Source: Amphiscolops sp. MND2022
Taxonomy: Eukaryota
DNA length: 64,000 bases
Direction of reading: 5' to 3'
Assembly (NCBI GenBank): GCA_964187785.1
Contig: OZ076409.1
Location: forward strand, 10,852,001 to 10,916,000
Shown here: piece by piece, positions 1-64,000 of the stretch
How the letters are laid out: each line of letters begins with the position of its first letter
Numbering within the stretch: the stretch's first letter is position 1
Program-made: the position numbers and the translations under genes
The notes under the pieces: model-generated
Database searches by the model: none
What the model was told of the DNA's origin: nothing
The model's input: only the letters and a program-made list of their open reading frames with translations

Positions 1-186
1 TTGTGTGTGGGCCCCCCGTTCTGCTCAGTGGCCCACGGGGACTGTGTTTTGTGGTTCTCGTGCTTCGGTTTTGTGAACCTAAAAGAAAAATCAAAGCAAT
101 TTTTCATGACTTGGGAATTGGCGTTGTTCGTGTTTGTGGAATGCAACGGCCAAACTGTCACCATCAGACCAAACTTTCCCCCCACT

Positions 187-617
187 TTCTTTTCTGTTTT
201 CCCCCCGCCACCAAAATTTTTTTGAATTTAAATTTCCTTCCCAATTTTAGACTAGCCTAATTAAAAGTAAAACCTTCTTTCATAACAGGATGTGAGCGTC
301 TATTGGAAAAGTTTTTTGTTTGAACAAAAACTTTTTCACATATTTTAACTATATTTTTGATCACATTCACTTTTTTGTGACACAAAACAGGAAGCTGTTA
401 ATTTTCTAATCAAAAATGGTGACTTTATATGGAAAAATATTGACTTCATAAGGAAAAATAGTGTGAACAAATTTTATATCTCAATTCCAAATTGTCACAC
501 TGTGGAAATGAAATAAAAAATTAAGGTTTCTGGTTTGTATGCAAGTCTTTTTTTTTTACATTTTTCACTAATTTTCACTAAATTTGGTGGTGGGGGGATT
601 TTAAACAGAAAAGAGCC
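187..617. mobile_element. Merlin-like MITE family copy (~410 bp), left end eroded
   Basis: Shares the TTTTCTGTTTTCCCCCC(A/G)CCACC...GGTGGTGGGGG..CAGAAAAGAGCC termini and internal sequence with the copies at 6052 and 21124; no TSD seen. Confidence 0.65.
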
Positions 618-1179
618 ACAATTTCAGGCAGAGTTGTTGAATAGTTTATTACATTTGATTGAAATACTGTCTTTTGATATAAACCCGATAGTATCGTGTT
701 GAAGATATTGATACTCATCGATTGTTTTAACCTTAGATTTAGAGATCTTAACAGTGTTATACAGTTCATCCATTTCGGTTGAAAAAACAGTACCTGCTAC
801 TGAAGATTAATTACAACCTCAGATACGGAAACTTGAGATACATCTATTCATCTTTTTGTATGTGGCAAAAAACCCAACGCAATATGCGGTTCCATGTAAT
901 TGCATTCATTCAACTATATGGCTCCATACGACAATTTCATTGTGTTGCCATGCATAGAATCGTATGAAATCATATAGTTCCATGTGAGGATTTGCATGGA
1001 AACATCATGAATTTGGTAGTATACCTGAAACGCTCTGAAAGAAAAATGAATGAAAAAAAAAACAAAAATGTTCTCGTTTGAAAATTAATCACTTTAAGGT
1101 TTTGGTCACTTTTAGTATCTATTTTTGGCATTTAGAACTAATGTTTTCAATAAATGTTAAGCCTACGATAAAGAATCAC

Positions 1180-4100
1180 CTCGGTTCAGTTCTGTAAGTT
1201 TTTGTTTTTCTTTGCTCCACTTCAGAAGGAATGGGCTCACTGAAAAATGATCACTAGAATTTCGTTTTTCGAGAAATATCAACTCCGTCCAGAATGCTCA
1301 ACTTTCAGATGAAATGACAAAAATAAGAAAAAAACACTCAAATACAATGGTTGAGAAAACATATACAAAAGCAATCCCTGCAACATCCTTGCTTTTAAAT
1401 CACTCCTTGGAGGATCTTGCAAATACCTGCATTCCTCACAAGAATCTTGCAAGCAAATATAATATCCGTGGAACCTTGCAGGGAAAAATGCTTTTTGAAT
1501 GAGAAAAAATGCAGCCAGGGAATTGATCTTACATTCTCGTGTAGTTTTCGTCAGTTCCGTAGGGAGCAGACATGGACAATCGCGCACTGTGGGAGCGGGA
1601 GAGGACAGACGACGAGTGTCCCCCATGCATGAATGCCTCTTCCATGTGAGTGACAGGGTTGGACCTGGCTGTTGCAGGCATCCTGCTCACTGATTTCTGC
1701 TGCACATCTAAAATACATCGAAAAAACCTTCTTGAACAGGACATTTTAGTGAAAGGAACTTGAATGCAATGTATTCAGATACGGCATGAAATTCAATTTT
1801 GAGAAACCCATGTACAACTATGATTTTCTTCGAAGTTCCTGTAAACAAAACACATTTTTATTGTCGTCATTAGAGGATGGATTAGTTCCCGTCGAAAATT
1901 CGAAATCACAAAACTGGGTCTATGAGACGTGTAATTTTGCAAAAACCTGCCCCTAGATCAGGATTTAGTAGTAAATACAAGTTGTTGAAAGTGATATTAC
2001 AAAGTTACAAATCAAGCAATTTTGATAACCTCCAAAATAACTCGAGTTTCGAGCCTTTTTAATTTCAGTCCGAATCATTTTTTACAATGTGAGATCCAAT
2101 TCATTTATTACAGTACGGTATGGTCACTTGAGCGTAAAAGAAGACTAACACTGTGTTAGTATTGCATTGTAACAAGAACAAGTGTACATCGTTGCGGTAG
2201 CAATATCGTTAATTCAAAGTAAACAAACAACAAACAATTTAGTATAGTGGATTTTCCGTATTTGCTCGTTCATTGGTTCGAATCCCTCCAGAAACCGTTA
2301 AATGATCGCATTTCGATGCATACGGAACATAAGGGGAAATTCGGAACATAAGCACGTTTTATGTTACATAGGGTTGACTTCTGTGGGATGTACTAAGGAG
2401 TTTATCCCCCACAAAACATCCAATGGACCTAGCAGTTTCCGATGAAAATTCACGAACGGTATTTTTCGATAAAGCTACAAAATTAGTTTGGTGACGATTA
2501 CGTGTATCATGTGTGGCATTGTTACTTCGAGATCACCCAGGTTTTCGATCTTTGCGAATCTGTGCAGATCTGCAGGATTTTTGCAGATCTTTGCAAATAT
2601 GTGCAGATCTGCAGAATTTTTGCAGATCTTTGCAGATATGTGCAGATTCGAAAAAAAACTGACGTACTCAGAAACACAATAAAAATCCCACAGCGATGTC
2701 AAACGAATAATAAAAATGTTTAAAACTGGAGAGAAGTCTCATTTATGTCAAAATGATAAAACATTTTTCTGTAGCAATCTGTAAAGATCTGTAGAGATTA
2801 CAGATCTTTACAGAGCCAAACTGACGAATAAATTACTATAACGTATTCCAAGTTAACAGCAATACTAAAAATACTCCAGCAAACTAAGTTGCGGAAATAT
2901 TATAACAACAATACTTTATCAACACATCGACCAACCCAGGTTGCCACATGTCAAGTTTTATCTGCCAAAACGAAGTCAATATGGCAAAGAAGCCTCTCAA
3001 AGTTGAACAACCGCTTCTGGAAAGTTCGAGTAAAATACATAAATTAGTGTATGACCTATACCAAATATTCACCAGACACCAAAATTACCATGAAGGGGAC
3101 AATATTTCATTCTCATGAATTTTGAGTGATGGAGAGTTTCTACTGACGGACCTTAGGTCAGCTAAAATACTCGATGAAGTAGTTGAAGAAGTCGAAAAAT
3201 GCAGTATATTTGTTCCTTAAAAGCTGCAGAAAAACATGTTTCTGCAAATAACTTTAAAGAAAATCTGCACACTTCTGTAAAGATCTTGCAGATCTGTATG
3301 GATCTTCAAGATTCAGTGCAACGATCTTTGCAGAACCCTGCAGAAAAAATCCTGCAGATCTGCACAGATTCGCGAAGATCGAAAACCTGGGCACTGTCTA
3401 CTAGGCTTTTTGAAAAATTATTGGATGTCCAATATATTGCAATTTATTTTTATACTATGACCAAACCAATATATTTATTTTCATTTTCACGATTATTGCC
3501 AAAACTTCGGCATGAATTACATGCAGTTTTCTTTGAGTGCTTTACACGCTTTGTGTCTGGGCGATTGTTAAATTGCAAAAAAATTAAAGTTCAGAAATCT
3601 TTGGTTCATATAACCTTAAACTCACAGACTTGGAAAAACGCACAGTGAAGTGTATTGGTAAATTAATTGTGTCCGTGGCTGTAGAAACTGAAAAGACGGA
3701 ACCGAGCAGTCTGGCAGGGCAAGCTATGGAAAAAAACGAGGATTGAAAATGAGGTAGAATATCATATTTCTCAAATTCTACCTTAATCAAATATCTGTTA
3801 CATTGAAAGTTTCAAAGAAGCTTCATATTCAGCGTGCTATTTGACTAACGGTGATTACATAAAGTACTTAATTGTGAAACTTACGCGTGAAAACAAAAAG
3901 ATTTTTCCGCATTGAGAGATTCTTCAAAGATGTCTTGAAAAATTCTGGGTGATACGAAAGCCTGGTATGAAAGACTGTGCGCTGAACATTCCTTAAGCGG
4001 GGTTGAGCCGTGTCCACTACAACAAACCCTCACAGTCATCAAAGGACGACTGCAACCAATTGCTTAACTGCTGTGCCATAATCCACAGCCTTCAGAACTA

Positions 4101-6846
4101 ATGTTACCAGTCATAAATATACTCCTACTCTAGTGAACATTTTGAACTCTAAATCTTTTCATTTTAGCAAAAGGATTGAACACGACGGGGCTTAGCTAGC
4201 TAATATTTAGACTCCTAATGAAAAAATCAAAATAGGAACATGGTGTAGTGGTTAGAGCAATCGTCCTGTACTGAGGCGGTAATAGGAACGAATCTCTCAA
4301 CTCACCATTGTTGGGCCTTGAGTGAGTCCTTCATCCCTAGCTTAGCGGTATGGTGAGTGACAAAAAATAACGCATTTGGTGGAGAGAAGCAAAAGCAAAC
4401 AAGAGTAACGGTGAGCACAGCAGTTACAGCGTTGTGACTTTGAGCAAGTAACTTTAAAACCACAGCTTCAAGTTGACCATTGCTTGACCTTTTGGTATCA
4501 AAAGGAACCGGAAAAATGCGCCGACTTCGAAACGCAAATCTGCTCATTCGGTGTCCACCCGGCGGCAATGGCGAAAATAACTTTATCATTCTTCAAAAAT
4601 CTGGAAACTGTTTCCAAGATCTCGCATATTTAGAGTTGGAACCGGTCGGGACGGCCCTGCGTTTCGATAGATGTAGAACAAAAAGAGTCCGAATTAAATT
4701 CATTTCACAAAAGTGAGTAACAAATAAAGTAACATCGAGTTTCAAAAGCATTGACAGGCCGCGGTTCCAACTCTGCGCATATTGTACAACACGATCTTTG
4801 GGTTCCATCATGTGATAGCTTGGTTTATAACATGAACGGTTGCGGTACAATTTGTATATTGATGAGCCTGCTGTTTGTTTTTAATCATTTCGAATTAATG
4901 TTGTTAGTTTTTCGTTTAAAACTCTTTGCACCATCTTGTCAGACTTTTAACATTCATGGCGTTCTTGGTTAATGCAGGGAACTTTTCACACACTGTATCA
5001 AACCAAGCTGACCATTTCTAGTCGGCGCTTTATAGAACCAAATGTTTCAACTAACTTTCCCAGCGTTTACATCTTGAATATCTTGCCACGATCCTAGGAA
5101 AATCTTGAACTCTTCAATACCTTGGGAAGATCTTAGGTTTTATCTTGACATCTTGAATTTGTTGGTAAGATCTTGGATTTCATCTTGGATATCGTGAACA
5201 GATCTTGGATCTTGGAAATTTTGGTAAGATCTTGGATTTTGTATATCTTGGAATGATGTTGGATTTTGTCTTGACATCTTGAATGTCTTGAGTCCTGTCA
5301 CGTGTGTTATATAAATCCACATCAGCAGAGATTGTTCAGTTTCTGGGAGCATTGCTTGCAGAAGAACTACACGTTAGACAAATATATTCTTGGAATTTAT
5401 CTTGGATATCTTGACAAGATCTTGGATACCTTGACAAGATCTTGGATTTTTTCGAAGATCTTGCCAGAACTTGCACTCTAGGTACGATATTCAAGATGTT
5501 GAACGCTGGATTGCCAAGATCCTCCCAAAGGTCTCAAAAAAGCAAGTTTTTCTTTCAAAGGTTTTCACACTTGACTGTATCTCACCTGAGTCTTCTCCAT
5601 TCATGTTCATGCGCTGCAACTTGGGAATGACCTGGGTCGGTGTCTGCTTTAAGTCTTCTTCTGTGCCCCACGGAACCCTTGACACTTGGCTTCCTGCAAA
5701 GAGACCAACAGTAAACTTACAGGAAAAACTTTCAGATGCTTGGAAAAAAAAGAGGTTCGCGAGCAATGCCAAAATTACGATTTCTGCAACTTATCCAATT
5801 GGAAACATAGTAATTGCAAACTATCAGGATAAATTTTTAAACCAGTTTCTCATAATTTTCAAAGCATACAATTCAAAAACTGAAACTACCAGAGCCGCGG
5901 TAAAAGAGTCGGAATTGGATTAAAATTGCGTATTTTTTGTTTCCCGACCATTTTCTGACAAATTTTGGCTATGTTTCTCAAATACCAGGCATACACTTTT
6001 GGGTGTAGAATGACTTTGCTAAATTATATAAAAACCGCATGGACAGTTTTTGGTTCTTTTCTGTTTTCCCCCCACCACCTATTTTTTCGAAAAAAAATTG
6101 TGAAAATATTAAAATAAAAAGACTTAGAACTGAATTAGAAACCTTTACTTTTTCATTTATTCTCAGAATGACAATTTAGAATTCAGATACAAACTTTGTT
6201 CACACATTTTTCCTGATGGAGCCACTCTTTTTTGTTGAAAACTAAACAGCTTCCTGTTTTGAGTCACTAAAAACAGTTAATGTTTAACATATTTACAGGT
6301 AAAATGTGTGAAAAATGTTTGGTTCAAATGAAAAACAAATTCAATAGAAGTTAACTTCCTGTTATGGGAAGAATTTTACTTCAAATTCAACCAGTTTGAA
6401 AATTTTTCTTAGTTTTCCCTCGAACAATTTTGATGGTGGGGGAGAAAACAGAAGAGCCCAGTTTTTGAGAAGTTTGAAACTTTCATCGAAAGTTCAGGAG
6501 AAAAAGGTACAAATGCATAAGTGGTCCTACTCCTAAAAATTTTAGATGCGCTAATTTAAAAGCATTATTTTTTAAATAATAATTAGCGCTAATTTTAAAA
6601 GCTTAGAGTAATTAGGGTTTTACAGGAATGAAGAGACCGATTGGTTTTGACTAACTGTAGAAACGATGTGTTGGCGGTGAAGAGTAAGAGCTTCCAGTGT
6701 TGAAAATGTCACTACAATCACCTCCGGGAGGTTTGGAGACTCTAGAATGCAAACAGTTGTTCAACAATTACTTGCCTGGATGAAACCAGGTCTCGTTTCA
6801 AAACAATGACGGTCACTTACTTGGTATATCTCTTCTCAGATTCCAT
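1180..6846 (-). CDS. Spliced gene, Jupiter/HN1-like (PPGG-motif microtubule-associated-type) protein; exons 6846-6821, 6741-6656, 5693-5586, 1707-1533, 1239-1180; last exon uncertain (~1030-970)
   Basis: Five GT-AG-bounded exons with mutually compatible phases give MESEKRYTKVSKPPGGDCSDIFNTGSSYSSPPTHRFYRSQVSRVPWGTEEDL...APYGTDENYTRIEPIPSEVEQRKTK. KVxKPPGGxxSDIF resembles the Jupiter/HN1 motif. Extra exons may be missed. Confidence 0.5.
2240..2290 (+). other. Possible tRNA-derived Pol III (A-box/B-box) relic or SINE head
   Basis: TAGTATAGTGG ... GGTTCGAATCC at tRNA-like spacing, but no cloverleaf; a weaker analogue lies at ~4240-4297. Confidence 0.25.
2536..3391. mobile_element. Non-autonomous EnSpm/CACTA(CMC)-like TIR element
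   Basis: 47-bp TIR CCCAGGTTTTCGATCTTTGCGAATCTGTGCAGATCTGCAGGATTTTT with 1 mismatch, 2-bp TSD CA, subterminal GCAGATCT repeats. Confidence 0.8.
5059..5510. mobile_element. Non-autonomous EnSpm-like MITE (CAAGATCTTG-rich)
   Basis: CCCAGCGTTTACATCTTG ... CAAGATGTTGAACGCTGGA termini with TT on both flanks; related copy at 49648-49939. Confidence 0.7.
6052..6458. mobile_element. Merlin-like MITE
   Basis: GG..CC termini, ~28-bp imperfect TIR, exact 8-bp TSD CAGTTTTT (6044-6051 and 6459-6466). Confidence 0.8.
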
Positions 6847-8325
6847 GTATAAATTGGTAAGAGAGCGTTCGAATTGCCAGTCTATAAATTGATGACCAAA
6901 ATTTTTTCAGTGGAAATGACTTGGACGTAACAGTTGGTACGGCTAAAGCACTTATCCCATGTTTGAGAAAATACAGTCATGTCTAATCGGTGCTTAGTCA
7001 GCGTACTGGTGTGGAAAATTTTGATAGCAATCGAATTACAAGTCACGAGTCGAATAAATCAAAAAATAGCAGTTAGAGAAAAAATCTTACAATAGCTCTG
7101 ATGTCAAATAAACATGGACTGAGAGACACTTGAATGCTCGAATTTCAATTATCAATGCGAAAATCAATTATAGACGGCTTTGTTTCAACGGTGCATAATT
7201 TTCATCAAAAGCAAAGTAACCGGAGTTGCTACCTTGAAGTCTGTGCGATTTTTGAAAAGGGATGGAAACTTTCATGGGAGTTAAATAGATTTTCGCATGA
7301 CAAATTGAAAAAGTAAAATGGACTGCAGACGATGTTTTCAATTTCCGTCCTTATTTCCATATGGTAAAGGAGAAGTACTAACTGAGCTGCGTTTTTCAAA
7401 ACATTTTTCCGCACTGCGCAACTTTTTAAAAATATTTATTTAACTCACAAGTGGGTCTTCCCTTCATTTTTTTGTTTTTTTTTTACTCTTTGTGTCTTCA
7501 AGAAACAAAAAATCTCAAATTTTAGCCCAGGATTGTCAATTTTTTTCTGACCCAGTTACTGCCAATAGATAATAACAGCGCTGGTGAGCTGCTGAAAAGT
7601 TTTTAAGCGGTGCTGGCTCAATTTTTTTGCATCGATGTCCGTTGCTAATGCATGTTGGTTCGTTCTTAGGGCGAGGACTTTAGAAGAACCGAAATGGTTT
7701 TTCCTCGCCTTTTCTGGTGCGGATTTATTTATAAAGTTTGCACTCTATAGCACTTGATAACTTAATATAATCTTTATTAAAGTTTTTTCCACTTTGCCTG
7801 GAGGATGAGATTAGTTTTTCTAGGTGGTGAGTGATTTTCTGTGCACTTTGGACGGAAATATGGTTCATTCTACCACCGGGGTTTTCTTGAATAATTCAAG
7901 CACTTTGTGAAAAGATTGTCTTCAATCTGAGTTTTTTCGGTAGTGTTTGCTTCTTTGATTTTTTTTCACAATTTAGTGCTCCAATAGCAGTATTTGAATC
8001 TATTTTGGCAAATTGTGGTATCTTTTAAATTGAATTGTAGTAGTCCCGCTTTTTCCTTGCTTTTCCCCACATTTCCCGAATGTTCCCTCCGATAAAAAAC
8101 ATGGTGAAACCGAATTGATAGAACTTCATCCAATTTTTTCTCCAATTTGGTATGACTTAAGTATTGCCAGATGGGGTTCGATCTGACCATTGTCAAAATT
8201 TTTGATTTCGAATTGAGCAAAAATACCGTTACGATGCGTGTGATTGAATAATTTTTGAATTTTACTACTTGAGTTTTAATTTTACCGTTATCTGCTTCAC
8301 CCATTTTTTTGCTTACGCAATTCTG

Positions 8326-8848
8326 TTTTTTTAGTCGGCGCCTTTTCCCTTAAGGAAAAAAGCCCGACTCTTACAGTGAGTAGTTTTTTTTGTTTTTTTT
8401 TCAGTTGACAATCTCACTCTGAGTGGTCCACTTTTCTTACAATTTGTTCATCTTTCATATTTGTTCATCTTCCATCTTCGACCCAGCCGGAGAGCGTGGG
8501 TTCGATTTTAATGCTTCCAAAAGTACAGGTGAGACCAAAGGGTCCCCCCTTTGGGTTTTTTCGGCACTATGCGACTTTTTTTTCGAAAATTTTCGATATT
8601 ATCAAAGGGTACCCCCTTGCATTTTTTTGAAGTTTTCGGTTTGTAGAAAACGTTGAATGAGCCTGAATGGCCTCTTTTTGAGTTTTTTGGCATTGTGCGA
8701 CTTAAAAAATACTTTTTTCGAAAAAAAAATCAAAAATAAATTTTTTGAAAAAAAAATGTTTTTTTTTCCAAAAATTTCCAATAGTTGTTCCTTGAATATT
8801 TTTGAGCCTAAGATATGGCGCCGACTTGGGATGTTCCCGTCTTGTTTT
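8326..8848 (+). mobile_element. Helentron-associated (HINE/DINE-1-like) non-autonomous element
   Basis: T-run + subTIR AGTCGGCGC with a nearby inverted copy (CCGACT); 3' subTIR GGCGCCGACT followed by a short stem-loop and T-run; no TSD. Confidence 0.65.
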
Positions 8849-9144
8849 ATTTTGGACCCTATCATCCCCCCAGTTTCGGACTTGTGTCCATTTCGTTGAG
8901 CTACATACGCTAAGTCCGAACTATTGACGTTTTCAAGTTTCATCAGATAATGCCAGGAGATGGGAGGGGAAGAGGAAAAGGAGATGAATAAGGGTACTCA
9001 AGTTGGCTGATACAAAAAATATAATTCGACGTCGCTCCTAGAGAGTCGGGGAAACAAGGAATTTTTTTGCTTTCGAATAGCATAAAAAGTGGGTGCTTTC
9101 CTGCTTTCACTTCAGCAATATTACAACCTTCTTTTTGAAGCGTA

Positions 9145-10193
9145 CCCGAGTTGATCCTCTTACTAGCATCTTGGCTGTCTTGGCAAGATCTTGCCAAATT
9201 CTTACTACATCTTGGCAACCATGGATCCCATAGCAAGATTCTTATTAAGATCTTACTAAGATAATACTTATTCCAAGATCGTATCTTATCACGATGGACA
9301 AAAATTTAAGATTATAAAAAAACACTATACCTTCGGTACAAGCAGCCGAGACTCAATCTAATGGCTCTTTTCACCCAACAACGACTATTTCTACTCGTTT
9401 TCATAATCAAAATGCTTAAACCGGCTGAAAAAATTTTGCATGCAAAAATGCGTGAAAAATTACGATAACGTATTCTGGCTTCCGAAATTTTTACGAGAAT
9501 CCTAATAAGTCCTCGCCTGTTTAAGACTGAGAAATGCGAATGTACCAAATGAAAGATCATTTCAAGAGCTTTCCAAAACTTGTAATTTATCACTCCTGTC
9601 GATTCCAGAGGCGGAGAAATATGCTCTAAAACGTCCAGACCCACTATCGAAAAGTTACAAAGGAAAGACCTTAAAATCCTGAAACTTTTGTAATAATCAT
9701 ATTTCCAGCTTTCTTTGAGCCTGTTTCAGCTGCCTTATTACTGCTAGAAACGGCGGTCATTGCTCTAATTTGGGTAATGATACAGCTCAAGGCTTTTCTG
9801 ACGCCGTTGTTGGCGACAGTTTTGCAATTGAAAGAACAATATCGATATCGAAATGGTTGTAAAAATCATTCAGTAATTTTGTTTTGGGTGATGTCTAGAT
9901 TATTTTTCCATAACTCTTAATTGAATGGTTTTCTGATTCTACTTTTTCTCGATATCGAGCAGTTCGTAACAATTTTTTTCTTGTGATATTCGGCTTCTTA
10001 GTTAGATTTTTCTTGCCATATTGGGCTTCTTAGTAAGATTTTTCTTGGAAACATGGCTCTCTTGATAAGATCTTACCATGGCATCTTGCAATTCTTGGCA
10101 ATATCTTGTCACGATCTTAGCTAAGATTTTTCCAAGATCTTGGCAAGATCTTGCCAAGATCTTACTAAGATATCCATGGAGGGTCGACCCGGG
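9145..10193. mobile_element. Non-autonomous EnSpm-like TIR element
   Basis: CCCGAGTTGATCCTC ... GAGGGTCGACCCGGG termini, TA TSD, CAAGATCTT subterminal repeats. Confidence 0.7.
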
Positions 10194-10759
10194 TAGTGAG
10201 ATAAATAACGCTAAAAGGTGTACACGGCTTTTTCCCTCCCCGTGAACAAAGTTTGTTTTAGTTTTTGCTACAAAGTACCTCAGTACAATGAAGTAGGCAA
10301 ATATTGATTTTTTTGTAACGCGATGGCACCCGAAGTAGAGAGGTGCACCGCGCAGGCCCTGAATTCCCCGAAATCAGGTCGAAATGGTGAAGCTTGTCGA
10401 AATACCATCGAAAATGCCAAATTTGCCCAATTTCGCAAAAAAACTGAAAGACTTCATTATCACTTAAACCTTACATGGAAATTTTTGTATATCGAAGTCT
10501 CTCTGAGGCTTCAATTTTTTAAATTTCAGCAGAAATTTTAAAACTGTGTCGTTTTTCAGGTAGTTGAATTTTTTATGTTGGAAATGGACTCGGTGAGGAG
10601 CAATCTGCTCTCGAAAGCATTTATTCGTTGTGACATTTACAAATTGGGGAAAAATGATAATAACGATTACAACTTCCTGAGAGGCGTTAGACTCGATTAA
10701 TTAATAAATATGGGTGATAATTTAACCATCCATTAGAAAAGTAGCCTCTCATAATTATT

Positions 10760-13700
10760 AAATAGCGATAATACATCCGTGATTAAAGGGTTACTTTAAC
10801 TTATGATCCTCTGTCAAGTATGATCTGTGCGAGATAAAGATGTTAACACCCCCACTCGGAATTGACCCGATTTAGAAGTTAGGGTGTTTTCTGCCCATGA
10901 TGTTTTCACGGTGTTCTTTGAATTTCAGTTCACACAGTTTTTATGAAAAATTTCCGCCACCATTTTTGGTGGCAATAACATATATTCATCTCATTTTTCT
11001 GGAATGCATCACGTTGGAAGTGCTGTTGGACATCAATATGTTTCGATCATTTGTGGAAGACAGGGTATGTTGACAAATTTATAGCTCTTTGATTGTCTTC
11101 TCCGAGATAAGTTTGTTTATGGATAATGTAGATCAGCTAATAGTTGTCGAAGAAATAACACTTATTGTGCTGCAGCTGCCAGTATTTGATATTCTGTTTA
11201 ACAACTCGAGAGTGCACCAATTTGTTGCTTCCATACTTGCCATGATATAGAACTACTGTGCTAACTATACTTGAAATAGAACCCCGTGCTTGAATTGCGA
11301 TCATTTTTATCGCCACTCCAGTCCACGTCACTTTCTCCCAACAAAATAAGGTTACTTTGTTTGCAAAAGGTTATTTTCAGGTTCGATGACCCACGTAGAT
11401 ATCGCAAGATTCTCTTAACATATGTGCTTGCATATGTGCCTTGGTTGGTTTCTCCGTAAAATTTGATAGTCCATTCACTCGAAACAAGATATCTGGTCGA
11501 GTGTGCTTGCCAAGAAACAACGAAGATCCGAATAGGCTTCGATATGTACTTTCATCTTCAGGATCTTCAGGTTCATTGTCATCAGGAGCTTTCATGAATT
11601 TTTCATTTGGAGAAATAGGGGTTTTCAAGGGATTACAATTACTCATGGCTTGGTTTTCAGTTACTAATATTCTATGTACTGTTCTTGGTCTAGACTTATT
11701 CGTCCTGGCCCCTCCTCTAATCTGATGCCTAAAACTTTAGCTCTCCTATTTCTTTCGTTTTGAAGTTTTCTCTGAATTTTTTTCAGCTGTTGAATTACTC
11801 CGATATTAGAACTAGCAAAGAAAATATCATCAACCCCATTTTTTATGTATATTATTTCACTTCTTCTCCAAGTTTTTCTCTGACATACAAACAGTAATCG
11901 CTTTGTACTTTGTTAGAAAAATTCAGCCACTAAGAATATTTGAGTCTATCGTACAAGTTAATGCTGACTGGTTTCAAACCATAAACTGATTTATTGAGCT
12001 TGCACACTAGTTTCGTGCCATCCGCAGCCTTTTTTATGTTCTGCGGGCTGTTCAATATACACTTATTCATCAGTTTTTGCATGTTAGTATGCTGATTTAA
12101 CATATGATTGCCCTAAATGTATATCGTGTTGCGCTGCTAAAGCTAAAACTAATCCAGGTCTTTTAAGTGGAAGGAACGTTTTGCCGTAGTTTAGACTTTC
12201 TATTTGAGAAACTGTTTTGACAGAAATCGAGCATCATATCTTTTAACTGCTCCATGTTCGTTGCTTTTGATTTTGAAAATCATTTTTTGGGCACAATTAT
12301 CCGACTCCTTGGTGGCTTGACTAGCAACCAAGTTTCGTTTCCTTCCACGCTCTGCTGTTCTTCTATGATGGCTTCAATCCACTTCGCATCTCAAAATGTG
12401 CTTAATCTATTGATTGTACGTCAGTGATTCTGATTTCTCTCTTAGAAAAAAACCAAGAGTGAAATAGTTTCCGAAACGTAAGGGAACATTCACCTCTCCT
12501 TCAGCAATTGCCGCCGTAAAATTACTTGTCGTACATCTCAAATCTTTCAGGGTAACCGAGTTTTGAAAATTGGAAACTGTAATTTGACATGAAACTACAA
12601 TTGGTTCCAGTTTGCTATCAAGGCTTTGATTATTTTCAGTATCTGCAACTTAATCACAAGAAGTACTATCAACAGATAATTTTTCAAGCTCAGTTTCTAC
12701 AGGTGGGTCGTCTTTGACTGCTTCCAAACTAGTCTCATGACCTACTGTTATGTCTGGTGGACCCATTCAAAGCCCATTTGTTTCATTCCTCTTGTTTATG
12801 TCAAAAGGATTTTGACGGAGAGATAACAAACTCGAGTCATCGAAATCAACGAAATCAACTTCTTCATCTGTTTTTTATGAGGGACTTCTTTTTGTTGGAG
12901 AATACATGCTTGGCAACGAAAAACTTCCCTGTGCTCAAGTCTTTCTCTACGTACCAAGGACTATGTTCATCGTATGCTAAAAATTTACATTTTGACGCCT
13001 TTTTGTCAAGTTTTTGTCATTACGTTTTGAGTTTTGGAACAGAAACTGTGCATCCAGAAACCTTTAGTTTCTCAATATGCGGTTTCCTTCCATTGAGAGT
13101 TTTTAGAAGAGTTAGTTCACCTCTCTCGATGACTACGAGGTTCCGCAAACAACAAGCTGTTGCAATGGCTCTGAGCCAATAAATTTTGGCAATTTTGATT
13201 CGAGTAGTAAACATGTGGCCATTTTGACTATAGTTCTATGGGCTCTGTCAGGAATACCATTCGGCTCATGGGTTTCAAGCACTGGAAAAATTCAGCCACT
13301 AAGAATATTTGAGTCTATCGTAAAAGTTAATGCTGACTGGTTTCAAACCATAAACTGATTTATTGAGCTTGCACACTAGTTTCGTGCCATCCGCAGCCTT
13401 TTTTATGTTCTGCGGGCTGTTCAATATACACTTATTCATCAGTTTTTGCATGTTAGTATGCTGATTTAACATATGATTGCCCTAAATGTATATCGTGTTG
13501 CGCTGCTAAAGCTAAAACTAATCCAGGTCTTTTAAGTGGAAGGAACGTTTTGCCGTAGTTTAGACTTTCTATTTGAGAAACTGTTTTGACAGAAATCGAG
13601 CATCATATCTTTTAACTGCTCCATGTTCGTTGCTTTTGATTTTGAAAATCATTTTTTGGGCACAATTATCCGACTCCTTGGTGGCTTGACTAGCAACCAA

Positions 13701-16295
13701 GTTTCGTTTCCTTCCACGCTCTGCTGTTCTTCTATGATGGCTTCAATCCACTTCGCATCTCAAAATGTGCTTAATCTATTGATTGTACGTCAGTGATTCT
13801 GATTTCTCTCTTAGAAAAAAACCAAGAGTGAAATAGTTTCCGAAACGTAAGGGAACATTCACCTCTCCTTCAGCAATTGCCGCCGTAAAATTACTTGTCG
13901 TACATCTCAAATCTTTCAGGGTAACCGAGTTTTGAAAATTGGAAACTGTAATTTGACATGAAACTACAATTGGTTCCAGTTTGCTATCAAGGTTTTGATT
14001 ATTTTCAGTATCTGCAACTTAATCACAAGAAGTACTATCAACAGATAATTTTTCAAGCTCAGTTTCTACAGGTGGGTCGTCTTTGACTGCTTCCAAACTA
14101 GTCTCATGACCTACTGTTATGTCTGGTGGACCCATTCAAAGCCCATTTGTTTCATTCCTCTTGTTTATGTCAAAAGGATTTTGACGGAGAGATAACAAAC
14201 TCGAGTCATCGAAATCAACGAAATCAACTTCTTCATCTGTTTTTTATGAGGGACTTCTTTTTGTTGGAGAATACATGCTTGGCAACGAAAAACTTCCCTG
14301 TGCTCAAGTCTTTCACTACGTACCAAGGACTATGTTCATCGTATGCTAAAAATTTACATTTTGACGCCTTTTTGTCAAGTTTTTGTCATTACGTTTTGAG
14401 TTTTGGAACAGAAACTGTGCATCCAGAAACCTTTAGTTTCTCCATATGCGGTTTCCTTCCATTGAGAGTTTTTAGAAGAGTTAGTTCACCTCTCTCGATG
14501 ACTACGAGGTTCCGCAAACAACAAGCTGTTGCAATGGCTCTGAGCCAATAAATTTTGGCAATTTTGATTCGAGTAGTAAACATGTGGCCATTTTGACTAT
14601 AGTTCTATGGGCTCTGTCAGGAATACCATTCGGCTCATGGGTTTCAAGCACTGGAAATTTTGGCCTTATTTGATTTTCAATACAGAAGGGTTTGAAGATT
14701 TCGTTGATGAACACTACCATTATCGGATTTCAAACTTTTTGGACAACCATGTTCAGCTTACCAATTCTTCGAACTTTCCTAAAACTTCACGTTCAAATCT
14801 CAGGAGTTTTACGGCAGTAAATTTACCGTACTCGTTTACAAGCATAAGTACGTAACAATATCCATGCACGCTCGCAAGATTCAGAGGCCCTAAAACTCTA
14901 CAAAAATTTTTTCCATGTTTTTTTTGCATTTGATTTCAGTCTCTTTCGGACGTGGTACTTTGGTTATCTTACATATTGCACTCACTTTGCAGACATTTAT
15001 TTCGCAGGTTCTCAGAGTGGGAGTTCGTCTCTTTCTGACGTCATTCATGTTCAAATGACCTAGACGCTTATGCCAAAGTTCAGAATTTTCAGTTTTGACT
15101 GCGCTACAAAATTTTCGTTTTTCACAAACTCAGCTCGTAGGAAAAAGAATCAACCATTTCTTTCGAGATCAAAGTAATCCTGTGATGTACAGAGTTTCAG
15201 ACTAACAATTTGCTCGTTAAACAAGATTGAGAGCCTTTATTCGTGAAGTTTGTCGACTGATAGTAAATTGAACTTGTATTGAAGTACATACAAAACATAT
15301 TTCAAGAGCAACATAACTTTCTAGTTTTTCGTGTTGTAAGCTTCAATCTCAACACTGCCTACTCCGTTTTACTACTGATTGTCCTCCTTTGAGACTCAGA
15401 ACGACTTCGTGTTTCTCTTGGAATTCGGCAAAAACTTTTTTTACGTAAACAATGTGATCAGTGCTTCCAGATTCTATGGCGAATTTGATATTTACTTCAA
15501 AACGTGTGGCGTATTATGATGCTAAAAACTGATCCACTTAAACTTTTATTTGCATGTTTTTTCACAATGACTTTCCTGCTTGCAAAGACTGCCAAAACCT
15601 ATGTTCTTTTATCTACGTTCTTCGCTTAATGCGCTGCTATGTCAGAGACATATTAAATGAGGACGCCCTAGAGAAAAACGTAGTTGGCATTGCCACATGC
15701 TCTGCAGATTGACAAAGCCCCTGCTCTGTTCCAATACTGTAGTTGAGAAGCCTCTTGCGCAGTTACGTGTAGTCTCAAGAAGGGTTGAAGTACTCCTGGA
15801 AAATGAAATGTTTGTACTGCTCTGGAAGACCATTCAGTATCAGCGCATTGAATATTGCTGGGGTCGGATTTTAACCTGCTTGTTGTGGTCAACTGTTCGA
15901 TTCTTGGGCTCTGTCGAAGAACGACTGGATATCCTCACGTTCTGTCAATTTTAATTGCGCCAGTAGTGCAACTATACTGACAATAAGGCAGCCTCATTGC
16001 TGCGAAATTGATCAATCACAGATTTCCATGTTGCCTGGCCATCGGCCATTCCGTCTGCATTAACACAGTCATGTCGAAATGCCATCAATGTCGTCGAGTC
16101 AGCAGATGTCGTCGATTCAGAGATTGAGCCAAATAACACCAAACACTGTTGTTTCGGCTTGTCGTCTTCGTCTTTTGGCTCTTCAACCTTGACACGATAT
16201 TGCTCTTGATAGTGCGATAAACACCTCCGTGATTAAAAGATTACGTTAACTTATGAGCATTTGTCAAGTATGACCTGTGAGATTGAGCTGTTAAT
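10760..16295 (-). mobile_element. Decayed Ty1/Copia LTR retrotransposon
   Basis: Minus-strand motifs in Copia order: protease-like FAIESGSTDHI (~15452-15483), WHKRLGHLN (~15050-15075), RT TRPDILF (ORF 11377-11646), RNase H SKHIDVQQHF (~11019-11047). Diverged direct repeats at ~10760-10848 and ~16208-16295; PPT GAGTGGGGG adjoins TGTTAACA at 10848. Confidence 0.85.
11916..14657. repeat. Head-to-tail 1369-bp tandem duplication inside the Copia relic
   Basis: 11916-13284 is repeated at 13285-14653 (twin ORFs 12757 and 14126 are offset by 1369); about 4 substitutions seen; GAAA microhomology at the junction. Confidence 0.95.
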
Positions 16296-16645
16296 CTGAT
16301 AGATTTCGTTTTTTGATCAACTCAAGTAAAAAATGTATACCAGATAATTACGACTTTATGGATGATGAAAGTATGTAGAAAGTCTCAAGTACCCTAGAAA
16401 TGCTTTTTAAGTGCTTATGAGACCTGTCAGGTTTGGAGTGTGCCAGTGTGTCGCCACTTAGCTCCAAAACAAAGAGTCTCCTTGTGGTATGAAAAGTTCC
16501 CCAGTAAACCGCTTTTTGGGAAAACAGGTTTGACGGCTTCATTAAAGACTTTGTTCACCTGTTACCTAAGCATCGTCCCAGCTATAGTATGCGCTCATTT
16601 TGCTGGACAAAACAACAGTTTCAAAATTTGTAATGACAGAAAGAT

Positions 16646-17522
16646 CACCTCTTTTTTCTGTCCCCCACCACCGATTTTTTGCAATTTAATCAAAATATTA
16701 TAACAAAAAGACTTGAATACAAACCAGAAACCTTTATTTTTAAAATTGTTTCCGGGGTGACAGTTTAGAAGCCAGATACAAACATTGTTCACACTCTTTA
16801 TCCTTGTGAATTCACGCAGTCTCAGAAGGAAATACATCAGCTTCTTTTTTGAGTCACAAAAAACACTTGACACGAACATAATTAAAGTCAGTATGCGTGG
16901 TAAACGTTTTGTTCAAACAAAATATCGTTCTAAAAGACGTTAACTTCTTGTTATCGATAAAGAATTCACTTTTATCCAGGCTACTGTAAAATTTTTGAGG
17001 AAATTCACTCTCAAAAATTTTTGTGGTGGGGTAGAAAAAAGCCCAGCTCGCAGATAAAATTGCCAATGTCGGATGGGGCAAGCATAAAAACCCTAGCTTT
17101 TTTCCTAGTTGTTTTGCTAGGCTCTTTTCTGATTTCCCCCACCACCACAATTTTCTGAAAGTAAATTTCCTTAAAAAGTTCAGACTAGCCTATCAAATGT
17201 AAAACCGTCTTTCATAACGGAAGTTAACGTCATTACAATAGTTTTTGGTTTGAACAAAACATTTTCACACTTTTTGACTATATTTATGTTTTCGAATTAA
17301 TTGTTTCTTGTTACTCAAAACAATAAATTATTGATATGTAAATCAAAAATTCATAACTTCAGATGCAAACATTGTGTGAACAAAGTTTTCATCTCAATTC
17401 CATACAGTTACCCTTGAAATGAATTAAATATGAAGGTTTCTGGTTTGTAATCAAGTCTTTTGTGATATTATTTCCACTTATTTTCCAAAAAAAATGGTGG
17501 TGGGGAAAAACAGAAAAGAGAA
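16646..17522. mobile_element. Two adjacent Merlin-like MITE copies (~16646-17044 and 17120-17522) in opposite orientation
   Basis: Same termini and internal sequence as 6052-6458. Confidence 0.65.
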
Positions 17523-17789
17523 CACGAATAGTAGAACTTTATCATACTTCACAGACGGTACCGGTGTCCCAGTGCATGAACTTCTCTCTGATAATACTTC
17601 TGATGAGTCGCAATTAGACGCGCAATCATTGTCTACTTCTCGCGTTGTCTTCAAAGCTTCAAGCGTGGAATCATCTGTTGCTTTTTGCTGGAATTCGGCG
17701 ACGCTGGAAACACTGGAGGAAGTATCTTCATCTGTTGTTTGTTGCGCCATCAAGGAAGATTGTTCACACTCAGTGGGCTTTTCTTGCAT
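17478..17789 (-). CDS. Hypothetical acidic Ser/Thr-rich ORF or exon; 3' end runs into a MITE
   Basis: ATG-initiated 103-aa ORF with coding-like composition; no recognisable domain. Confidence 0.3.
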   Translation of the reverse strand: MQEKPTECEQSSLMAQQTTDEDTSSSVSSVAEFQQKATDDSTLEALKTTREVDNDCASNCDSSEVLSERSSCTGTPVPSVKYDKVLLFVFSFLFFPTTIFFGK

Positions 17790-18385
17790 AATATCTTTGT
17801 TGGTGTCTAATTCCTTTTTTCTTTTAAACCGAAACTTCTGAAGAAACGTTTTGAAGTAAAGTTTATCAACAATTTAAGATAATTAACATATGTATACATG
17901 TAGTTACGTAACGTTACGTAACTTAACGAACGGACATTTAAAAAAATTAAATTTTTGAAGCAATTTTGGTTCAGCAAGTCTAAAATTTTCAAATTCGGAT
18001 ATTTGCGAAATCAGTTCACTTTGTGAAATCTCTTCACTCTCAAGTGTAATGCTTGGAAAATAAATGAAAGGATGTAAGGTTCGTAGAAAAAATTGCTAGG
18101 AGCTATGAAAAGAGCAAAGCAATGAACTTTAAGTTTTCAGAATTTGGCGATCAGGAACTTTTTTCTTTTCCCTATCACACAAATTAAGTAAAAAAACATT
18201 GACAAATTGTCATGAATTAGTTTTTGATTGAAAACAGTATGTGACTTCATTGGAATAGTTTGAGTTAAAAGTGTTTTAGGAATTGTTATAAGACTTTTCA
18301 GTATAAACCTTCAGGTAAAAGTTTCTAAAACGTGGAGGGGGGGGGGGGGTGAGAGCCGACGATCAATTAATAAACTATCATTTAT

Positions 18386-18769
18386 TTATTTTATTTTAAA
18401 ATGAAAAAGGATCACGCCTTCTTTTCCATCAGACTTTGTGCCTAAATCAGCCGCATGAGGGCCATCAGCAGATTCGGATTGTATGATTGGTTGGTTGTCG
18501 CCTGACTCAGATTCCCAATATCGACTGGATTTCAATTCAATCTCATAATCACGAGGAGTTTTCGCAGGGGTGTCTTCTGTGATTAGTGAATCATGGCGAG
18601 AACTCATTGAGGGGTAGGTTTTGTTCAAGTCCACAAAATCCCCGTAGCTCACTGTACCCAAAAGCGAACTCATTTGCCCAAAATAGGAAGCCCTGGATTT
18701 TTTGGTCCGGGGGATATTGAGAAAACTTCTGTTGGATAAATGGTCCATTGACTGGCTCGCAGAATGCAT
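18386..18769 (-). CDS. Hypothetical ORF or first exon, head-to-head with the SNAP-like gene
   Basis: Open frame of ~127 aa from the ATG at 18769, higher GC than flanks; no domain recognised. Confidence 0.35.
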   Translation of the reverse strand: MHSASQSMDHLSNRSFLNIPRTKKSRASYFGQMSSLLGTVSYGDFVDLNKTYPSMSSRHDSLITEDTPAKTPRDYEIELKSSRYWESESGDNQPIIQSESADGPHAADLGTKSDGKEGVILFHFKIK

Positions 18770-19050
18770 GGCTGACAGGGTCACAAATTTTCACAACTTT
18801 TCAAACTTTTCAACAATTGAGACTTTTCGAACTTTGTCAGAATCAGTCAGAAGTGTGATCAATGAATACATTAATGAATTTCGTATTTTGTTTATGTTTT
18901 CAATCAACCACCGAAAGTTGTAGTGACGAAATTTCCATTCAAGTTTTTATGCTCACAAAGCAATTGAAGCAACAAAGAAAATGGCCTTGATTCGTTTACC
19001 TAAAAAAGACTGGTACGACCTTTGAACTATTGACCTTTACCAATTCGGAA

Positions 19051-20004
19051 ATGACAGAGTTCCGAAAACGGAGACATAGTGTAGCTACTTGTTTCTCCAG
19101 CCATGAAAGCCACTTAGAAGGGGAAAGATTATACAAAGAGGCAAATCGTAAGAAATTGTCTTACCAGGGCTGTCGCGTCTTCAGGTTATGTTCGCGAGAG
19201 AAAATTGACCTCGATAGATCTGACGCTGCCAAAAAGTTCCGTTTGGCAGCGCAACATTTCATGAATTCTGGCGAATGGGATCGAGCGGGAGAATGCTACG
19301 AGAATTGCGCGAAATTGCAAGAACTCGGACGAGACCTCGAAACAGTTGATGCAGCATCCAACTTCACGAATGCTTCATTGTGCTACAAACAAGACGAGCT
19401 CGGCCGATCACGGCGCGATACAGCTGTGATTGGTGGACGAAGACTGCCGAGAAATAAATCAGCCTCGCTGCCAATGGGAACGGATATCAAGTTACCGAAC
19501 ATCAACGAAGAGAAACTAAAACCAATAAATTCGTCAATGAGCAGGCTGGCTCATCTACAAATGGATTCGAAGCGTTACGAAAGAGCCAGAGAAAATTTCG
19601 AGACAATTGGATGCAATATTGTGAAAAGTGGCAAAAATCTTGAACAGGCCGTAGATTTTCTGTTCAAAGCTTGTATGTGCGAGTTGATGTTTAATCCGCC
19701 GTCGGCGTCCTTGAGAATCCTAGATTATTACAAACTATATCCACCGTGCCAAGAATCCGTACAGTTCAAGTTTTTCTCGAGTCTTCTGGAAGTGGTCCAA
19801 AAAGAGGATCAGATGCAATTCCAGGAACTTTTGAATGACAACAAAAATTTGAGTTTATGGATACAGAAGTTGATGGAGGAATTGTCGAAAGCGCTGGGGT
19901 TTGAGGATACCATAAGAAAGAGTATTAGTCATGAACGCAAACGAAGACTCTCAGAGACGGACCCCCAAGTGAAAAAAGACCCCTTCTATGCCCTGTATAA
20001 CTAG
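19051..20004 (+). CDS. NAPA: Divergent alpha-SNAP (NSF attachment protein)-like protein, intronless
   Basis: Uninterrupted 317-aa ORF. EANRKKL..DAAKKFRLAAQHF..WDRAGECYENCAKL..DAASNFTNASLCYK and YERARENFETIG..FLFKACMCEL match the alpha-SNAP helical pattern. Confidence 0.75.
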   Translation: MTEFRKRRHSVATCFSSHESHLEGERLYKEANRKKLSYQGCRVFRLCSREKIDLDRSDAAKKFRLAAQHFMNSGEWDRAGECYENCAKLQELGRDLETVDAASNFTNASLCYKQDELGRSRRDTAVIGGRRLPRNKSASLPMGTDIKLPNINEEKLKPINSSMSRLAHLQMDSKRYERARENFETIGCNIVKSGKNLEQAVDFLFKACMCELMFNPPSASLRILDYYKLYPPCQESVQFKFFSSLLEVVQKEDQMQFQELLNDNKNLSLWIQKLMEELSKALGFEDTIRKSISHERKRRLSETDPQVKKDPFYALYN

Positions 20005-20092
20005 CTTGGATCACGTCCCGGGTTGATGTCCCAGCAGTCGCTAAAATAGCCCAGTGCTCAATTGTAAAAACAATTATATGCACTGAATGTTG

Positions 20093-20556
20093 GGCTCTTT
20101 TCTGCCCCCCCACCACCAAAATTTTTGATAGTAAAATTCCTTAAAAACTTCAGACTAGCCCAATTTAAAGCGAAACCTTCTTTCATAACAGGATGTTAAC
20201 GTCTACTAGAATAGTTGTTTGTTTAACCAAAGCATTTTTTACACATTTTGTTTATAATTATGTGTTCGTATTCACGGTTTTTCTTCACCTCTCTTTCAAA
20301 CATGCGTGACCACATAGGAAAAAAGTGTGAACAAAGTTTGTATCTCAATTTTAAAAAGTCACCCTGAGAAAAAATTTTAAAATGAAACTTTCTGGCTTAT
20401 TTTCATGTCTTCTTGTTATCAGATTTTCATTAATTTTCCAAAAAAATTCTGGTGGTGAGAAAATTTTTTCTCAGGGTGACTTTTTAAAATTGAGATACAA
20501 ACTTTGTTCACACTTTTTTCCTATGTGGTCACGCATGTTTGAAAGAGAGGTGAAGA
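20093..20556. repeat. Merlin-like MITE rearranged by a perfect 97-bp inverted duplication (20282-20378 / 20460-20556)
   Basis: The two arms are reverse complements with an 81-bp spacer; the right TIR is truncated. Confidence 0.8.
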
Positions 20557-21123
20557 GCTGACTGTTGTTTTCGTTGTAACACAGTACTCATGCTAAATCC
20601 GTTCTGAAATTTTATTGCTATGTTTTTCCTCCAACAAACCGTATCTAGGTTGAGTTCATTTTTGTCGGGGAAATGCCGAATGAAGTTTTTTTTGTTGCCC
20701 TCTCACTTTCGGAAACTTTTGCCATAATTTTCTGAGAAATTTTACACCTGTCAATGTTCCTCGTTAAATCTTTTTCTGGTACCGGAAGTTAACTTGAAAG
20801 GAACTAAGATTTCCTGTTTGAACTAAAAAAATCACACAATTTGATCACGACTTTGATCTCGAATTTGATCATAGTAACCGTTTCAAAGGACTCAAAAGAT
20901 ACAGCGGTTGGCTTTTCTTCATAACTAGAATATCCCGGCTTTCCCTCCTATACAAAACCAGGTCAATCATACTCTGCCATCATACTCACAGTATGTTTCC
21001 GGGCTGATCATACTCTGGACCATAAAGGCTTATGGTTCCAGGCTTACCATACTCTGGACATATATGGTCCAGTCTATGATACGCCATGTTCCATAAAAAA
21101 GCAAAGTTTATGGTTCCAGTCTG

Positions 21124-21533
21124 GGAACTTTTTCCTTTCCCCCCCACACTTTTCAAGATGATGTTTTTGCAATTAATTATATCTCAATTGCGTTTCCAAT
21201 GAAACAGTTCAGTTTTAAATTTATTCTCAAGGTGATAGTTTAGGATTCAGATACAAACTTTGTTCACACTTTTTCCCTATGTAGTTACGCATTTTTGATG
21301 AAGAAATCAACAGCTTCCTGTTTTGAGTCATCAATAAACACTCAATACGAACATAATTAGTCAAATTGTGTGAACAATGTTTTGTTCAAGCGGAAAACTA
21401 CTCTAACAGTGTGGAGACAACAAAACAAAGGAAAAGATTTATTCGAAGAAATATTGAATGATATAGTCAAATATAATCTTTTATGTTGAGTTTGTTTTCT
21501 TTAAAAAGTGTGGGGGGAAAAGGAAAAAGAGCC
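21124..21533. mobile_element. Merlin-like MITE
   Basis: GG..CC termini, TIR, exact 8-bp TSD CCAGTCTG (21116-21123 and 21534-21541). Confidence 0.8.
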
Positions 21534-21564
21534 CCAGTCTGACCATAGCCTGGGCCATATATGG

Positions 21565-23005
21565 TGTGATAATCCTCCTCGTCGGATTCTTCGTTAAAGA
21601 TAACTGTTGCGTCTAGTGTTGTTTCATTTTGGTGTATAGGCTTAGCGGGATGCCTTAGATCTCTCACTTCTGAGGCTTTGAGGGGGATATCTTCGTTTTC
21701 AGAGTCTATACTTTCGTTATCAGATGCGTTTACTCCCATAGACCTTTTACCCTTGGATCCCGATGGTTGCATGTTTTCTATCTCATTCATCTCAGATCTA
21801 GGATTAGTTGTCATAGATGTGCTTTTATTGGTTTTTATCTCCATCAGAATCGCATCTAATTTGTTCTCCATTTCTTCTCTCATTTTAGTGATTCTATCGT
21901 TGTTTTTCTGTTCAAAAATCTCGGTCCAAGCTTGAATTTCATTACTGACTTGGCTGGGTTCAACTAGTCTGGGTCTCAAATCAGTTTCACCTAAACTTTC
22001 TTGACTTTGTAAATTAACATTAGTTAAAGTTTCATTACCTTGACTTGGAGTTTCTATGCGTACTTCGCTTGTTTCTCTCTCCGGGGACGGAGTTTCTAAC
22101 CTTCTGGACCTTCGATTTCTTCTATTTCCCATCTTGCTCAAGAGGAAAATTGGGTTGAAGTGCAGAAAGAATTTGAATTTATTCGTCAATGTTGTGAAAA
22201 CAATTCGGGTGAAACAAAGAGTTATCAAGGAAACTGCTTTTACAGTGTTTGGGTTTATTGTTACAGAGCAACTGTCTCTGGTACCAGTTATATTTCAACT
22301 GAAGTAAACTGCACTTTTACAAATGAAAAAATCACAAAGCATGACACTCAATTTTTGGGTTGTCATCGATCCAAAAATACTATAAATAGACTTACGTCAG
22401 GGTGACGTAATTCTATTTATAACTTACAAATAGTAATTGCATGACTTCCAATAATCTAACTATGCTAAAGCAACAAGTCCCTGGGAAACCGCTGAATGCC
22501 GCACATACGTCATCCAGTTTTCCGCATAGTGACGTATGATCAAAGCTGATTAAAAGCACCAATAAAACATGTTATAAGTTAGAATCCGCATGGTACCGCA
22601 TATGCGTTACTCGGATTACCGCATAATGACGCATACTCATCGTTACTAAACTCACACGGTAAAGTGTCAATGGCGTTATGTTCACAAAATTAGTTCAGAA
22701 AAGACGTCACGTTATTCTAGCTTCGAAGTTAATGAGTGCATATGTTCATTCATGTCAACAAAATGAAAGCATCAATGTTTAAGGCATTTGTCAAAACGTA
22801 AACATCAAACTATAAGATTAAAGAGTTTGCATGACATTTTCAAGGTATCAACTGAAAATTAAATCAACATAAATAACAAAAGGAAGTTGAGAGTGTTTAA
22901 GAGTTTCAAGTCCTCGAGTTGTTTTAGGGTTCTTTTGGAGATGACTAAGTATTCTCGTTTAGGGTTGTTGCCCAACAGCTCCAGCACAACTGTGGGGTTT
23001 TGACA
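21565..23005 (-). repeat. 3' LTR
   Basis: Matches 35852-37292 with about 5 substitutions. Confidence 0.97.
22381..22421. promoter_or_regulatory. LTR dyad with two opposed TATA boxes and two CRE-like sites (also at 36668-36708)
   Basis: TATAAATAGA-C-TTACGTCA-GGG-TGACGTAA-T-TCTATTTATA is a 41-bp near-perfect palindrome. Confidence 0.6.
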
Positions 23006-23991
23006 GTCCTGCACTTTTAAACGAGAATAGAGCAGCTTCAAAACCATCTATAAAAGCACGGGATCTTACTCCACGGTCCCTTACTGTCTCGGTGTCGTAG
23101 GCGGTTGCTATTAAATATTCGCTCAAAATTTCCAATGCTATTTGATCGTAGCACTTCCCGCACCAATCGCAAAAGCCTGCTACTTTCGGCATCACGGTGG
23201 GGAACAATCTGTGCATCTGTCTTTCACTGGTTGGGATAAGTAGCAAATTGGTACTATGTCCCACATGAAAAGGGAAATTAAATACCTGTTGGTTATTGGC
23301 CACTTGTCCATTCTTCCACTGTTTGGGGGTATCTGTATCATCAATGGGGCGTTGTTGTAGACTACCATATTGTCCACTGAAGTAGGGGCTGTCATTTCTT
23401 GTTGGTTATAGTTACTCGGGTAGACTGTTTGATGATGGTTATTGAAGATATTGATTGTATCATTTGGAAGTGACTTGCATTAGCCACGAAGTTCGGAGGG
23501 TAGGTTGCAGCTGGCCTGTTCACTGGTACGCTCCTTTGAGGATTGTCCCGGGGCGTTGGTAAAATAGCAGCTGTTGGTCTCCCATAGCTGTTTGTCGAGC
23601 CTTCCTCCCTAACTTGAGGTTCCCAAGGTGACATTGGGGAATCTTCTAGTTCAGTGTCAATGAATGAGGTGGATGGGGATTCGTATATATGTTGATCTTC
23701 TTCCATCAAGTCCACTAACTGGCGCTCAATTCTGGTTCCAGAAATGTCGATCACTTCGTCTTCTCTTGATCCTCTTGTTGAAGTAGGAAAAAGGGAAGCG
23801 GTCGCTGCTCCCATAAAGGCGGTCATGACATCAGATCGGGGGCCGCCAGGCCTGAATCGATCTTCTAACTCCGACACGTCTCCAGGATGGACAATAACTT
23901 CATCTCCAGAGTCACTTGAGACGTCAATTATGGCGGGGGACAGAGAAGGTAGCACCAGTTCTTCCTCAAGATTGAATTGTAGATTCTCCAT
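22959..23991 (-). pseudogene. Accessory ORF3 (~344 aa if two -1 shifts are repaired): acidic poly-SIM-like N-terminus, N/Q/P-rich linker, Cys/His C-terminus ending inside the LTR
   Basis: ORFs 23392-23991, 23192-23395 and 22959-23303 each lie in the -1 frame of the previous one; motifs IIDVSSDSGDE, EDEVIDISG, LVDLMEED and CDWCGKC. Confidence 0.6.
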
Positions 23992-24910
23992 TGGTATCGT
24001 GTGATCAGATAGTTTTGAAGAATGAAAATTACGAGCTTTATTGTTTTGGATTATCCCAATTGAGGGTTATTTCAGATGAGCTACTGCTTCTAAGTTTCTA
24101 ATGAGACCTTATGGTAGTCGTCCCATAAATCCCAGTTGTTTCCGATGATTCCCGCGGAAATGCTGAGCGTCATGATTTCTATCTTATCTGATACCCTTAT
24201 ATGGGTTTTAAGGAAATATAGTCGGATATTTCAAAGAGATGAGTTTGATCTGTATCCATCAATGAGGTGTAAACAATTCGATTTCAAGTGTTTTCTCAGT
24301 TTCATCTTGTAATATCACACCTCTTGCTGTTCACTATCACACTGAGTTGATGATTTAAATGATTTATCAACAATTTTCTTCCTATTTAGGAAAGTTAATT
24401 AGGTTTACAGTGAAATAATTATTCATGTTGTTTTGAACAGGGTTAATTCATCCAATATTACATGACTGAGTTGAAAGAAAATAATGAAAATGTTTCAGGA
24501 AAAAGTTTCAAACAGATGTATCAAATATTAAAATATGAGTTCGTCTATCTAATACATTCACACTTTCATCAGTCCTGCACTCAAAAAATGGCACAGGGGA
24601 GTTATATCTAACAATTTTTCAATCATTTTAGATTTCAAGAAAGATTAACATATGACGTTGCCACATAACAAGTGCCATATATCCTGGTATTTTCAGTTTT
24701 CTCATTCGAAGGTAAATTCATGTTTCCGTACATCAAATACTGCTCATTGCCTAACAGTTCACTATTTGCTTAGAATAAGTTTGTTTTAATCACATGTACT
24801 GCACATCTTGCCACGTAGTATTATTTGACTCTGTGTAGTCAAGAATGAATACTATTACGTAATTTCGTAATTGACTGTTTCTTTCTTCACTGTCCGCTGA
24901 TATCTACAAT

Positions 24911-25094
24911 TCCGCATGGTACCGTATATCCAACATCTTGTGATTCCGCATGGTGCCGCATACACGGCGTTCATAATTCCGTATGATGCCGTATGCTCGG
25001 CACTCGTATTTCCGCATAATGCCGCGTAATGTTGTGTCTGGAATCTATGATTCCGCATAATGCCGCATTTTATATATTATAATACTGTATAAAA
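24911..25094 (+). promoter_or_regulatory. Array of five TCCGYATRRTRCCGY motifs followed by TATAAAA; putative promoter of the antisense gene
   Basis: Motifs at 24911, 24945, 24978, 25011 and 25052; TATAAAA at 25088; the same motif clusters in the LTRs and at 28328-28465. Confidence 0.55.
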
Positions 25095-25513
25095 GCCACG
25101 TGCTCTTTTGTTCACTCTCGCTTGTAATGAGAATGACTGGTGAGTCAGTCGTTTACGTCAATTATGTAATCTTTCACTCTAGCAGAAGTGATTGACATTT
25201 AATTGACCAATCAGATTTGAGAACCACTCTATTTCCGTGTACGATATCTGTCACATTTTGCTCTTTTGCCTTTTCTTGTACGCCACGCCTTTTCAATTTC
25301 TTGTGAATTAAACATTCCTTTCAATTCTTCGATCACAGTCTTTTCAGCTTATTCTTGGAAAAAGTATAGTCGTAGTCATAGTCAGTTTCTTTAACAATTT
25401 TCTCTTGAATACTGCACTTCCGAAACTTCTTCTTAACTCTCATTAAAAGTGCTTCCTTATTCTGCATTGGATCATTGCTCATTGTTTTGTATTGTTGTTA
25501 TCCTTCATTCGGG

Positions 25514-28500
25514 ATGGAATCTACTAGTCGGAGGAAATCGCGAAAAGATCAAATTTCAAGACGAGTGCCAGGATCGTGGGGATACAAATCTCCTACAGAG
25601 ACGTCTCCGGGTTGGTTCAACTTTTGTTTTGAGTTTTGATTTGTAGTAGAATTTGTTTCGGTTGAGGGATCATCGTGCAAAGCTGGCCAGGCTTGCAGAA
25701 TGAAGTAACTAATTCACATTAGTCGATTTGTTTAATTTAGTGTGAAAATAATTTTGTCACACATTGATTTTTTGGGGCGGAAGTAGCTTTGTGATTTTTA
25801 ACCGCGTCCGGTTTCAAAGTTAATTCAATGCTACTTCCTGTAATTCTTTTGCCTTCGCTTCCGCTTTAAGCATTTGAACTTGTTTCAGTTGACCTGGGAG
25901 CGACTCAAACTTCACCAGCACGATCACCGACAAAAGTCTATACACCTCTAGAAGCTGTGCCACCAACAACTCAGAATCCTCCCGAAGATTTACCAATCCA
26001 GGAAACTTCCACAGGAAGTAACGAAGGGATTGAACGAGTTCTCGCCACAAGTTTGGATGAATCCGCAGGGTCAGGTCAACTTTCGATCCACGATACTACT
26101 AATGGTTCTTCAGAGATACCCATTGAGGAAATTGAATTGTCCGACAAGAATGTTACTGTGACTGAAGACAACGATCAGACTTTGGCAACCACCACTGAAC
26201 CGAACGTTGAAGAACTGCCACAGGTTACTTTTACCACCAACTCTCCTCGCTTCACTGAATTCATAAACATGGTCCGAGATGCAAATACCTCCAGTCCAAA
26301 ATTGAATAGGCCTGATATTGATCAACCCCATACTTCTTCTAAAGGAAATCCGCCGACTGACCTGGTAGAAGGGGAAAACAGAGAAAAAGACGAAGAGCTG
26401 CCTGAGTCCAATGAAGATATTCCTGATACCTCACATGCCAGAGACAGTGTTGAACCCGAAGAAGAAACAATACAACAAGTTACTGTCACTCGGCAAGAAG
26501 TTTTAGCGCTTTCAAGTGTATTGGATAAGATCCCGAAAACTGCTCTAGTGAGGGGAGATCGTAACATTCCAGAAAACATTACTCTCACTGTTGTTGGGCA
26601 GGCTCAGAACTCACCAGTTCAAGATGTACAAAGTACCAGTCGGGGTGAAACAACAGAACATCCTCCCGATGATTTGCGTCCCCATTCCAGTTCTGAAGAA
26701 CTTCCGTTGGCACGGGGCAAAAGACGAAAACCAAAGTACTCGTTAACTTCAGCCATGTTGAAGAAACATCCTGTCGTCCAATATTTTGCCACTGGACCAC
26801 TCGACAGAAACAAAAACCCATACAAATGGTGGTGTCGAGTTTGCAAAATAGAGCTGTCTCTGATGAGCAGAGGGGTTTTGGAATTATTGTCTCATTACAA
26901 AACTGAAGCTCATTTGACAAAGGAACATAGGATCCGCTTAGAAACTCCTGGGTTACCTCTATTCGACCAAGAAGAAAATGAACTGCGAGGAATAGGACTG
27001 CAAGAAGCGAAACGAAGAGCTAGAGAAGCACATCCAATCGCTCCTCAATTAGATGGGTTCCGTTTATTTGTCGGGCAAGAACGGTTGCCTGAATTCAGTT
27101 CTGTTACCAGCCCGAGTGAGAGTGTTCTGGCTCAAATCTGCATTCTCGAGAATGGATTCCGCCATGGTGGACACATAAATGTCCTGCTCGGACTCTGGGA
27201 GGACATGACAAGATTGTCACCAGGCAGCAGTGCCCAAATCACCACTCACAAATGGAGTCAACACCGCATTTATGTAAGTACTTTTCTATTCCCCTTTTAT
27301 TCTACCCATGTTTTGAGGGTTACAATTCTATCCTTCTGTTTAGGCCATCGTTACATATATTTTCCGCGAACTAATGCATTATTGTGTCGTGACTACTGGG
27401 CAGCTGGAGTTTGTTCTCTATCTTATGAGAGTTCTCTTACCAAAAATTTCCTCTTCCTGAGTTTCTGGTCGGGGAACGTCTATTACCAAGTTTGTCTCGG
27501 GTCTGGGACCCGCGGGTTATTGTTACCCAAAAGACTTCTTTCCTTGCTCTCGTCTTACTTCAGCTTGTCAGAGAACCCACCTTCTTGCCTTAGCCTCGTT
27601 AATTTTGACGAGAGGTTAGCAACTTGCCTTACTCGGTCACTGTCAGGGAAAACTTGCCCAATGGTCGTCAATTGGTTTGGAGTTACTGAGTTAGAAAAAT
27701 GTTTATCCATGCCAACATCCCGGATCCTTGAGCGACACGACTTCAGGACCATATTGGATTTCTTGCTCATGAAACTGAGAACCGCGCTGGACCAAGAGTG
27801 GTTGCAGTCAATACCCGTATTACACAAGGTACACTTTTCCGTTTTACTTTGTCTCAAAATGCACTTTCAACTTCTAGCGTCATGGTACCCCTCTTTTTAG
27901 TGCGTAACACACTTAACATACACTCTAGAGGAGGCCTCATCCATCATAGCCCTGTTATCTGCACACTGGGACAGGGTGTTGGATCACCTGAATCGGGTTT
28001 CCCGATTACCAACCTTCCGGTACCACATGCGTGAGGTAATATTTCGTTTTTGGATTCCTTTTGTAGCCAATTTGTTGATTAACCAATTTGTTGATTAACC
28101 TTTTCGGTTTTTTAGCCCAGTACGTTAGACGAATGTTTCCGGCTCGATACAGCGTACCTGGCCCGGCTTTTCGTCATTCGCTGTGTTTTGGATCACTGTT
28201 AGTATTCGTTTATCACTTGTTTTCACTGTGCTTTTCTATCAGTAGTATGGCTTTTCGTTGTAATTTCTTTGCGCAGCTGTGACTTGCGATTATCATTAGG
28301 AATTGCTTCTTTGAATAACACACCAAAGCTGCGGGATGCCGTATATACGTCACCCTTTTTTCCGCATGATACCGCATATGCGGCGTCCCTGTTTCCGTAT
28401 GATGCCGCATATTTTGGTGAAGGGTAGATCGTAAAACAGCTAAAACCGTAGGATGCCGCATATGCTCTAAGTATATGCCGTACTATACGGCGTAGTGGAG

Positions 28501-29681
28501 TTGGTGGCACCCTAACTAGGTGTGACTCATGTTTTGCTTTTATCGTTTTTGGATGTTTTGCTATTTGTGTTACAGACAACTCGTCATTTTCTGAAGCACC
28601 GACTGGATATGAAGCTGGATTTCGCCTGTTTAACCAGTTTGCTGTATTCGTTTATTCCCAGCTCCAAAGTATACTTCCAGATAGTATCCTTGGCAATGTC
28701 TCCGACTGGGACAGTTATCTGAAGCTCGATTTAACCCAGCCTGGTCTCCCTTTCAAGAGCTGCAATGAATTCGTTCTGAACTCTGATTTTCATGAGTTAG
28801 TAACTTCCAGCAAGCTGCCAAGGCCCAGTAAATTCATCGAACAGTCGTTTGCCTTCTATAAAGCGTTTTGTCGAATACTGTTGCAGCATAAGATTGCGAC
28901 TTCGGATTTGATTAGAGGTTTATCCAGTTTCGATTCTGCCATGATGCTTGATGGTGAAGAGAAACATTATCTGCCTGCGATTGAGATGCTGACGACCTAC
29001 TTCTCCTCCCATGGCTGGATCACAGTTAGTGATAAAACAAAGGCTGTGAGTCAAAATAGGTCTTTGGTTACGAAATTTCGTTCAAGTCAAGTCTGCCGGC
29101 CAGATGATTGGTTTGAATTCCTTTGCTCCTGTTATGAATTACATTGCCGACCAGAGCTACATCGGGTATTTTAGTAATCCTGTCTGTGTTTGCCACCGAA
29201 AGCGAAGATCACTAGTCAATTTGTTGTACCCATGCCGGAATTGGGACCCGACGAAGATGTATTTCATTCATGCATTTCGAGTATCCAGCTGGCCTACAAG
29301 ACTGTCCCAAACGTGTCAAGTCTCTTCCGAGACCCTCGATCGCTCAGCCGTGTGTTTCGTCTTATCGGGCGAGGACGTGATTTATTAGAAGATCGCAAAT
29401 TTTCTGTTTGGAACTTTTTAAAAGGTAGCGGACCAAGTCGAGTCAGATTTCAGACTAAATTAGAAAGTGCATACAAGAGTGCCGTTGTGAGACGAGAAGA
29501 AGATCCTTTCTCTGTCGACCCCGATGTTTCTGTTTTGAGTAAAGTATCCAGCACTACGAGTTCCCCAGATTCTCAGCCAGTTCTTGGGAAGGCTACAGTG
29601 TCTCTATCCCGCTGCGTCGAAGGAGGAAATGATGGTGCCAAGAAAACAAAAGGGTCGAGTGGAAAAGCTAAGAAGAACTAA
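25514..29681 (+). pseudogene. Antisense five-exon gene encoding a BED-zinc-finger / hAT-transposase-derived protein (~1069 aa); disrupted in this copy
   Basis: Exons 25514-25610, 25889-27273, 27344-27828, 27901-28035, 28576-29681; all introns GT-AG. WWCRVCKIEL..ELLSHYKTEAH is BED-like; SLSYESS..FLSFW..CLG..LSLVNFD is RNase-H-like; WFEFL..PELHRVF**SCLCLP resembles the hAT dimerisation domain. Two 1-nt deletions and TAG-TAA at 29172-29177. Confidence 0.7.
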
Positions 29682-29855
29682 AGCAGTCTTGCTTCTGTAG
29701 ACTTTGTTTCTTTTGTTTTCGTCTCACAGGAGACATTTGTTATGATTATATTTCGTTTCGTCTCGCTTTATTATTATTGAGTGTGCAAGAAAAGAGAAAA
29801 ATGCTGGGAGTATAAAACCAGTATGAGATAAAGTTTTGTCTGAGAATTGTTTTCA

Positions 29856-32800
29856 TTAATATCTGTATGTGTCTGAGTAGTTTGGGTTAGGGTTAGGACG
29901 TAAGTTGTATTTATCACCACGGGTGTTTATGGGTTCTTCTTGTGATGGGATATTTTGTGGATTTTCTGGGGTTTTTTGGGTATCATCATCAAGTGAATTA
30001 TTTGCATCTTTTTGGGTTTTTTGGGTACTTTGATCATCTTCAATGATTTGTTGTGGTATTTCATTTTCATGGTTTTCATGCGATTCAGTGGTCTGTTCCA
30101 CTGGGCTCCCCCACTATTTTTTGAAGATCCTGGGGAGGGTGGGCGGTTTTCTTCGGGCATTTGAATTGGAATGTATTCTGTGTCTTCAGTATTTAATGAA
30201 TATTCTGAAGGACCATCGTCAAAAGGATTTGAACCAAAGTTCGTGTTCCATGATTGGGCATATAGGTCATCATTTGTTATAGGCATTTGGTCATCTTTTT
30301 GCCAATCAATTTCTCGAACAAAAATGTCTGCTAGGGGCGCTTGCGGAGTGAATTTCCGTAGGCGAATCCTGTGTAACAGTTGCGTTTTGTTATTCCCGAG
30401 TCTCCGGACGATGTAGTTATTGTTAGGGAGAACTTTTTCTACTTTATATGGCCCGCACCATCTGAATTCTCGGAATGGTATTTTTGTCACTTGAGTATCG
30501 GCTTTTGGGTTAAGAATGTAGCAGTAATCCGTTGTTTCGAGCGGAGCTGCTTTCGCTTTGCGGTCCTAGTAAGCTTTGTATTTGAGATATGATTGCATGA
30601 TGTTCTTTTTGGTTTGATCTTGAAGGATTTTCATGCGTTTTTGAATTTCTTCCGCCACATCTGCTTGCGGTTGGTATCGTGGGTTAGGATTGTATCCAAG
30701 TTTGTAGTCTAGGATATTGTGTGGTATCCTACCATGGAAGACTCGTGAAGGTTCACAACCGAGTGATGCATGGTATGTGGTGTTGTGATTGAGGACTGCC
30801 AAGGGGAGATATTTATGCTAGTTGTTCCTGAATTCGCCTGTTGCGGCTTTTAGGTGCATTTTCACTGATGCATGTGTTCTCTCAAGGAGTCCTATTGTTT
30901 GGGCATGTTTCATTGTTGCGTGTTTCATTTCAATTCCAAGTACTGCCGACACTTCATGAGTTACTTGTGTATCGAATTGAGTGCCTAAATCCGTGATTAT
31001 CGTTGTTGGAAGGTATGTATGTTTGCATAAGATGTCCATGATAACCCTTGATACTGCTGTTGCAGTAATACGAGTTACAGGGTAGGCAAACAAGTATTTT
31101 GAGAAGACATCTATTGCTGTGATGATATGGTCATAGCCTCCACTAGGGGGAAGGTTTGGTAAAATGTCCAATTGCAAAATGTCTTCCGGACCGAGATCCC
31201 ATTCCGGACAATTAAGAAGTTCTGTCCTTAGGAGATCATTGTTTATGCGTTTCGTTTGGATGCAGATTTGGCAATTACTAACCCATTTTTTGATGTACTT
31301 TGCCATACATGGGTAGTAGTATTTTTGTCTTGCTTCTTGAATCATTTTCGTAATTCCTGGATGGTTTGAATTATGACCATGTAAGGCTTGAAGAAATTCG
31401 TCTAGGAGTTGGATTGGTAGGAGGATTTGGTAGTGAGATATAGTTCCAGTGTCGGTATAGTATTTTCGTGTGAGAACTTCCTGTTTAATTTCTATTCGTG
31501 TTATGTTCTGTAAGTAGTGCTGGTATCGATAGTCTGATGCTAGTTCATTCTCGTCAAAAGGGTTTCCTTCGAGTTTTGCTCTGAGGTTTCTTAGGACTAT
31601 GTCGTTATTCTGCTCAAGGCGGATTCTTGCATTGTCCTTAAAGTATCCCGAAGAGCAGGAGATCAGACCTGATGTAGGTTTGTGGAATCGTTGTAGCTCG
31701 GAAACAGCATTTTCTGGATCATTGTGTGTTTCGGTTTGTGCTTGATTTCGAATGTTTTGTTTTTCTTCCCAGAATTGATTTTCGTCAATTTCATCATCTG
31801 GGAGGACATAGATTTGTTCTTCTTCGATGATGCCAGTTGATTGGATGTTCACCTCAATCGCTTTCGTGTGAATGTCGTTGCGGATTGTCAGTTCCAGTTT
31901 TTCTGTTGGGTCGACTTCCGTTCTAGATAAGAAGTCGGCAGCAGTGTTCATTGTTCCAGCTACGTGGGCGATCACGAAGTTGTATTGCAATACATAATCG
32001 CAGGCATTCCAAAGTGCTGGAGGGATCATTTTTGTTTGAAAAAATCGGGTTACAGATCGATTTTCAGTAAACACGATTACTGGGAAGGTACTACCCCACA
32101 TGAGATGTCCGAATTCAACAAATGCAAAATATATTGACAAAAATTCCTTTGCATAAATTGACATTTTCGTCTGTGTAGGGTTGAAAGTTTTTGAACCAAA
32201 AGCTATGGGTGCATATGTTTTGCGTTTTGATTGGAGCTTCTGGTTTGGGTCATCCTCTATCATGATAGCATATCCAGCTGCTGTGAAACTTGCATCGGAC
32301 ATGACTATAAGTTGCTTATTTTTCAGCGGTTGTTTTAGAGCTAACTGGCAAGAATTTTCTAGGAGTTTGTTGAGGTTCGTGAAGTCTTCTACCAAATTTG
32401 TCGGTACATAGAATTTGGAAGTTTCTTTGAGGAGTTTGAAGAACGGTGAGAGCCGTTCCGAAAGTCGTGGTATGTAATTTCGGTAATAGTTTAAAAATCC
32501 GATATACCTCTGCAACGCCTTTTTTGATTTCGGAAAGCGAAGCTTTGAGAGGAAGTCTTTTACTTTGTCGGCTTGAGGGGCAACTCCATCTGGTGTGATT
32601 GTGCGTCCCAGAAAGTCGACCTGTTTCACTCCAAAGTGGCCTTTGGACATGGAGAGTTTTAGTCCTGCATCGCGTATGCATTCGAACACAGTTCTGATAT
32701 TCGTACACAGTTGTTTTGTGTCATTTGCCGCAATGCCAATGTCATCGACATACTGTGCACATTGGTCTGCTTTAATTGCTCTGTCCAGGTACTCTCTCAT

Positions 32801-34740
32801 AAAACTTGAAAAGGCAGAAAGTGATCTGCTGAGGCCCTGGGCAAGGCGACGATAAGCGAATGTTCTACTGGCAAAGTTGAAGGCGAGCATTTGGATGGAT
32901 TGGTAATCCGCCATCTGCAGGCAGTGGTAAGCTTGGGAGCAGTCCAATTTGCAGAAAAGCTTTTTCCCTGCCATATGTTGGGCTGCATCCGATAAGGTGC
33001 TTACTGGGTGGTTGTTGTTGACGTAAGCTTCGGTGATGAGGTTGTTGATTTTTCGTAGGTCAACAAATAGTCTGAGGCGCCCGTTAGGTTTGCGTTGTGC
33101 AAATATTGGGCTTGCATATTTAGAAAAAGGTAGTGTTGTAATGATGCCATACTTATGTAGGAGTGCAAGTTCTACTGTAATGTCATCTTTAAGATTGATA
33201 GGAGTTGGCAAACTTTGGCTGTATGCAGGTCTGTCATCATTTGGCGTTAGTTTTACTTTGAATTCACGGTTTATGCCAATGTCGAAACGGTGTCTGGCAA
33301 AAATATCATGAAATTCAATGAGGATTTCTTCAATTTCTTTCCGTTCGTCATGACTGAGTGTTGTGTCATTCCAGTCGAAGTTTGAAAGGAAAACTTTTCT
33401 GGAATTTTCATCATCTTGTGGGTTTAGTTTTTCAAGTTCTTTGAGTTCTAGGAGTTCTTTGTAGATTCGTTGTTGAATTGGAGTGTATGTTGCTGGGTCA
33501 CCTGGTTCTTCAGGAGTAGGGAACCAGTATGTCTCCTGTTCTGAGTTCGTTTTTGGAACTTTGAGGAGTTCGTTTATGTAGACGTCCGTTGTTTCCTCAT
33601 GTTGTATCATGAAGGACAGTAACGCTGGGTCTACTGGCTGTATATGTTTGATTTGTTCTGGTGTCAGTATCTTGAAATCCGCTAAATGGGTATCAAGGGT
33701 TATTGTATATGGTAACTCGGAGAAATTAATGATTTGGTATCCAATAGCATTATTGTTGACTGTACTGAGTGACGCTGTGATGAAGATGCTATTGTGATTT
33801 TCAAACTGATGTGATGGGGTGACTATTCCAGTTGCGTCATGGTCCATCAGATGGGGCATTCTGCTTGCAATTGCTAGGGTTTCGCCTGGTTGCAAGGTAT
33901 ATGTATTTTCTGCAAACAATGGTGTTGCTTGTCGTATTGATGTTTGGGTGTCGGGTTTAAGCTGCATTCAAAGGTAGGGGAAGGTTAGGATGCCTTGGGT
34001 GACATCAAAGATTGCGTTATTTCTACGGAGAAAACACAATCCAATTAACGGGTTCGGTAAGTTTTTCATAATGATGAAATTTTCCTTCAACATGAAGTCG
34101 GCCACTTCAAATTCAAGTAGAACAGTACCAATCGGGACTTCCAGTTGTCCATTGGGCACCATAATTTGAAAATTTGGTGGGGGACCAGTTTCTTTGATTG
34201 CTTCATTTGCTAGCAACTTGATTTTGTTGAGGTCTTGTTCGGAGATTGCACTTGTAAGGGCTCCGGTATCAATAAGACCATCAAGAGTAAGTTTTTCGAA
34301 GTCCATTGGAATGTAGTACATGTGGCGTTTTCGCTTCAATGTCAAGGAGGTTGAGATTGGTAGATATGACAAATTTCGTTCTTTGTCAAATTGTATGTGT
34401 TCAGAGAGGTCTTCATTCAATAAGGGTTGTTTTTGATCATCACAAGAAGTTTTATTGTGACATGGTTTTTGATGGGAGATTCGTTGTGAATTTCGAAGTT
34501 TGGGTCTGTTTCAGGGTGGGTTGGTTGTTTTGTGAAGTAGTTGTCTGGTGCATCTTGAAAGAGTTCATATAGTTCTTCTGGTGATGTTTCCAGGGTTGAT
34601 TGTTGAGAGTTTTGTGTTGTTGAGTTCGTGTCAAAGGTTGGTGTTTTTGTGGGTTTTGGACTCAGTTGATGCTGCCAGTCACCGGCTGAGTTTGGTTTTT
34701 GTGGTGATTTTGTGTAAAGGCGTGGCGTTTCTAGTTTAAA
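29856..34740 (-). pseudogene. pol: Gypsy pol (protease, dUTPase-like segment, RT, RNase H, integrase)
   Basis: LIDTGA, YVDD, RNase H SDAS, HHCC (HGHNSNHPG..CQIC) and DDE core. Essentially one frame with premature stops at 33968, 30818 and 30566 and -1 shifts near 34450 and 30110. Confidence 0.95.
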
Positions 34741-36419
34741 TCCTTCGACGAGGATTGTTGGTTTCTTTCGATTCTGGGTCTGATTGGTTTTTTAGCTCGC
34801 TTGTATTCTTCTATAACTTTCCTTTGGGGTTCAGTTAGGTTCCATTTTGGTGGTCTATTATCCATATTGGCACCAAAATAGTAATATTCTTCTTCATGTC
34901 CCAGAGTTTTGCAATTGGGACATTTAGGTGCATCCGGATCTTCTTCTAGTTTTCTCCTTTTAGCTAATTTACGGCAGTCAGTCATCATGTGACTAGCATC
35001 TTTGCAGTAACGACATTGGTCATTTTTGAGTGTTTTGTCGGGTACTGTTTTCGGAGTTTGTTTTTTGGTTTTGTCAACTTGTTTTTTGTTAGTTTTTTCA
35101 GTGTTTTGTTCTTTTTTGGTAACGGTCACCTGAGTTTTGACGAGGGCTTCGTCGGCCTCTAGACCATTAAGTTCCATCTCTCTTTCAAGATGTTTAACGA
35201 TTTGGTCATAAGAGCCATTTTCCAGATAGGCTTGGTTGATGGATTTTTTAAGATGCGGTGGCATCTTGGCATAGAGTAGATTCTCTATCATATGGTGTGC
35301 ATTGTCACCGAAGGCTTTTTCCGCGTTTTCTTGCAAATCTTCGAGAAAATCGGGTAGCTTTTGGTTTTCTGGGTCAAATGTTAGTCGATGAAATTTATGT
35401 TTTGCCGAAGCACTTGATTTTGGTTTGACGTACTTTCGGCGGAAAACTTTTAGGATGTCTTCCAGTGTTGTTGTGGGTGTTCTCTGGATGTTTTTGAAGG
35501 TTTTTAACGCCAATCCTCTGAGATGTGCATAAAAGTGGTTGATCTTCATTTCTTCTGTGAGATTTGGCTGCATTTTGAGGGTTGTGTGGAATAAGTCCTC
35601 GAAATATTCGAATTTTTTATTTTTTTCGTTTTTTCCATTGAATGTGAGTGTGTTTTTAGGGTGAAATAGGGATTGTTGTGAGTTTTTATTGGCTAGTTTT
35701 TCTATAGCCTGGGCAATTTGGTTGACCGGGTCAAGTGGTTTTGTTGTGGATGTTGAAGTGTTGCGGTCTGCGTGGGATCCTAAGGTGTCGTTTAGAAGTG
35801 GGGTATTTTGAGAGCTTTGTCTATGGAATGGTTTGTTGGCTCCTGTCACCATGTGATAATCCTCCTCGTCGGATTCCTCGTTAAAGATAACTGTTGCGTC
35901 TAGTGTTGTATCATTTTGGTGTATAGGCTTAGCGGGATGCCTTAGATCTCTCATTTCTGAGGCTTTGAGGGGGATATCTTCGTTTTCAGAGTCTATACTT
36001 TCGTTATCAGATGCGTTTACTCCCATAGACCTTTTACCCTTGGATCCCGATGGTTGCATGTTTTCTATCTCATTCATCTCAGATCTAGGATTAGTTGTCA
36101 TAGATGTGCTTTTATTGGTTTTTATCTCCATCAGAATCGCATCTAATTTGTTCTCCATTTCTTCTCTCATTTTAGTGATTCTATCGTTGTTTTTCTGTTC
36201 AAAAATCTCGGTCCAAGCTTGAATTTCATTACTGACTTGGCTGGGTTCAACTAGTCTGGGTCTCAAATCAGTTTCACCTAAACTTTCTTGACTTTGTAAA
36301 TTAACATTAGTTAAAGTTTCATTACCTTGACTTGGAGTTTCTATGCGTACTTCGCTTGTTTCTCTCTCCGGGGACGGAGTTTCTAACCTTCTGGACCTTC
36401 GATTTCTTCTATTTCCCAT
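34731..36419 (-). CDS. gag: Gypsy gag (562 aa from ATG at 36419)
   Basis: Capsid-like region and zinc knuckle CRYCKDASHMMTDC plus a degenerate second knuckle; ends T-TTA-AAC-TAG. Confidence 0.9.
   Translation of the reverse strand: MGNRRNRRSRRLETPSPERETSEVRIETPSQGNETLTNVNLQSQESLGETDLRPRLVEPSQVSNEIQAWTEIFEQKNNDRITKMREEMENKLDAILMEIKTNKSTSMTTNPRSEMNEIENMQPSGSKGKRSMGVNASDNESIDSENEDIPLKASEMRDLRHPAKPIHQNDTTLDATVIFNEESDEEDYHMVTGANKPFHRQSSQNTPLLNDTLGSHADRNTSTSTTKPLDPVNQIAQAIEKLANKNSQQSLFHPKNTLTFNGKNEKNKKFEYFEDLFHTTLKMQPNLTEEMKINHFYAHLRGLALKTFKNIQRTPTTTLEDILKVFRRKYVKPKSSASAKHKFHRLTFDPENQKLPDFLEDLQENAEKAFGDNAHHMIENLLYAKMPPHLKKSINQAYLENGSYDQIVKHLEREMELNGLEADEALVKTQVTVTKKEQNTEKTNKKQVDKTKKQTPKTVPDKTLKNDQCRYCKDASHMMTDCRKLAKRRKLEEDPDAPKCPNCKTLGHEEEYYYFGANMDNRPPKWNLTEPQRKVIEEYKRAKKPIRPRIERNQQSSSKDLN
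35834..35851 (-). other. Primer-binding site
   Basis: TGGTGACAGGAGCC.. directly follows the 5' LTR end; priming tRNA not identified (close to tRNA-Leu-type PBS). Confidence 0.7.
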
Positions 36420-37292
36420 CTTGCTCAAGAGGAAAATTGGGTTGAAGTGCAGAAAGAATTTGAATTTATTCGTCAATGTTGTGAAAACAATTCGGGTGAA
36501 ACAAAGAGTTATCAAGGAAACTGCTTTTACAGTGTTTGGGTTTATTGTTACAGAGCAACTGTCTCTGGTACCAGTTATATTTCAACTGAAGTAAACTGCA
36601 CTTTTACAAATGAAAAAATCACAAAGCATGACACTCAATTTTTGGGTTGTCATCGATCCAAAAATACTATAAATAGACTTACGTCAGGGTGACGTAATTC
36701 TATTTATAACTTACAAATAGTAATTGCATGACTTCCAATAATCTAACTATGCTAAAGCAACAAGTCCCTGGGAAACCGCTGAATGCCGCACATACGTCAT
36801 CCAGTTTTCCGCATAGTGACGTATGATCAAAGCTGATTAAAAGCACCAATAAAACATGTTATAAGTTAGAATCCGCATGGTACCGCATATGCGTTACTCG
36901 GATTACCGCATAATGACGCATACTCATCGTTACTAAACTCACACGGTAAAGTGTCAATGGCGTTATGTTCACAAAATTAGTTCAGAAAAGACGTCACGTT
37001 ATTCTAGCTTCGAAGTTAATGAGTGCATATGTTCATTCATGTCAACAAAATGAAAGCATCAATGTTTAAGGCATTTGTCAAAACGTAAACATCAAACTAT
37101 ACGATTAAAGAGTTTGCATGACATTTTCAAGGTATCAACTGAAAATTAAATCAACATAAATAACAAAAGGAAGTTGAGAGTGTTTAAGAGTTTCAAGTCC
37201 TCGAGTTGTTTTAGGGTTCTTTTGGAGATGACTAAGTATTCTCGTTTAGGGTTGTTGCCCAACAGCTCCAGCACAACTGTGGGGTTGTGACA
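35852..37292 (-). repeat. 5' LTR
   Basis: Direct repeat of 21565-23005, adjacent to the PBS. Confidence 0.97.
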
Positions 37293-38615
37293 TATGGTTC
37301 AGTCTATGATTAACCTGGAACCATAAACCTTTATGGCCCAGAGTATGGTCAGCCTGCAGGCATGAAAAGAAAATTAGGATAATGTAGTCAACTGACGCAT
37401 GCACTGATGAAATTACAAAATATTCTTCAACCAAAGGTCCAATACAATCATCAAATTGAAAACAAGGTAGCAATCATCAATTTTTGGCAGCTTTTGCTGA
37501 AATATTGGTATTTTTTCTCGAAATAGTCAAAAATCACACTTCAAAGTGGGTAGTGCTACAACAAGAGAGTTAGTTATTAACTAAGGAGTGGCTGAAAATA
37601 AATTGAGTGACTATAGTTTGTCTTTAACTCCGTTTAGAGCTCAACGGAGTTCTGACCTGCAAAGTATCGTTCGCAGATACAAAAGGTCGAATTTGGCTCT
37701 ATTGCCCTCAGCCTATAAAGCTGGCTGTTCTCAATAATTGAAAGTTTTTGTTTGGGTTGCATGTCACGTCAACCTGCGTTTGGAACAAAAATTCATGATT
37801 CCAGGCTGATAATAATCTGGACCATAAATGATTCCAGGCCGATCATACTCTGGACCATTTATGAATCCAGGCCGATCATGGCAAATCGTGGTAAGGAAAT
37901 TTGTATAATTTGTATGGTGCCATAATATGGTCAGATTATGATCGGCATGGTCGGGAAACCCGGGACTGGTTTTTTCTGTTCACCCATCTCCACCATCACA
38001 ATTTTTTGAGAGTAATTTACAAAAACTTTTCGAAATTGCCCAATTAAAATGAAATCTTTTTCCAAAATAGAAAGTTATCATCTATTGGAAGAGTTCTTCG
38101 TTTGAACAAAACATTTTCACACATTTGGACTGTGATTACGTTCGAATTAACTGTTTTTTTTTCGTGATTCAAAAAAGGCAACTGTTGATTTCTTAATCGA
38201 AATTGCGTGACTTCATAAGGAGAAAAAGTGGGAACTAAGTCTATATCCGGATCCCAAACTGTCAACCTGCAAAGACAATTAACTTTGTGTCGTAATGTGG
38301 TTTGAAAAGATTTTATTCTCTAATAAGTTCAATTCATGTTTCCGTTTTATTTCAGTATGGTCCGTACAACACAGTAAAAAATTATTCAAACTAATAGTTG
38401 ACACCAGTTAAAATACAAGTCTATTATGTAAGAGTTTAATTGAGTTCTTTCACCGGTCATCGGTAACGCATATTGAAAGTTTCTTTTCTTCGGTGTTATG
38501 TAACCGAATCTCGGAACCAATGAAATTGAAGTAGCTTCCTCGGTAACGAACAGTAGATGTTTACCGAATAATAACAAGTGACGATGACGTCACCACATCC
38601 CCTCTTTTAGTTGCC

Positions 38616-41600
38616 TCATGCGAATCCTGCTTGATACTTCTGGGTTTGGGTTCGTAATCTTTTCGGTCTATCATTGGTTACTGCGGTATGTTCTTCGGTC
38701 AGCACCGGACTCAAGTTATCAGCGTTACTAGTCTTCGGCGTGACTGGATCTTGAATAGCATCATGTCCAATGTTTGGTTGAGGTTCCACTTTGACTACGT
38801 CTGATGATGGTAATGATGCAATTTGTCCGTCATTTGCCAAAATTGTTCGGTTGTTGTCATGAGCCAATCTGTGTTTCGTCCTTTCCGGATAATGTAAGTC
38901 AATTCTTTTGGCTCATGGTTTGAAGTGGGTTTGTACAGCACTTTTTGAGCAACTTCATAAAATCCAACAACAGAGTTTCTCAAGAATTTTCCAAGTAGTA
39001 ATTTGGCAGGAGTGTCACCTCTAGCATTTGAAGAATTTCGATGACTGAACAAAATTTTAGCACTCAATATAAGCAGTCAGTGAGCAACCAATGTCTTTAT
39101 TGTAAAATTTCAGGCTTCTTTTCAATGTTTGAACAGCTCTCTCGGCCAGTCCATTGCTTCTAGATGAACACAAAGGTGTGTCAATCTTTTTGCATCCTTG
39201 TGCTGACAACCAGTGTTTTAGGTATTTGGATACCAACTCCTTTCCGTTATCGGACACAACCGTATATGGTATTCCAAACCGAGAAAAGATTGTTCGGAGA
39301 CATCTGACCACGTTCCACGTTGATCGGTCTGTGCACAGGAAAGCTTCCAGCCGACCGGACCCAGCATCAGCAATGATCAGAATGTTACCGTGGTCTGCTT
39401 CATAAAGCCAGTCCATATGCAGTCTTTCCCATGGAGCGCAGTCTTCCCATTTGTCAGTAGAATCAGTCAGTCTCGATCGGTTTTTGCTGCATTCTGGACA
39501 GTTTTTGACAAATTGTTCGATATCGTTGTCCATAAACAGCCACCACGCATTTTTTTCACAAAGTTTTTCAAAGCATTAATTCCTTGATGGACGTCGTGAA
39601 ATTTTTCAATTACTTGTTTTCGGCATGTAATTGGTATAAAAACTCTCGATCCATTATATATCATGTCATTTTGTACTGTTAATGCATTTGAAACATTTAT
39701 AAAATATTTCTCCATTTTGGTACAGTTTTTCCAAATACCGGTTCGAATTCGGTTCATCACCCGTTTTGTGAACTCATTCGATTGCATCTCTTTCCGTAAT
39801 TTCTCGGCATCAATCACGGGTTTCTCAAATGTAGCCATTCCTACCGCAACTAAGTCGTCTTCATCGTCTTTGAACCGTAAGCGTGACATTGCATCGGCAT
39901 GACCAATATAATGACCGGGAGTGTATTGTACATCATAGTTTAGGCCATCAGGGTTACTGCCCATCGCGCAAGTCTCGCTGATACAACTTTCGGTATCTGG
40001 TTGCTCGGATTGAAGATATATTGTAGTGGCTTGTGATCTGTTCTCAAAGTGAACTTCCTCCCCAATGGAGATTGTCGAAGTCGTGTCACTGCGAATACTA
40101 CAGCAAGCGCTTCCCGTTTAATGTTGCTGTATTTCTGTTCTGCCGATGTCAAGTTTCGAGATATGTAGATAACCGGGTGATCATTCTGCGTTAATGCAGC
40201 ACCAATGGTTTTTTCGGATGCATCCGTTGTGAGAGTCACTTCTTTATCCAATGAGTACAGTTGTACCAATGGTTCACTTGTCAGCTCCTCTACCAGTGAC
40301 TGGAATGCCTTTTGACATTCATCGGTCCACTTGAAAGGTTTATAGTTTTGCCGGAGTTCATTGGTACACCGCGTCTTGGCCGCATAGTTTGAAATCCTTC
40401 GCCCAAAGTAGTTGATAACTCCGATAAAAGCTTCAACTTCTTTGACATCCTTCGGTGGCTGCAGTTGAAGAAGTTTTTGAACGTGCTTCTGTTCCGGCGT
40501 TACTCCTTCCGATGAAATTCATAGCCCAAAAAGGATAACGTTGTTGAGATTGATACGCACTTATCTTCATTCACGGTGAAGTTCTTTGCTGCCAGCCGTT
40601 CTTTGACCGCATTGTATCTTTTCCGGAGTTCGGCCTCGGTTACACCGAACAACAAAATGTTCTTGATATGCAACGCAACCATCCAGTCCTTTGAGCACTT
40701 CTTCGATAGCTTGGGGAAAATCGCCGCTACATTTTTTAATCCTTGTTGTAACCGGGTGACTCGAAAAAGGCCTCGGTTTGTATTCACTGTACACACATAT
40801 TGCGATTTTTCATCAAGTGGAATTTGCCAATAAGCTTTAGACAGATCACTTTTCGCAAAAAAATTAGCGCCTGACACTTTTGAGAAAATGGTTTCAATAC
40901 AAGGAAGGGGGTAGGCTTCGGTACTAATTTTATCATTTACATGTACTTTATAGTCAGCTACATTCGTAGTTTATCACTTTTTTTCACCCACACAACCGGG
41001 GAACAATTATCTACACCACCAGCTTCAACCGGTTCAAGGATTTCCAACAATATTATTTCATCAATTGTTTTATTGATTTTCCGTTCAAGTGGCAACGGTA
41101 CTTTCCGTGCCGCGCAAATCATTGGTTTAGCATCGGGTTTCAATTTAATGGAAGCTTTAGCACCTTTCACTGTTGGTAGCTTTTCGGATGCCTTCATCTT
41201 TGAAGCACCGGTCAATGGACTCTTTGCTATTATTTATTAGGAGTCGGAAATAATTTTCGACTACTTATGCAATCGTGCTGTTTTTTTTGTTTTTTTTTCT
41301 CCCGACCTTTTCATCAAAAATTTCAAATTTCTCAAAAACTGTCCATACGATTTTCACAAAATTTTGCACAGTCATTCTACACCCAAAGGGGCCTCTGCGT
41401 GTGCAAAAGCATCAAAATCGTATGGCCTGGATGTGAGAAACATAGCCAAAATTAGCCCGAAAAAGCCCAAAAAACAGCCATTTTTCGACTTTTTTCAATT
41501 TTCTCAAAAACTGTCCATACGATTCGAACGAAATTTTCTACAGTTATTCTACACCACATTAGAGTCCTATATGTGCAATGGCATCAAAATCGTATGGCTA

Positions 41601-42772
41601 GGATGTGAGAAACATAGCCAAAACTAGCCCAAAAATGGCCAGAAAACAGCCATTTTTCGACTTTTTTCGATTTTCTCAAAAACTGTCCATACGATTCAAA
41701 CGAAATATTCTACAGTCATTCTATACCATATTAGAGTCCTATATGTGCAGTGGCATCAAAATCGTATGGCTGGGATGTGAGAAACATAGCCAAAATTAGC
41801 CCAAAAATGGCCAGAAAACAGCCATTTTTCGACTTTTTTCAATTTTCTCAAAAACTGTCCATACGATTCAAACGAAATTTTCTACAGTCATTCTACACCA
41901 TATTAGAGTCCTATATGTGCAGTGGCATCAAAATCGTATGGCTGGGATGTGAGAAACATAGCCAAAATTAGCCCAAAAATGGCCAGAAAACAGCCATTTT
42001 TCGACTTTTTTCGATTTTCTCAAAAACTGTCCATACGATTCAAACGAAATTTTCTACAGTCATTCAACACCATATTAGAGTCCTATATGTGCAGTGGCAT
42101 CAAAATCGTATGGCTGGGATGTGAGAAACATAGCCAAAATTAGCCCAAAAATGGCCAAAAAACAGTCATTTTTCGATTTTTTTCGATTTTCTCAAAAACT
42201 GTCCATACGATTCGAACGAAATTTTCTACAGTCATTCTACACCATATTATGGACCTTTATGTGCAATTTCATTAAGTTCGTATGGCTGACATGTGAGAAA
42301 CATAGCCAAATTTAGCCCAAAAATGGCCAAAAAAAACAGTCATTTTTCGATTTTTTCGATTTTCTCACAAACTGTTCATACGATTCGAACGAACGCGAGT
42401 CAGAAGGAAAAAGACTTAAGCCGACTCCTTTACCTCATATGCGGCTCTGGTTATATCACGTCCCAATAAACCAAAATTTCTATCAGCATCAACAACAGCT
42501 ATGTTGACATTAAGCTCTTTGTTCTTATAGAACACTGTTGAGAAGAAAGCACCGAGATGTTTCATTTCATGTTTGTCATATGTTTCAATTCCCGTGTTCT
42601 TTTCTTCAACTTTCTGTTGTCCAATAAGCTTCCACAGCTTCTTTGAAAACAGCGTCAGTGATGCTCCAGTGTATTTCATCATTGGTATTTCTTTACCATT
42701 CACTTTGATTTTCTCCATTCTTGATATAATCGGTATGTCCAATAAAATACGAATAGTCGGAAGTACTGCCAT
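38616..42772 (-). pseudogene. pol: Fragmented pol (PR, RT, RNase H, integrase) of the second Gypsy element
   Basis: YTGAS..LLGRD, DLSKAYWQIPL, LTTDAS..RTDHKPL, WERLHMD..SDNG..SNGLAERAV spread over several frames. Confidence 0.9.
41236..42431. mobile_element. HINE/DINE-like element carrying about 6 copies of a 172-bp tandem repeat, inserted in pol
   Basis: AGGAGTCGG / CCGACTCCT subterminal inverted repeats, 5' hairpin, T-tract; repeat period 172 (ORF offsets 41750/41922/42094); pol rejoins across it. Confidence 0.8.
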
Positions 42773-43703
42773 TGTTTTCTTCGGGATTGGCTTTTTTTAC
42801 CAACAAATGATTCGTTTGTTTCTTCATCCGACACACTTTTGCGAAATGGTACGGCTTTTTGCAGTTGTTGCATGTTTTGCTGAAGGCCGGACAACTCCTT
42901 GGTTCTTGCTTCGTTCCGCATTTCGGGCATGCTTTGGCTTTGTTGTGGATGCCGGTTGAAATTTTGCCATTTCCGGTTGTCTTCTTTCGTAATTGACCGT
43001 TCCGCGCAAAGGAAACTGTTTCATTCGGTTCGTTGTGTTTGTTCACAAACTGTACAGTTTGTTCAAGCTGCTGAATAACCAACAAAATGTCGTCTATTGT
43101 AGCGTCTGGGTTTCGTTCAAGATGTTCCAACACTTTTAATTTGTGTTCGGAATTTTGTAATCCAGCAATAAAGCGTATCATGTGAGCTTCCGGATCAACG
43201 ATAGTTTTCAAATTACCGAACTCACAATATCGTGCCGCTTCCTTCAGACGTGCCAGAAAATCTCCTGATGATTCTCCATTCCTCTGGGTAATAGCCACGA
43301 ATTTTGTTTGTTCGGCAATAACAAGTCTTTTTCTCCGCTGCAGGTAATTTTCCAGTACCGTTTCAATTTCATTGAATGCCATTGTTTCCACTTTTGTCGG
43401 TGCAACAAGCGATTTGACCTTCAAAAGACTTTCCACACCGCAACGGAAAAGAAATTGATTCGTTACTTGTAGATCGGCCGGTGTTGTTCCAGCTGCCGGT
43501 ACATCTGCTTCCTTTTCGGCCCGACATCGCGCTTTAAAGGCATCTATCCAGGTTAGAGCAGCTTCGGGTTCGAGCAGATTAAGTTGCTTTTTGTCTCCGT
43601 TGCTTGCATTTTGATAACTCCACCGAACGAATTGAATATAATCTTGTCCCTTTCGGTTGAAATGAAATAACGGTAAGAAATCTTCTGTTTCTTTTGCAAT
43701 CAA
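42693..43703 (-). CDS. gag: gag of the second Gypsy element
   Basis: RLKEAARYCEFG capsid-like motif and knuckles CPKCG..CPA / CNNCKKPYHFAKVC. Confidence 0.85.
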   Translation of the reverse strand: MIAKETEDFLPLFHFNRKGQDYIQFVRWSYQNASNGDKKQLNLLEPEAALTWIDAFKARCRAEKEADVPAAGTTPADLQVTNQFLFRCGVESLLKVKSLVAPTKVETMAFNEIETVLENYLQRRKRLVIAEQTKFVAITQRNGESSGDFLARLKEAARYCEFGNLKTIVDPEAHMIRFIAGLQNSEHKLKVLEHLERNPDATIDDILLVIQQLEQTVQFVNKHNEPNETVSFARNGQLRKKTTGNGKISTGIHNKAKACPKCGTKQEPRSCPAFSKTCNNCKKPYHFAKVCRMKKQTNHLLVKKANPEENNGSTSDYSYFIGHTDYIKNGENQSEW

Positions 43704-44973
43704 TTTTCAAATTTAAAAGAATTTCGGTGGTCTGGACACCATTTGTCGTAATGTGGTTTGAAAAGCTTTTATTCTCTGATCAGTTCAATTCAGGTTTTCG
43801 TTTTATTTCATTATGGTCCGTACAATACAGTAAAATAATATTCAAAATAATAGTTGACACCAACCAGTTAAAATACAAGTCTATTATGTAAGAGTTTACT
43901 TGAGTTCTTTCACCGGTCATCGGTAACGCATTTTGAAAGTTTCTATTCTTCGGTGTTATGTAACCGAATCTCAGATCCAATGAAATTGAAGTACCTTCTT
44001 CGGTATCAAACGGTAGATGTTTACCGAATAACAATATGACGTCACCAACGTTTGAAGGAATCTTGTTTTAATTTCAGGTCTTTTTATTCAAACATTTGCA
44101 CTAATTTTTCAAAAATATTAAAACATTACGGTGGTAGGGGGGAAAACAGAAAAGATCACCGAGCTATTTTTCAGTTAAACTGATGTCCTTTTTTATTGAT
44201 TGAGAGAAGGAACCGAAGAGAATTTTAAGCCTAAAGAACTAGGGTACTTCGAACTATGATCGTTTCATTAGCGGAAAATTTTAGGATTATCAAAATCAAA
44301 ATTTCAATCAAAATTTTAGGTTTATATCAAACTTAATGAGTCTGGAAATTGTTAAGTTTATCTTTGTTTTGCAAATCATCAGCACTGTTGATTTTTTAAA
44401 AGTGACGTCAACACGGGAAACGGAAACAGGGTTATTGTGGGCGCCAGTCAAGGAAGAAGTCACCAACTTTTGCGAGAAATTCTGGAAGAGTTTAAAGATT
44501 GAAATATACCAACTATGCAATTAATTGTTTCGTTCCACTTTTTTATTTACTTTAGAGAGGAAAGACAGTCCAGTATGATTTTCCGAAAATATAACTGTAG
44601 TCCTATTTATGCCAGAAATTACAAACACTAGGGTGCCAAAAAATACTCTCGATTTCAAAATTTCAAATCGCATTGAATTTTACAGATTCATTTGATACCA
44701 AACTCACGGGAGCAAAACTTTTTTTTTAATTTTGATCACAATTACGGGGCTAATTTTGGTTTTGAAATGCAACAAAATTGCGAGAGTTAAAACCATTTAT
44801 TGTTGATTTTTGGTATTTGCTGAAATTTATCATGCAATATCTCGAAAACTGCTCGTAAACATTGTGGCAAACTTTGCACCTTTGATTCAGATTTCTTACT
44901 TTTCACTTCAACACTTTCTTCTAAATCGCCCTCCTTACGATTTTACAACGCAAAATGGTCACAAAATGCGAGC

Positions 44974-45536
44974 TTTTTAGTCGGCGCTTTCATTATTAAT
45001 AAAAGAGCCCGACTATTACAGTCACTCTTTTTTTTCTTTTTTTTCAAGACACTTGAAACGACAAAAGTTTTGTTCATTTGTTTAACCAAGCAGATACCTC
45101 CAAAAGTTGCAACTAAGTTCCCCCTTTAGTTTTTCCTTTTCTGACGTTACATACAAAACCGGAAGAGACTAAAGGGTCCCCTTTCAAGTTTTTTGGTATT
45201 TTGCAGCAAACTGAAGTTTCAAAAAGCCCAAAGGGTCTCCCTTCTAAGTTTTTCGGCACTATGAGATATGAGACTGTTTCAAAATTCTCATTCTTCGTTT
45301 TTTTCATCAATTTTTTTCGAACACTTCGAAAATTCTCTAATGTCTCCAAAAGGTCCCCCTTCAGTTTTTTAAACATTGTGCGACAAACTGGATTTTTTAG
45401 AAGCCCAAATGGACCCCCTTTTACAGTTTTCGGCTCTGTGAGATTTTTTAAAAAGATTATTTATTTTTCGTTTCTAAAAAGTTTGCGCTGTTTGAGCCTT
45501 AGATATAGCGCCGACTTTAGACGTTCCCGTCTTGTT
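44974..45536 (+). mobile_element. HINE/DINE-1-like element
   Basis: Same termini as 8326-8848; 3' stem-loop AGACG-TTCC-CGTCT. A related 3' part lies at ~46900-47449. Confidence 0.65.
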
Positions 45537-48432
45537 GGAAACTACAATTTCTCATTTTTTCCTTCGAAAGGGATGAAGAATGAACAAAGAGCGAATAGAA
45601 CTTCTCATTGATTGGACGAGAATTCTCTTCAATCAGAGTAACTATTAACTGAATCTCTCAATCGCTGAAACTATAGAAACGATCTTGATCAAATCCTACC
45701 GTTTGAGAACAACTGAATACACAATTGCAATTAAAGTTTAGTGATTTTTGATCTGCGTTTTTTATCTTCATAGTCACGAGTTTTTTTTCGTCGAATGAGA
45801 TTACCTCATAGCAGAGATGTAAAAACACATAACGGTGATTTCAGATCTTATTTGACTGACTATTAGATCTTTTTCCAGAAAAATCCGATCTTAACCATTG
45901 TACTCACAGGAGTGAAGTTGAACGTTCACCAGTGGAGTGACTTTGGGTTTCCTTGTAGTGTTTTCAAGATTTTTCCAGTGTTTTCAGACATTTTTTGCAG
46001 TGATTTTTAGTACTCATTTAAGTGAGCTTAGAAAATTTGAAGTTTTAAAAAAGATTATTTATGTGATTATCAGAATTTATAAACTTACATATTACCTATT
46101 GAATTCTTTACTAATGCTTACTTTTGTTACCGTTCTTCAACTCGTGTTAAAACAAATACTATCTAAGCTTCGGTATTGAGGTTTTTTGTCTGCCTCAACA
46201 TCTTGGTAACCCTAGTTAAAACTGCTTGAAACTTTTACATGATTTCATAGGCTACAAAGCACTTTTAGCATGATTTTGGGAGTTTCATAGACATTCATTA
46301 ATGCAAAATACTTTCCTGATGCAATGCTATTTCTTCAGGTATTTATTAGGATTTCTAAGAGGGTTTTCAGAGCAACATCAAGGAAATTAAAGAACAAAGT
46401 TCCCGCAAAATTTTGCAGGTTTCCGCGGGCAAAACCTTAAATTTTGTAAGCACAGACGCTACAATATGATGTAAACAAATAGTCTACATGTGCCAGTGTG
46501 GTAAAAAAATCGTATCACTGGATTTTTTTTTCGATAGAAAAACTTTTTTTGCATGTAAACTGTCGGGATAGGCAATATTTATCACTTTTCGGGTTTGGAA
46601 AAACGAAAACAATTCCATAACAAAGTTCTACACGGCTTTTTTAGGGAACTACTTTGGAACGAATATCAAAACAAGGCTGTTTTGATTGGTTGAAAATTGA
46701 ATTTTTTCAAAATTTTCTCCAGCATCAAAGAAGTGGGAAAGTCTGACAAAAAAAACCAACAAAAAGGAATATAAGAGGTTTTTCCAAGCATTTCTGTGAG
46801 AGTTTCTTGCAAGAATCGAAAAAATTTGGTGTTTTTTGGAAGCAAAAATCAACAAATTGTTTAAAGATGAGTGTTCTGGCTTTCGGCTTCCTTATTACAA
46901 CTCCGAAAACATCAAAATGGTCCCCTTTAACAATTTTTGGCACTATAAAACTGTTCAAAATTCTCATTGTTGATTTTCTTCAAAGTCTTCGAAAGGTCTC
47001 CCTTTCAATGTTTTGATAATTGAAACAGGATGGATGTTTAAAAATCCCAATTGGACTTTTTTGTTTTAGGCACTATGAGACTGTTTCAAAACTCTCAGTT
47101 TTGGCCTGAAGTTAGAGTTTCGCAATTTATAACCACAAATGATTTTTTCAATATGGTTCGAATCCTGGAGGTAGATGTTCGAAAATTTTGCGCTATCATA
47201 TAATGCTTTACGTTATATACAAACTATATTGCGTTTTACGAAAGAGGAAGCATAGAATCAAAAACCGCTCGCATTTGTCTGAACACGCTACACTTGAACT
47301 TCTGAAGCGTTTTCCGAGCACAAAAAAAAGCAACCTTTAGATGATTTGAGACTGTTCTCTGCGTTTTTCATGAGAACGTCCCGGGCTTGTTTTAAAAACT
47401 TTTCACTTTTTGAGGTATAGCACCGACTTTAGACGTTCCCGTTTTGTTTCGTCTGACGCATTCTCATCTAGGCATTTGAGTTGTTTATCTTCAAAAGCCT
47501 ATTTTATTTTGAAGTTTTAAAGTGTTCGCAGTGTTAGTCTCCTCTCACATTTGGTTTACAGAGGCGATCCTGTCAACACAATGCAACAGCAAGTAGTCGC
47601 CGTCGCTTCTCCGTCCGTGAAGATGGAGGAACCTATGAAATGGGTATTTGCCAGAGACAGGCGCCCATAGCTATCAGCCCAGATTTCCTTCTGATGTAAA
47701 AACGTGTCATGTCAGGAGAGGATTCCGCCTCTAAGGAGTACATGCAGACCTATTCCAGTCTGTACTTGCTATCAGCAACGGGCATCTTACTTTTTCCTTC
47801 AGGATCACCGCTTAGACAGCTTTTAAAATTGTGGTTGGTGGTTTCAACGATACTTTTTTCAATCAGGTCACAGGAAGGAGAGAATAAGAAGCTCACGCGC
47901 TAAGACATCAAGAAAACGCAATAATTTATAGCATTTTTGTCTTTGCACCTTAGCTTTATTTAAGCAGAAAGACGCATTTTAGGCAATTCTAACCATTAGT
48001 AGCATCTTGCTAAATAAAGTGTCAGTTTAAAATCTGTGCTGGCGAGATCTCTTTTTCGAGCAAATTAGACGTTATGCCTGTCTGCTGGTTGGGGTCCTCC
48101 GCCGTGGCAGTTGTGATTCTCTTGCAATTTTTGGGACAGGTCTTTGAGCTGGCACGGACACCATTTGCGGATTATGAAAAAATTATAGTCCTTTGGATTA
48201 CAAAGAATTTTTCAGTCGTGTCACAAATGTTGATGATATGACAGTGGATCGTTAAACAAACTAGGGTTTTGATTGCCGACCATGATCAATATCTTCAGTG
48301 GGAATCAAAGATAAAAAGTATTGCCAATCCTACAGTGGATTGGGAGCAGCTATTGAGGGTTTGAATGTGTCTGTTTGAACGAGAATTTTTTTAAACAAAA
48401 TCTTCGCAAAACTTCACTTTTTGGTAACGTGA

Positions 48433-48886
48433 TTTTATAGTCGGTGGTTCATGAAGGGAAACGCAACTATTATAGTGACTCTTTTTTATTTTTCAATCCA
48501 AACTAGCTGACCAAAATAGTTCCTAAAAGTTCTACAAAATTTTATGGTGTCAAATTGAACCATTTGGCCTAGCGAACTGAACCAAAAAGGTTTTTCCTTT
48601 CTTTCCGCTAACATACAATACCGGGCGAGACTAAAGGGTCCCCCTTTCAGTGTTTTGGCATTGTGAGGCTTTTTTCTTTTTTTTTTCACCGAAGGGTCCC
48701 CTTTCAATTTTCTTGATGAGTTGCGACAGAATGGATGAAAAATCTCAAAATGTCCCCCCTGGCGCGCCAATTAGGTCCAGTTTTTGGGTTTTTCAGGTAC
48801 TGTAAAAGAATACTTGACACTTTGAAGTCCTTTTGCTGTTTCGAGCCTTCGATTTGGCGACGACTTAGGCCGTTCCTGGCTTGTTT
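48433..48886 (+). mobile_element. HINE/DINE-1-like element
   Basis: Same family; closely matches 61732-62194. Confidence 0.65.
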
Positions 48887-49647
48887 GTTTTGGATTGAGG
48901 AAGAATTAAGGTATTTGTTCACATGCACGAACACCGATCGAAGAATAAATAAATTCTTTGACAAAAAAAAACAAACCATGTTTCAAAATGCGCAAAAAAG
49001 TAGAAATCTATTAAAAAGAGACTTCTTTCTAAGATAGGATAACCTCCTATTGAACTATGCATAGACAGTAATTAGCCAAACGTTCGTTTGAAAAAGCTTC
49101 AGAGGATTCTCTTCTTTGAAAAAATGAATGAAACTCCCTTTCATTCATTTTGGATTTTTATCTAACCAAAAAACGACCAGCAAGATGTTTTTTCGTGGTT
49201 AGTTTTTTCTTCTAAAGGGTAATCACAGAAAAACAGTTTATGCGTTGACGCACAAAATACAAGCATTCAATTGTTCAAAAATTGTTCGAGAAGTATGTAT
49301 CTATCCTTTTGTTTTTTATTCGTTCAATCTCCGTTCACAATTACTGGTTATTGAGACCCATTTTCAAAATTACCATGGGTATGTCATCCATGAATACAAC
49401 GACAGAGCATCAATGCATGACATACCCATGGTATAGCTTCGATTTTGTTCAGTCTTGTTCTGGCAAAAAAGTTGACCATGAAAAACATGGTAATTTGGTG
49501 TTTGCTTTTTCGACAAAATCTATCGATGCTGCAGTTTTAATCTCCTACTACACCCACAAAACTGAGAAATGTCTGAAGGACGAACAAGAGATCCCTGGAA
49601 CTGACCCCATTGTTGATGGAGATATTAACTCGGTTAGAACATGGATA

Positions 49648-49939
49648 CCCAGCATTGGACATCTTTAATATCTTGTCAAGATCTTGTCAAGATCTTTCCA
49701 GATCTTCCAAGATCTCGCAAAGATCTTTCCAGATCTTCCAAGATCTTGCAAGTTCTGGCAAGATCTTCGAAGAAATCCCAGCTAGAATCCAAGTTCTTGT
49801 CAAGATATCCAAGATGAAATCCAAGATCTTACCAACAAATTCAAGATGTCAAGATAAAACCTAAGATCTTTCCAAAATATTCAAGAATTCAAGATTTTTC
49901 TAAGATCTTGGCAAGATATTCAAGATGTCAAACGCTGGG
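49648..49939. mobile_element. EnSpm-like MITE (family of 5059-5510)
   Basis: CCCAGCATTGGACATCT ... AGATGTCAAACGCTGGG termini; CAAGATCTT repeats. Confidence 0.7.
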
Positions 49940-51650
49940 ATGAACAGAGCGGGTAAATTGTGAAGCTATCCGTGTTTTTCTCGGTGGGCTGCATGAGTCA
50001 CAACGCCGACAGGGAACTTGGAAAAATAACCAATCAAACGTTTTCTAATTTGACGGGTTTCACTATATGAAGCAATAAAAACAATTGAATAATGCATTAT
50101 GAGCCACCAAAACTTTTCATTCGAATTTCTTTGGTATTCTTTTGCCAGTGTTTGACGTTATTTCATGCTGTGAAAGTTTTTGTTTCTTCTTACGTGAGTT
50201 TTAGCTCTAACTAATTCAAGGAAGTTTGATTTTCCATCCAAATCCAGATTTTTCCACCTGCTACGCTATTTTGTTCATACGGGCACTTTGGCTGAATATT
50301 CATTATTCATTGTTTTATGAATTAAGATTGGCTAATCAAAAACATGCAATTTTTCCATAATTTATTCAGCGCGGAAACGTGAAAAACCGGATGTTGCCAT
50401 GGAGACAGGTGTTTTTGTTCACGAAGAGAAATTTTTGTTATTTTTGAGCCTACGCTAAAAACTGGAAAAGGAAATCTTCACACTTCACGCCAAACAGTGA
50501 TATTGCAGAAGATGCTACTTCAGGAGTAATTCTTCTTCACAAATGATGGCTCATCAATTCAAGATTACCCTCAAATTTTGGCTGCTCTTGACAATATGCA
50601 AGTTGGCTGAAAGCACCGGTTAGAACAATGGAAAATTTTAATTGTACCCTGGTCGAAACTACAGGAACTTTTTACATGCAGCATTAAATCACGCTGGCTA
50701 ATTTTTTTAAAAAATAGGAAAATTCAGGGACCCTGCATGGAAAAATCCTGTGAAACTTCCCTGCAGCTTGGAAAATCCTGGTAGCATTTCCCCGTGCTTT
50801 GAAGAAAAAAATGTTAAGAACTAAGCTGTTATGAAATTGTCGATTTTGTATCAATTTCCAAAAGATATATAGTTTAACTTCAGTATTACACACCTCGTTG
50901 GGAGAAAGCGCTCAAGTATGTTATTCTGAAGTGTGTGTTATAAGCGAAAAAGACCAAATGATGAAAACCAAACACGGGGGCACAAAATATGTGCGTTATT
51001 CTGAAGGTTACACTATAGTGCACGTGTGTGATACTGAAGTTAAACTGTACCATGCATTAAAAATTTAGAATTGCTGCGCTCAAATGACTCATATTCTTAT
51101 CCCTTCCCGAGGTTGTACAGGTTTTATACTTCAGTATTTAGTTTCGGATAGTTAACCGAATGTTACAATACTTTCTCAAAATTGAAACATGAGAATTGAG
51201 ACTGAATGATATTCTAATGAAGTGATATGGGGTGAAATGAGCATCAAAGAAAGGCCAATTTGATTCTGATAAGCAGTTTCAGTTTCGAAAAGCCAATTAA
51301 AATCTTAATTTATTGACATTTTTCGGTGTGGGACCGATAATGGAGCAGTCTACTACACCTTCTTGCGAAAAATTGCGCTAAAAATTGCATTTCTCTTTTT
51401 ATCTCAATTTTCTTGGAAAACTTGCAAAACAGAGCGAGAATTGAATCAATAGAGAAATTCAAGTACGCCAATTTTATTGCATACTTATAACAATTAGTCA
51501 GAATAACTAATAATTCAGTCACTAACAGAATCAGTGTTTCATTCCTATCAAAATCATTGACTCAATTGATATTGTTTTGTTCACAATTTCCTTCGACTGT
51601 TTGTGAACAGAATTGTGAACAGAACATTGCTAATTGTGTCAGTGATTGAA

Positions 51651-51889
51651 TTGGAAAACTTGCAATACAGACAGAGCGTTGAAGCAAAAAGGGACATTTA
51701 AAAAACCGCCACAATTTTGTGGCATACTTATATAAAGTGGGCTTCTTACGGCATCAGTATTTCATTCCTATAGGAACGAAATACTGATGCCGTAAGAAGC
51801 CCGCTTATTATAAGTATGCAACAAAATTGTGGCGTTTTTTAAATGTCCCTTTTTGCTGCAACGCTCGGTCTGTATTGCAAGTTTTTCAA
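51651..51889. repeat. ~240-bp loop-less palindrome (fold-back element)
   Basis: Arms of ~119 bp are reverse complements with few mismatches around the centre CCTA|TAGG at 51770/51771. Confidence 0.9.
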
Positions 51890-51939
51890 GGAGGTTTCTT
51901 CATTCAAATGGTACTGATAAAAATCATCACTACCTGCAA

Positions 51940-54900
51940 GGTCATCTGGATTGTGTTTCAGACCCTCCAAATATCTGGAGTTTGGACCAGAATTCGTTCC
52001 AGCTCTTCTCGGCAGTTAAGTTGAACACCATCAAGATCGGGGATATCCTGGAATTCCGTCTAACGCTCACACCCCAGGAGTCATTCGCAGAACCAGACAC
52101 GTTGATCTTCGAGATCTCAGCCTCCTACAACGGATACAGTTGTCTGATCTTCTGTGGTGACCCGGAGATCACATTCAAAAATACAGTGTTCCCTTTTAGC
52201 CGCTATGGAGTCACTTATGACCAAGTTTTCGAGGGAATCTCGGTTAGAATTCCATCGAACTCTGTTGAATTTTTCGACGTCCCGAAAGTGTTTAGAAATA
52301 TAGAGGTTTCAACTCGAAGTTCAGCCGTCTTGTTTCAAAAAATTTTTTTTCACGTGTGATTAGAGTAAAATCAGCTGACAAAAAAAAACGTTTTGGCTCT
52401 ATCAATCGGAACTTGATCATTAACATGTTTCTACAAGGTGAACCAAAAAATGAACGCAAAAAAATGGTGTTCTCAAATTTATAAATATTTGTGAACGAAC
52501 GTTTCAAAACGACTTTGAACGCAGCTGTAAATCATTCGAAATTGGTACTTTTCTCAGAAGCAAAAAAGCTTTCACACTTTAGAAGTTAGAGAGAAATGAC
52601 TGGTCAAGACGTTTACACTATTTTCGGGAGGCGGAAATTTCGTCGCCAGAAATTTTGTCGTCAGAAATTTCGTCGTAAGAAATTTCGTCGTATTAGCAAA
52701 TCCAGAAATTTCGTCGTCAGAAAATTCGTCGTATTGATTAGAATAACAGCGTTCACCAAAAGATATCATTTGAATTATGCAATCACTTACTTATTAAAAT
52801 GAGATCTTGAGAACAAGTTTCATTTTGACACCAAAATTGAGTCAAAAAGTTAATTGCATTCAATCAACTCATCAAGACGCTTATTAAGCAATGGTATATT
52901 TTCAGTCCTACCGGTGGAACTTTTTACCGGGGCTTCACAATACAACTCAAGCTTGCTCCAGGGGAAATTTTTGCTTTTTTGTCAAAAATTATCAAAAAAT
53001 CCTCTGGTAATGGAAAATTTTGCTTCAAGTGTCGAAACAACTTCGTGTTGGGGGGATAAGAAACAAGGTGGATATGGGGAGTTATAAGGTCCGAAACTTT
53101 TTCAAAACCATAACAAAAAGTAGTCAATGATAGTATTTATTGCACAATTATCGATAATTATTAAGACTCAATAATAAAGCGATTCCTAATAGGTTAAAGA
53201 AAATGCGACGTTTTATAGAACGTAATCACCGACGACGAAATTTCCGACGACGAAATTTCTGACGACGAAATTTCCGACGACGAAATTTCTGACGACGAAA
53301 TTTCTGACGACGAAATTTCCGACGACGAAGTTTCTGGTAATCCTATTTTCGATGGTTCAAACCATCTTTAGTTGGAGATGTGATTGCGTAATATGAGCTT
53401 CAATCAAATTTGTTGACAGAAAAATTGAAAGATTTTCAGTGCCTTGTTTACAAGCAATTAATTTTGAAGATCCAAAAGTTTGTGCGTTCCGTTTTTTGGG
53501 TATAGCCAAAAATATATCCGAGCAGAAGGTGTCAAGAAGTACAAATTTTAGTTTGTTGCCAAGACATACCTGTGCTGAAAGAGAGCCTTTAAATATCTGA
53601 ATTTAAAAAAAAACTGAACGGGAATCATAATTGCTGCTTATCCTACTTATTTTACGTTGTCTATCAATAAAAACTAAAAGAACTAAACAATGTTTTTACA
53701 GCAAAAATTTCATACATAGTCTCTGCACATTTCGGTTACATTGTTATACATTAACTGCGGGAACAAGACGAGCATTTATGCTCATTTCCCGCCCTTATTG
53801 GATATCAAACAAGACGCCCGCTATGCACTGGGATATTTTCCGCCTTCAATTGGCTAACAATAGACACTTTATCGAAAATTTACCTCCTCCTTGGTAAAAC
53901 GCAATTTACTTCGTATATAACGTCAAGCGTTCGGATGAAGCGTGCTGGAACAAATAGCAGCTCTTTTTCTAAGCACCAGGATATTAAATAAAAAAGGTGA
54001 AGTAAAAAGTGGAGATTTGGCAACATTTGTAAAAAAAAACGCAACACAGATTATGATTTTCGTCCCCCAAATAAACTCGTGGGGCGGAAAATAAAAACAA
54101 ATTTTGTAACTATGCTTAATCTGATGTTAGGTCAATTGGCCGACTGTGCAATTGGCCGACTAAATAACTTCAGAAAAACGGAATTAGAATTAAAATGGAG
54201 TTTATAAATTGAAACGAATGAACTCAGGTTTTTATAGATGTTACTGACCTCTCTTAGTATGTAGTTTCATGTCGTAGCAGTAGTGGGAAGATTGTCCCAG
54301 ACCATAAGATGAATAGTCAGTAAATGCCCGGAAACACTGACTGACGTTACAAAAAGTTGAGGGCAGTACCCAGGTTGATCAAACATACTCACCATGCTAT
54401 GATCATAGTATGATCATACAATGATCATGGCCATTCCATGATCATCATCATGCCAAGACCTTACCATGGCGACCATGTTTCATAGTATGATCATACTATG
54501 GTCATCATGTTTCATATCAGGTGAATTTCCACATTATTACCCTTAGTATGATCCCATAGTATACCTATTATACCCATTATACCCATAGTGTGATCCATTA
54601 TGTTTCACAGTATGAACATAGCATGATCATAGTATGAGGAACGATGTTTTCTAGACTGCAAGTATATTTATAAATAAGTAATATTATATAAAGTATATAC
54701 ATATGTAAGGGTAATAATGTGGAAATTCACCTGATCATGATCCAAAATCATTCAGTTTAATTTGTATCCGTTTTTCAGTACGACTCGTACGTCTACGACT
54801 TTGGACAGCTACAACCGGATGTAGACGATGATATCTACGTGGACTTCAAGATGCTGGTGGCAGATAACCCCATGTACGCGCCAGGGGAACAGTACTGGAT

Positions 54901-54976
54901 GGGGGTAGGGGTAGAGTACAACCAGTCTAGGTCAATTTGGGTCAATGACATCGCCTTCACCCTCGACGACCGCCCA
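51940..54976 (+). CDS. Two exons (~51940/52016-52242 and 54779-54976) of an uncharacterised beta-rich, probably extracellular protein
   Basis: GC-rich open frames; donor TCG|gttaga and acceptor tttcag|TAC join in phase 0 to give ..IKIGDILEFRLTL..GVTYDQVFEGIS|YDSYVYDFGQL..GEQYWMGVGVEY..; the second exon ends CCA|gtaagc or reads on to the stop at 55120. Confidence 0.5.
52627..53342. mobile_element. MULE/Foldback-like non-autonomous element with tandem 15-bp subrepeats in its TIRs
   Basis: (GAAATTTCGTCGTCA)n on the left, (GACGACGAAATTTCY)n on the right; 9-bp TSD CTATTTTCG (52618-52626 and 53343-53351). Confidence 0.8.
54516..54735. repeat. Perfect 30-bp inverted repeat within an ATGATCAT-rich element
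   Basis: ATCAGGTGAATTTCCACATTATTACCCTTA (54516-54545) and its reverse complement (54706-54735). Confidence 0.8.
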
Positions 54977-56049
54977 GTAAGCTCCATAAATTTCCCTCCC
55001 CCAAATTTCACCCATTGCATTCGTCTCGGGGAAGACCCAAGGGATAAGAAACCCATGTCAGAGGCGGTCAGAGCTAAATTCTTCAAGACCAGGAAAGAAC
55101 ATGAAAAATACAACGAATGAGATTAGTGAATAAAACAGCTGAGTGACAAAATACAAATCGCGAAACTCGATTTTGTTAGCGGCAAAAATATTTCCCCCTT
55201 CTTTGTGATTCTGGTTCTTCCCCGATTGGATAATAAATTTGTTTTGTGTGTATGTTTTATTGCTAGAACCTCGCAGATAATCCCTGATCTGTACGATTCA
55301 TGCAAGATCTTTGAAGAAGATATCTGACATTGAAACTGAGTTAATAGTTGAGATTCCTTTTTTGACAATTTTCAAGATAGTTTTTCGAACCAATGACTGC
55401 AAAGTAGACGTTCTCCATAGATTATGCAACTTTCAAATTTTTGTTCCCCGTAAAACGATTGTAGTGAAAGGTTACTGCAGCTATGGGTTCAATACATTTA
55501 CCAATGGTTCTCAAGGTTGTTAGCGACTATACATCATTCCCCCAACAGGAATAGAGCATTAGGAAGCACTTTGTGAAGTCTCAAGCAATGGTGTTATGCA
55601 ACAATATACTAGATAAATTAGAAAGTTATGAGTTTCTACGATGCAAAGCCTTCATGTCGTTTGGAAGACTTGTATCATTTCTTTTCCTTGTGGTAAATTT
55701 GCGCATAAAATAAATCAGTGCGAAAACTTTGGCAATCTATTTTTTGTCAAGAAACCAGAGTTCAATATTCACGTAGCCCCCGCTTTTGGTATTACTTGAA
55801 CTTTTTGCACAAACTTTTTATTTTCCGCCCATATTTCATATGGGAAAGGAAAATATTTAAATAAACGCTTTTTTTACAAAATTTGACAAGAACCAATTTT
55901 ATATTTAACTTTAAGGGTGTTACCCATAAAATTCAACTCACATAAACTTAGCTTCGTGCAATATGTATTTGTGAAGATTTCCGGAATTTTTTAGTTGACC
56001 CCAAGGACCCCAGAATGACCCATAAATGACCCCAAAAATGAGAAAATTT

Positions 56050-57950
56050 TCGAAACTTTCCAATTTTTCACGTTTCAATTTAATTTTTGTCAATTTTTCG
56101 ATAGATGTCGTGGATTAGAATGTTGAAAACGCTCAACAAGGCACCAACTCGTTGTCCAGTAGGCTTTTCTGAAGAGATAATTGCTGTTTTCAAAATGAAA
56201 AGAATCTCAAAATGACCCCGAAAATGACAAAAAGCCACAAAAATTTCCATTTTTCAAAGTGTTACGCATTTTTCGTCAAATTTTTGACAGACTCCGTAAA
56301 TTGAAACATTTCAAAGGGTCTTTTTTGTAGAGTTTATTGCGTTTTTGTTATTGAAAATGTCTCAAATTGACACCGAAAACTACAAAAATCCGAATAGGTT
56401 TCCAATTTTCAAAAATTTTATGCGTTTTCCAAATTTCCGACGGACTTTGCGGCTTGAAACGTTGAAAAACGTCAACAAGAAAAGATTTTGTTGTCGACTA
56501 GGCTTTTCCGAAGAATTTATTGCAGTTTTATAAGTGAAAATGTCTCAAATTGACACCAAAACTGACAAAAAAACCAAAAATTTTCAATTTTCAAAGTTTT
56601 CATGCATTTTTGTTGAAGTTTCGACAGACTTCGTGGATTGGAATGTTTTAAAAAGTCCACAAGAAAAAAGTTGGTTGTCCAGTAGTCCTTAACGAAGTGA
56701 TAATTGCAATGTTCTGAATGAAAATACCTCAAAGTGACACCGAAATTGACAAACTCTCAAAAGTTCCCAATTTTCAAAAGTTTTATGCGTTTTCCAAATT
56801 TCCGACGGACCTTGTAGATTGGAACGTTGAGAAGGGCCATATTGTGTTGTCTGGTAGGCTTTTCCGAAGAGTTTATTGCAGTTTTTTCAATGAAAATGTC
56901 TCCGAAATGTGACACCGAAAATGACAAAAAAAACCAACGTTTTCCATTTTTGAATAAGTTTATGCGTTTTTTGTTAATATTTCGACAGACGTCGTCATTT
57001 GGAACGTTAAAAGAGGTTAAAAAATATAAATGCAGTTTTTAAACGAAAACTGTCCGGAATTGACATCGAAAGACAAAAATTCGAGAACTTTCCGATTCTC
57101 ACAATTTTTGTTCAATTTTTCTCAAAATACCAATACACTTCGTGGATTAGATTGGTAAAACGCCCAAGGCATGGGAAAAGGTGTTGTTTCGTTGAGCTTT
57201 TGTCTTGAGATAAGTTCAAATGGTAAACGAAAAATGCCTCAAAACGACTCTGAATTGTCATTTGCGATATCTTTCTGTAAATTTTCCAAGAGTTTTTGTT
57301 GTGAGTTCCAACACAATCAACTCAACATAAAAAAACGAGCTATTCAATATCTTTTTTGAAGAGAACGTTGCAGCGGTTTGCTTCGAAAACACTTCAGAAT
57401 GACTCCATTCAAAGTCGAAAGATTTCAACATCTTCGTTTTTGTTCATCTTGTATACTTTTTGTATCGTTTTGAAGTCAGAGTGTTAAACAAAGAGGTAAA
57501 GTTTCAACAAAGACTGATTTCATAATTCGCTAGGCTTTCAAAGAACTATTGCAGACTTCAATTGGAAAATGGCTCACAAGTTACCGCAAAAGGTCGACAA
57601 TGTCAAAATTTTTGCCGATTTCTGACATTTTCAGTGAACTTTTATTTGAGATTGGAACATTTCGGTAAAAAATGCCCCGAAAAATTCCAGTTGATAAACC
57701 TATGTCCGAAGCACGTTTTTCAAATCTTTGCCTACTTTATGGTCGAAAAGTTCCTCAAAATTACCCGAATATTGGAAAAACTGAGAGTTTTTGAATTCTT
57801 TTTACATTTTTAGGCTATGTTTGTACATTTTTAAGCTTCCTTGCAATAAAAGATTTAAAACGCTAAACAATGACTATTCTGGGTATCTCCAGTAGGCTAT
57901 TTTGAAGAAATGATTGCATTTTTTGTTGGAATTAGCCCCCAAAAATCCAA
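56050..57950. repeat. Degenerate tandem repeat, ~160-185-bp unit
   Basis: Recurring AGGCTTTTCCGAAGA..ATTGCAGTTTT..TGAAAATGTCTCAAA.TGACACCGAAA blocks that decay rightwards. Confidence 0.7.
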
Positions 57951-60900
57951 GAAACAACAAAGAAGCACGTTGTTTGACAAACTAATCCCTACTTTTGTTC
58001 AAAACACGAAAATTTTTGAAAAAAAGAACATCCAATGACCTGAGCGTTGAAACAATAGGGTGTTCAAAACAAAAGAAGTGATAAAGTGGGATGAACTTCT
58101 TCGAGTTTACATCAAAGGTGTCAACGTTTTCGAACTTGCTTTATTTTCGACATCATAGTGCCAATTTTGGACCCTTTCCGGAAATTTACTTCAATCAGAA
58201 ACAACATAAGCTCAAGACTGAAACGTGAAGCTACCGGTAGTGTTTCGAAAATATCAGACAAGTGTCTTTGTACAATTTTCAAAAACGTTACTAGAAAACG
58301 TAAAATGCGACCTCATTTGTCCAATATTTAGTATTCAAAACCTCCTAGCAAAATCACTAGATATGGAGTACTCCTTCCAAAGGAAATGGTTTCGAGCTAC
58401 TTTGTGGGTTAGAAGGGCGTGAACTTTCAACAACAACTAAACTCGGTGTCCTGTAGGCTAATTTGTGAAGAGGCATATGTAGATTCATGTTAGAAACGTT
58501 CATCAAATTGACCCCAAAATTGTTTAAACTATTTGTAATTTTTGACACTTCTGGAGAAACTATGTGCAATAACATACCCGGCATCTCTCAACATTCCTAA
58601 ACTTGCAGAGGACCTATATTCAAGCTTAAACCGTTTTGTCAGTGCCAAAGGATGCCCCATAGAATTAAGCCTGAAACTCGGAAACCACTTTTTCTCCAAC
58701 AGGAATCACAAATATTACAACTTTTCGAAATAATTTCGGTAAAATTCGTTTATGGCGAAACAAGTTCCGGCTCGCAAAACTATTTTTCTCCAGCCAAATT
58801 TAGCTATGAAAGCAAGGGGTTACTCTTTGACCAAATTAAAGTTTCGGAAAGACGCACAGACCCGGAAAAATTTCAAAAGAGGTAACTTCCACAATCAATA
58901 AGAAACCTAGTCAAATCCATATGATCAAAAGTATCAAAAAATCACACTCAAGACTCGGGAAACTTATTTCCTTTACAGAAAACCTCAAAAACTAAAACTT
59001 GCCGAAAAAGGTTTTTGAAAATTTGTTTCAAAATCTGTATTAAAATTTATCTTTTTTCTCTGTAAGCCGCATAGTGCCAAAAAAACGAAAAGTGGCCGGC
59101 TATGGCAGGAAAAAAAATTAGGTGTTTCCTTTAAAGTGGGTTGAGATGAATCAAAACTTTCTTTTCTTCAAACTTGTTTGCGTTTCTATAGTGCATTGGC
59201 TATTTTTGAGCCTCAAGAAAATTATGTAGTTGTAGAACAGTTTGGGGCGGGAAATATCTCGCTGCTAAGCGGACGTTTTTGTATTATGAACTTCTAAAAC
59301 TCTTTTGGAATCTTCCATGCCTGAAAATTCGCCTGTTGTTTTCGAATTTTATCAAGCTGATTGAAACATTCATCAAATTTATTACGGCAAATTTATCTTA
59401 AGACTTTAAGTTTTGCATGTTGCAATAAGACGCAGTTTCAACTTTGAACGCGAATAAACTGCTATCGGTTTTACCGCCAACTAAATGCTAAATAACCAGT
59501 CGCATAATAAACTGTAAATTAGCGTCACGTTTATCGTCTTCATTGAAAAGCGGTGACCCATCAGATGAGTATTTGAAAAACAAAGTGTAAACCCAGTGTT
59601 CGAAGCTAAGGTACCTTGCCAAGATCCATGGCGAGCTCTTTGCTAGCACTGCCAAGATCTTGCCATGATCTTGGCAAGGATACCATGACCATGCAAGATC
59701 GTGCAAAAGCTAACCATGATCTTGGCAAGGATTCCAAGATTTTTCATGTTCTTGACAATGGTTCCATGGCAGCAAATGCGTTTTTTGGAGAATTCTGCTG
59801 TCAACCTTTAGCTTTTCATCTACATATGTCTCTCAATTCCATGGCACCAAATGACTATTAAGATCTTTTTGAGAGCGAACGTTGGTTTACACAAATCAAA
59901 AATACTAATTGTCGATGGATCTTTGTCCAAAATTTCCTTGGTGGAGTTAAATGTATTCTGTGAGACATCTTGGAACAAGTTCACATCGCCCCCAAAAAGC
60001 AGCGGAAGCATGTTGCAAGTTCATGAAGCAACGATCAAAATTACTATCTGAGACAGGGCCGTGAAACCCAGAGTACATTTTCAAATCCAAGATCAACGAC
60101 ATTTTTCAAGATTACAGCAAGTCATGAAAGCATGAAATTGTTCATTAGCATGGCCGTGAAACTCATACTTACATAGCGGTCTGGGAGATGATTTGTTCAC
60201 GTGAAATTCCAATTGTCACTCTTGACAAAGAAATTCCAATTGTCAATCAAATTCAAGCATTGAATGAATAAATAACATGGCAAGAGATTAATTACGAAAA
60301 TGTTTGTCATCTGAGAGGAAAAACCATGCTGTTCATCATGTCACACACGAAATCTGCAAACAAATTAGGACTGAAACTATTTAGGTAAACTTTTGCGTTA
60401 TAAATAAACAAAATGGGAGAGTATAAAATATGATATATAAATAAGCTGAACGTGATGAGAGTATATCAACTATCACCGAAAGTGACCATCCAAAAGTTAA
60501 CTCAAACTGGGAAGACAAATTTTTGTACAGGTCTCAACTTTTAGCAGGCAAAAACTGCTTGCTTTTTTGTGAAATTTTTCAAGTGAATGATTGCACTCAT
60601 ATGTCCGGTCAGTTATCTTGCCAAATTTTAGACGTTATTTCACGTATTTTTGGACATTTCAGAGATGATTTCGAATTCTGGACGTTATTTGACGTTTTTG
60701 GGTATTTTAGATATTATTCCTGGTCCGCACATTCATTGTAGCGGTGCGAATAACTTCTAGGAAATATCGTCCAACAGATTCGAAAACCTGGGTCGAAAAC
60801 ATTAACCCGGAATGGAGGATGAATTTTCGGGATCCATCAAAAAATCTGGTGCTTAAACTTTAAACTGCAATATCTCCAAAAGTATTCAAGTTCGGCAAAC

Positions 60901-61731
60901 AATTTTTAGCGCGTTCGAAAGAAGACAATCGGGGCTTTCATTTTCATTTTCAAACTGCTGGGAAGGGGCCGCACTCACTCTTGACTTTGTGCCAAAACTT
61001 TGCACGCGTTGTGTCTCTGACTTCATTTCAGCATGTTTCAAAACATGCTATGGTCGTTTCCACTCAATCTTGTTCCCAATGGTATAAAGTGGCCACAGAA
61101 GAAAACAGGAAAAACGGAAATTTTGCGCACAGTTTTTTAAATTTTTTGGTCCCGTTTTTTTTTATTTTGGAGACATCAAGTCGAAAATCCGTGAAAATGC
61201 CTGCAATGCTGTGTAATCAAGTCTGAAAATCTTATTCAAGAGTTTTCTTTACCATACTGTCAGCTGGTGCCTTTAGAAGTTTGCAGATCTTGAGTGGTGC
61301 AAGTGCAAAAACGTACCACAATGCTATTCCGGGTTACTCGAACCCACGCTCTCCCTCCTGCTTCTCGAAGTCTGAAAATTAGTTGGCGAAGGAGTTGAAC
61401 AAATGAACAAGAAAACAAGAAATGTGGACCGATCGCGTTGAACTGACGAAAAAAACTAGCCACAGTAAGAGTCGCGCATTTTCTTCGAAAGCGCCGACTA
61501 AAAACAGAATCAATTAGTTTTTGTTGACGATGATCTGGACAAACCGAATTTGGACGCCGTACGTCACTGTATTACATTTACTCGATTCTCGAATGGAACC
61601 ATATGCTCTCTTATTTGAAATCATTCGGTTTTTATGCAACTATTTTATTGAACTCACATGACAACTGTGAAAAAAATGATGACTCCGATTCGTGACGAAG
61701 TTTTCATTGAACAAGACGTCACTTCAATCAG

Positions 61732-62194
61732 TTTCTAGTCGGCGCTTCATGAAGTGAAACGCCACTATTATAGTGACACTTTTTTAAAATTTTTTTTTCA
61801 TTCCACACTGACCAAAATAGTTCCCGAAAGTTCTACGAAAATTTATGGTCCCAAATTGAATCATTTGGCCTAGCGAACAGAACCAAAAGGGTTTTTCCTC
61901 TTTTTTTTTCGCGTAAAATACAATACCGGGAGAGACTAAAGAGTCCCCCCTTTCAGTTTTTTCGGCATTGTGAGACTTTTTTTCGAAAAAAATTGTTCAC
62001 CAAAGGGTTCCCCTTCAATTTTTTAATGTTTTGCAACAATGGATGTTAAAAAATGTGTCCCCCCTTTTTAACGCGCCGGTCCAACTTCTGGGTGTTTTTG
62101 GTACTGTGAAAGAGAATACTTTGACACTTTGAAGTCCTTTTGCTATTTTTGAGCCTTAGATATGGCGCCGACTTGGGCCGGTGCCGGCTTGTTT
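61732..62194 (+). mobile_element. HINE/DINE-1-like element
   Basis: AGTCGGCGC 5' subTIR; GGCGCCGACT plus GC hairpin and T-run at the 3' end. Confidence 0.65.
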
Positions 62195-63332
62195 CTGTGC
62201 ATATTGTCTTTGTTTTGGGTATCAGCAGAACCGATTATCAATCATGATTGGATTTCCGCGAACCACAACGATACGAAGAAAAAATTGTCCGTCCCCAGGT
62301 TGAAAAATGTCTGAAAATTGTGTTTTCCAGGAATCACAGAAAGAGCTCTTTTGTACACAAACTTAGATAGTGCACAAACTTGGATAGAAGTTTTTTTCAC
62401 ATCCTTTCACAACTTTCTAAATGGTCAAATCAAATTTTTTTCAAAACTAATTGAGCAATCAAAATTGCACATCACGTCAGTAACGTGAATTGTAAATGTT
62501 GCATCATCAAAAAATTGCATCATCTTCGGAGAAGTGGCTTTTGAGAAGTTGACAAAATCATTGAGACATTGGAGAAGAACACAGTTTTTGAAGTCAAAGA
62601 GTTTTTACAACCTGTTCGTCTGGGTCATATGTCTTCTGAGACCAAAAATTTTGCAAACACAAAAACATCTCTGTGCAAGATTACAGAATCTCTCTTACCT
62701 CTGAATCCCACCACTGACAGAATAAAATATTGCTCACTCACCTTTGGAGTTGCATGCCGGCCAAACAAAATGAAGTTGAAAAACGAAAAACGCAGCGAAA
62801 CTGGAAAAGTTGAAACATAAGTCAAACATCGAAATAATTCATTATTGCTTGAAGTAAATAGGACCTAAACTCCGTCAAGGATTTTTTGTCTCGATTGAGA
62901 CTAATCAAAAAAATTTTGTTGATTAGTTTCTGGATTTTCGATCGAAGACAATTCGTCTGCTTTGCTGAGCTCACTATAGTGGCCATATATGTTTTAACGA
63001 ACCCAAAAGCCACCGAAAGAGCACTATAGGAAGGTTATTTTTCGCTTCGCCGTTATTGTAAGTCTGACTGCAGATTTCTCGGAAAAAAATATTCTGATAG
63101 CTTCTTGCTTTCATCAACAAAGGTTCCATCAAGCTGTCTATAAGATGCATCCTAAATTTGGCGGCAATTCTGAGCCGCAAAGTTTTGCAGGTTTCATAAA
63201 GACGCCGTTCTAATTTTGAAAGCAGCTGACACCTTCGTCAATTTTACATCGGTTTCAATGCAAATAATTTTGAGTCGCATAAGTTTCAACGTAGCGTCAT
63301 ATTCAGCGTGCTATTTGACTAACGGTGATAAC

Positions 63333-63761
63333 TAGGGCAACCAAAAAGGGCAAAAGGGCGATAGGGGCAAAAAAGGCAGAAATACGGGTTAGGGGCAAAA
63401 AGTTTAATAAAAGGCAAAAAAGCAAAATACATCGAATCTTGTACTTTTTCGTATATATTCACCCCTTTTCTGACAAAAACGAGTCGTGTGAATTTGTGTA
63501 CAGGAGTTTCTCAGAATTAACCATTTAGCAAACTCAACAAGATGCTAGCCAAGGACCGTAATTCTGATGTTACAAATATCGAGAATTACATTTGCATTTA
63601 TTGTAACATTCCACTTTAATAAACGAATTTGACTTTTTTGTTAAATCCTCGCTTTCAAACGCGTGCCGATAAAGGGCAAATAAGGGGCAAATTTTAAAAT
63701 AAAGGGCGGCAAATAATGGGCAAAATTTTAAAAAAATAAAGGGCAAATCGCGGTTGCCCTA
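63333..63761. mobile_element. hAT-type MITE
   Basis: TAGGGCAACC / GGTTGCCCTA TIR, exact 8-bp TSD GTGATAAC, subterminal AAGGGC repeats; an empty-site paralogue is present at ~3807-3897. Confidence 0.9.
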
Positions 63762-64000
63762 GTGATAACATAAAGTACTTACTTGAGAAACTTACGCGTG
63801 AAAACAAAGTGATCGCGGTGGTGAAGAAGTGGAACTGTTTTCACTTTTAACTCAAATAGTGATAGCTGCATAGTAATCTTACGAAATGTTTCCATGGATG
63901 GTCCCTGAATTTTCCATGTTTTATTAAAAATTAGCCGGCATTTTTGAAGGTACCTGTAAAACTTCGCGGCAACTTCGACTAGGGACTATACATATCTAAT

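Follow-up and report, generated by a model that had tools for sequence, protein, structure and literature searches.

Extra genes lying antisense between pol and the 3′ LTR have been described for the plant Gypsy elements Grande, RIRE2, and Retand and for the fungal element Boty in the available parts of PMC7264820 and PMC11963269. The plant examples, termed aORF-3R, are gene23 of maize Grande and the ORFs of rice RIRE2 and of Silene/angiosperm Retand. In the same parts of these sources, their products are nuclear or predicted DNA-binding proteins, the ORFs lie beside tandem-repeat arrays, and an own promoter is reported for the Grande aORF (PMC11963269, PMC7264820). The antisense gene of Boty-like Gypsy elements in Botrytis and Sclerotinia is brtn (Zhao et al. 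2011, Virology 417:248, as cited in the accessible portion of PMC7264820). Because such ORFs are on record (PMC7264820 and PMC11963269, as available), the first-pass annotation of the locus studied here relies on an outdated premise in limiting the coding capacity of Gypsy elements to gag, pol, and, in some cases, env. With these precedents in plants and fungi, this locus represents a richer animal variant.

The antisense gene at our locus resembles the plant aORF-3R genes, as the available texts describe them, in its position, its orientation, and its presence in most copies, and it likewise lies in a long region between pol and the 3′ LTR with short tandem-repeat arrays. It differs in that the host, whose genome has Wnt genes, is an animal and in that neither TRP28 (PF04195) nor any other Pfam domain was found. 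In addition, it is much larger and has five introns, whereas the word "intron" does not occur in the available text of PMC7264820 and PMC11963269. The element also carries a second, sense accessory gene and a repeated motif shared with its LTR. With brtn it shares the antisense orientation and the place behind pol in a Gypsy element from outside the plants; the gene described here encodes 1096 aa with a predicted RNase H-like fold.

Among complex retroviruses, HTLV-1 has the antisense gene HBZ and encodes Tax, foamy viruses use Tas on the LTR and on an internal promoter, and HIV nef overlaps U3. The likeness of our element to these viruses, claimed in the first-pass annotation, is confined to layout. 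The common features are an antisense gene, a sense gene at the 3′ end that extends into U3, and a motif common to LTR and internal sites, together with a gag followed by a −1 slippery heptamer. In contrast to these viruses, the element has no env, its pol is of the Ty3/Gypsy type according to its Pfam domains, and its antisense gene seems to possess introns and an internal promoter of its own. The accessory proteins of the element showed no relation in sequence or fold to any retroviral accessory protein.

The window (64,000 nt of contig OZ076409.1, Amphiscolops sp. MND2022) contains a single minus-strand Ty3/Gypsy element of 15.7 kb at positions 21565-37292. As annotated in the first pass, it is one element bounded by a target-site duplication (TSD): the 3′ LTR (21565-23005, minus strand) and the 5′ LTR (35852-37292, minus strand) are 1441 bp each, differ by 5 mismatches (99.65% identity), and have TG..CA ends, and the 5-bp duplication TATGG flanks them at 21560-21564 and 37293-37297. 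A primer-binding-site-like sequence, TGGTGACAGGAGCC..., immediately follows the 5′ LTR (35830-35851, minus strand). The gag gene (34731-36419, minus strand) starts with an ATG at 36417-36419, 873 nt into the 5′ LTR, and its frame runs through the primer-binding site. Its Ty3_capsid match in Pfam is weak (E 0.0085), and the slippery heptamer TTTAAAC lies just ahead of its stop (34734-34740). Because the gag ATG sits inside the LTR, the 3′ LTR repeats the start of gag as an ORF at 21467-22294; this nonfunctional repeat runs into the flank and was rejected as a gene. The pro-pol part with PR, RT, RNase H, and IN (29927-34791, minus strand; Pfam RVT_1, RNase H, Integrase_H2C2, and rve) brings the gag-pro-pol span to about 29927-36419.

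All four genes are broken in the window copy. In comparison with a second genomic copy, copy B, whose frame is open at those sites and whose pol ends at the window equivalent of about 29857, pol carries stops (33968-33970, 30818-30820, and 30566-30568) and has lost a single nucleotide at each of two sites (about 34453 and 30112). The window element is young yet dead, one of many copies of an env-less Ty3/Gypsy retrotransposon in this animal genome. The absence of env noted in the first pass was borne out: no env-like membrane segment was found across the accessory proteins, in which the highest Kyte-Doolittle mean over 19 residues is 1.41.

Besides gag-pol, the element contains 6.9 kb of extra sequence, from 23006 to about 29856. 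If the locus were a one-off chimera, produced by a nested insertion or an assembly artefact at this place alone, this region would be private to it. Its unusual length is the single point in favor of such a chimera. All 40 LTR matches scored in the genome were full length, each of the 12 LTR pairs examined spans at least 14.2 kb, and in 11 of the 12 the spacing is 14207-14298 bp. Eleven of the 12 pairs also have their own perfect 5-bp TSD, which differs between insertions. Copy B is collinear with the window element over its whole length, and an element family with 83% nucleotide identity in pol has the identical layout. All 150 scored genomic matches to the finger domain of the antisense protein had E ≤ 8e-77 and fell into identity classes of 98, 80, 65, and 58%. 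No terminal inverted repeats (TIRs) were found at the borders of the extra region or of the antisense cassette. Independent insertions with their own TSDs therefore carry the region, which refutes the chimera; we regard it as virtually excluded. The first-pass interpretation is supported in part: the extra region belongs integrally and collinearly to an env-less Gypsy lineage with many copies, and it is under selection.

The spliced antisense gene predicted in the first pass consists of six plus-strand exons separated by five GT-AG introns and encodes 1096 aa. The splicing is supported by comparison only: intron positions and phases are conserved in three deeply diverged versions, those of the window, copy B, and a relative (L070). 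Conceptual splicing gave an uninterrupted 3291-nt coding sequence in two of six other copies. The ATG lies in the 97-nt exon 1 (25514-25610), a small exon conserved with its GT donor in all three versions. Exon 2 (25889-27273; 52 homologues), with the conserved donor GTAAGT, encodes an acidic disordered N-terminus, a basic patch, and a CCHH finger (C-x2-C-x16-H-x5-H). Exon 3 (27344-27828) carries a 1-nt deletion private to the window, at about 27400; the missing base is present in all 17 other class-A-like copies compared. At its full length of 486 nt, this exon is open in 20 of 30 copies, and its AG/GT borders are retained in 29 of 30. Exon 4 (27901-28035, 135 nt) is stop-free in 15 of 15 copies, and exon 5 (28116-28197, 82 nt) matches copy B at 27 of 27 residues, its donor GTTAGT being conserved in all three versions. 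Exon 6 (28576-29681; 70 homologues, 341 cluster representatives), which ends with the stop at 29679-29681, has two adjacent private stop codons in the window (29172-29177), where six of six other copies have sense codons. The homologues of the accessory proteins are all unnamed ENA proteins. A 676-aa plus-strand ORF at 25870-27900 was rejected as one reading unit; it consists of exons 2 and 3 joined by reading through the intron between them. Because gag-pol runs in the opposite direction, reverse transcription of the sense RNA leaves the five spliceosomal introns of the antisense gene in place.

The sense accessory ORF overlapping U3 was confirmed as well. In intact copies, this gene, ORF3 (22959-23991, minus strand), codes for 349 aa counted from the ATG; it ends 47 nt inside U3 of the 3′ LTR. 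Its frame is open over 374 codons in 10 of 14 other copies and over 385 codons in an 11th; in the window copy it is broken by the loss of 1 nt at about 23454 and of 16 nt at about 23306. ORF3 has 105 unnamed homologues (35-97% identity), and no match was found in Pfam, Atlas, or the PDB. About 160-215 nt upstream of the ATG lie the promoter-like blocks CCATATAAGG and TTTCCGCGGG (24151-24205, minus strand), found in 12 and 14 of 15 copies, respectively. Both recur upstream of the L070 ORF3, where the surrounding DNA is unalignable, suggesting that they may act as a promoter.

Selection on both genes was assessed by pN/pS. In values that pool non-independent pairs of copies, the antisense exons gave 0.11-0.28 (exon 2, 0.19 as a whole and 0.11 in its conserved domain; exon 4, 0.15), ORF3 gave 0.31 (11 intact copies), gag gave 0.12 in its internal and 0.33 in its LTR-borne part, and wrong-frame controls gave 1.23 and 1.37. 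Thus, the antisense gene and ORF3 are under purifying selection across many copies and subfamilies, whose accessory proteins are 37-50% identical. This bears on the idea that the antisense gene was captured from the host by transduction, or is what remains of a nested DNA transposon, and is carried along as a passenger without contributing to the life cycle of the element. Transduction and nested insertion are listed as possible origins of extra ORFs in the available part of PMC7264820, and the predicted RNase H-like fold and the finger suggest an ancestry from a transposase or integrase. A passenger would decay, however, whereas this gene retains its frame, introns, and low pN/pS across the subfamilies. 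These are all still joined to a Gypsy pol, and the gene is present in every full-length copy examined. We therefore consider a passenger improbable; the idea speaks to origin, not to maintenance.

Comparison of the window element with copy B revealed an exchangeable cassette (24865-29830, plus strand) comprising the antisense gene and its upstream control region. The backbones are 95-98% identical, the cassettes are 50-76% identical, and the borders are sharp. The cassette type switches at least two to three times on the LTR tree, showing at the sequence level that the cassette moved with its control region by recombination between near-identical backbones. A selfish, transposase-derived unit hopping between Gypsy backbones by its own activity would also account for sharp borders and for two deeply diverged versions in near-identical backbones, and the Hermes hAT transposase is the top structural match for two nonoverlapping parts of the protein. 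But the cassette borders have neither TIRs nor a TSD, both versions sit at exactly the same place, and the breakpoints fall in short spacers beside intact genes, a pattern expected if recombination took place during reverse transcription. There is no conservation of the catalytic acidic residues, and the hhalign probability against the genuine hAT C-terminal halves of this genome is 0.2%. A self-mobilizing cassette thus seems very improbable.

The antisense protein is predicted to have an acidic tail, a basic patch, a CCHH zinc finger, an RNase H-like fold, and a helical domain. A Pfam search with it returned no domain, including TRP28 (PF04195), zf-BED, and Dimer_Tnp_hAT. Both AF2 models were weak (mean pLDDT 62.3 and 50.6); in the exon 6 model, residues 10-205 of an all-alpha domain reached pLDDT 83-98, followed by a low-confidence tail. 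The topology predicted for exon 3 is beta-beta-beta-alpha-beta-alpha-beta, and nearly all of its top structural matches are RNase H-like folds, headed by SIV integrase 6rwl (Z 7.2 and rmsd 3.2 over 81-82 aligned residues). No fold match exceeds Z 7.2, and all stay under the tool's threshold for trustworthy matches. Among homologues, no conserved catalytic triad was found in this fold. The order of finger, RNase H-like fold, and helical domain resembles that of hAT transposases (Hermes, PDB 8edg) and of domesticated zinc-finger derivatives. Unlike the hAT superfamily, the antisense gene has no conserved DDE triad, TIRs, or 8-bp TSD, and the Hermes matches are weak (Foldseek E 3e-3; VIA Z 5.3, rmsd 6.8, 175 residues aligned). 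On these tests and the hhalign result, membership in hAT was rejected.

The private repeated motif annotated in the first pass, CCGCATNNTGNCGCAT, had 11 matches with at most one mismatch in the window, with 0 expected from shuffles; all lie within the element and on the plus strand. Their locations are confined to the LTRs, the region upstream of the antisense gene, and intron 5 of that gene. The LTR cluster of three matches (22522-22634, plus strand; equivalent cluster 36809-36921 in the 5′ LTR) is at LTR positions of about 370-510 in element sense, upstream of TATAAATA at 585 and the gag ATG at 873. The putative control region of the antisense gene (24912-25216, plus strand) comprises a motif array (24946-25068), TATAAAAG (25088-25097), and a CCAAT block (25188-25216). 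The array and the CCAAT block are also found in copy B and L070, consistent with a role of this region in controlling the gene. Two further matches lie in intron 5 (28362-28410, plus strand). Copy B has 10 motif matches and L070 has 13, the latter at the two homologous internal places, with six copies at a 32-33-nt period in intron 5. Thus, L070 keeps these places though its accessory proteins are only 37-50% identical.

We lean toward the explanation that, in this env-less Gypsy element with two integral accessory genes, the antisense one encodes a DNA-binding factor acting on the motif arrays; the extra module would then have a regulatory function. Three transcription units would exist, one driven by the LTR and the other two by internal promoters, of the antisense gene and of ORF3. 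The antisense protein would be a nuclear, sequence-specific factor, probably of transposase or integrase-type ancestry, that recognizes the arrays in U3, those upstream of its gene, and those in intron 5 of that gene. Such recognition would couple LTR and internal transcription, similarly to foamy-virus Tas or HTLV Tax/HBZ. Protein and motif are linked only by their co-occurrence and co-conservation; TGACG, a possible binding site for a host bZIP factor, is part of the motif as it appears in the LTRs.

ORF3 may act on host chromatin silencing. Its stretch with a hydrophobic core, serine, and acidic residues (consensus VIDISS-SGEEF) is nearly invariant among 36 aligned sequences of 35-97% identity and resembles phospho-SIMs. 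A rival reading holds that the accessory genes counter silencing without activating transcription, ORF3 through this SUMO-interaction-like motif against SUMO-dependent heterochromatin and the antisense unit as protein or RNA (dsRNA, feeding of a small-RNA pathway, or decoy). The far faster divergence of the accessory proteins than of pol (37-50% as against 92% identity) would fit an arms race, and dsRNA-mediated regulation by antisense transcripts is raised in the available part of PMC7264820. However, pN/pS is well under 1 in every tested part, positive selection is not evident at this resolution, and a pure RNA role leaves the protein-level constraint over 1096 codons unexplained. We consider this reading unlikely and retain the DNA-binding factor as the preferred explanation.

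Where pol and the antisense gene converge, a small hairpin with a TATAAA core (29804-29821) lies between their ends. It is kept in the window and copy B amid diverged DNA and might, as a guess, be a poly(A) signal.

Self-comparison of the window revealed two direct repeats of 1441 bp (21565-23005 and 35852-37292) with 99.65% identity (5 mismatches, 0 gaps). Both have the TG..CA ends of LTRs, and the 5-bp TSD TATGG was found on either side. Pfam domains were detected on the minus strand in the order gag-asp_proteas, RVT_1 (8e-20), RT_RNaseH, Integrase_H2C2, rve, and Integrase_p58_C. Because gag, protease, RT, RNase H, and integrase are all encoded on the minus strand, the right-hand repeat is the 5′ LTR. 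Paired LTRs with a short TSD and the PR-RT-RNase H-IN order, with integrase after RT, are traits of Ty3/Gypsy (Metaviridae) elements, in agreement with the LTR-bounded, TSD-flanked Gypsy element that the first-pass annotation had described at 21565-37292. A primer-binding-site-like sequence starting with TGG directly adjoins the 5′ LTR, and the purine tract beside the 3′ LTR is weak (AAAAGTGCAGGAC). The host, in whose 1.07-Gb genome we found seven Wnt-family matches, is an animal.

The gag ATG (36417-36419) is located 873 nt into the LTR, and the gag frame crosses the LTR end and the primer site. Since gag starts within the LTR, the ORF at 21467-22294 in the 3′ LTR is a repeat of the first 190 gag codons. 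It runs into the flank and is not a gene; its reading as the U3-overlapping ORF was rejected, as it is the LTR-borne gag start. The heptamer TTTAAAC immediately precedes the gag stop, with protease in the −1 frame. In a full-length genomic copy at C1:79.21 Mb (copy B), gag, pro, and pol lie in three frames, but the apparent second −1 shift was rejected, as comparison showed a 1-nt deletion in copy B. The gag/pro TTTAAAC thus stands as the sole remaining candidate frameshift site. No env ORF with a signal peptide and a transmembrane segment was found: the 19-residue hydropathy maximum among the accessory proteins was 1.41, and no Pfam env family matched the ORFs of the window. The element therefore lacks env, as had been proposed.

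Between pol and the 3′ LTR, the element contains an extra 6.9 kb (23006 to ~29856). A genome search with the LTR gave 1913 first-look candidates, and all 40 candidates that were scored were full length. The spacing of the LTR pairs was 14207-14298 bp in 11 of the 12 pairs examined (14287 bp in the window, 16683 bp in the remaining pair). Within these 12 pairs, LTR identity was 97.0-99.7%. Eleven pairs had a perfect 5-bp TSD, each distinct, and in the twelfth pair 4 of 5 positions agreed. Copy B was collinear with the window element along its entire length; copy comparisons rest on this full copy and on partial copies. No inverted repeats joining the borders of the extra region or of the cassette, which comprises the antisense gene and its upstream control region, were found, and there were no TIRs. 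The first-pass annotation had named two findings that would speak against an integral region, its absence from other copies and TIRs of its own. Neither applies, because the region is present in other copies and its borders lack TIRs. Thus, the extra 6.9 kb is part of the element, and independent insertions with their own TSDs carry it.

On the plus strand, a 676-codon ORF (25870-27900) has 52 unnamed homologues. In the homologue alignment, a read-through GTAAGT donor, seen as an invariant VS, marks the end of similarity, and a read-through TTTGTTTCAG acceptor, seen as FVS, marks where similarity starts. Comparison of the window, copy B, and the far diverged copy L070 yielded a plus-strand gene with six exons: 25514-25610, 25889-27273, 27344-27828, 27901-28035, 28116-28197, and 28576-29681. 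All five introns are GT-AG, with identical position and phase in the three versions. Conceptual joining of the exons in six other copies gave the whole 3291-nt frame (1096 aa) in two of them. The spliced antisense gene of the first-pass annotation was thus corroborated by sequence comparison. The 676-codon reading, which retains intron 2, stays open only because intron 2 (70 nt) and a private 1-nt deletion in exon 3 together give a multiple of three. In P0005, an ENA protein belonging to a diverged family, intron 2 is likewise read through in frame. During retrotransposition, the sense genomic RNA is the template for reverse transcription and does not present the antisense introns as introns. 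From this established retroelement biology, we infer that the introns persist owing to the antisense orientation of the gene.

We also analyzed selection on the extra ORFs. Pooled across all copy pairs, which are nonindependent, so that the values indicate the direction of selection and cannot carry a significance test, pN/pS was 0.19 for antisense exon 2 (15 copies), 0.11 for its conserved domain (30 copies), 0.16 for exon 3 (27 copies), and 0.15 for exon 4 (15 copies). Overall, the values for the antisense gene were 0.11-0.28, comparable to 0.12 for the internal part of gag (14 copies), and wrong-frame controls gave 1.23 and 1.37 (16 and 30 copies, respectively). A genome search with the finger domain of the antisense protein gave 7214 first-look candidates. 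All 150 scored candidates had E ≤ 8e-77, and the matches fell into identity classes near 98, 80, 65, and 58%. In annotation, there is a risk of taking elements of this type for host genes, as the spliced gene encodes 1096 aa and exists in thousands of copies.

The N-terminal ~270 residues of the antisense protein form an acidic region with a high content of S, T, and P. Next come a basic patch and an invariant C-x2-C-x16-H-x5-H, the latter with two tryptophans ahead of it. No Pfam match to zf-BED was obtained for the finger, and the ESM Atlas gave no usable match for the finger domain. Pfam detected no family at E ≤ 1 in the accessory ORFs of the window, L007, L069, and L070, and no meaningful family in 15 distant cluster representatives. 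PDB searches with sequence profiles from the homologue alignments of exon 2, exon 6, and ORF3 (the sense accessory gene) returned nothing below E 3.

AlphaFold models were built for exon 6 and for the natural read-through homologue P0005, which covers exons 2-3. The exon 6 model (mean pLDDT, 62.3) has an all-helical domain at residues 10-205 (pLDDT 83-98); Foldseek found nothing for it at E ≤ 0.001 in the PDB and BFVD. The P0005 model is of low confidence (mean pLDDT, 50.6), and its exon 3 part (pLDDT 60-77) has a beta-beta-beta-alpha-beta-alpha-beta topology. Nearly all of the best structural matches of the exon 3 domain were RNase H-like folds, all with Z below the trustworthy level of the tool. 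The best one was the SIV integrase structure 6rwl (Z 7.2, with 81-82 aligned residues at rmsd 3.2); lower ranks were taken by other retroviral integrase cores, a terminase nuclease, Pelota, Argonaute PIWI, the Prp8 RNase H-like domain, and RuvC/RuvX.

A relation to hAT transposases was suggested by the Hermes structure 8edg, which was the top Foldseek match of the exon 2-3 model (E 3e-3) and the top VIA match of the exon 6 model (Z 5.3, with 175 residues aligned at rmsd 6.8; chain residues 368-609). In a second look, Hermes was outside the VIA top 50 for the exon 2-3 model. The RNase H-like catalytic fold, a trait of hAT transposases, was found as a predicted topology in the low-confidence model. 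At the catalytic positions of exon 3, strand 1 carries E or Q, and after strand 4 three lineages have D and L070 has S; neither a DDE nor an acidic triad is conserved. No Pfam match to the hAT dimerization domain PF05699 was detected in the accessory ORFs, and hhalign of the exon 6 alignment against the C-terminal halves of hAT proteins from the host genome gave a probability of 0.2%. Because Pfam matched neither zf-BED nor PF05699, the hhalign probability was 0.2%, the triad was not conserved, and there were no TIRs, we rejected hAT membership, and the hAT relation amounts to a weak lead. Genuine hAT transposases are abundant in the host (e.g., L071-L076): there were 2215 first-look candidates with PF05699, and 150 of 150 scored matches passed. 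None of them resembles the antisense gene at the profile level. We therefore describe the antisense product as a zinc-finger protein whose predicted RNase H-like fold is probably inactive. Its ancestry may possibly be of the transposase or integrase type.

The second accessory gene, ORF3, is encoded in the sense direction. In the window, the frames 23392-24066 and 22959-23405 are fragments of this single gene. Ten of 14 other copies contain one open frame of 374 codons (349 aa from the ATG), and an eleventh has 385 codons. The frame stops 47 nt into U3, which upheld the earlier description of a sense accessory ORF overlapping U3. A codon alignment of the 11 intact copies gave a pN/pS of 0.31. 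ORF3 has 105 unnamed homologues with 35-97% identity, mostly 340-352 aa in length. In their alignment, an N-terminal stretch with the consensus VIDISS-SGEEF is nearly invariant; it may be phospho-SIM-like. An NSYGRP...LPTPR block and the C-terminal third, which includes a C-x2-C, are also conserved. Searches of Pfam, the ESM Atlas (no usable hit), and PDB profiles found no match to ORF3. The blocks CCATATAAGG and TTTCCGCGGG are located ~160-215 nt upstream of the ORF3 ATG and recur in L070, although the neighboring DNA there no longer aligns. This recurrence suggests that ORF3 may be driven by its own promoter.

A 16-nt motif, CCGCATNNTGNCGCAT, links the LTRs to the internal region. With at most one mismatch, it has 11 matches in the 64-kb window (expectation from 100 shuffles, 0), every one of them a plus-strand match inside the element. 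Each LTR contains three, at element-sense positions 370-510, upstream of TATAAATA at 585. Three more, at 24946-25068, precede the antisense ATG as well as TATAAAAG and a conserved CCAAT block, and the remaining two are in intron 5 of the antisense gene. The conserved promoter-like blocks preceding this gene constitute a putative promoter. Ten matches were found in homologous places in copy B. L070 has 13 matches with a period of 32-33 nt, divided between the region preceding the antisense gene (seven) and its intron 5 (six). Judged from these comparisons, the motif is under constraint, because its sequence, strand, and place are fixed while the adjacent DNA has diverged beyond alignment. The claim of a repeated motif common to the LTRs and internal sites was therefore substantiated.

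Comparison of the window with copy B in 300-nt bins showed 95-98% identity in the LTRs, gag-pol, and the ORF3 region but only 50-76% identity at ~24865-29830, a block holding the motif array and the entire antisense gene. Relaxed constraint alone is insufficient to explain this block: introns and synonymous sites have diverged as well, and thus the history of the cassettes differs from that of the backbone. The two cassette types formed clusters in a maximum-likelihood tree of 30 LTRs but were not monophyletic, and well-supported branches force at least 2-3 changes of cassette type. This pattern fits repeated recombination between coexisting sublineages, with putative breakpoints in short spacers beside intact genes. 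L070 represents a more distant family with the same gene order as the window element. Its pol is 83% identical at the nucleotide and 92% at the protein level, and identity to the window is 40% for ORF3 and 37-50% for the antisense exons.

The window copy itself has decayed. Its ORF3 has deletions of 1 nt (~23454) and 16 nt (~23306) relative to four other copies. The antisense gene has the private 1-nt deletion at ~27400, a site that is one base longer in 17 of 17 other class-A-like copies, and two adjacent stops at 29172-29177, where six of six other copies have sense codons. In pol, comparison with copy B revealed 1-nt deletions near 34453 and 30112 as well as stops at 33968-70, 30818-20, and 30566-68. 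With at least 10 inactivating lesions across all four genes, this copy is, by its sequence, dead, and the number of lesions is high for LTRs that differ at only 5 of 1441 positions (0.35%). One possibility is that the lesion load reflects descent from a trans-mobilized defective lineage.

An antisense extra gene is a known kind of feature. Published accounts (PMC7264820, PMC11963269) describe extra ORFs in antisense orientation that lie between pol and the 3′ LTR of the plant elements Grande, RIRE2, and Retand; the Retand region has tandem-repeat arrays and a predicted DNA-binding TRP28 domain, and the fungal Boty carries the antisense extra gene brtn. As in the aORF-3R class, most family copies of the element studied here carry an antisense gene in the interval from pol to the 3′ LTR, and its conservation is comparable to that of other element proteins (pN/pS 0.11-0.28 versus 0.12 for gag). 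Unlike the Retand/Grande-type aORF, its accessory ORFs contain neither TRP28 (PF04195) nor any other Pfam family at E ≤ 1. No animal example in LTR retrotransposons was found in the literature searched, which covers a minority of subscription journals. New are the animal host; the size, exon count, and predicted RNase H-like fold of the antisense gene; the second, sense accessory gene; the base-defined motif common to the LTR and internal control regions; and the cassette exchange.

We are highly confident of the structural description of the element. The earlier interpretation of an env-less lineage with its own regulatory or antisilencing module is supported in part: copy collinearity and pN/pS indicate that the module is integral and under selection, and its regulatory or antisilencing function is hypothetical. 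As for the mechanism, we favor, tentatively and as a possibility well short of probable, a DNA-binding regulator that the element itself encodes and that acts on the motif arrays. The antisense protein would bind the arrays in U3 and the two internal control regions. The conserved motif arrays common to the LTR and the internal region would fit a circuit of the complex-retrovirus type, in which an element-encoded trans-activator acts on the LTR and an internal promoter. We consider a still more specific scenario rather unlikely: an animal lineage would have co-opted a transposase/integrase-like zinc-finger protein as trans-regulator of phased 16-nt arrays (U3 and two internal control regions), forming with a SUMO-interacting ORF3 an independently evolved, complex-retrovirus-style circuit in a noninfectious element, with regulator and array swapped as one cassette. 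If the antisense protein binds the motif, a retrovirus-like regulatory circuit would have arisen outside retroviruses, and there would be a first support for an extra ORF descending from the nuclease of another mobile element. The family is tractable, with many young copies, two clearly selected accessory genes, and an exact five-intron gene model. It also offers a candidate cis-element defined to the base and conserved over deep divergence, and the natural cassette swaps are ready-made genetic experiments.

Several other features were detected in the neighborhood of the element. At 18991-20004 (plus strand), 1.5 kb from the element, a 337-codon intronless frame matches Pfam SNAP (soluble NSF attachment protein, E 2.5e-20) and may represent either a retrocopy or a gene with a single exon. 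Immediately upstream of the element, a 275-nt segment (20282-20556) is palindromic, with 83.8% identity to its reverse complement. On the minus strand (39057-40970), another Gypsy pol is degraded and split over four frames, with rve, Integrase_H2C2, RT_RNaseH, and RVT_1. It is flanked by 288-nt direct repeats (38288-38571 and 43744-44031; 91.7% identical), which may be its LTR remnants, and is adjoined by a tandem array at 41321-42393 with a period of ~172 bp and 86-93% identity between units. Finally, a 1373-bp unit is duplicated head-to-tail at 11916-14657 with 99.7% identity, and each unit contains a 149-codon ORF without a Pfam match.

What the first reader, a model, noticed from the sequence alone, without database searches (positions are those of the whole stretch)
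22959..23991. Sense accessory ORF with three SUMO-interacting-like motifs and a Cys/His tail ending inside U3
Seen: IIDVSSDSGDE, EDEVIDISG and LVDLMEED fit the (V/I/L)-(V/I)-D-(V/I/L)+acidic SIM pattern. The C-terminal part has FHVGH..MHRL..CDWCGKC, and its last 47 nt lie in the LTR, as with nef. The three track ORFs fuse if two single bases are restored; alternatively the first two are coupled by an ATGA stop-start overlap at 23392-23395. Established: tandem SIMs bind poly-SUMO, and SUMO is needed for transposon silencing in animals. Inference: a candidate anti-silencing factor.
Basis: partly seen in the sequence, partly recalled or inferred. Interest (0 to 1): 0.72.

Follow-up and report, generated by a model that had tools for sequence, protein, structure and literature searches.

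The report
Lysine-free SUMO-docking retrotransposon accessory protein
This is a broken copy of an extra retrotransposon gene that many related sequences hold intact; its protein keeps one predicted SUMO-docking motif (not three) and almost no lysines, so it likely works beside the host's SUMO and ubiquitin machinery to keep the element expressed.

Summary
The three short frames at 22959-23991 (minus strand) are one gene, broken twice in this copy. It lies at the 3' end of a young 15.7-kb Ty3/gypsy element (LTRs 21565-23005 and 35852-37292). Natural relatives are single ORFs of about 340-355 aa (112 clusters, 833 sequences, fragments included), so the ATGA coupling idea fails. Only the first SIM-like motif is conserved as a SIM core (71 of 79), followed by serines and acidic residues. 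The second is not (7 of 95); the third is an LxxLL-like amphipathic helix. The tail is a three-cysteine knuckle plus helical hairpin with no database match; the histidines are poorly conserved. New here: the first ~280 residues are a lysine desert (0.4% Lys, 4.7% Arg), a trait typical of proteins that work next to ubiquitin ligases. The element also carries a conserved antisense BED-like zinc-finger gene and promoter-side CCGCAT repeats. Best reading (0.35): a SUMO-docking adaptor that blunts SUMO-dependent silencing. Rivals: coactivator, RNA-export factor, self-repressor. No binding, expression or activity was shown.

The parts
22959..23991 (-). Sense accessory gene, one ORF of about 350 aa in relatives; this copy is broken by two frameshifts (near 23455 and near 23310)
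23455..23991 (-). In-frame 5' part (residues 1-179): acidic, predicted disordered, no lysine
23899..23931 (-). Motif 1, conserved phospho-SIM-like motif (hydrophobic core, Ser-Ser, acidic tail)
23737..23763 (-).
23695..23730 (-). Motif 3: conserved amphipathic LxxLL-like helix, also in distant relatives
23488..23505 (-). Conserved Pro/Tyr motif; reads PPxY in 37 of 110 relatives, PPxF in this copy
23306..23452 (-). Middle part in a second frame (Asn/Gln/Pro-rich linker, no lysine)
22986..23171 (-). C-terminal domain: CxxC knuckle, two predicted helices, distal Cys; ends inside U3
21565..23005 (-). 3' LTR (1441 nt); the gene's last 47 nt lie in its U3 end; CCGCAT repeat cluster at 22522-22634 upstream of a TATA at 22421
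35852..37292 (-). 5' LTR, 5 mismatches to the 3' LTR; TATGG target-site duplication flanks the element
29927..36581 (-). gag, protease, RT, RNase H, integrase of a Ty3/gypsy element; pol is interrupted in this copy
24912..25095 (.). Predicted internal promoter between the two divergent accessory genes: five CCGCAT-type dimers about 33 bp apart, TATA-like sites at 25076 (-) and 25088 (+)
25870..29681 (+). Antisense accessory gene, apparently spliced, with a basic NLS-like stretch and a BED-like zinc finger (label recalled, no Pfam hit); conserved across the family
28339..28490 (.). Third CCGCAT repeat cluster, between open frames of the antisense gene

Best explanation
It is a twice-frameshifted copy of a conserved ~350-aa accessory gene at the 3' end of a Ty3/gypsy retrotransposon, whose intact protein likely docks on SUMO-marked host chromatin proteins through one phospho-SIM and likely blunts their silencing of the element. 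Shown: one gene in relatives, one conserved SIM-like motif with Ser/acidic tail, a string of other conserved short motifs in an acidic region, near absence of lysine over the first ~280 residues, and a conserved three-Cys C-terminal domain. Inferred: CK2-type phosphorylation strengthens SUMO binding; the other motifs (LxxLL-like helix, Pro/Tyr motif) recruit host partners, possibly a ubiquitin ligase; the lysine desert spares the protein from being ubiquitylated or SUMOylated itself; the C-terminal domain binds zinc and oligomerises or binds a partner; the antisense zinc-finger protein may bring it to the CCGCAT repeats. It is an adaptor, not a ligase: it has no RING.
For: Single ORF in relatives of 35-96% identity. 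Motif 1: at least 3 of 4 core residues hydrophobic in 72 of 78 rows, Ser-Ser next in 74, a CK2-type S/T-x-x-D/E in 73; the full pattern in 38 of 43 full-length relatives against 0.2% of shuffles (pattern written after seeing the alignment); this fits the SIM definition in PMC12751080 (passages). Lysine desert: 47 Lys against 559 Arg in 11,860 residues; 38 of 43 have a Lys-free run of 150 or more; 0 Lys in 179 codons here against 6.6 expected; gag 10.3%, pol 6.2%. Lysine deserts are prevalent in disordered ubiquitin-system proteins and protect Slx5 (passages of PMC10169902, PMC13696103). SUMO links piRNA targeting to silencing in Drosophila (passages of PMC8490990). PPxY in 19 of 43 against 6.6% of shuffles.
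Against: Nothing functional was measured. One SIM only, so no poly-SUMO avidity unless the protein oligomerises; no RING (0 of 43) and almost no classic NLS (1 of 43). The control region, the disordered N-terminus of the antisense protein, is also Lys-poor (1.8%; 15 of 32 with a run of 150 or more), so the contrast is about four- to five-fold. Acidic activation domains also avoid Lys (recalled). Some distant relatives lack the SIM-like motif (P0226, P0259) or the desert (P0241, P0248, P0258). Strict PPxY is absent from this copy's own lineage. The host and its silencing pathway were not established.
Confidence: 0.35

Rival explanations
1. SUMO-assisted coactivator: the acidic N-terminal half with its LxxLL-like helix is an activation domain, recruited to the LTR and internal promoter by the antisense zinc-finger protein on the CCGCAT repeats, much as IE2 uses a phospho-SIM or foamy-virus Tas acts on two promoters. 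It would raise transcription without disabling any silencing factor.
For: First 130 residues 18.8% acidic, net charge -17 to -23; Phi-x-x-Phi-Phi in 81 of 93 rows, helical moment 0.58 against 0.13 for strand; repeat dimers 8 in the element, 0 in the other 48 kb, beside TATA boxes; the two accessory genes travel together; IE2 phospho-SIM raises transactivation (abstract of 10.1101/655282).
Against: IE2 is itself SUMOylated, whereas only 1 of 43 here has a psi-K-x-E site. Arg is kept at 4.7% while Lys is lost, also through the non-acidic linker. No contact between the two proteins was tested.
Confidence: 0.25
2. Rev/CERV-like RNA factor: the Cys knuckle and Arg-bearing helical hairpin bind the element's unspliced RNA and promote its export or processing; the SIM only places it at nuclear bodies.
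For: Predicted knuckle plus hairpin with pLDDT 89-95 over residues 41-90; Glu-Thr and Arg at the start of helix 2 are nearly invariant; CERV of Cer1 is a Cys-loop accessory protein needed for gRNA export (passages of PMC10309623); the element appears to make spliced RNAs.
Against: The Arg patch has net charge of only 0 to +2; the protein is strongly acidic overall; CERV has four Cys and a G-protein-like domain that have no counterpart here.
Confidence: 0.15
3. Self-limiting repressor: the SIM recruits SUMO-marked corepressors to the element's promoters and holds copy number down, like a latency factor.
For: Host silencing effectors use SIMs in this way (passages of PMC8490990); foamy-virus Bet suppresses its internal promoter (passages of PMC13220597).
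Against: The acidic, activator-like composition and the family's large expansion (833 sequences) do not point to repression, though they do not exclude it.
Confidence: 0.1
4. Motif 1 binds something other than SUMO and the protein has an unrelated role, for example in particle assembly, trafficking or integration targeting; part of the tail's conservation reflects the overlapping PPT and LTR end.
For: Any loose hydrophobic core occurs in 97% of shuffles; many other motifs are as conserved as motif 1; the last codons overlap the PPT/U3 junction.
Against: The full core-Ser-Ser-acidic pattern is rare by chance and kept in P0041, P0166, P0168 at about 35-40% identity; most of the conserved domain lies upstream of the PPT.
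Confidence: 0.15

Closest known systems
CERV of C. elegans Cer1 (PMC10309623, passages)
   Same: Non-Env accessory protein of a gypsy-class element with a conserved Cys cluster and flexible linkers, regulated by phosphorylation
   Different: CERV shares an exon with Gag, has a four-Cys loop and a G-protein-like domain and exports RNA; the paper's main text has no mention of SUMO; no sequence likeness was detected (no direct comparison possible)
HCMV IE2 phospho-SIM (10.1101/655282, abstract)
   Same: SIM with adjacent CK2 serines in a viral nuclear regulator
   Different: IE2 is SUMOylated and acts as a cis-E3; this protein has almost no lysines; it is a retrotransposon product
SUMO-targeted ubiquitin ligases RNF4, Arkadia, Slx5-Slx8, HSV-1 ICP0 (PMC4584293, PMC13696103, passages)
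   Same: SIM in a disordered region; lysine desert as in Slx5
   Different: No RING; one conserved SIM rather than three or more
Lentiviral Nef and foamy-virus Tas/Bet (Nef recalled; PMC13220597, passages)
   Same: 3' accessory ORF running into U3; an internal promoter and two accessory products are predicted
   Different: No myristoylation signal, no sequence or fold match found; the second gene is antisense
Plant Retand antisense TRP28 ORFs and VANC anti-silencing proteins (PMC11963269, passages; PMC5735166, search listing)
   Same: Long pol-to-3'LTR region with an antisense, transposase-like DNA-binding ORF and short repeats
   Different: Different domain (BED-like finger, no TRP28 hit); here a second, sense gene with a SIM; VANC belongs to DNA transposons

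Membership tests
Ty3/gypsy LTR retrotransposon (host element) | PR-RT-RNaseH-integrase order | tested here: met
   Pfam hits in that order; best solved relative Ty3 Gag-Pol, E 1e-35
Ty3/gypsy LTR retrotransposon (host element) | TG...CA LTR pair with target-site duplication | tested here: met
   1441-nt LTRs, 5-bp TATGG duplication
Canonical SIM, motif 1 | Four-residue core with at least three hydrophobic residues | tested here: met
   72 of 78 rows; 71 of 79 with V/I/L only
Canonical SIM, motif 1 | Adjacent acidic or phosphorylatable stretch, in a disordered region | tested here: met
   Ser-Ser 74 of 78, CK2-type site 73 of 78; pLDDT under 50 for residues 1-28 in a low-confidence model
Canonical SIM, motif 1 | Binds the SUMO groove as a beta strand | not testable with these tools
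   needs a binding assay
Canonical SIM, motif 2 | Conserved hydrophobic core | tested here: not met
   7 of 95; 5 of 91
Canonical SIM, motif 3 | Conserved hydrophobic core in extended form | tested here: inconclusive
   17 of 97 with V/I/L, 82 of 93 if Met is allowed; helical periodicity and a predicted helix 87-97 argue against a strand
SUMO-targeted ubiquitin ligase | RING domain | tested here: not met
   0 of 43 match a RING pattern; 2-5 Cys per protein
SUMO-targeted ubiquitin ligase | Tandem SIMs | tested here: not met
   three strict matches in 3 of 43
Lysine-desert protein | Lys-free run of at least 150 residues with Arg retained | tested here: met
   38 of 43; median 274; Arg 4.7%; threshold from PMC13696103
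Nef | N-terminal Met-Gly myristoylation signal | tested here: not met
   0 of 43
Nef | ORF overlaps U3 | tested here: met
   47 nt here; the junction residue is Leu, Val or Met in all 83 residue-bearing rows of 87, as an xTG codon would need (inference for relatives)
Nef | Nef core fold | tested here: inconclusive
   not among fold-search rows; no match at E 0.001 or Z 8
Env or small fusogen ORF | Transmembrane helix | tested here: not met
   0 of 43 reach a 19-residue hydropathy of 1.6
Rev/CERV-type RNA export factor | Arg-rich RNA-binding patch | tested here: inconclusive
   conserved Arg at the start of helix 2 but net charge 0 to +2
Rev/CERV-type RNA export factor | Needed for export of unspliced RNA; oligomer | not testable with these tools
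   needs experiments
IE2-type SUMO-dependent transactivator | Own SUMO acceptor lysine | tested here: not met
   psi-K-x-E in 1 of 43

The most novel reading that the evidence does not exclude
A Ty3/gypsy lineage has become a 'complex' retrotransposon with its own two-gene counter-silencing module: an antisense, transposase-like zinc-finger protein marks the element's promoters through CCGCAT repeats, and this lysine-free sense protein bridges SUMO-marked silencing factors there to a host ubiquitin ligase. That would be a retrotransposon-encoded, RING-less SUMO-targeting adaptor with a small Cys3 domain of no known family.
Probability: 0.2. Interest if true: 0.85.

Novelty: new variant of a known kind. 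Interest (0 to 1): 0.58.

Why it matters
SUMO is a core step of transposon silencing in flies, and viruses attack SUMO-marked defences, but my paper searches listed no retrotransposon-encoded SIM protein. A conserved phospho-SIM inside a lysine desert, in a family of hundreds of sequences, gives a direct test of whether LTR retrotransposons fight silencing at the SUMO step: one peptide binding assay and one knock-down. The C-terminal domain has no Pfam, PDB or fold match found here, and the paired zinc-finger gene with promoter repeats would be a parallel to plant anti-silencing systems and foamy-virus regulation.

Tried and rejected
Three separate ORFs or ATGA stop-start coupling: rejected. 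Tandem poly-SUMO-binding SIMs and a Cys/His finger: rejected as family traits. Env, fusogen, Nef, RING ligase: features not met. Pfam gave nothing above cut-off for the three frames, the 27-row or the 87-row alignment; a weak Vif hit (E 0.026) falls mostly on out-of-frame residues of the middle frame and was dropped. PDB sequence searches: 0 hits for A1, 4 weak hits (best E 0.031) for A3. Fold searches: no match at E 0.001 in PDB or BFVD, best Z 5.5 among 48,161 chains; this shows neither absence nor novelty. ESM Atlas: no usable hit twice. Full-length model was low confidence (mean pLDDT 43.6) and was not searched. Four-copy complex of the C-terminal domain: no verdict. Sequencing runs: none was listed, no RNA holder listed, so no reads were laid. 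No genome is held for the window. No related loci in metagenome contigs (two scans) or viral contigs, so no DNA of other copies was seen. P0239, a repeat protein at E 4e-6, was dropped as a false hit. Sense and antisense families are unrelated (probability 0.4%). Earlier findings: three look-ups returned nothing. BC-box and PTAP patterns (recalled): 2 and 1 of 43.

Full report
Setting. The finding lies in a full-length LTR element on the minus strand. Its LTRs are 21565-23005 and 35852-37292, 1441 nt with 5 mismatches, TG...CA ends and a TATGG target-site duplication. Pfam finds gag, protease, RT, RNase H and integrase in Ty3/gypsy order; the best solved relative of pol is Ty3 Gag-Pol. Pol is interrupted in this copy, so it is a young but defective insertion. 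The host was not established; an animal is an inference, and no genome is held.

Observation. The three frames, the quoted peptides, the ATGA at 23395-23392 and the 47-nt overlap with U3 are all there. Three psi-psi-D-psi matches in the first frame were reached by 0 of 20,000 shuffles.

One gene. A search with the last frame among longer proteins returned 46 relatives, most of 340-355 aa. The closest (349 aa, 93-96% identical) align across all three frames in order: 23991-23455, 23452-23306, 23315-22962. This copy thus has two frameshifts, near 23455 and near 23310. No product among 263 shares its out-of-frame tails or head. The Met of the ATGA is an internal codon, Ile in P0003 and P0004. A profile search gave 111 clusters; with one more they stand for 833 sequences, fragments included. 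Of 14 listed members in each of four clusters, 12, 5, 8 and 9 are full length. An exhaustive search with the last frame found 103 proteins, down to about 30% identity in the C-terminal domain; one (P0239) was dropped as false. I saw no DNA of other copies. That relatives sit in like elements is inferred from two facts. Nine of 65 clusters of the antisense gene share a contig length with a sense-gene cluster, one of only 8,387 bp, with roughly matching divergence. And the residue at the LTR boundary is Leu, Val or Met in all 83 residue-bearing rows of 87, as a codon ending in the LTR's TG would require.

The SIM-like motifs. In 112 aligned cluster representatives, a V/I/L core is kept in 71 of 79 rows at motif 1, 7 of 95 at motif 2 and 17 of 97 at motif 3 (rows lacking the region left out). 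Motif 1 is followed by Ser-Ser in 74 of 78 and a CK2-type site in 73 of 78. The whole pattern occurs in 38 of 43 full-length relatives and 0.2% of shuffles, but I wrote it after seeing the alignment; a loose core alone occurs in 97% of shuffles. It fits the SIM and phospho-SIM description in PMC12751080 (passages). It is kept in P0041, P0166, P0168 and loosely P0260, and missing in P0226 and P0259. Motif 2 keeps Asp and Gly, not the core. Motif 3 passes as a core if Met is allowed (82 of 93), but it has helical periodicity (moment 0.58 at 100 degrees, 0.13 at 170), fits Phi-x-x-Phi-Phi in 81 of 93, recurs in seven of eight distant relatives checked and is modelled as a helix at low confidence. 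Only 3 of 43 have three strict matches. So the family has one SIM candidate, not a tandem array.

The tail. A model from an 87-row alignment gives a CxxC knuckle and two helices, pLDDT 89-95 over residues 41-90. Three Cys are conserved (77, 81 and 73 of 87); the His residues and the fourth Cys are not, apart from one His kept in close relatives. Zinc binding is inferred. Pfam, PDB sequence, Foldseek, VIA-align and Atlas searches found no relative; for a small helical domain that is weak evidence.

A lysine desert. In the 43 full-length relatives, the up to 280 residues before the CxxC hold 47 Lys and 559 Arg in 11,860 positions; 38 have a Lys-free run of 150 or more (median 274). This copy's first 179 codons have no Lys against 6.6 expected from base composition (0 of 5,000 shuffles); gag has 10.3% and pol 6.2%. 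The fairest control, the disordered N-terminus of the antisense protein, has 1.8%, and 15 of 32 also reach 150, so the effect is real but smaller than gag suggests. Several distant relatives lack it. Lysine deserts with Arg retained are prevalent in disordered ubiquitin-system proteins and protect the STUbL subunit Slx5 (passages of PMC10169902 and PMC13696103). A conserved Pro/Tyr motif reads PPxY in 19 of 43 (6.6% of shuffles) but PPxF in this copy's lineage; PPxY as a NEDD4-family docking site is recalled. There is no RING, transmembrane helix or Met-Gly start in 43, and a SUMO acceptor site or classic NLS in one each.

The neighbourhood. Head to head with this gene lies an antisense gene (25870-29681) with an NLS-like stretch and a CxxC...H...H finger that I label BED-like from recall; Pfam does not name it. 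It is conserved in 65 clusters, 523 sequences, and the relatives read end or drift at the same GT donor-like site, which suggests splicing. CCGCAT-type dimers, mostly 33 bp apart, cluster in U3 upstream of a TATA, between the two genes next to TATA-like sites on both strands, and inside the antisense gene; strict dimers number 8 in the element and 0 in the other 48 kb. That the finger binds them is untested. How the sense gene is transcribed (internal promoter or splicing) is unknown.

Mechanism. I commit, at 0.35, to a nuclear adaptor that docks on SUMO-marked proteins through motif 1 and blunts silencing of the element, by sequestration or by bringing in a host ligase, the desert protecting it. 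SUMO's role in piRNA silencing is from PMC8490990 (passages); viral STUbL precedents from PMC4584293 (passages). Rivals: SUMO-assisted coactivator (0.25; IE2 abstract; Tas passages), Rev/CERV-like RNA factor (0.15; passages), self-repressor (0.1), SUMO-unrelated role (0.15). Every functional step is inferred.

Literature. Ten searches were run; two concerned acoel genomes on an untested recalled guess about the host. None listed this family or a retrotransposon-encoded SIM protein; the library lacks most subscription papers, and Repbase was not available. Also seen: Retand antisense ORFs (passages), VANC (listing), transposases as regulators (abstract and passages), an eLife errantivirus paper (two passages, nothing relevant), one genome paper (passages). 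No supplements were read; repeat libraries in them could hold this family unannotated.

Verdict. A real, conserved accessory gene of no known family; dead in this copy; one SIM candidate, a lysine desert, an unplaced Cys3 domain, and a partner gene. New variant of a known kind, interest 0.58.

Noticed in passing
window 25870-29681 (+): Antisense, apparently spliced gene with NLS-like stretch and BED-like zinc finger; later frames recall a degenerate hAT-type transposase (recalled, not tested). Conserved in 65 clusters and paired with the sense gene; no Pfam or PDB hit. May be as interesting as the finding itself.
   Followed up: partly
window 22522-22634, 24912-25063, 28339-28490, 36809-36921: CCGCAT-N4-CCGCAT-type dimers with ~33-bp period near the LTR and internal TATA boxes; candidate binding sites for the element's own zinc-finger protein.
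   Followed up: partly
window 24570-24581 (-): Exact 12-nt copy of the sequence spanning the atypical PPT/U3 junction (23015), inside the internal non-coding region; possibly a second plus-strand priming site.
   Followed up: no
window 36416-35852 (-): The gag frame starts inside the 5' LTR and reads through the primer-binding site; the PBS looks tRNA-Leu-like (recalled, not tested).
   Followed up: no
window 18991-20004 (+): Single open frame of 337 aa with SNAP (soluble NSF attachment protein) similarity split by an insertion (Pfam E 2.5e-20), just outside the element.
   Followed up: no
window 39057-40518 (-): Fragments of a second, unrelated-looking gypsy pol (RT/RNase H/integrase) in several frames.
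   Followed up: no
window 11916-14657 and 41321-42393: A 1369-bp tandem duplication at 99.7% identity, and a 172-bp tandem array of about six units.
   Followed up: no
P0228, P0237, P0241, P0243, P0247, P0257, P0260: A distant branch of the C-terminal domain with a different N-terminal part (Pro-rich, shorter); suggests the Cys3 domain is older than the SIM-plus-desert arrangement.
   Followed up: partly

Follow-up and report, generated by a model that had tools for sequence, protein, structure and literature searches.

The 64,000-nucleotide stretch of DNA analysed here (the window) carries a Ty3/gypsy LTR retrotransposon on the minus strand at 21565..37292. The element is 15,728 bp long, has TG...CA ends and is flanked by a 5-bp target duplication, TATGG. 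The LTRs, direct repeats of 1441 bp at 35852..37292 (5′ LTR) and 21565..23005 (3′ LTR), show 5 differences between the two copies, and a PBS-like TGG is found at 35851, directly after the 5′ LTR. The coding region (29927..36419, minus strand) has the Ty3/gypsy order of gag, protease, RT, RNase H and integrase; in Pfam searches the last three scored above cut-off, and gag and protease below it. The copy is recently inserted, though defective, since stops interrupt pol. Because the gag ATG at 36419 is located inside the 5′ LTR, the 3′ LTR contains a duplicate of about 190 gag codons (36419-35852), and the gag reading frame runs through the PBS.

Two extra genes, pointing apart, are located in the interval from pol to the 3′ LTR. 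The sense ORF (23991-22959, minus strand) is broken into three frames; it is acidic and has a Cys-rich tail, and no Pfam family was found for it. It contains three motifs which we take to be SIM-like, and a role as a SUMO-directed counter-silencing factor is possible. Divergent from it is an antisense gene at 25514..29681 on the plus strand, with about 1100 codons in six predicted exons (25514-25610, 25889-27273, 27344-27828, 27901-28035, 28116-28197 and 28576-29681), GT-AG introns and fitting phases, and a hAT-transposase-like product. In the window copy this gene is broken as well, exon 3 carrying a frameshift and exon 6 two stops.

The antisense protein belongs to a large family. Relatives were recovered with exon 2 (n=71) and exon 6 (n=75) at 45-96% identity, all of them unnamed, and a profile search gave 396 clusters at 50% identity; these relatives are protein records with no accompanying DNA. 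The position at which exon 2 ends is shared by 64 of the 73 relatives scored. Across the family identity is 0.78 in a zinc finger compared with 0.19 in the N-terminal part, which is acidic in all 65 relatives measured. The finger, C-x2-C-x16-H-x5-H at 26833..26913 (plus strand), appears to be of the BED class, is intact in the window copy and is preceded by the acidic region and by a basic cluster, the latter present in 64/71 relatives. Its full ligand pattern was present in 112/210 matched proteins, many of the others being fragments. An aromatic residue is found before C-x2-C, and two further zinc ligands are at the spacing of Hermes, whose ligands C51, C54 and H71 define the same C-x2-C-x16-H arrangement (PMC10368747). 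At the position of the Hermes base reader N67, placed by spacing alone, Glu is found in 105/112. The finger loop reads LSLMSRG in 59/112, and KT[KR]G types occur in more distant relatives. Seven distant relatives (P0247, P0258, P0265, P0273, P0288, P0308 and P0248; 23-30% identity, on short contigs) differ in finger loop and helix, and a different motif would be predicted for them.

The original prediction had assigned the motif described below to the element's own BED protein. The BED class of the finger is indicated through the distant relative P0283, the only one of the 14 relatives scanned to pass the Pfam zf-BED cut-off, which aligns to the window region with an E of 7e-20; the window's own finger gave no BED profile or Pfam match. 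In structure comparison of the finger, RNA-binding matrin/U1 fingers scored Z 5.9, above ZBED2 at Z 3.8.

We infer that the antisense gene is hAT-derived from two lines of evidence, each weak to moderate, which agree. Atlas look-alikes of the region from the finger to exon 3 of relative P0037 fall in DUF4371, FAM200-ZBED5, Dimer_Tnp_hAT and ZNF862-like clusters (0.87-0.93). With the exon-6 model of relative P0110, Hermes was the best of 48,161 chains at Z 5.1, a weak match with an rmsd of 11.6 that is tied with unrelated helical proteins. The Atlas search with exon 6 returned no usable match, Foldseek nothing at E 0.001 and nothing on a second look, and profile searches of solved structures with the antisense protein nothing; no Pfam family was found for the gene. 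The hAT catalytic glutamate is placed in the motif after a conserved LP, and this position sets the alignment register used here. Over residues 213-243 of A2, which follow this LP, 28 full-length rows contain no column with 80% D/E. The catalytic glutamate thus appears to be missing across the antisense-protein family.

The motif CCGYAT-N4-CCGYAT, allowing at most one mismatch, was matched 15 times in the window as against 0.20 expected. Shuffled sequence never gave more than 2 matches, and 0/100 shuffles reached 15. All 15 matches fall within the Ty3/gypsy element and are divided among the LTR U3, the region of the putative internal promoter and one intron. In the 5′ LTR the cluster spans 36772..36921 (motifs at 36775, 36808, 36872 and 36905), and its assignment to U3 is deduced from a TATA match at 36708 and an AATAAA at 36546. 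The same cluster in the 3′ LTR spans 22485..22634 (22488, 22521, 22585, 22618). The internal cluster, at 24908..25068, consists of five direct pairs (24911, 24945, 24978, 25011, 25052), and the intron cluster, at 28325..28491, of motifs at 28328, 28361, 28394 and 28445 with an additional palindromic site at 28475-28491. Two of the motifs are degenerate relative to WCCGYATRRTRCCGYAT, that at 22488 with 3 mismatches and that at 28328 with 4. Start-to-start spacings are 33, 64 and 33 bp in U3, 34, 33, 33 and 41 in the internal cluster and 33, 33 and 51 in the intron. The motif coordinates predicted originally were all correct, the copies described at +14287 being those of the second LTR. The predicted places in U3 and upstream of the antisense gene also stand; the third cluster, which had been put in intron 4, is in intron 5 of the six-exon model.

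The absence of the motif outside the element, which had been claimed from inspection, was borne out within the window. Profiles built from two clusters ranked the held-out sites above all outside sites, the lone exception being 28328 (score 10.8, best outside site 12.2). Single half-sites outside the element numbered 19 in 48,272 bp, with two loose pairs and no larger cluster. Half-sites are non-coding in 19/21 cases, where 75% of the DNA is coding. All three clusters are likewise in non-coding DNA, which makes up 24% of the element (p about 0.014), and after masking of the modules described below no similarity was found among the three cluster regions. A motif-pair scan of metagenomes gave 33 loci; all were simple 9-10-bp repeats or low-complexity sequence with no similarity to the element, and they were discarded. 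The same scan of viral sequences gave 0 loci, and a related locus sought in metagenome, viral and genome contigs was not found. An RNA-structure reading was also rejected (z -2.3 to +0.1 over five folds, no Rfam match).

The bipartite description captures a real repeat. As a pair of half-sites around a free spacer it is incomplete, the true unit being larger. The monomer is 10 bp, RRTRMCGYAT, with the profile trained on the second half-site only. Two direct monomers are followed by an inverted one, and with 3 bp added the module is 33 bp; the inverted monomer abuts the second half-site and generates a 20-bp imperfect palindrome. Inverted monomers are located at 36792 and 36889 in the 5′ U3 cluster and at 28345 and 28378 in the intron; in the internal cluster the third monomer is clear after 24945 and 24978 and degenerate after 24911. 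The spacers had been described as non-conserved. This does not hold for the six motifs of exact 33-bp period, where spacer identity is 0.58 versus 0.26-0.27 in two controls (0/20,000 each), because each of these spacers contains the third, inverted monomer. The other seven spacers are at background level (0.31). The third monomer is present in 6/6 motifs that have the next motif at 33 bp, and those six spacers are the top-scoring six of 13 for the inverted monomer (1 of 1716 choices). The third monomer was spotted before testing, and these p-values are post hoc; the grouping by 33-bp spacing is independent of the score. Helical phasing of the motifs is only suggestive, with p 0.015 at 10.5 bp from four distinct spacings and no significance at 10.0-10.2 bp. 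Separately, an inverted repeat in the LTRs (36668-36708 and 22381-22421) carries a pair of opposed TATAAATAG boxes along with two TGACGTAA half-sites, of which the inner TGACGTAA half-site is a weak monomer by profile score.

A second copy of the intron cluster was found in P0324, an ORF that by chance spans intron 5 in another copy and is 71% identical; 65 of its 82 residues were aligned, the remainder being beyond the second gap or the match end. Five of 30 motif-encoded residues differ, three within the R/Y positions of the consensus and two breaking it, compared with 13/35 changed outside the motif (Fisher p 0.0065). Neutral simulations gave 0.06, 0.009 and 0.002 without CpG bias and 0.006 or less with it, the lowest below 0.001. 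The test concerns one copy, found via shared words, with 9/13 of the outside changes falling in the tail and just 4/15 residues changed between motifs. Within these bounds the comparison suggests that the motif is conserved in this second copy. Ten short ORFs of the window were sought in the protein collection, and 0/10 were present.

These observations bear on the possibility that the clusters are what is left of a minisatellite of 33-bp period, propagated through slippage and template switching without selection by a protein. Such an origin agrees with a TRF array at 24943-25025 (33-bp period, 2.5 copies, 76% matches) and with spacers that are alike across clusters, as expected from common descent. 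Conservation is however patterned: monomer cores are kept, R/Y positions are free, and the spacers off the 33-bp period are not alike. Identity of the 33-bp-period spacers is as high between clusters (0.57) as within them (0.62), P0324 has changed mostly at permitted positions, and two of the clusters are at TATA boxes. A tandem origin would also be compatible with function, as it is for VANC targets (PMC5735166). We regard an array free of protein selection as quite improbable.

A passenger origin of the gene and its clusters was also considered, in which they would form a nested hAT transposon with subterminal repeats, carried within the retrotransposon. A hAT-like protein beside repeats in a subterminal-repeat layout is what such an insertion would leave. 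Around the antisense gene, however, none of 57 TIR-like pairs had an 8-bp target duplication (at most 2 mismatches), the clusters are in both U3s and in an intron and not at two ends, and the catalytic glutamate seems to be absent throughout the family. This origin is most improbable.

Back-to-back TATA matches are located at 25069..25095, one on each strand (25076, minus; 25088, plus), and are the only two in 23950-25520. The pair constitutes a putative divergent internal promoter. The plus-strand match is 20 bp after the last motif of the internal cluster (chance 0.006), and TATA 36708 on the minus strand is 67 bp from the U3 cluster (chance 0.01), which occupies 67-215 bp upstream of it. 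The earlier statement that two clusters are just upstream of TATA boxes is thus confirmed, for 25088 (+) and 36708 (-). The intron cluster at 28325..28491 has no TATA match. Matches which we take to be an E-box, an AP-1 site, a CRE half-site and CCAAT are present at 25097-25215, which is upstream of the minus-strand TATA and on its far side from the cluster, hinting that the two divergent genes may be under separate control.

From these features we propose, with somewhat better than even confidence, that the modules are bound by a dead transposase which the element itself encodes and which activates the internal promoter and the LTR. The BED-class finger of the antisense protein, which is probably an inactive hAT transposase, would bind the 33-bp modules, and an oligomer would dock several fingers on each module as in Hermes, since the layout of the module matches the repeat layout of Hermes and Tol2. 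The bound protein would activate and not repress, because the sites are 20-215 bp upstream of TATA and the N-terminus is acidic. Activation may occur at the internal promoter first and at the LTR second, an order suggested because the internal sites fit the consensus best: mismatches are 0, 0, 0, 1 and 0 in the internal cluster and 3, 1, 0 and 1 in U3, against a consensus itself drawn from these sites. The intron cluster might serve as an enhancer or a second docking site, and defective copies, among them the one in the window, would obtain the protein in trans from intact ones. A counterpoint to binding by the element's own protein is that the Hermes BED finger reads about 4 bases, as against a monomer of 10.

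The same protein could instead bind the modules and repress, loop or tether, thereby limiting copy number, blocking the sense gene or bridging the LTRs. The internal cluster starts 8 bp downstream of the minus-strand TATA at 25076, an operator-like position for the sense ORF, the cluster is present in both LTRs, and the Hermes oligomer is known to pair DNA ends (PMC10368747). For the antisense gene and gag-pol, on the other hand, the sites are upstream of TATA and not over it, and the uniformly acidic N-terminus of the relatives fits repression poorly; the transposase-derived regulators described in the available text of 10.64898/2026.08.24.746577 activate. Repression or looping is accordingly judged unlikely.

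LTRs ordinarily rely on host factors. A host transcription factor could bind the monomer, with the element having gathered sites for a host programme and the antisense protein having another role. GCM was the one host factor tested. Some monomers contain TGACG, the AP-1, CRE-half, E-box and CCAAT matches are nearby, and the B monomer on its own forms an odd palindrome of 9 bp. The sequence ATRCGG matches 6/7 bases of the Gcm motif ATGCGGG (PMC4701085). As a candidate the GCM site was rejected, however: the G at position 7 of the core is found in 0/26 half-sites, so the fit is poor, and this seventh base is among the positions mutated to make unbound sites (PMC4701085). The fixed direct-direct-inverted module suits a multimer, and one cluster is inside the element's own DNA-binding-protein gene, both of which argue against a host factor. 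Binding by a host factor is therefore considered fairly unlikely.

For the proposed binding by a dead transposase, the hAT transposons offer a precedent. In Hermes three BED domains are placed on three subterminal repeats, cooperatively on a quasi-palindrome, and in Tol2 a third repeat comes 10 bp after a palindrome (PMC10368747). A palindrome with a third repeat 10 bp away is thus common to hAT subterminal repeats (Hermes, Tol2, Ac) and to the module described here. The hAT repeats differ in being 4 bp long, located beside TIRs and used for transposition (PMC10368747), whereas here 10-bp monomers are found at putative promoters, with no TIRs and with the glutamate apparently absent.

The arrangement of gene and sites resembles that of foamy viruses. 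Tas (Bel-1) is an element-encoded DNA-binding regulator whose gene is placed between pol/env and the 3′ LTR and has an internal promoter to itself; it amplifies itself from this promoter, which has the higher-affinity sites, and then opens U3 (PMC7390438). The layout here matches, with targets in the internal region and in U3 and the better sites internal, the promoters being putative. Tas is sense-strand and unrelated in sequence, whereas the antisense gene here is spliced and transposase-like; the two targets of Tas share little sequence (PMC7390438), and here one module is common to both putative promoters.

Dense family-specific clusters of motifs in non-coding DNA, including introns of the regulator and partly tandem, are described for VANC of VANDAL (PMC5735166) and for TnpA of Spm and the AtMu1 transposase (10.64898/2026.08.24.746577), TnpA being itself transposase-derived. 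Clustering of this type, with one cluster in an intron of the presumed regulator, is found in the window element, and the likeness is one of layout only. VANC and TnpA belong to plant DNA transposons, regulate DNA transposons and remove DNA methylation; here a hAT-like gene resides in a retrotransposon, and the motifs occur in both orientations, unlike those systems. A methylation-erasing role for the motif system has little support, as CpG depletion is slight.

Retand (TRP28) and Grande (gene23) each have a conserved antisense gene in the interval from pol to the 3′ LTR, as here; these genes have their own promoter, are predicted to act in the nucleus or bind DNA, and come with repeats in the region (PMC11963269, PMC7264820). 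For these genes the available text of the two reports proposes no target motif and gives no similarity to other transposons, whereas the gene studied here is hAT-like, has six exons and has a candidate motif shared with U3. For years antisense genes have been recognised in plant gypsy elements, with neither function nor origin assigned to them (PMC7264820, PMC11963269). The antisense gypsy gene in the window pairs a recognisable DNA-binding domain with a sharply defined candidate target. A PMD domain is shared by gypsy elements and MULE transposons (PMC9289625), and in the available part of a review of giant transposons (PMC6431247) the terms BED, hAT and antisense are absent. An LTR element with a hAT-derived regulator was not found in searches of open-access literature.

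More tentatively, and as a doubtful extension of the proposal for this element, a radiation of animal LTR retrotransposons may have domesticated a catalytically dead hAT transposase and made it a sequence-specific activator for their private use. Both the finger and the repeat code would then have passed from a DNA transposon to retroviral-type promoters, and loop and motif would co-change from lineage to lineage. If true, a retrotransposon would have taken its master regulator from another transposon class, the transposase-to-transcription-factor route would extend from hosts and DNA transposons to retroelements, and a Tas-like two-promoter switch would exist outside retroviruses. The many diverged subfamilies would then allow the BED recognition code to be read across a natural series.

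The remainder of the window contains several unrelated features. A second, decayed retroelement-like fragment with an RNase H match and no motif cluster is located at 38288-44034, and within it a 172-bp array of six copies lies between 290-bp direct repeats. A 1369-bp tandem duplication at 11916-14657 (99.7% identity) is either recent or an assembly artefact. An uninterrupted SNAP/TPR ORF at 18991-20004 may represent either a retrocopy or one exon. Inverted repeats of fold-back or MITE-like type are present at 20282-20556, 16650-17521, 51651-51889 and 52632-53337, one of them with 13-bp subterminal arrays.
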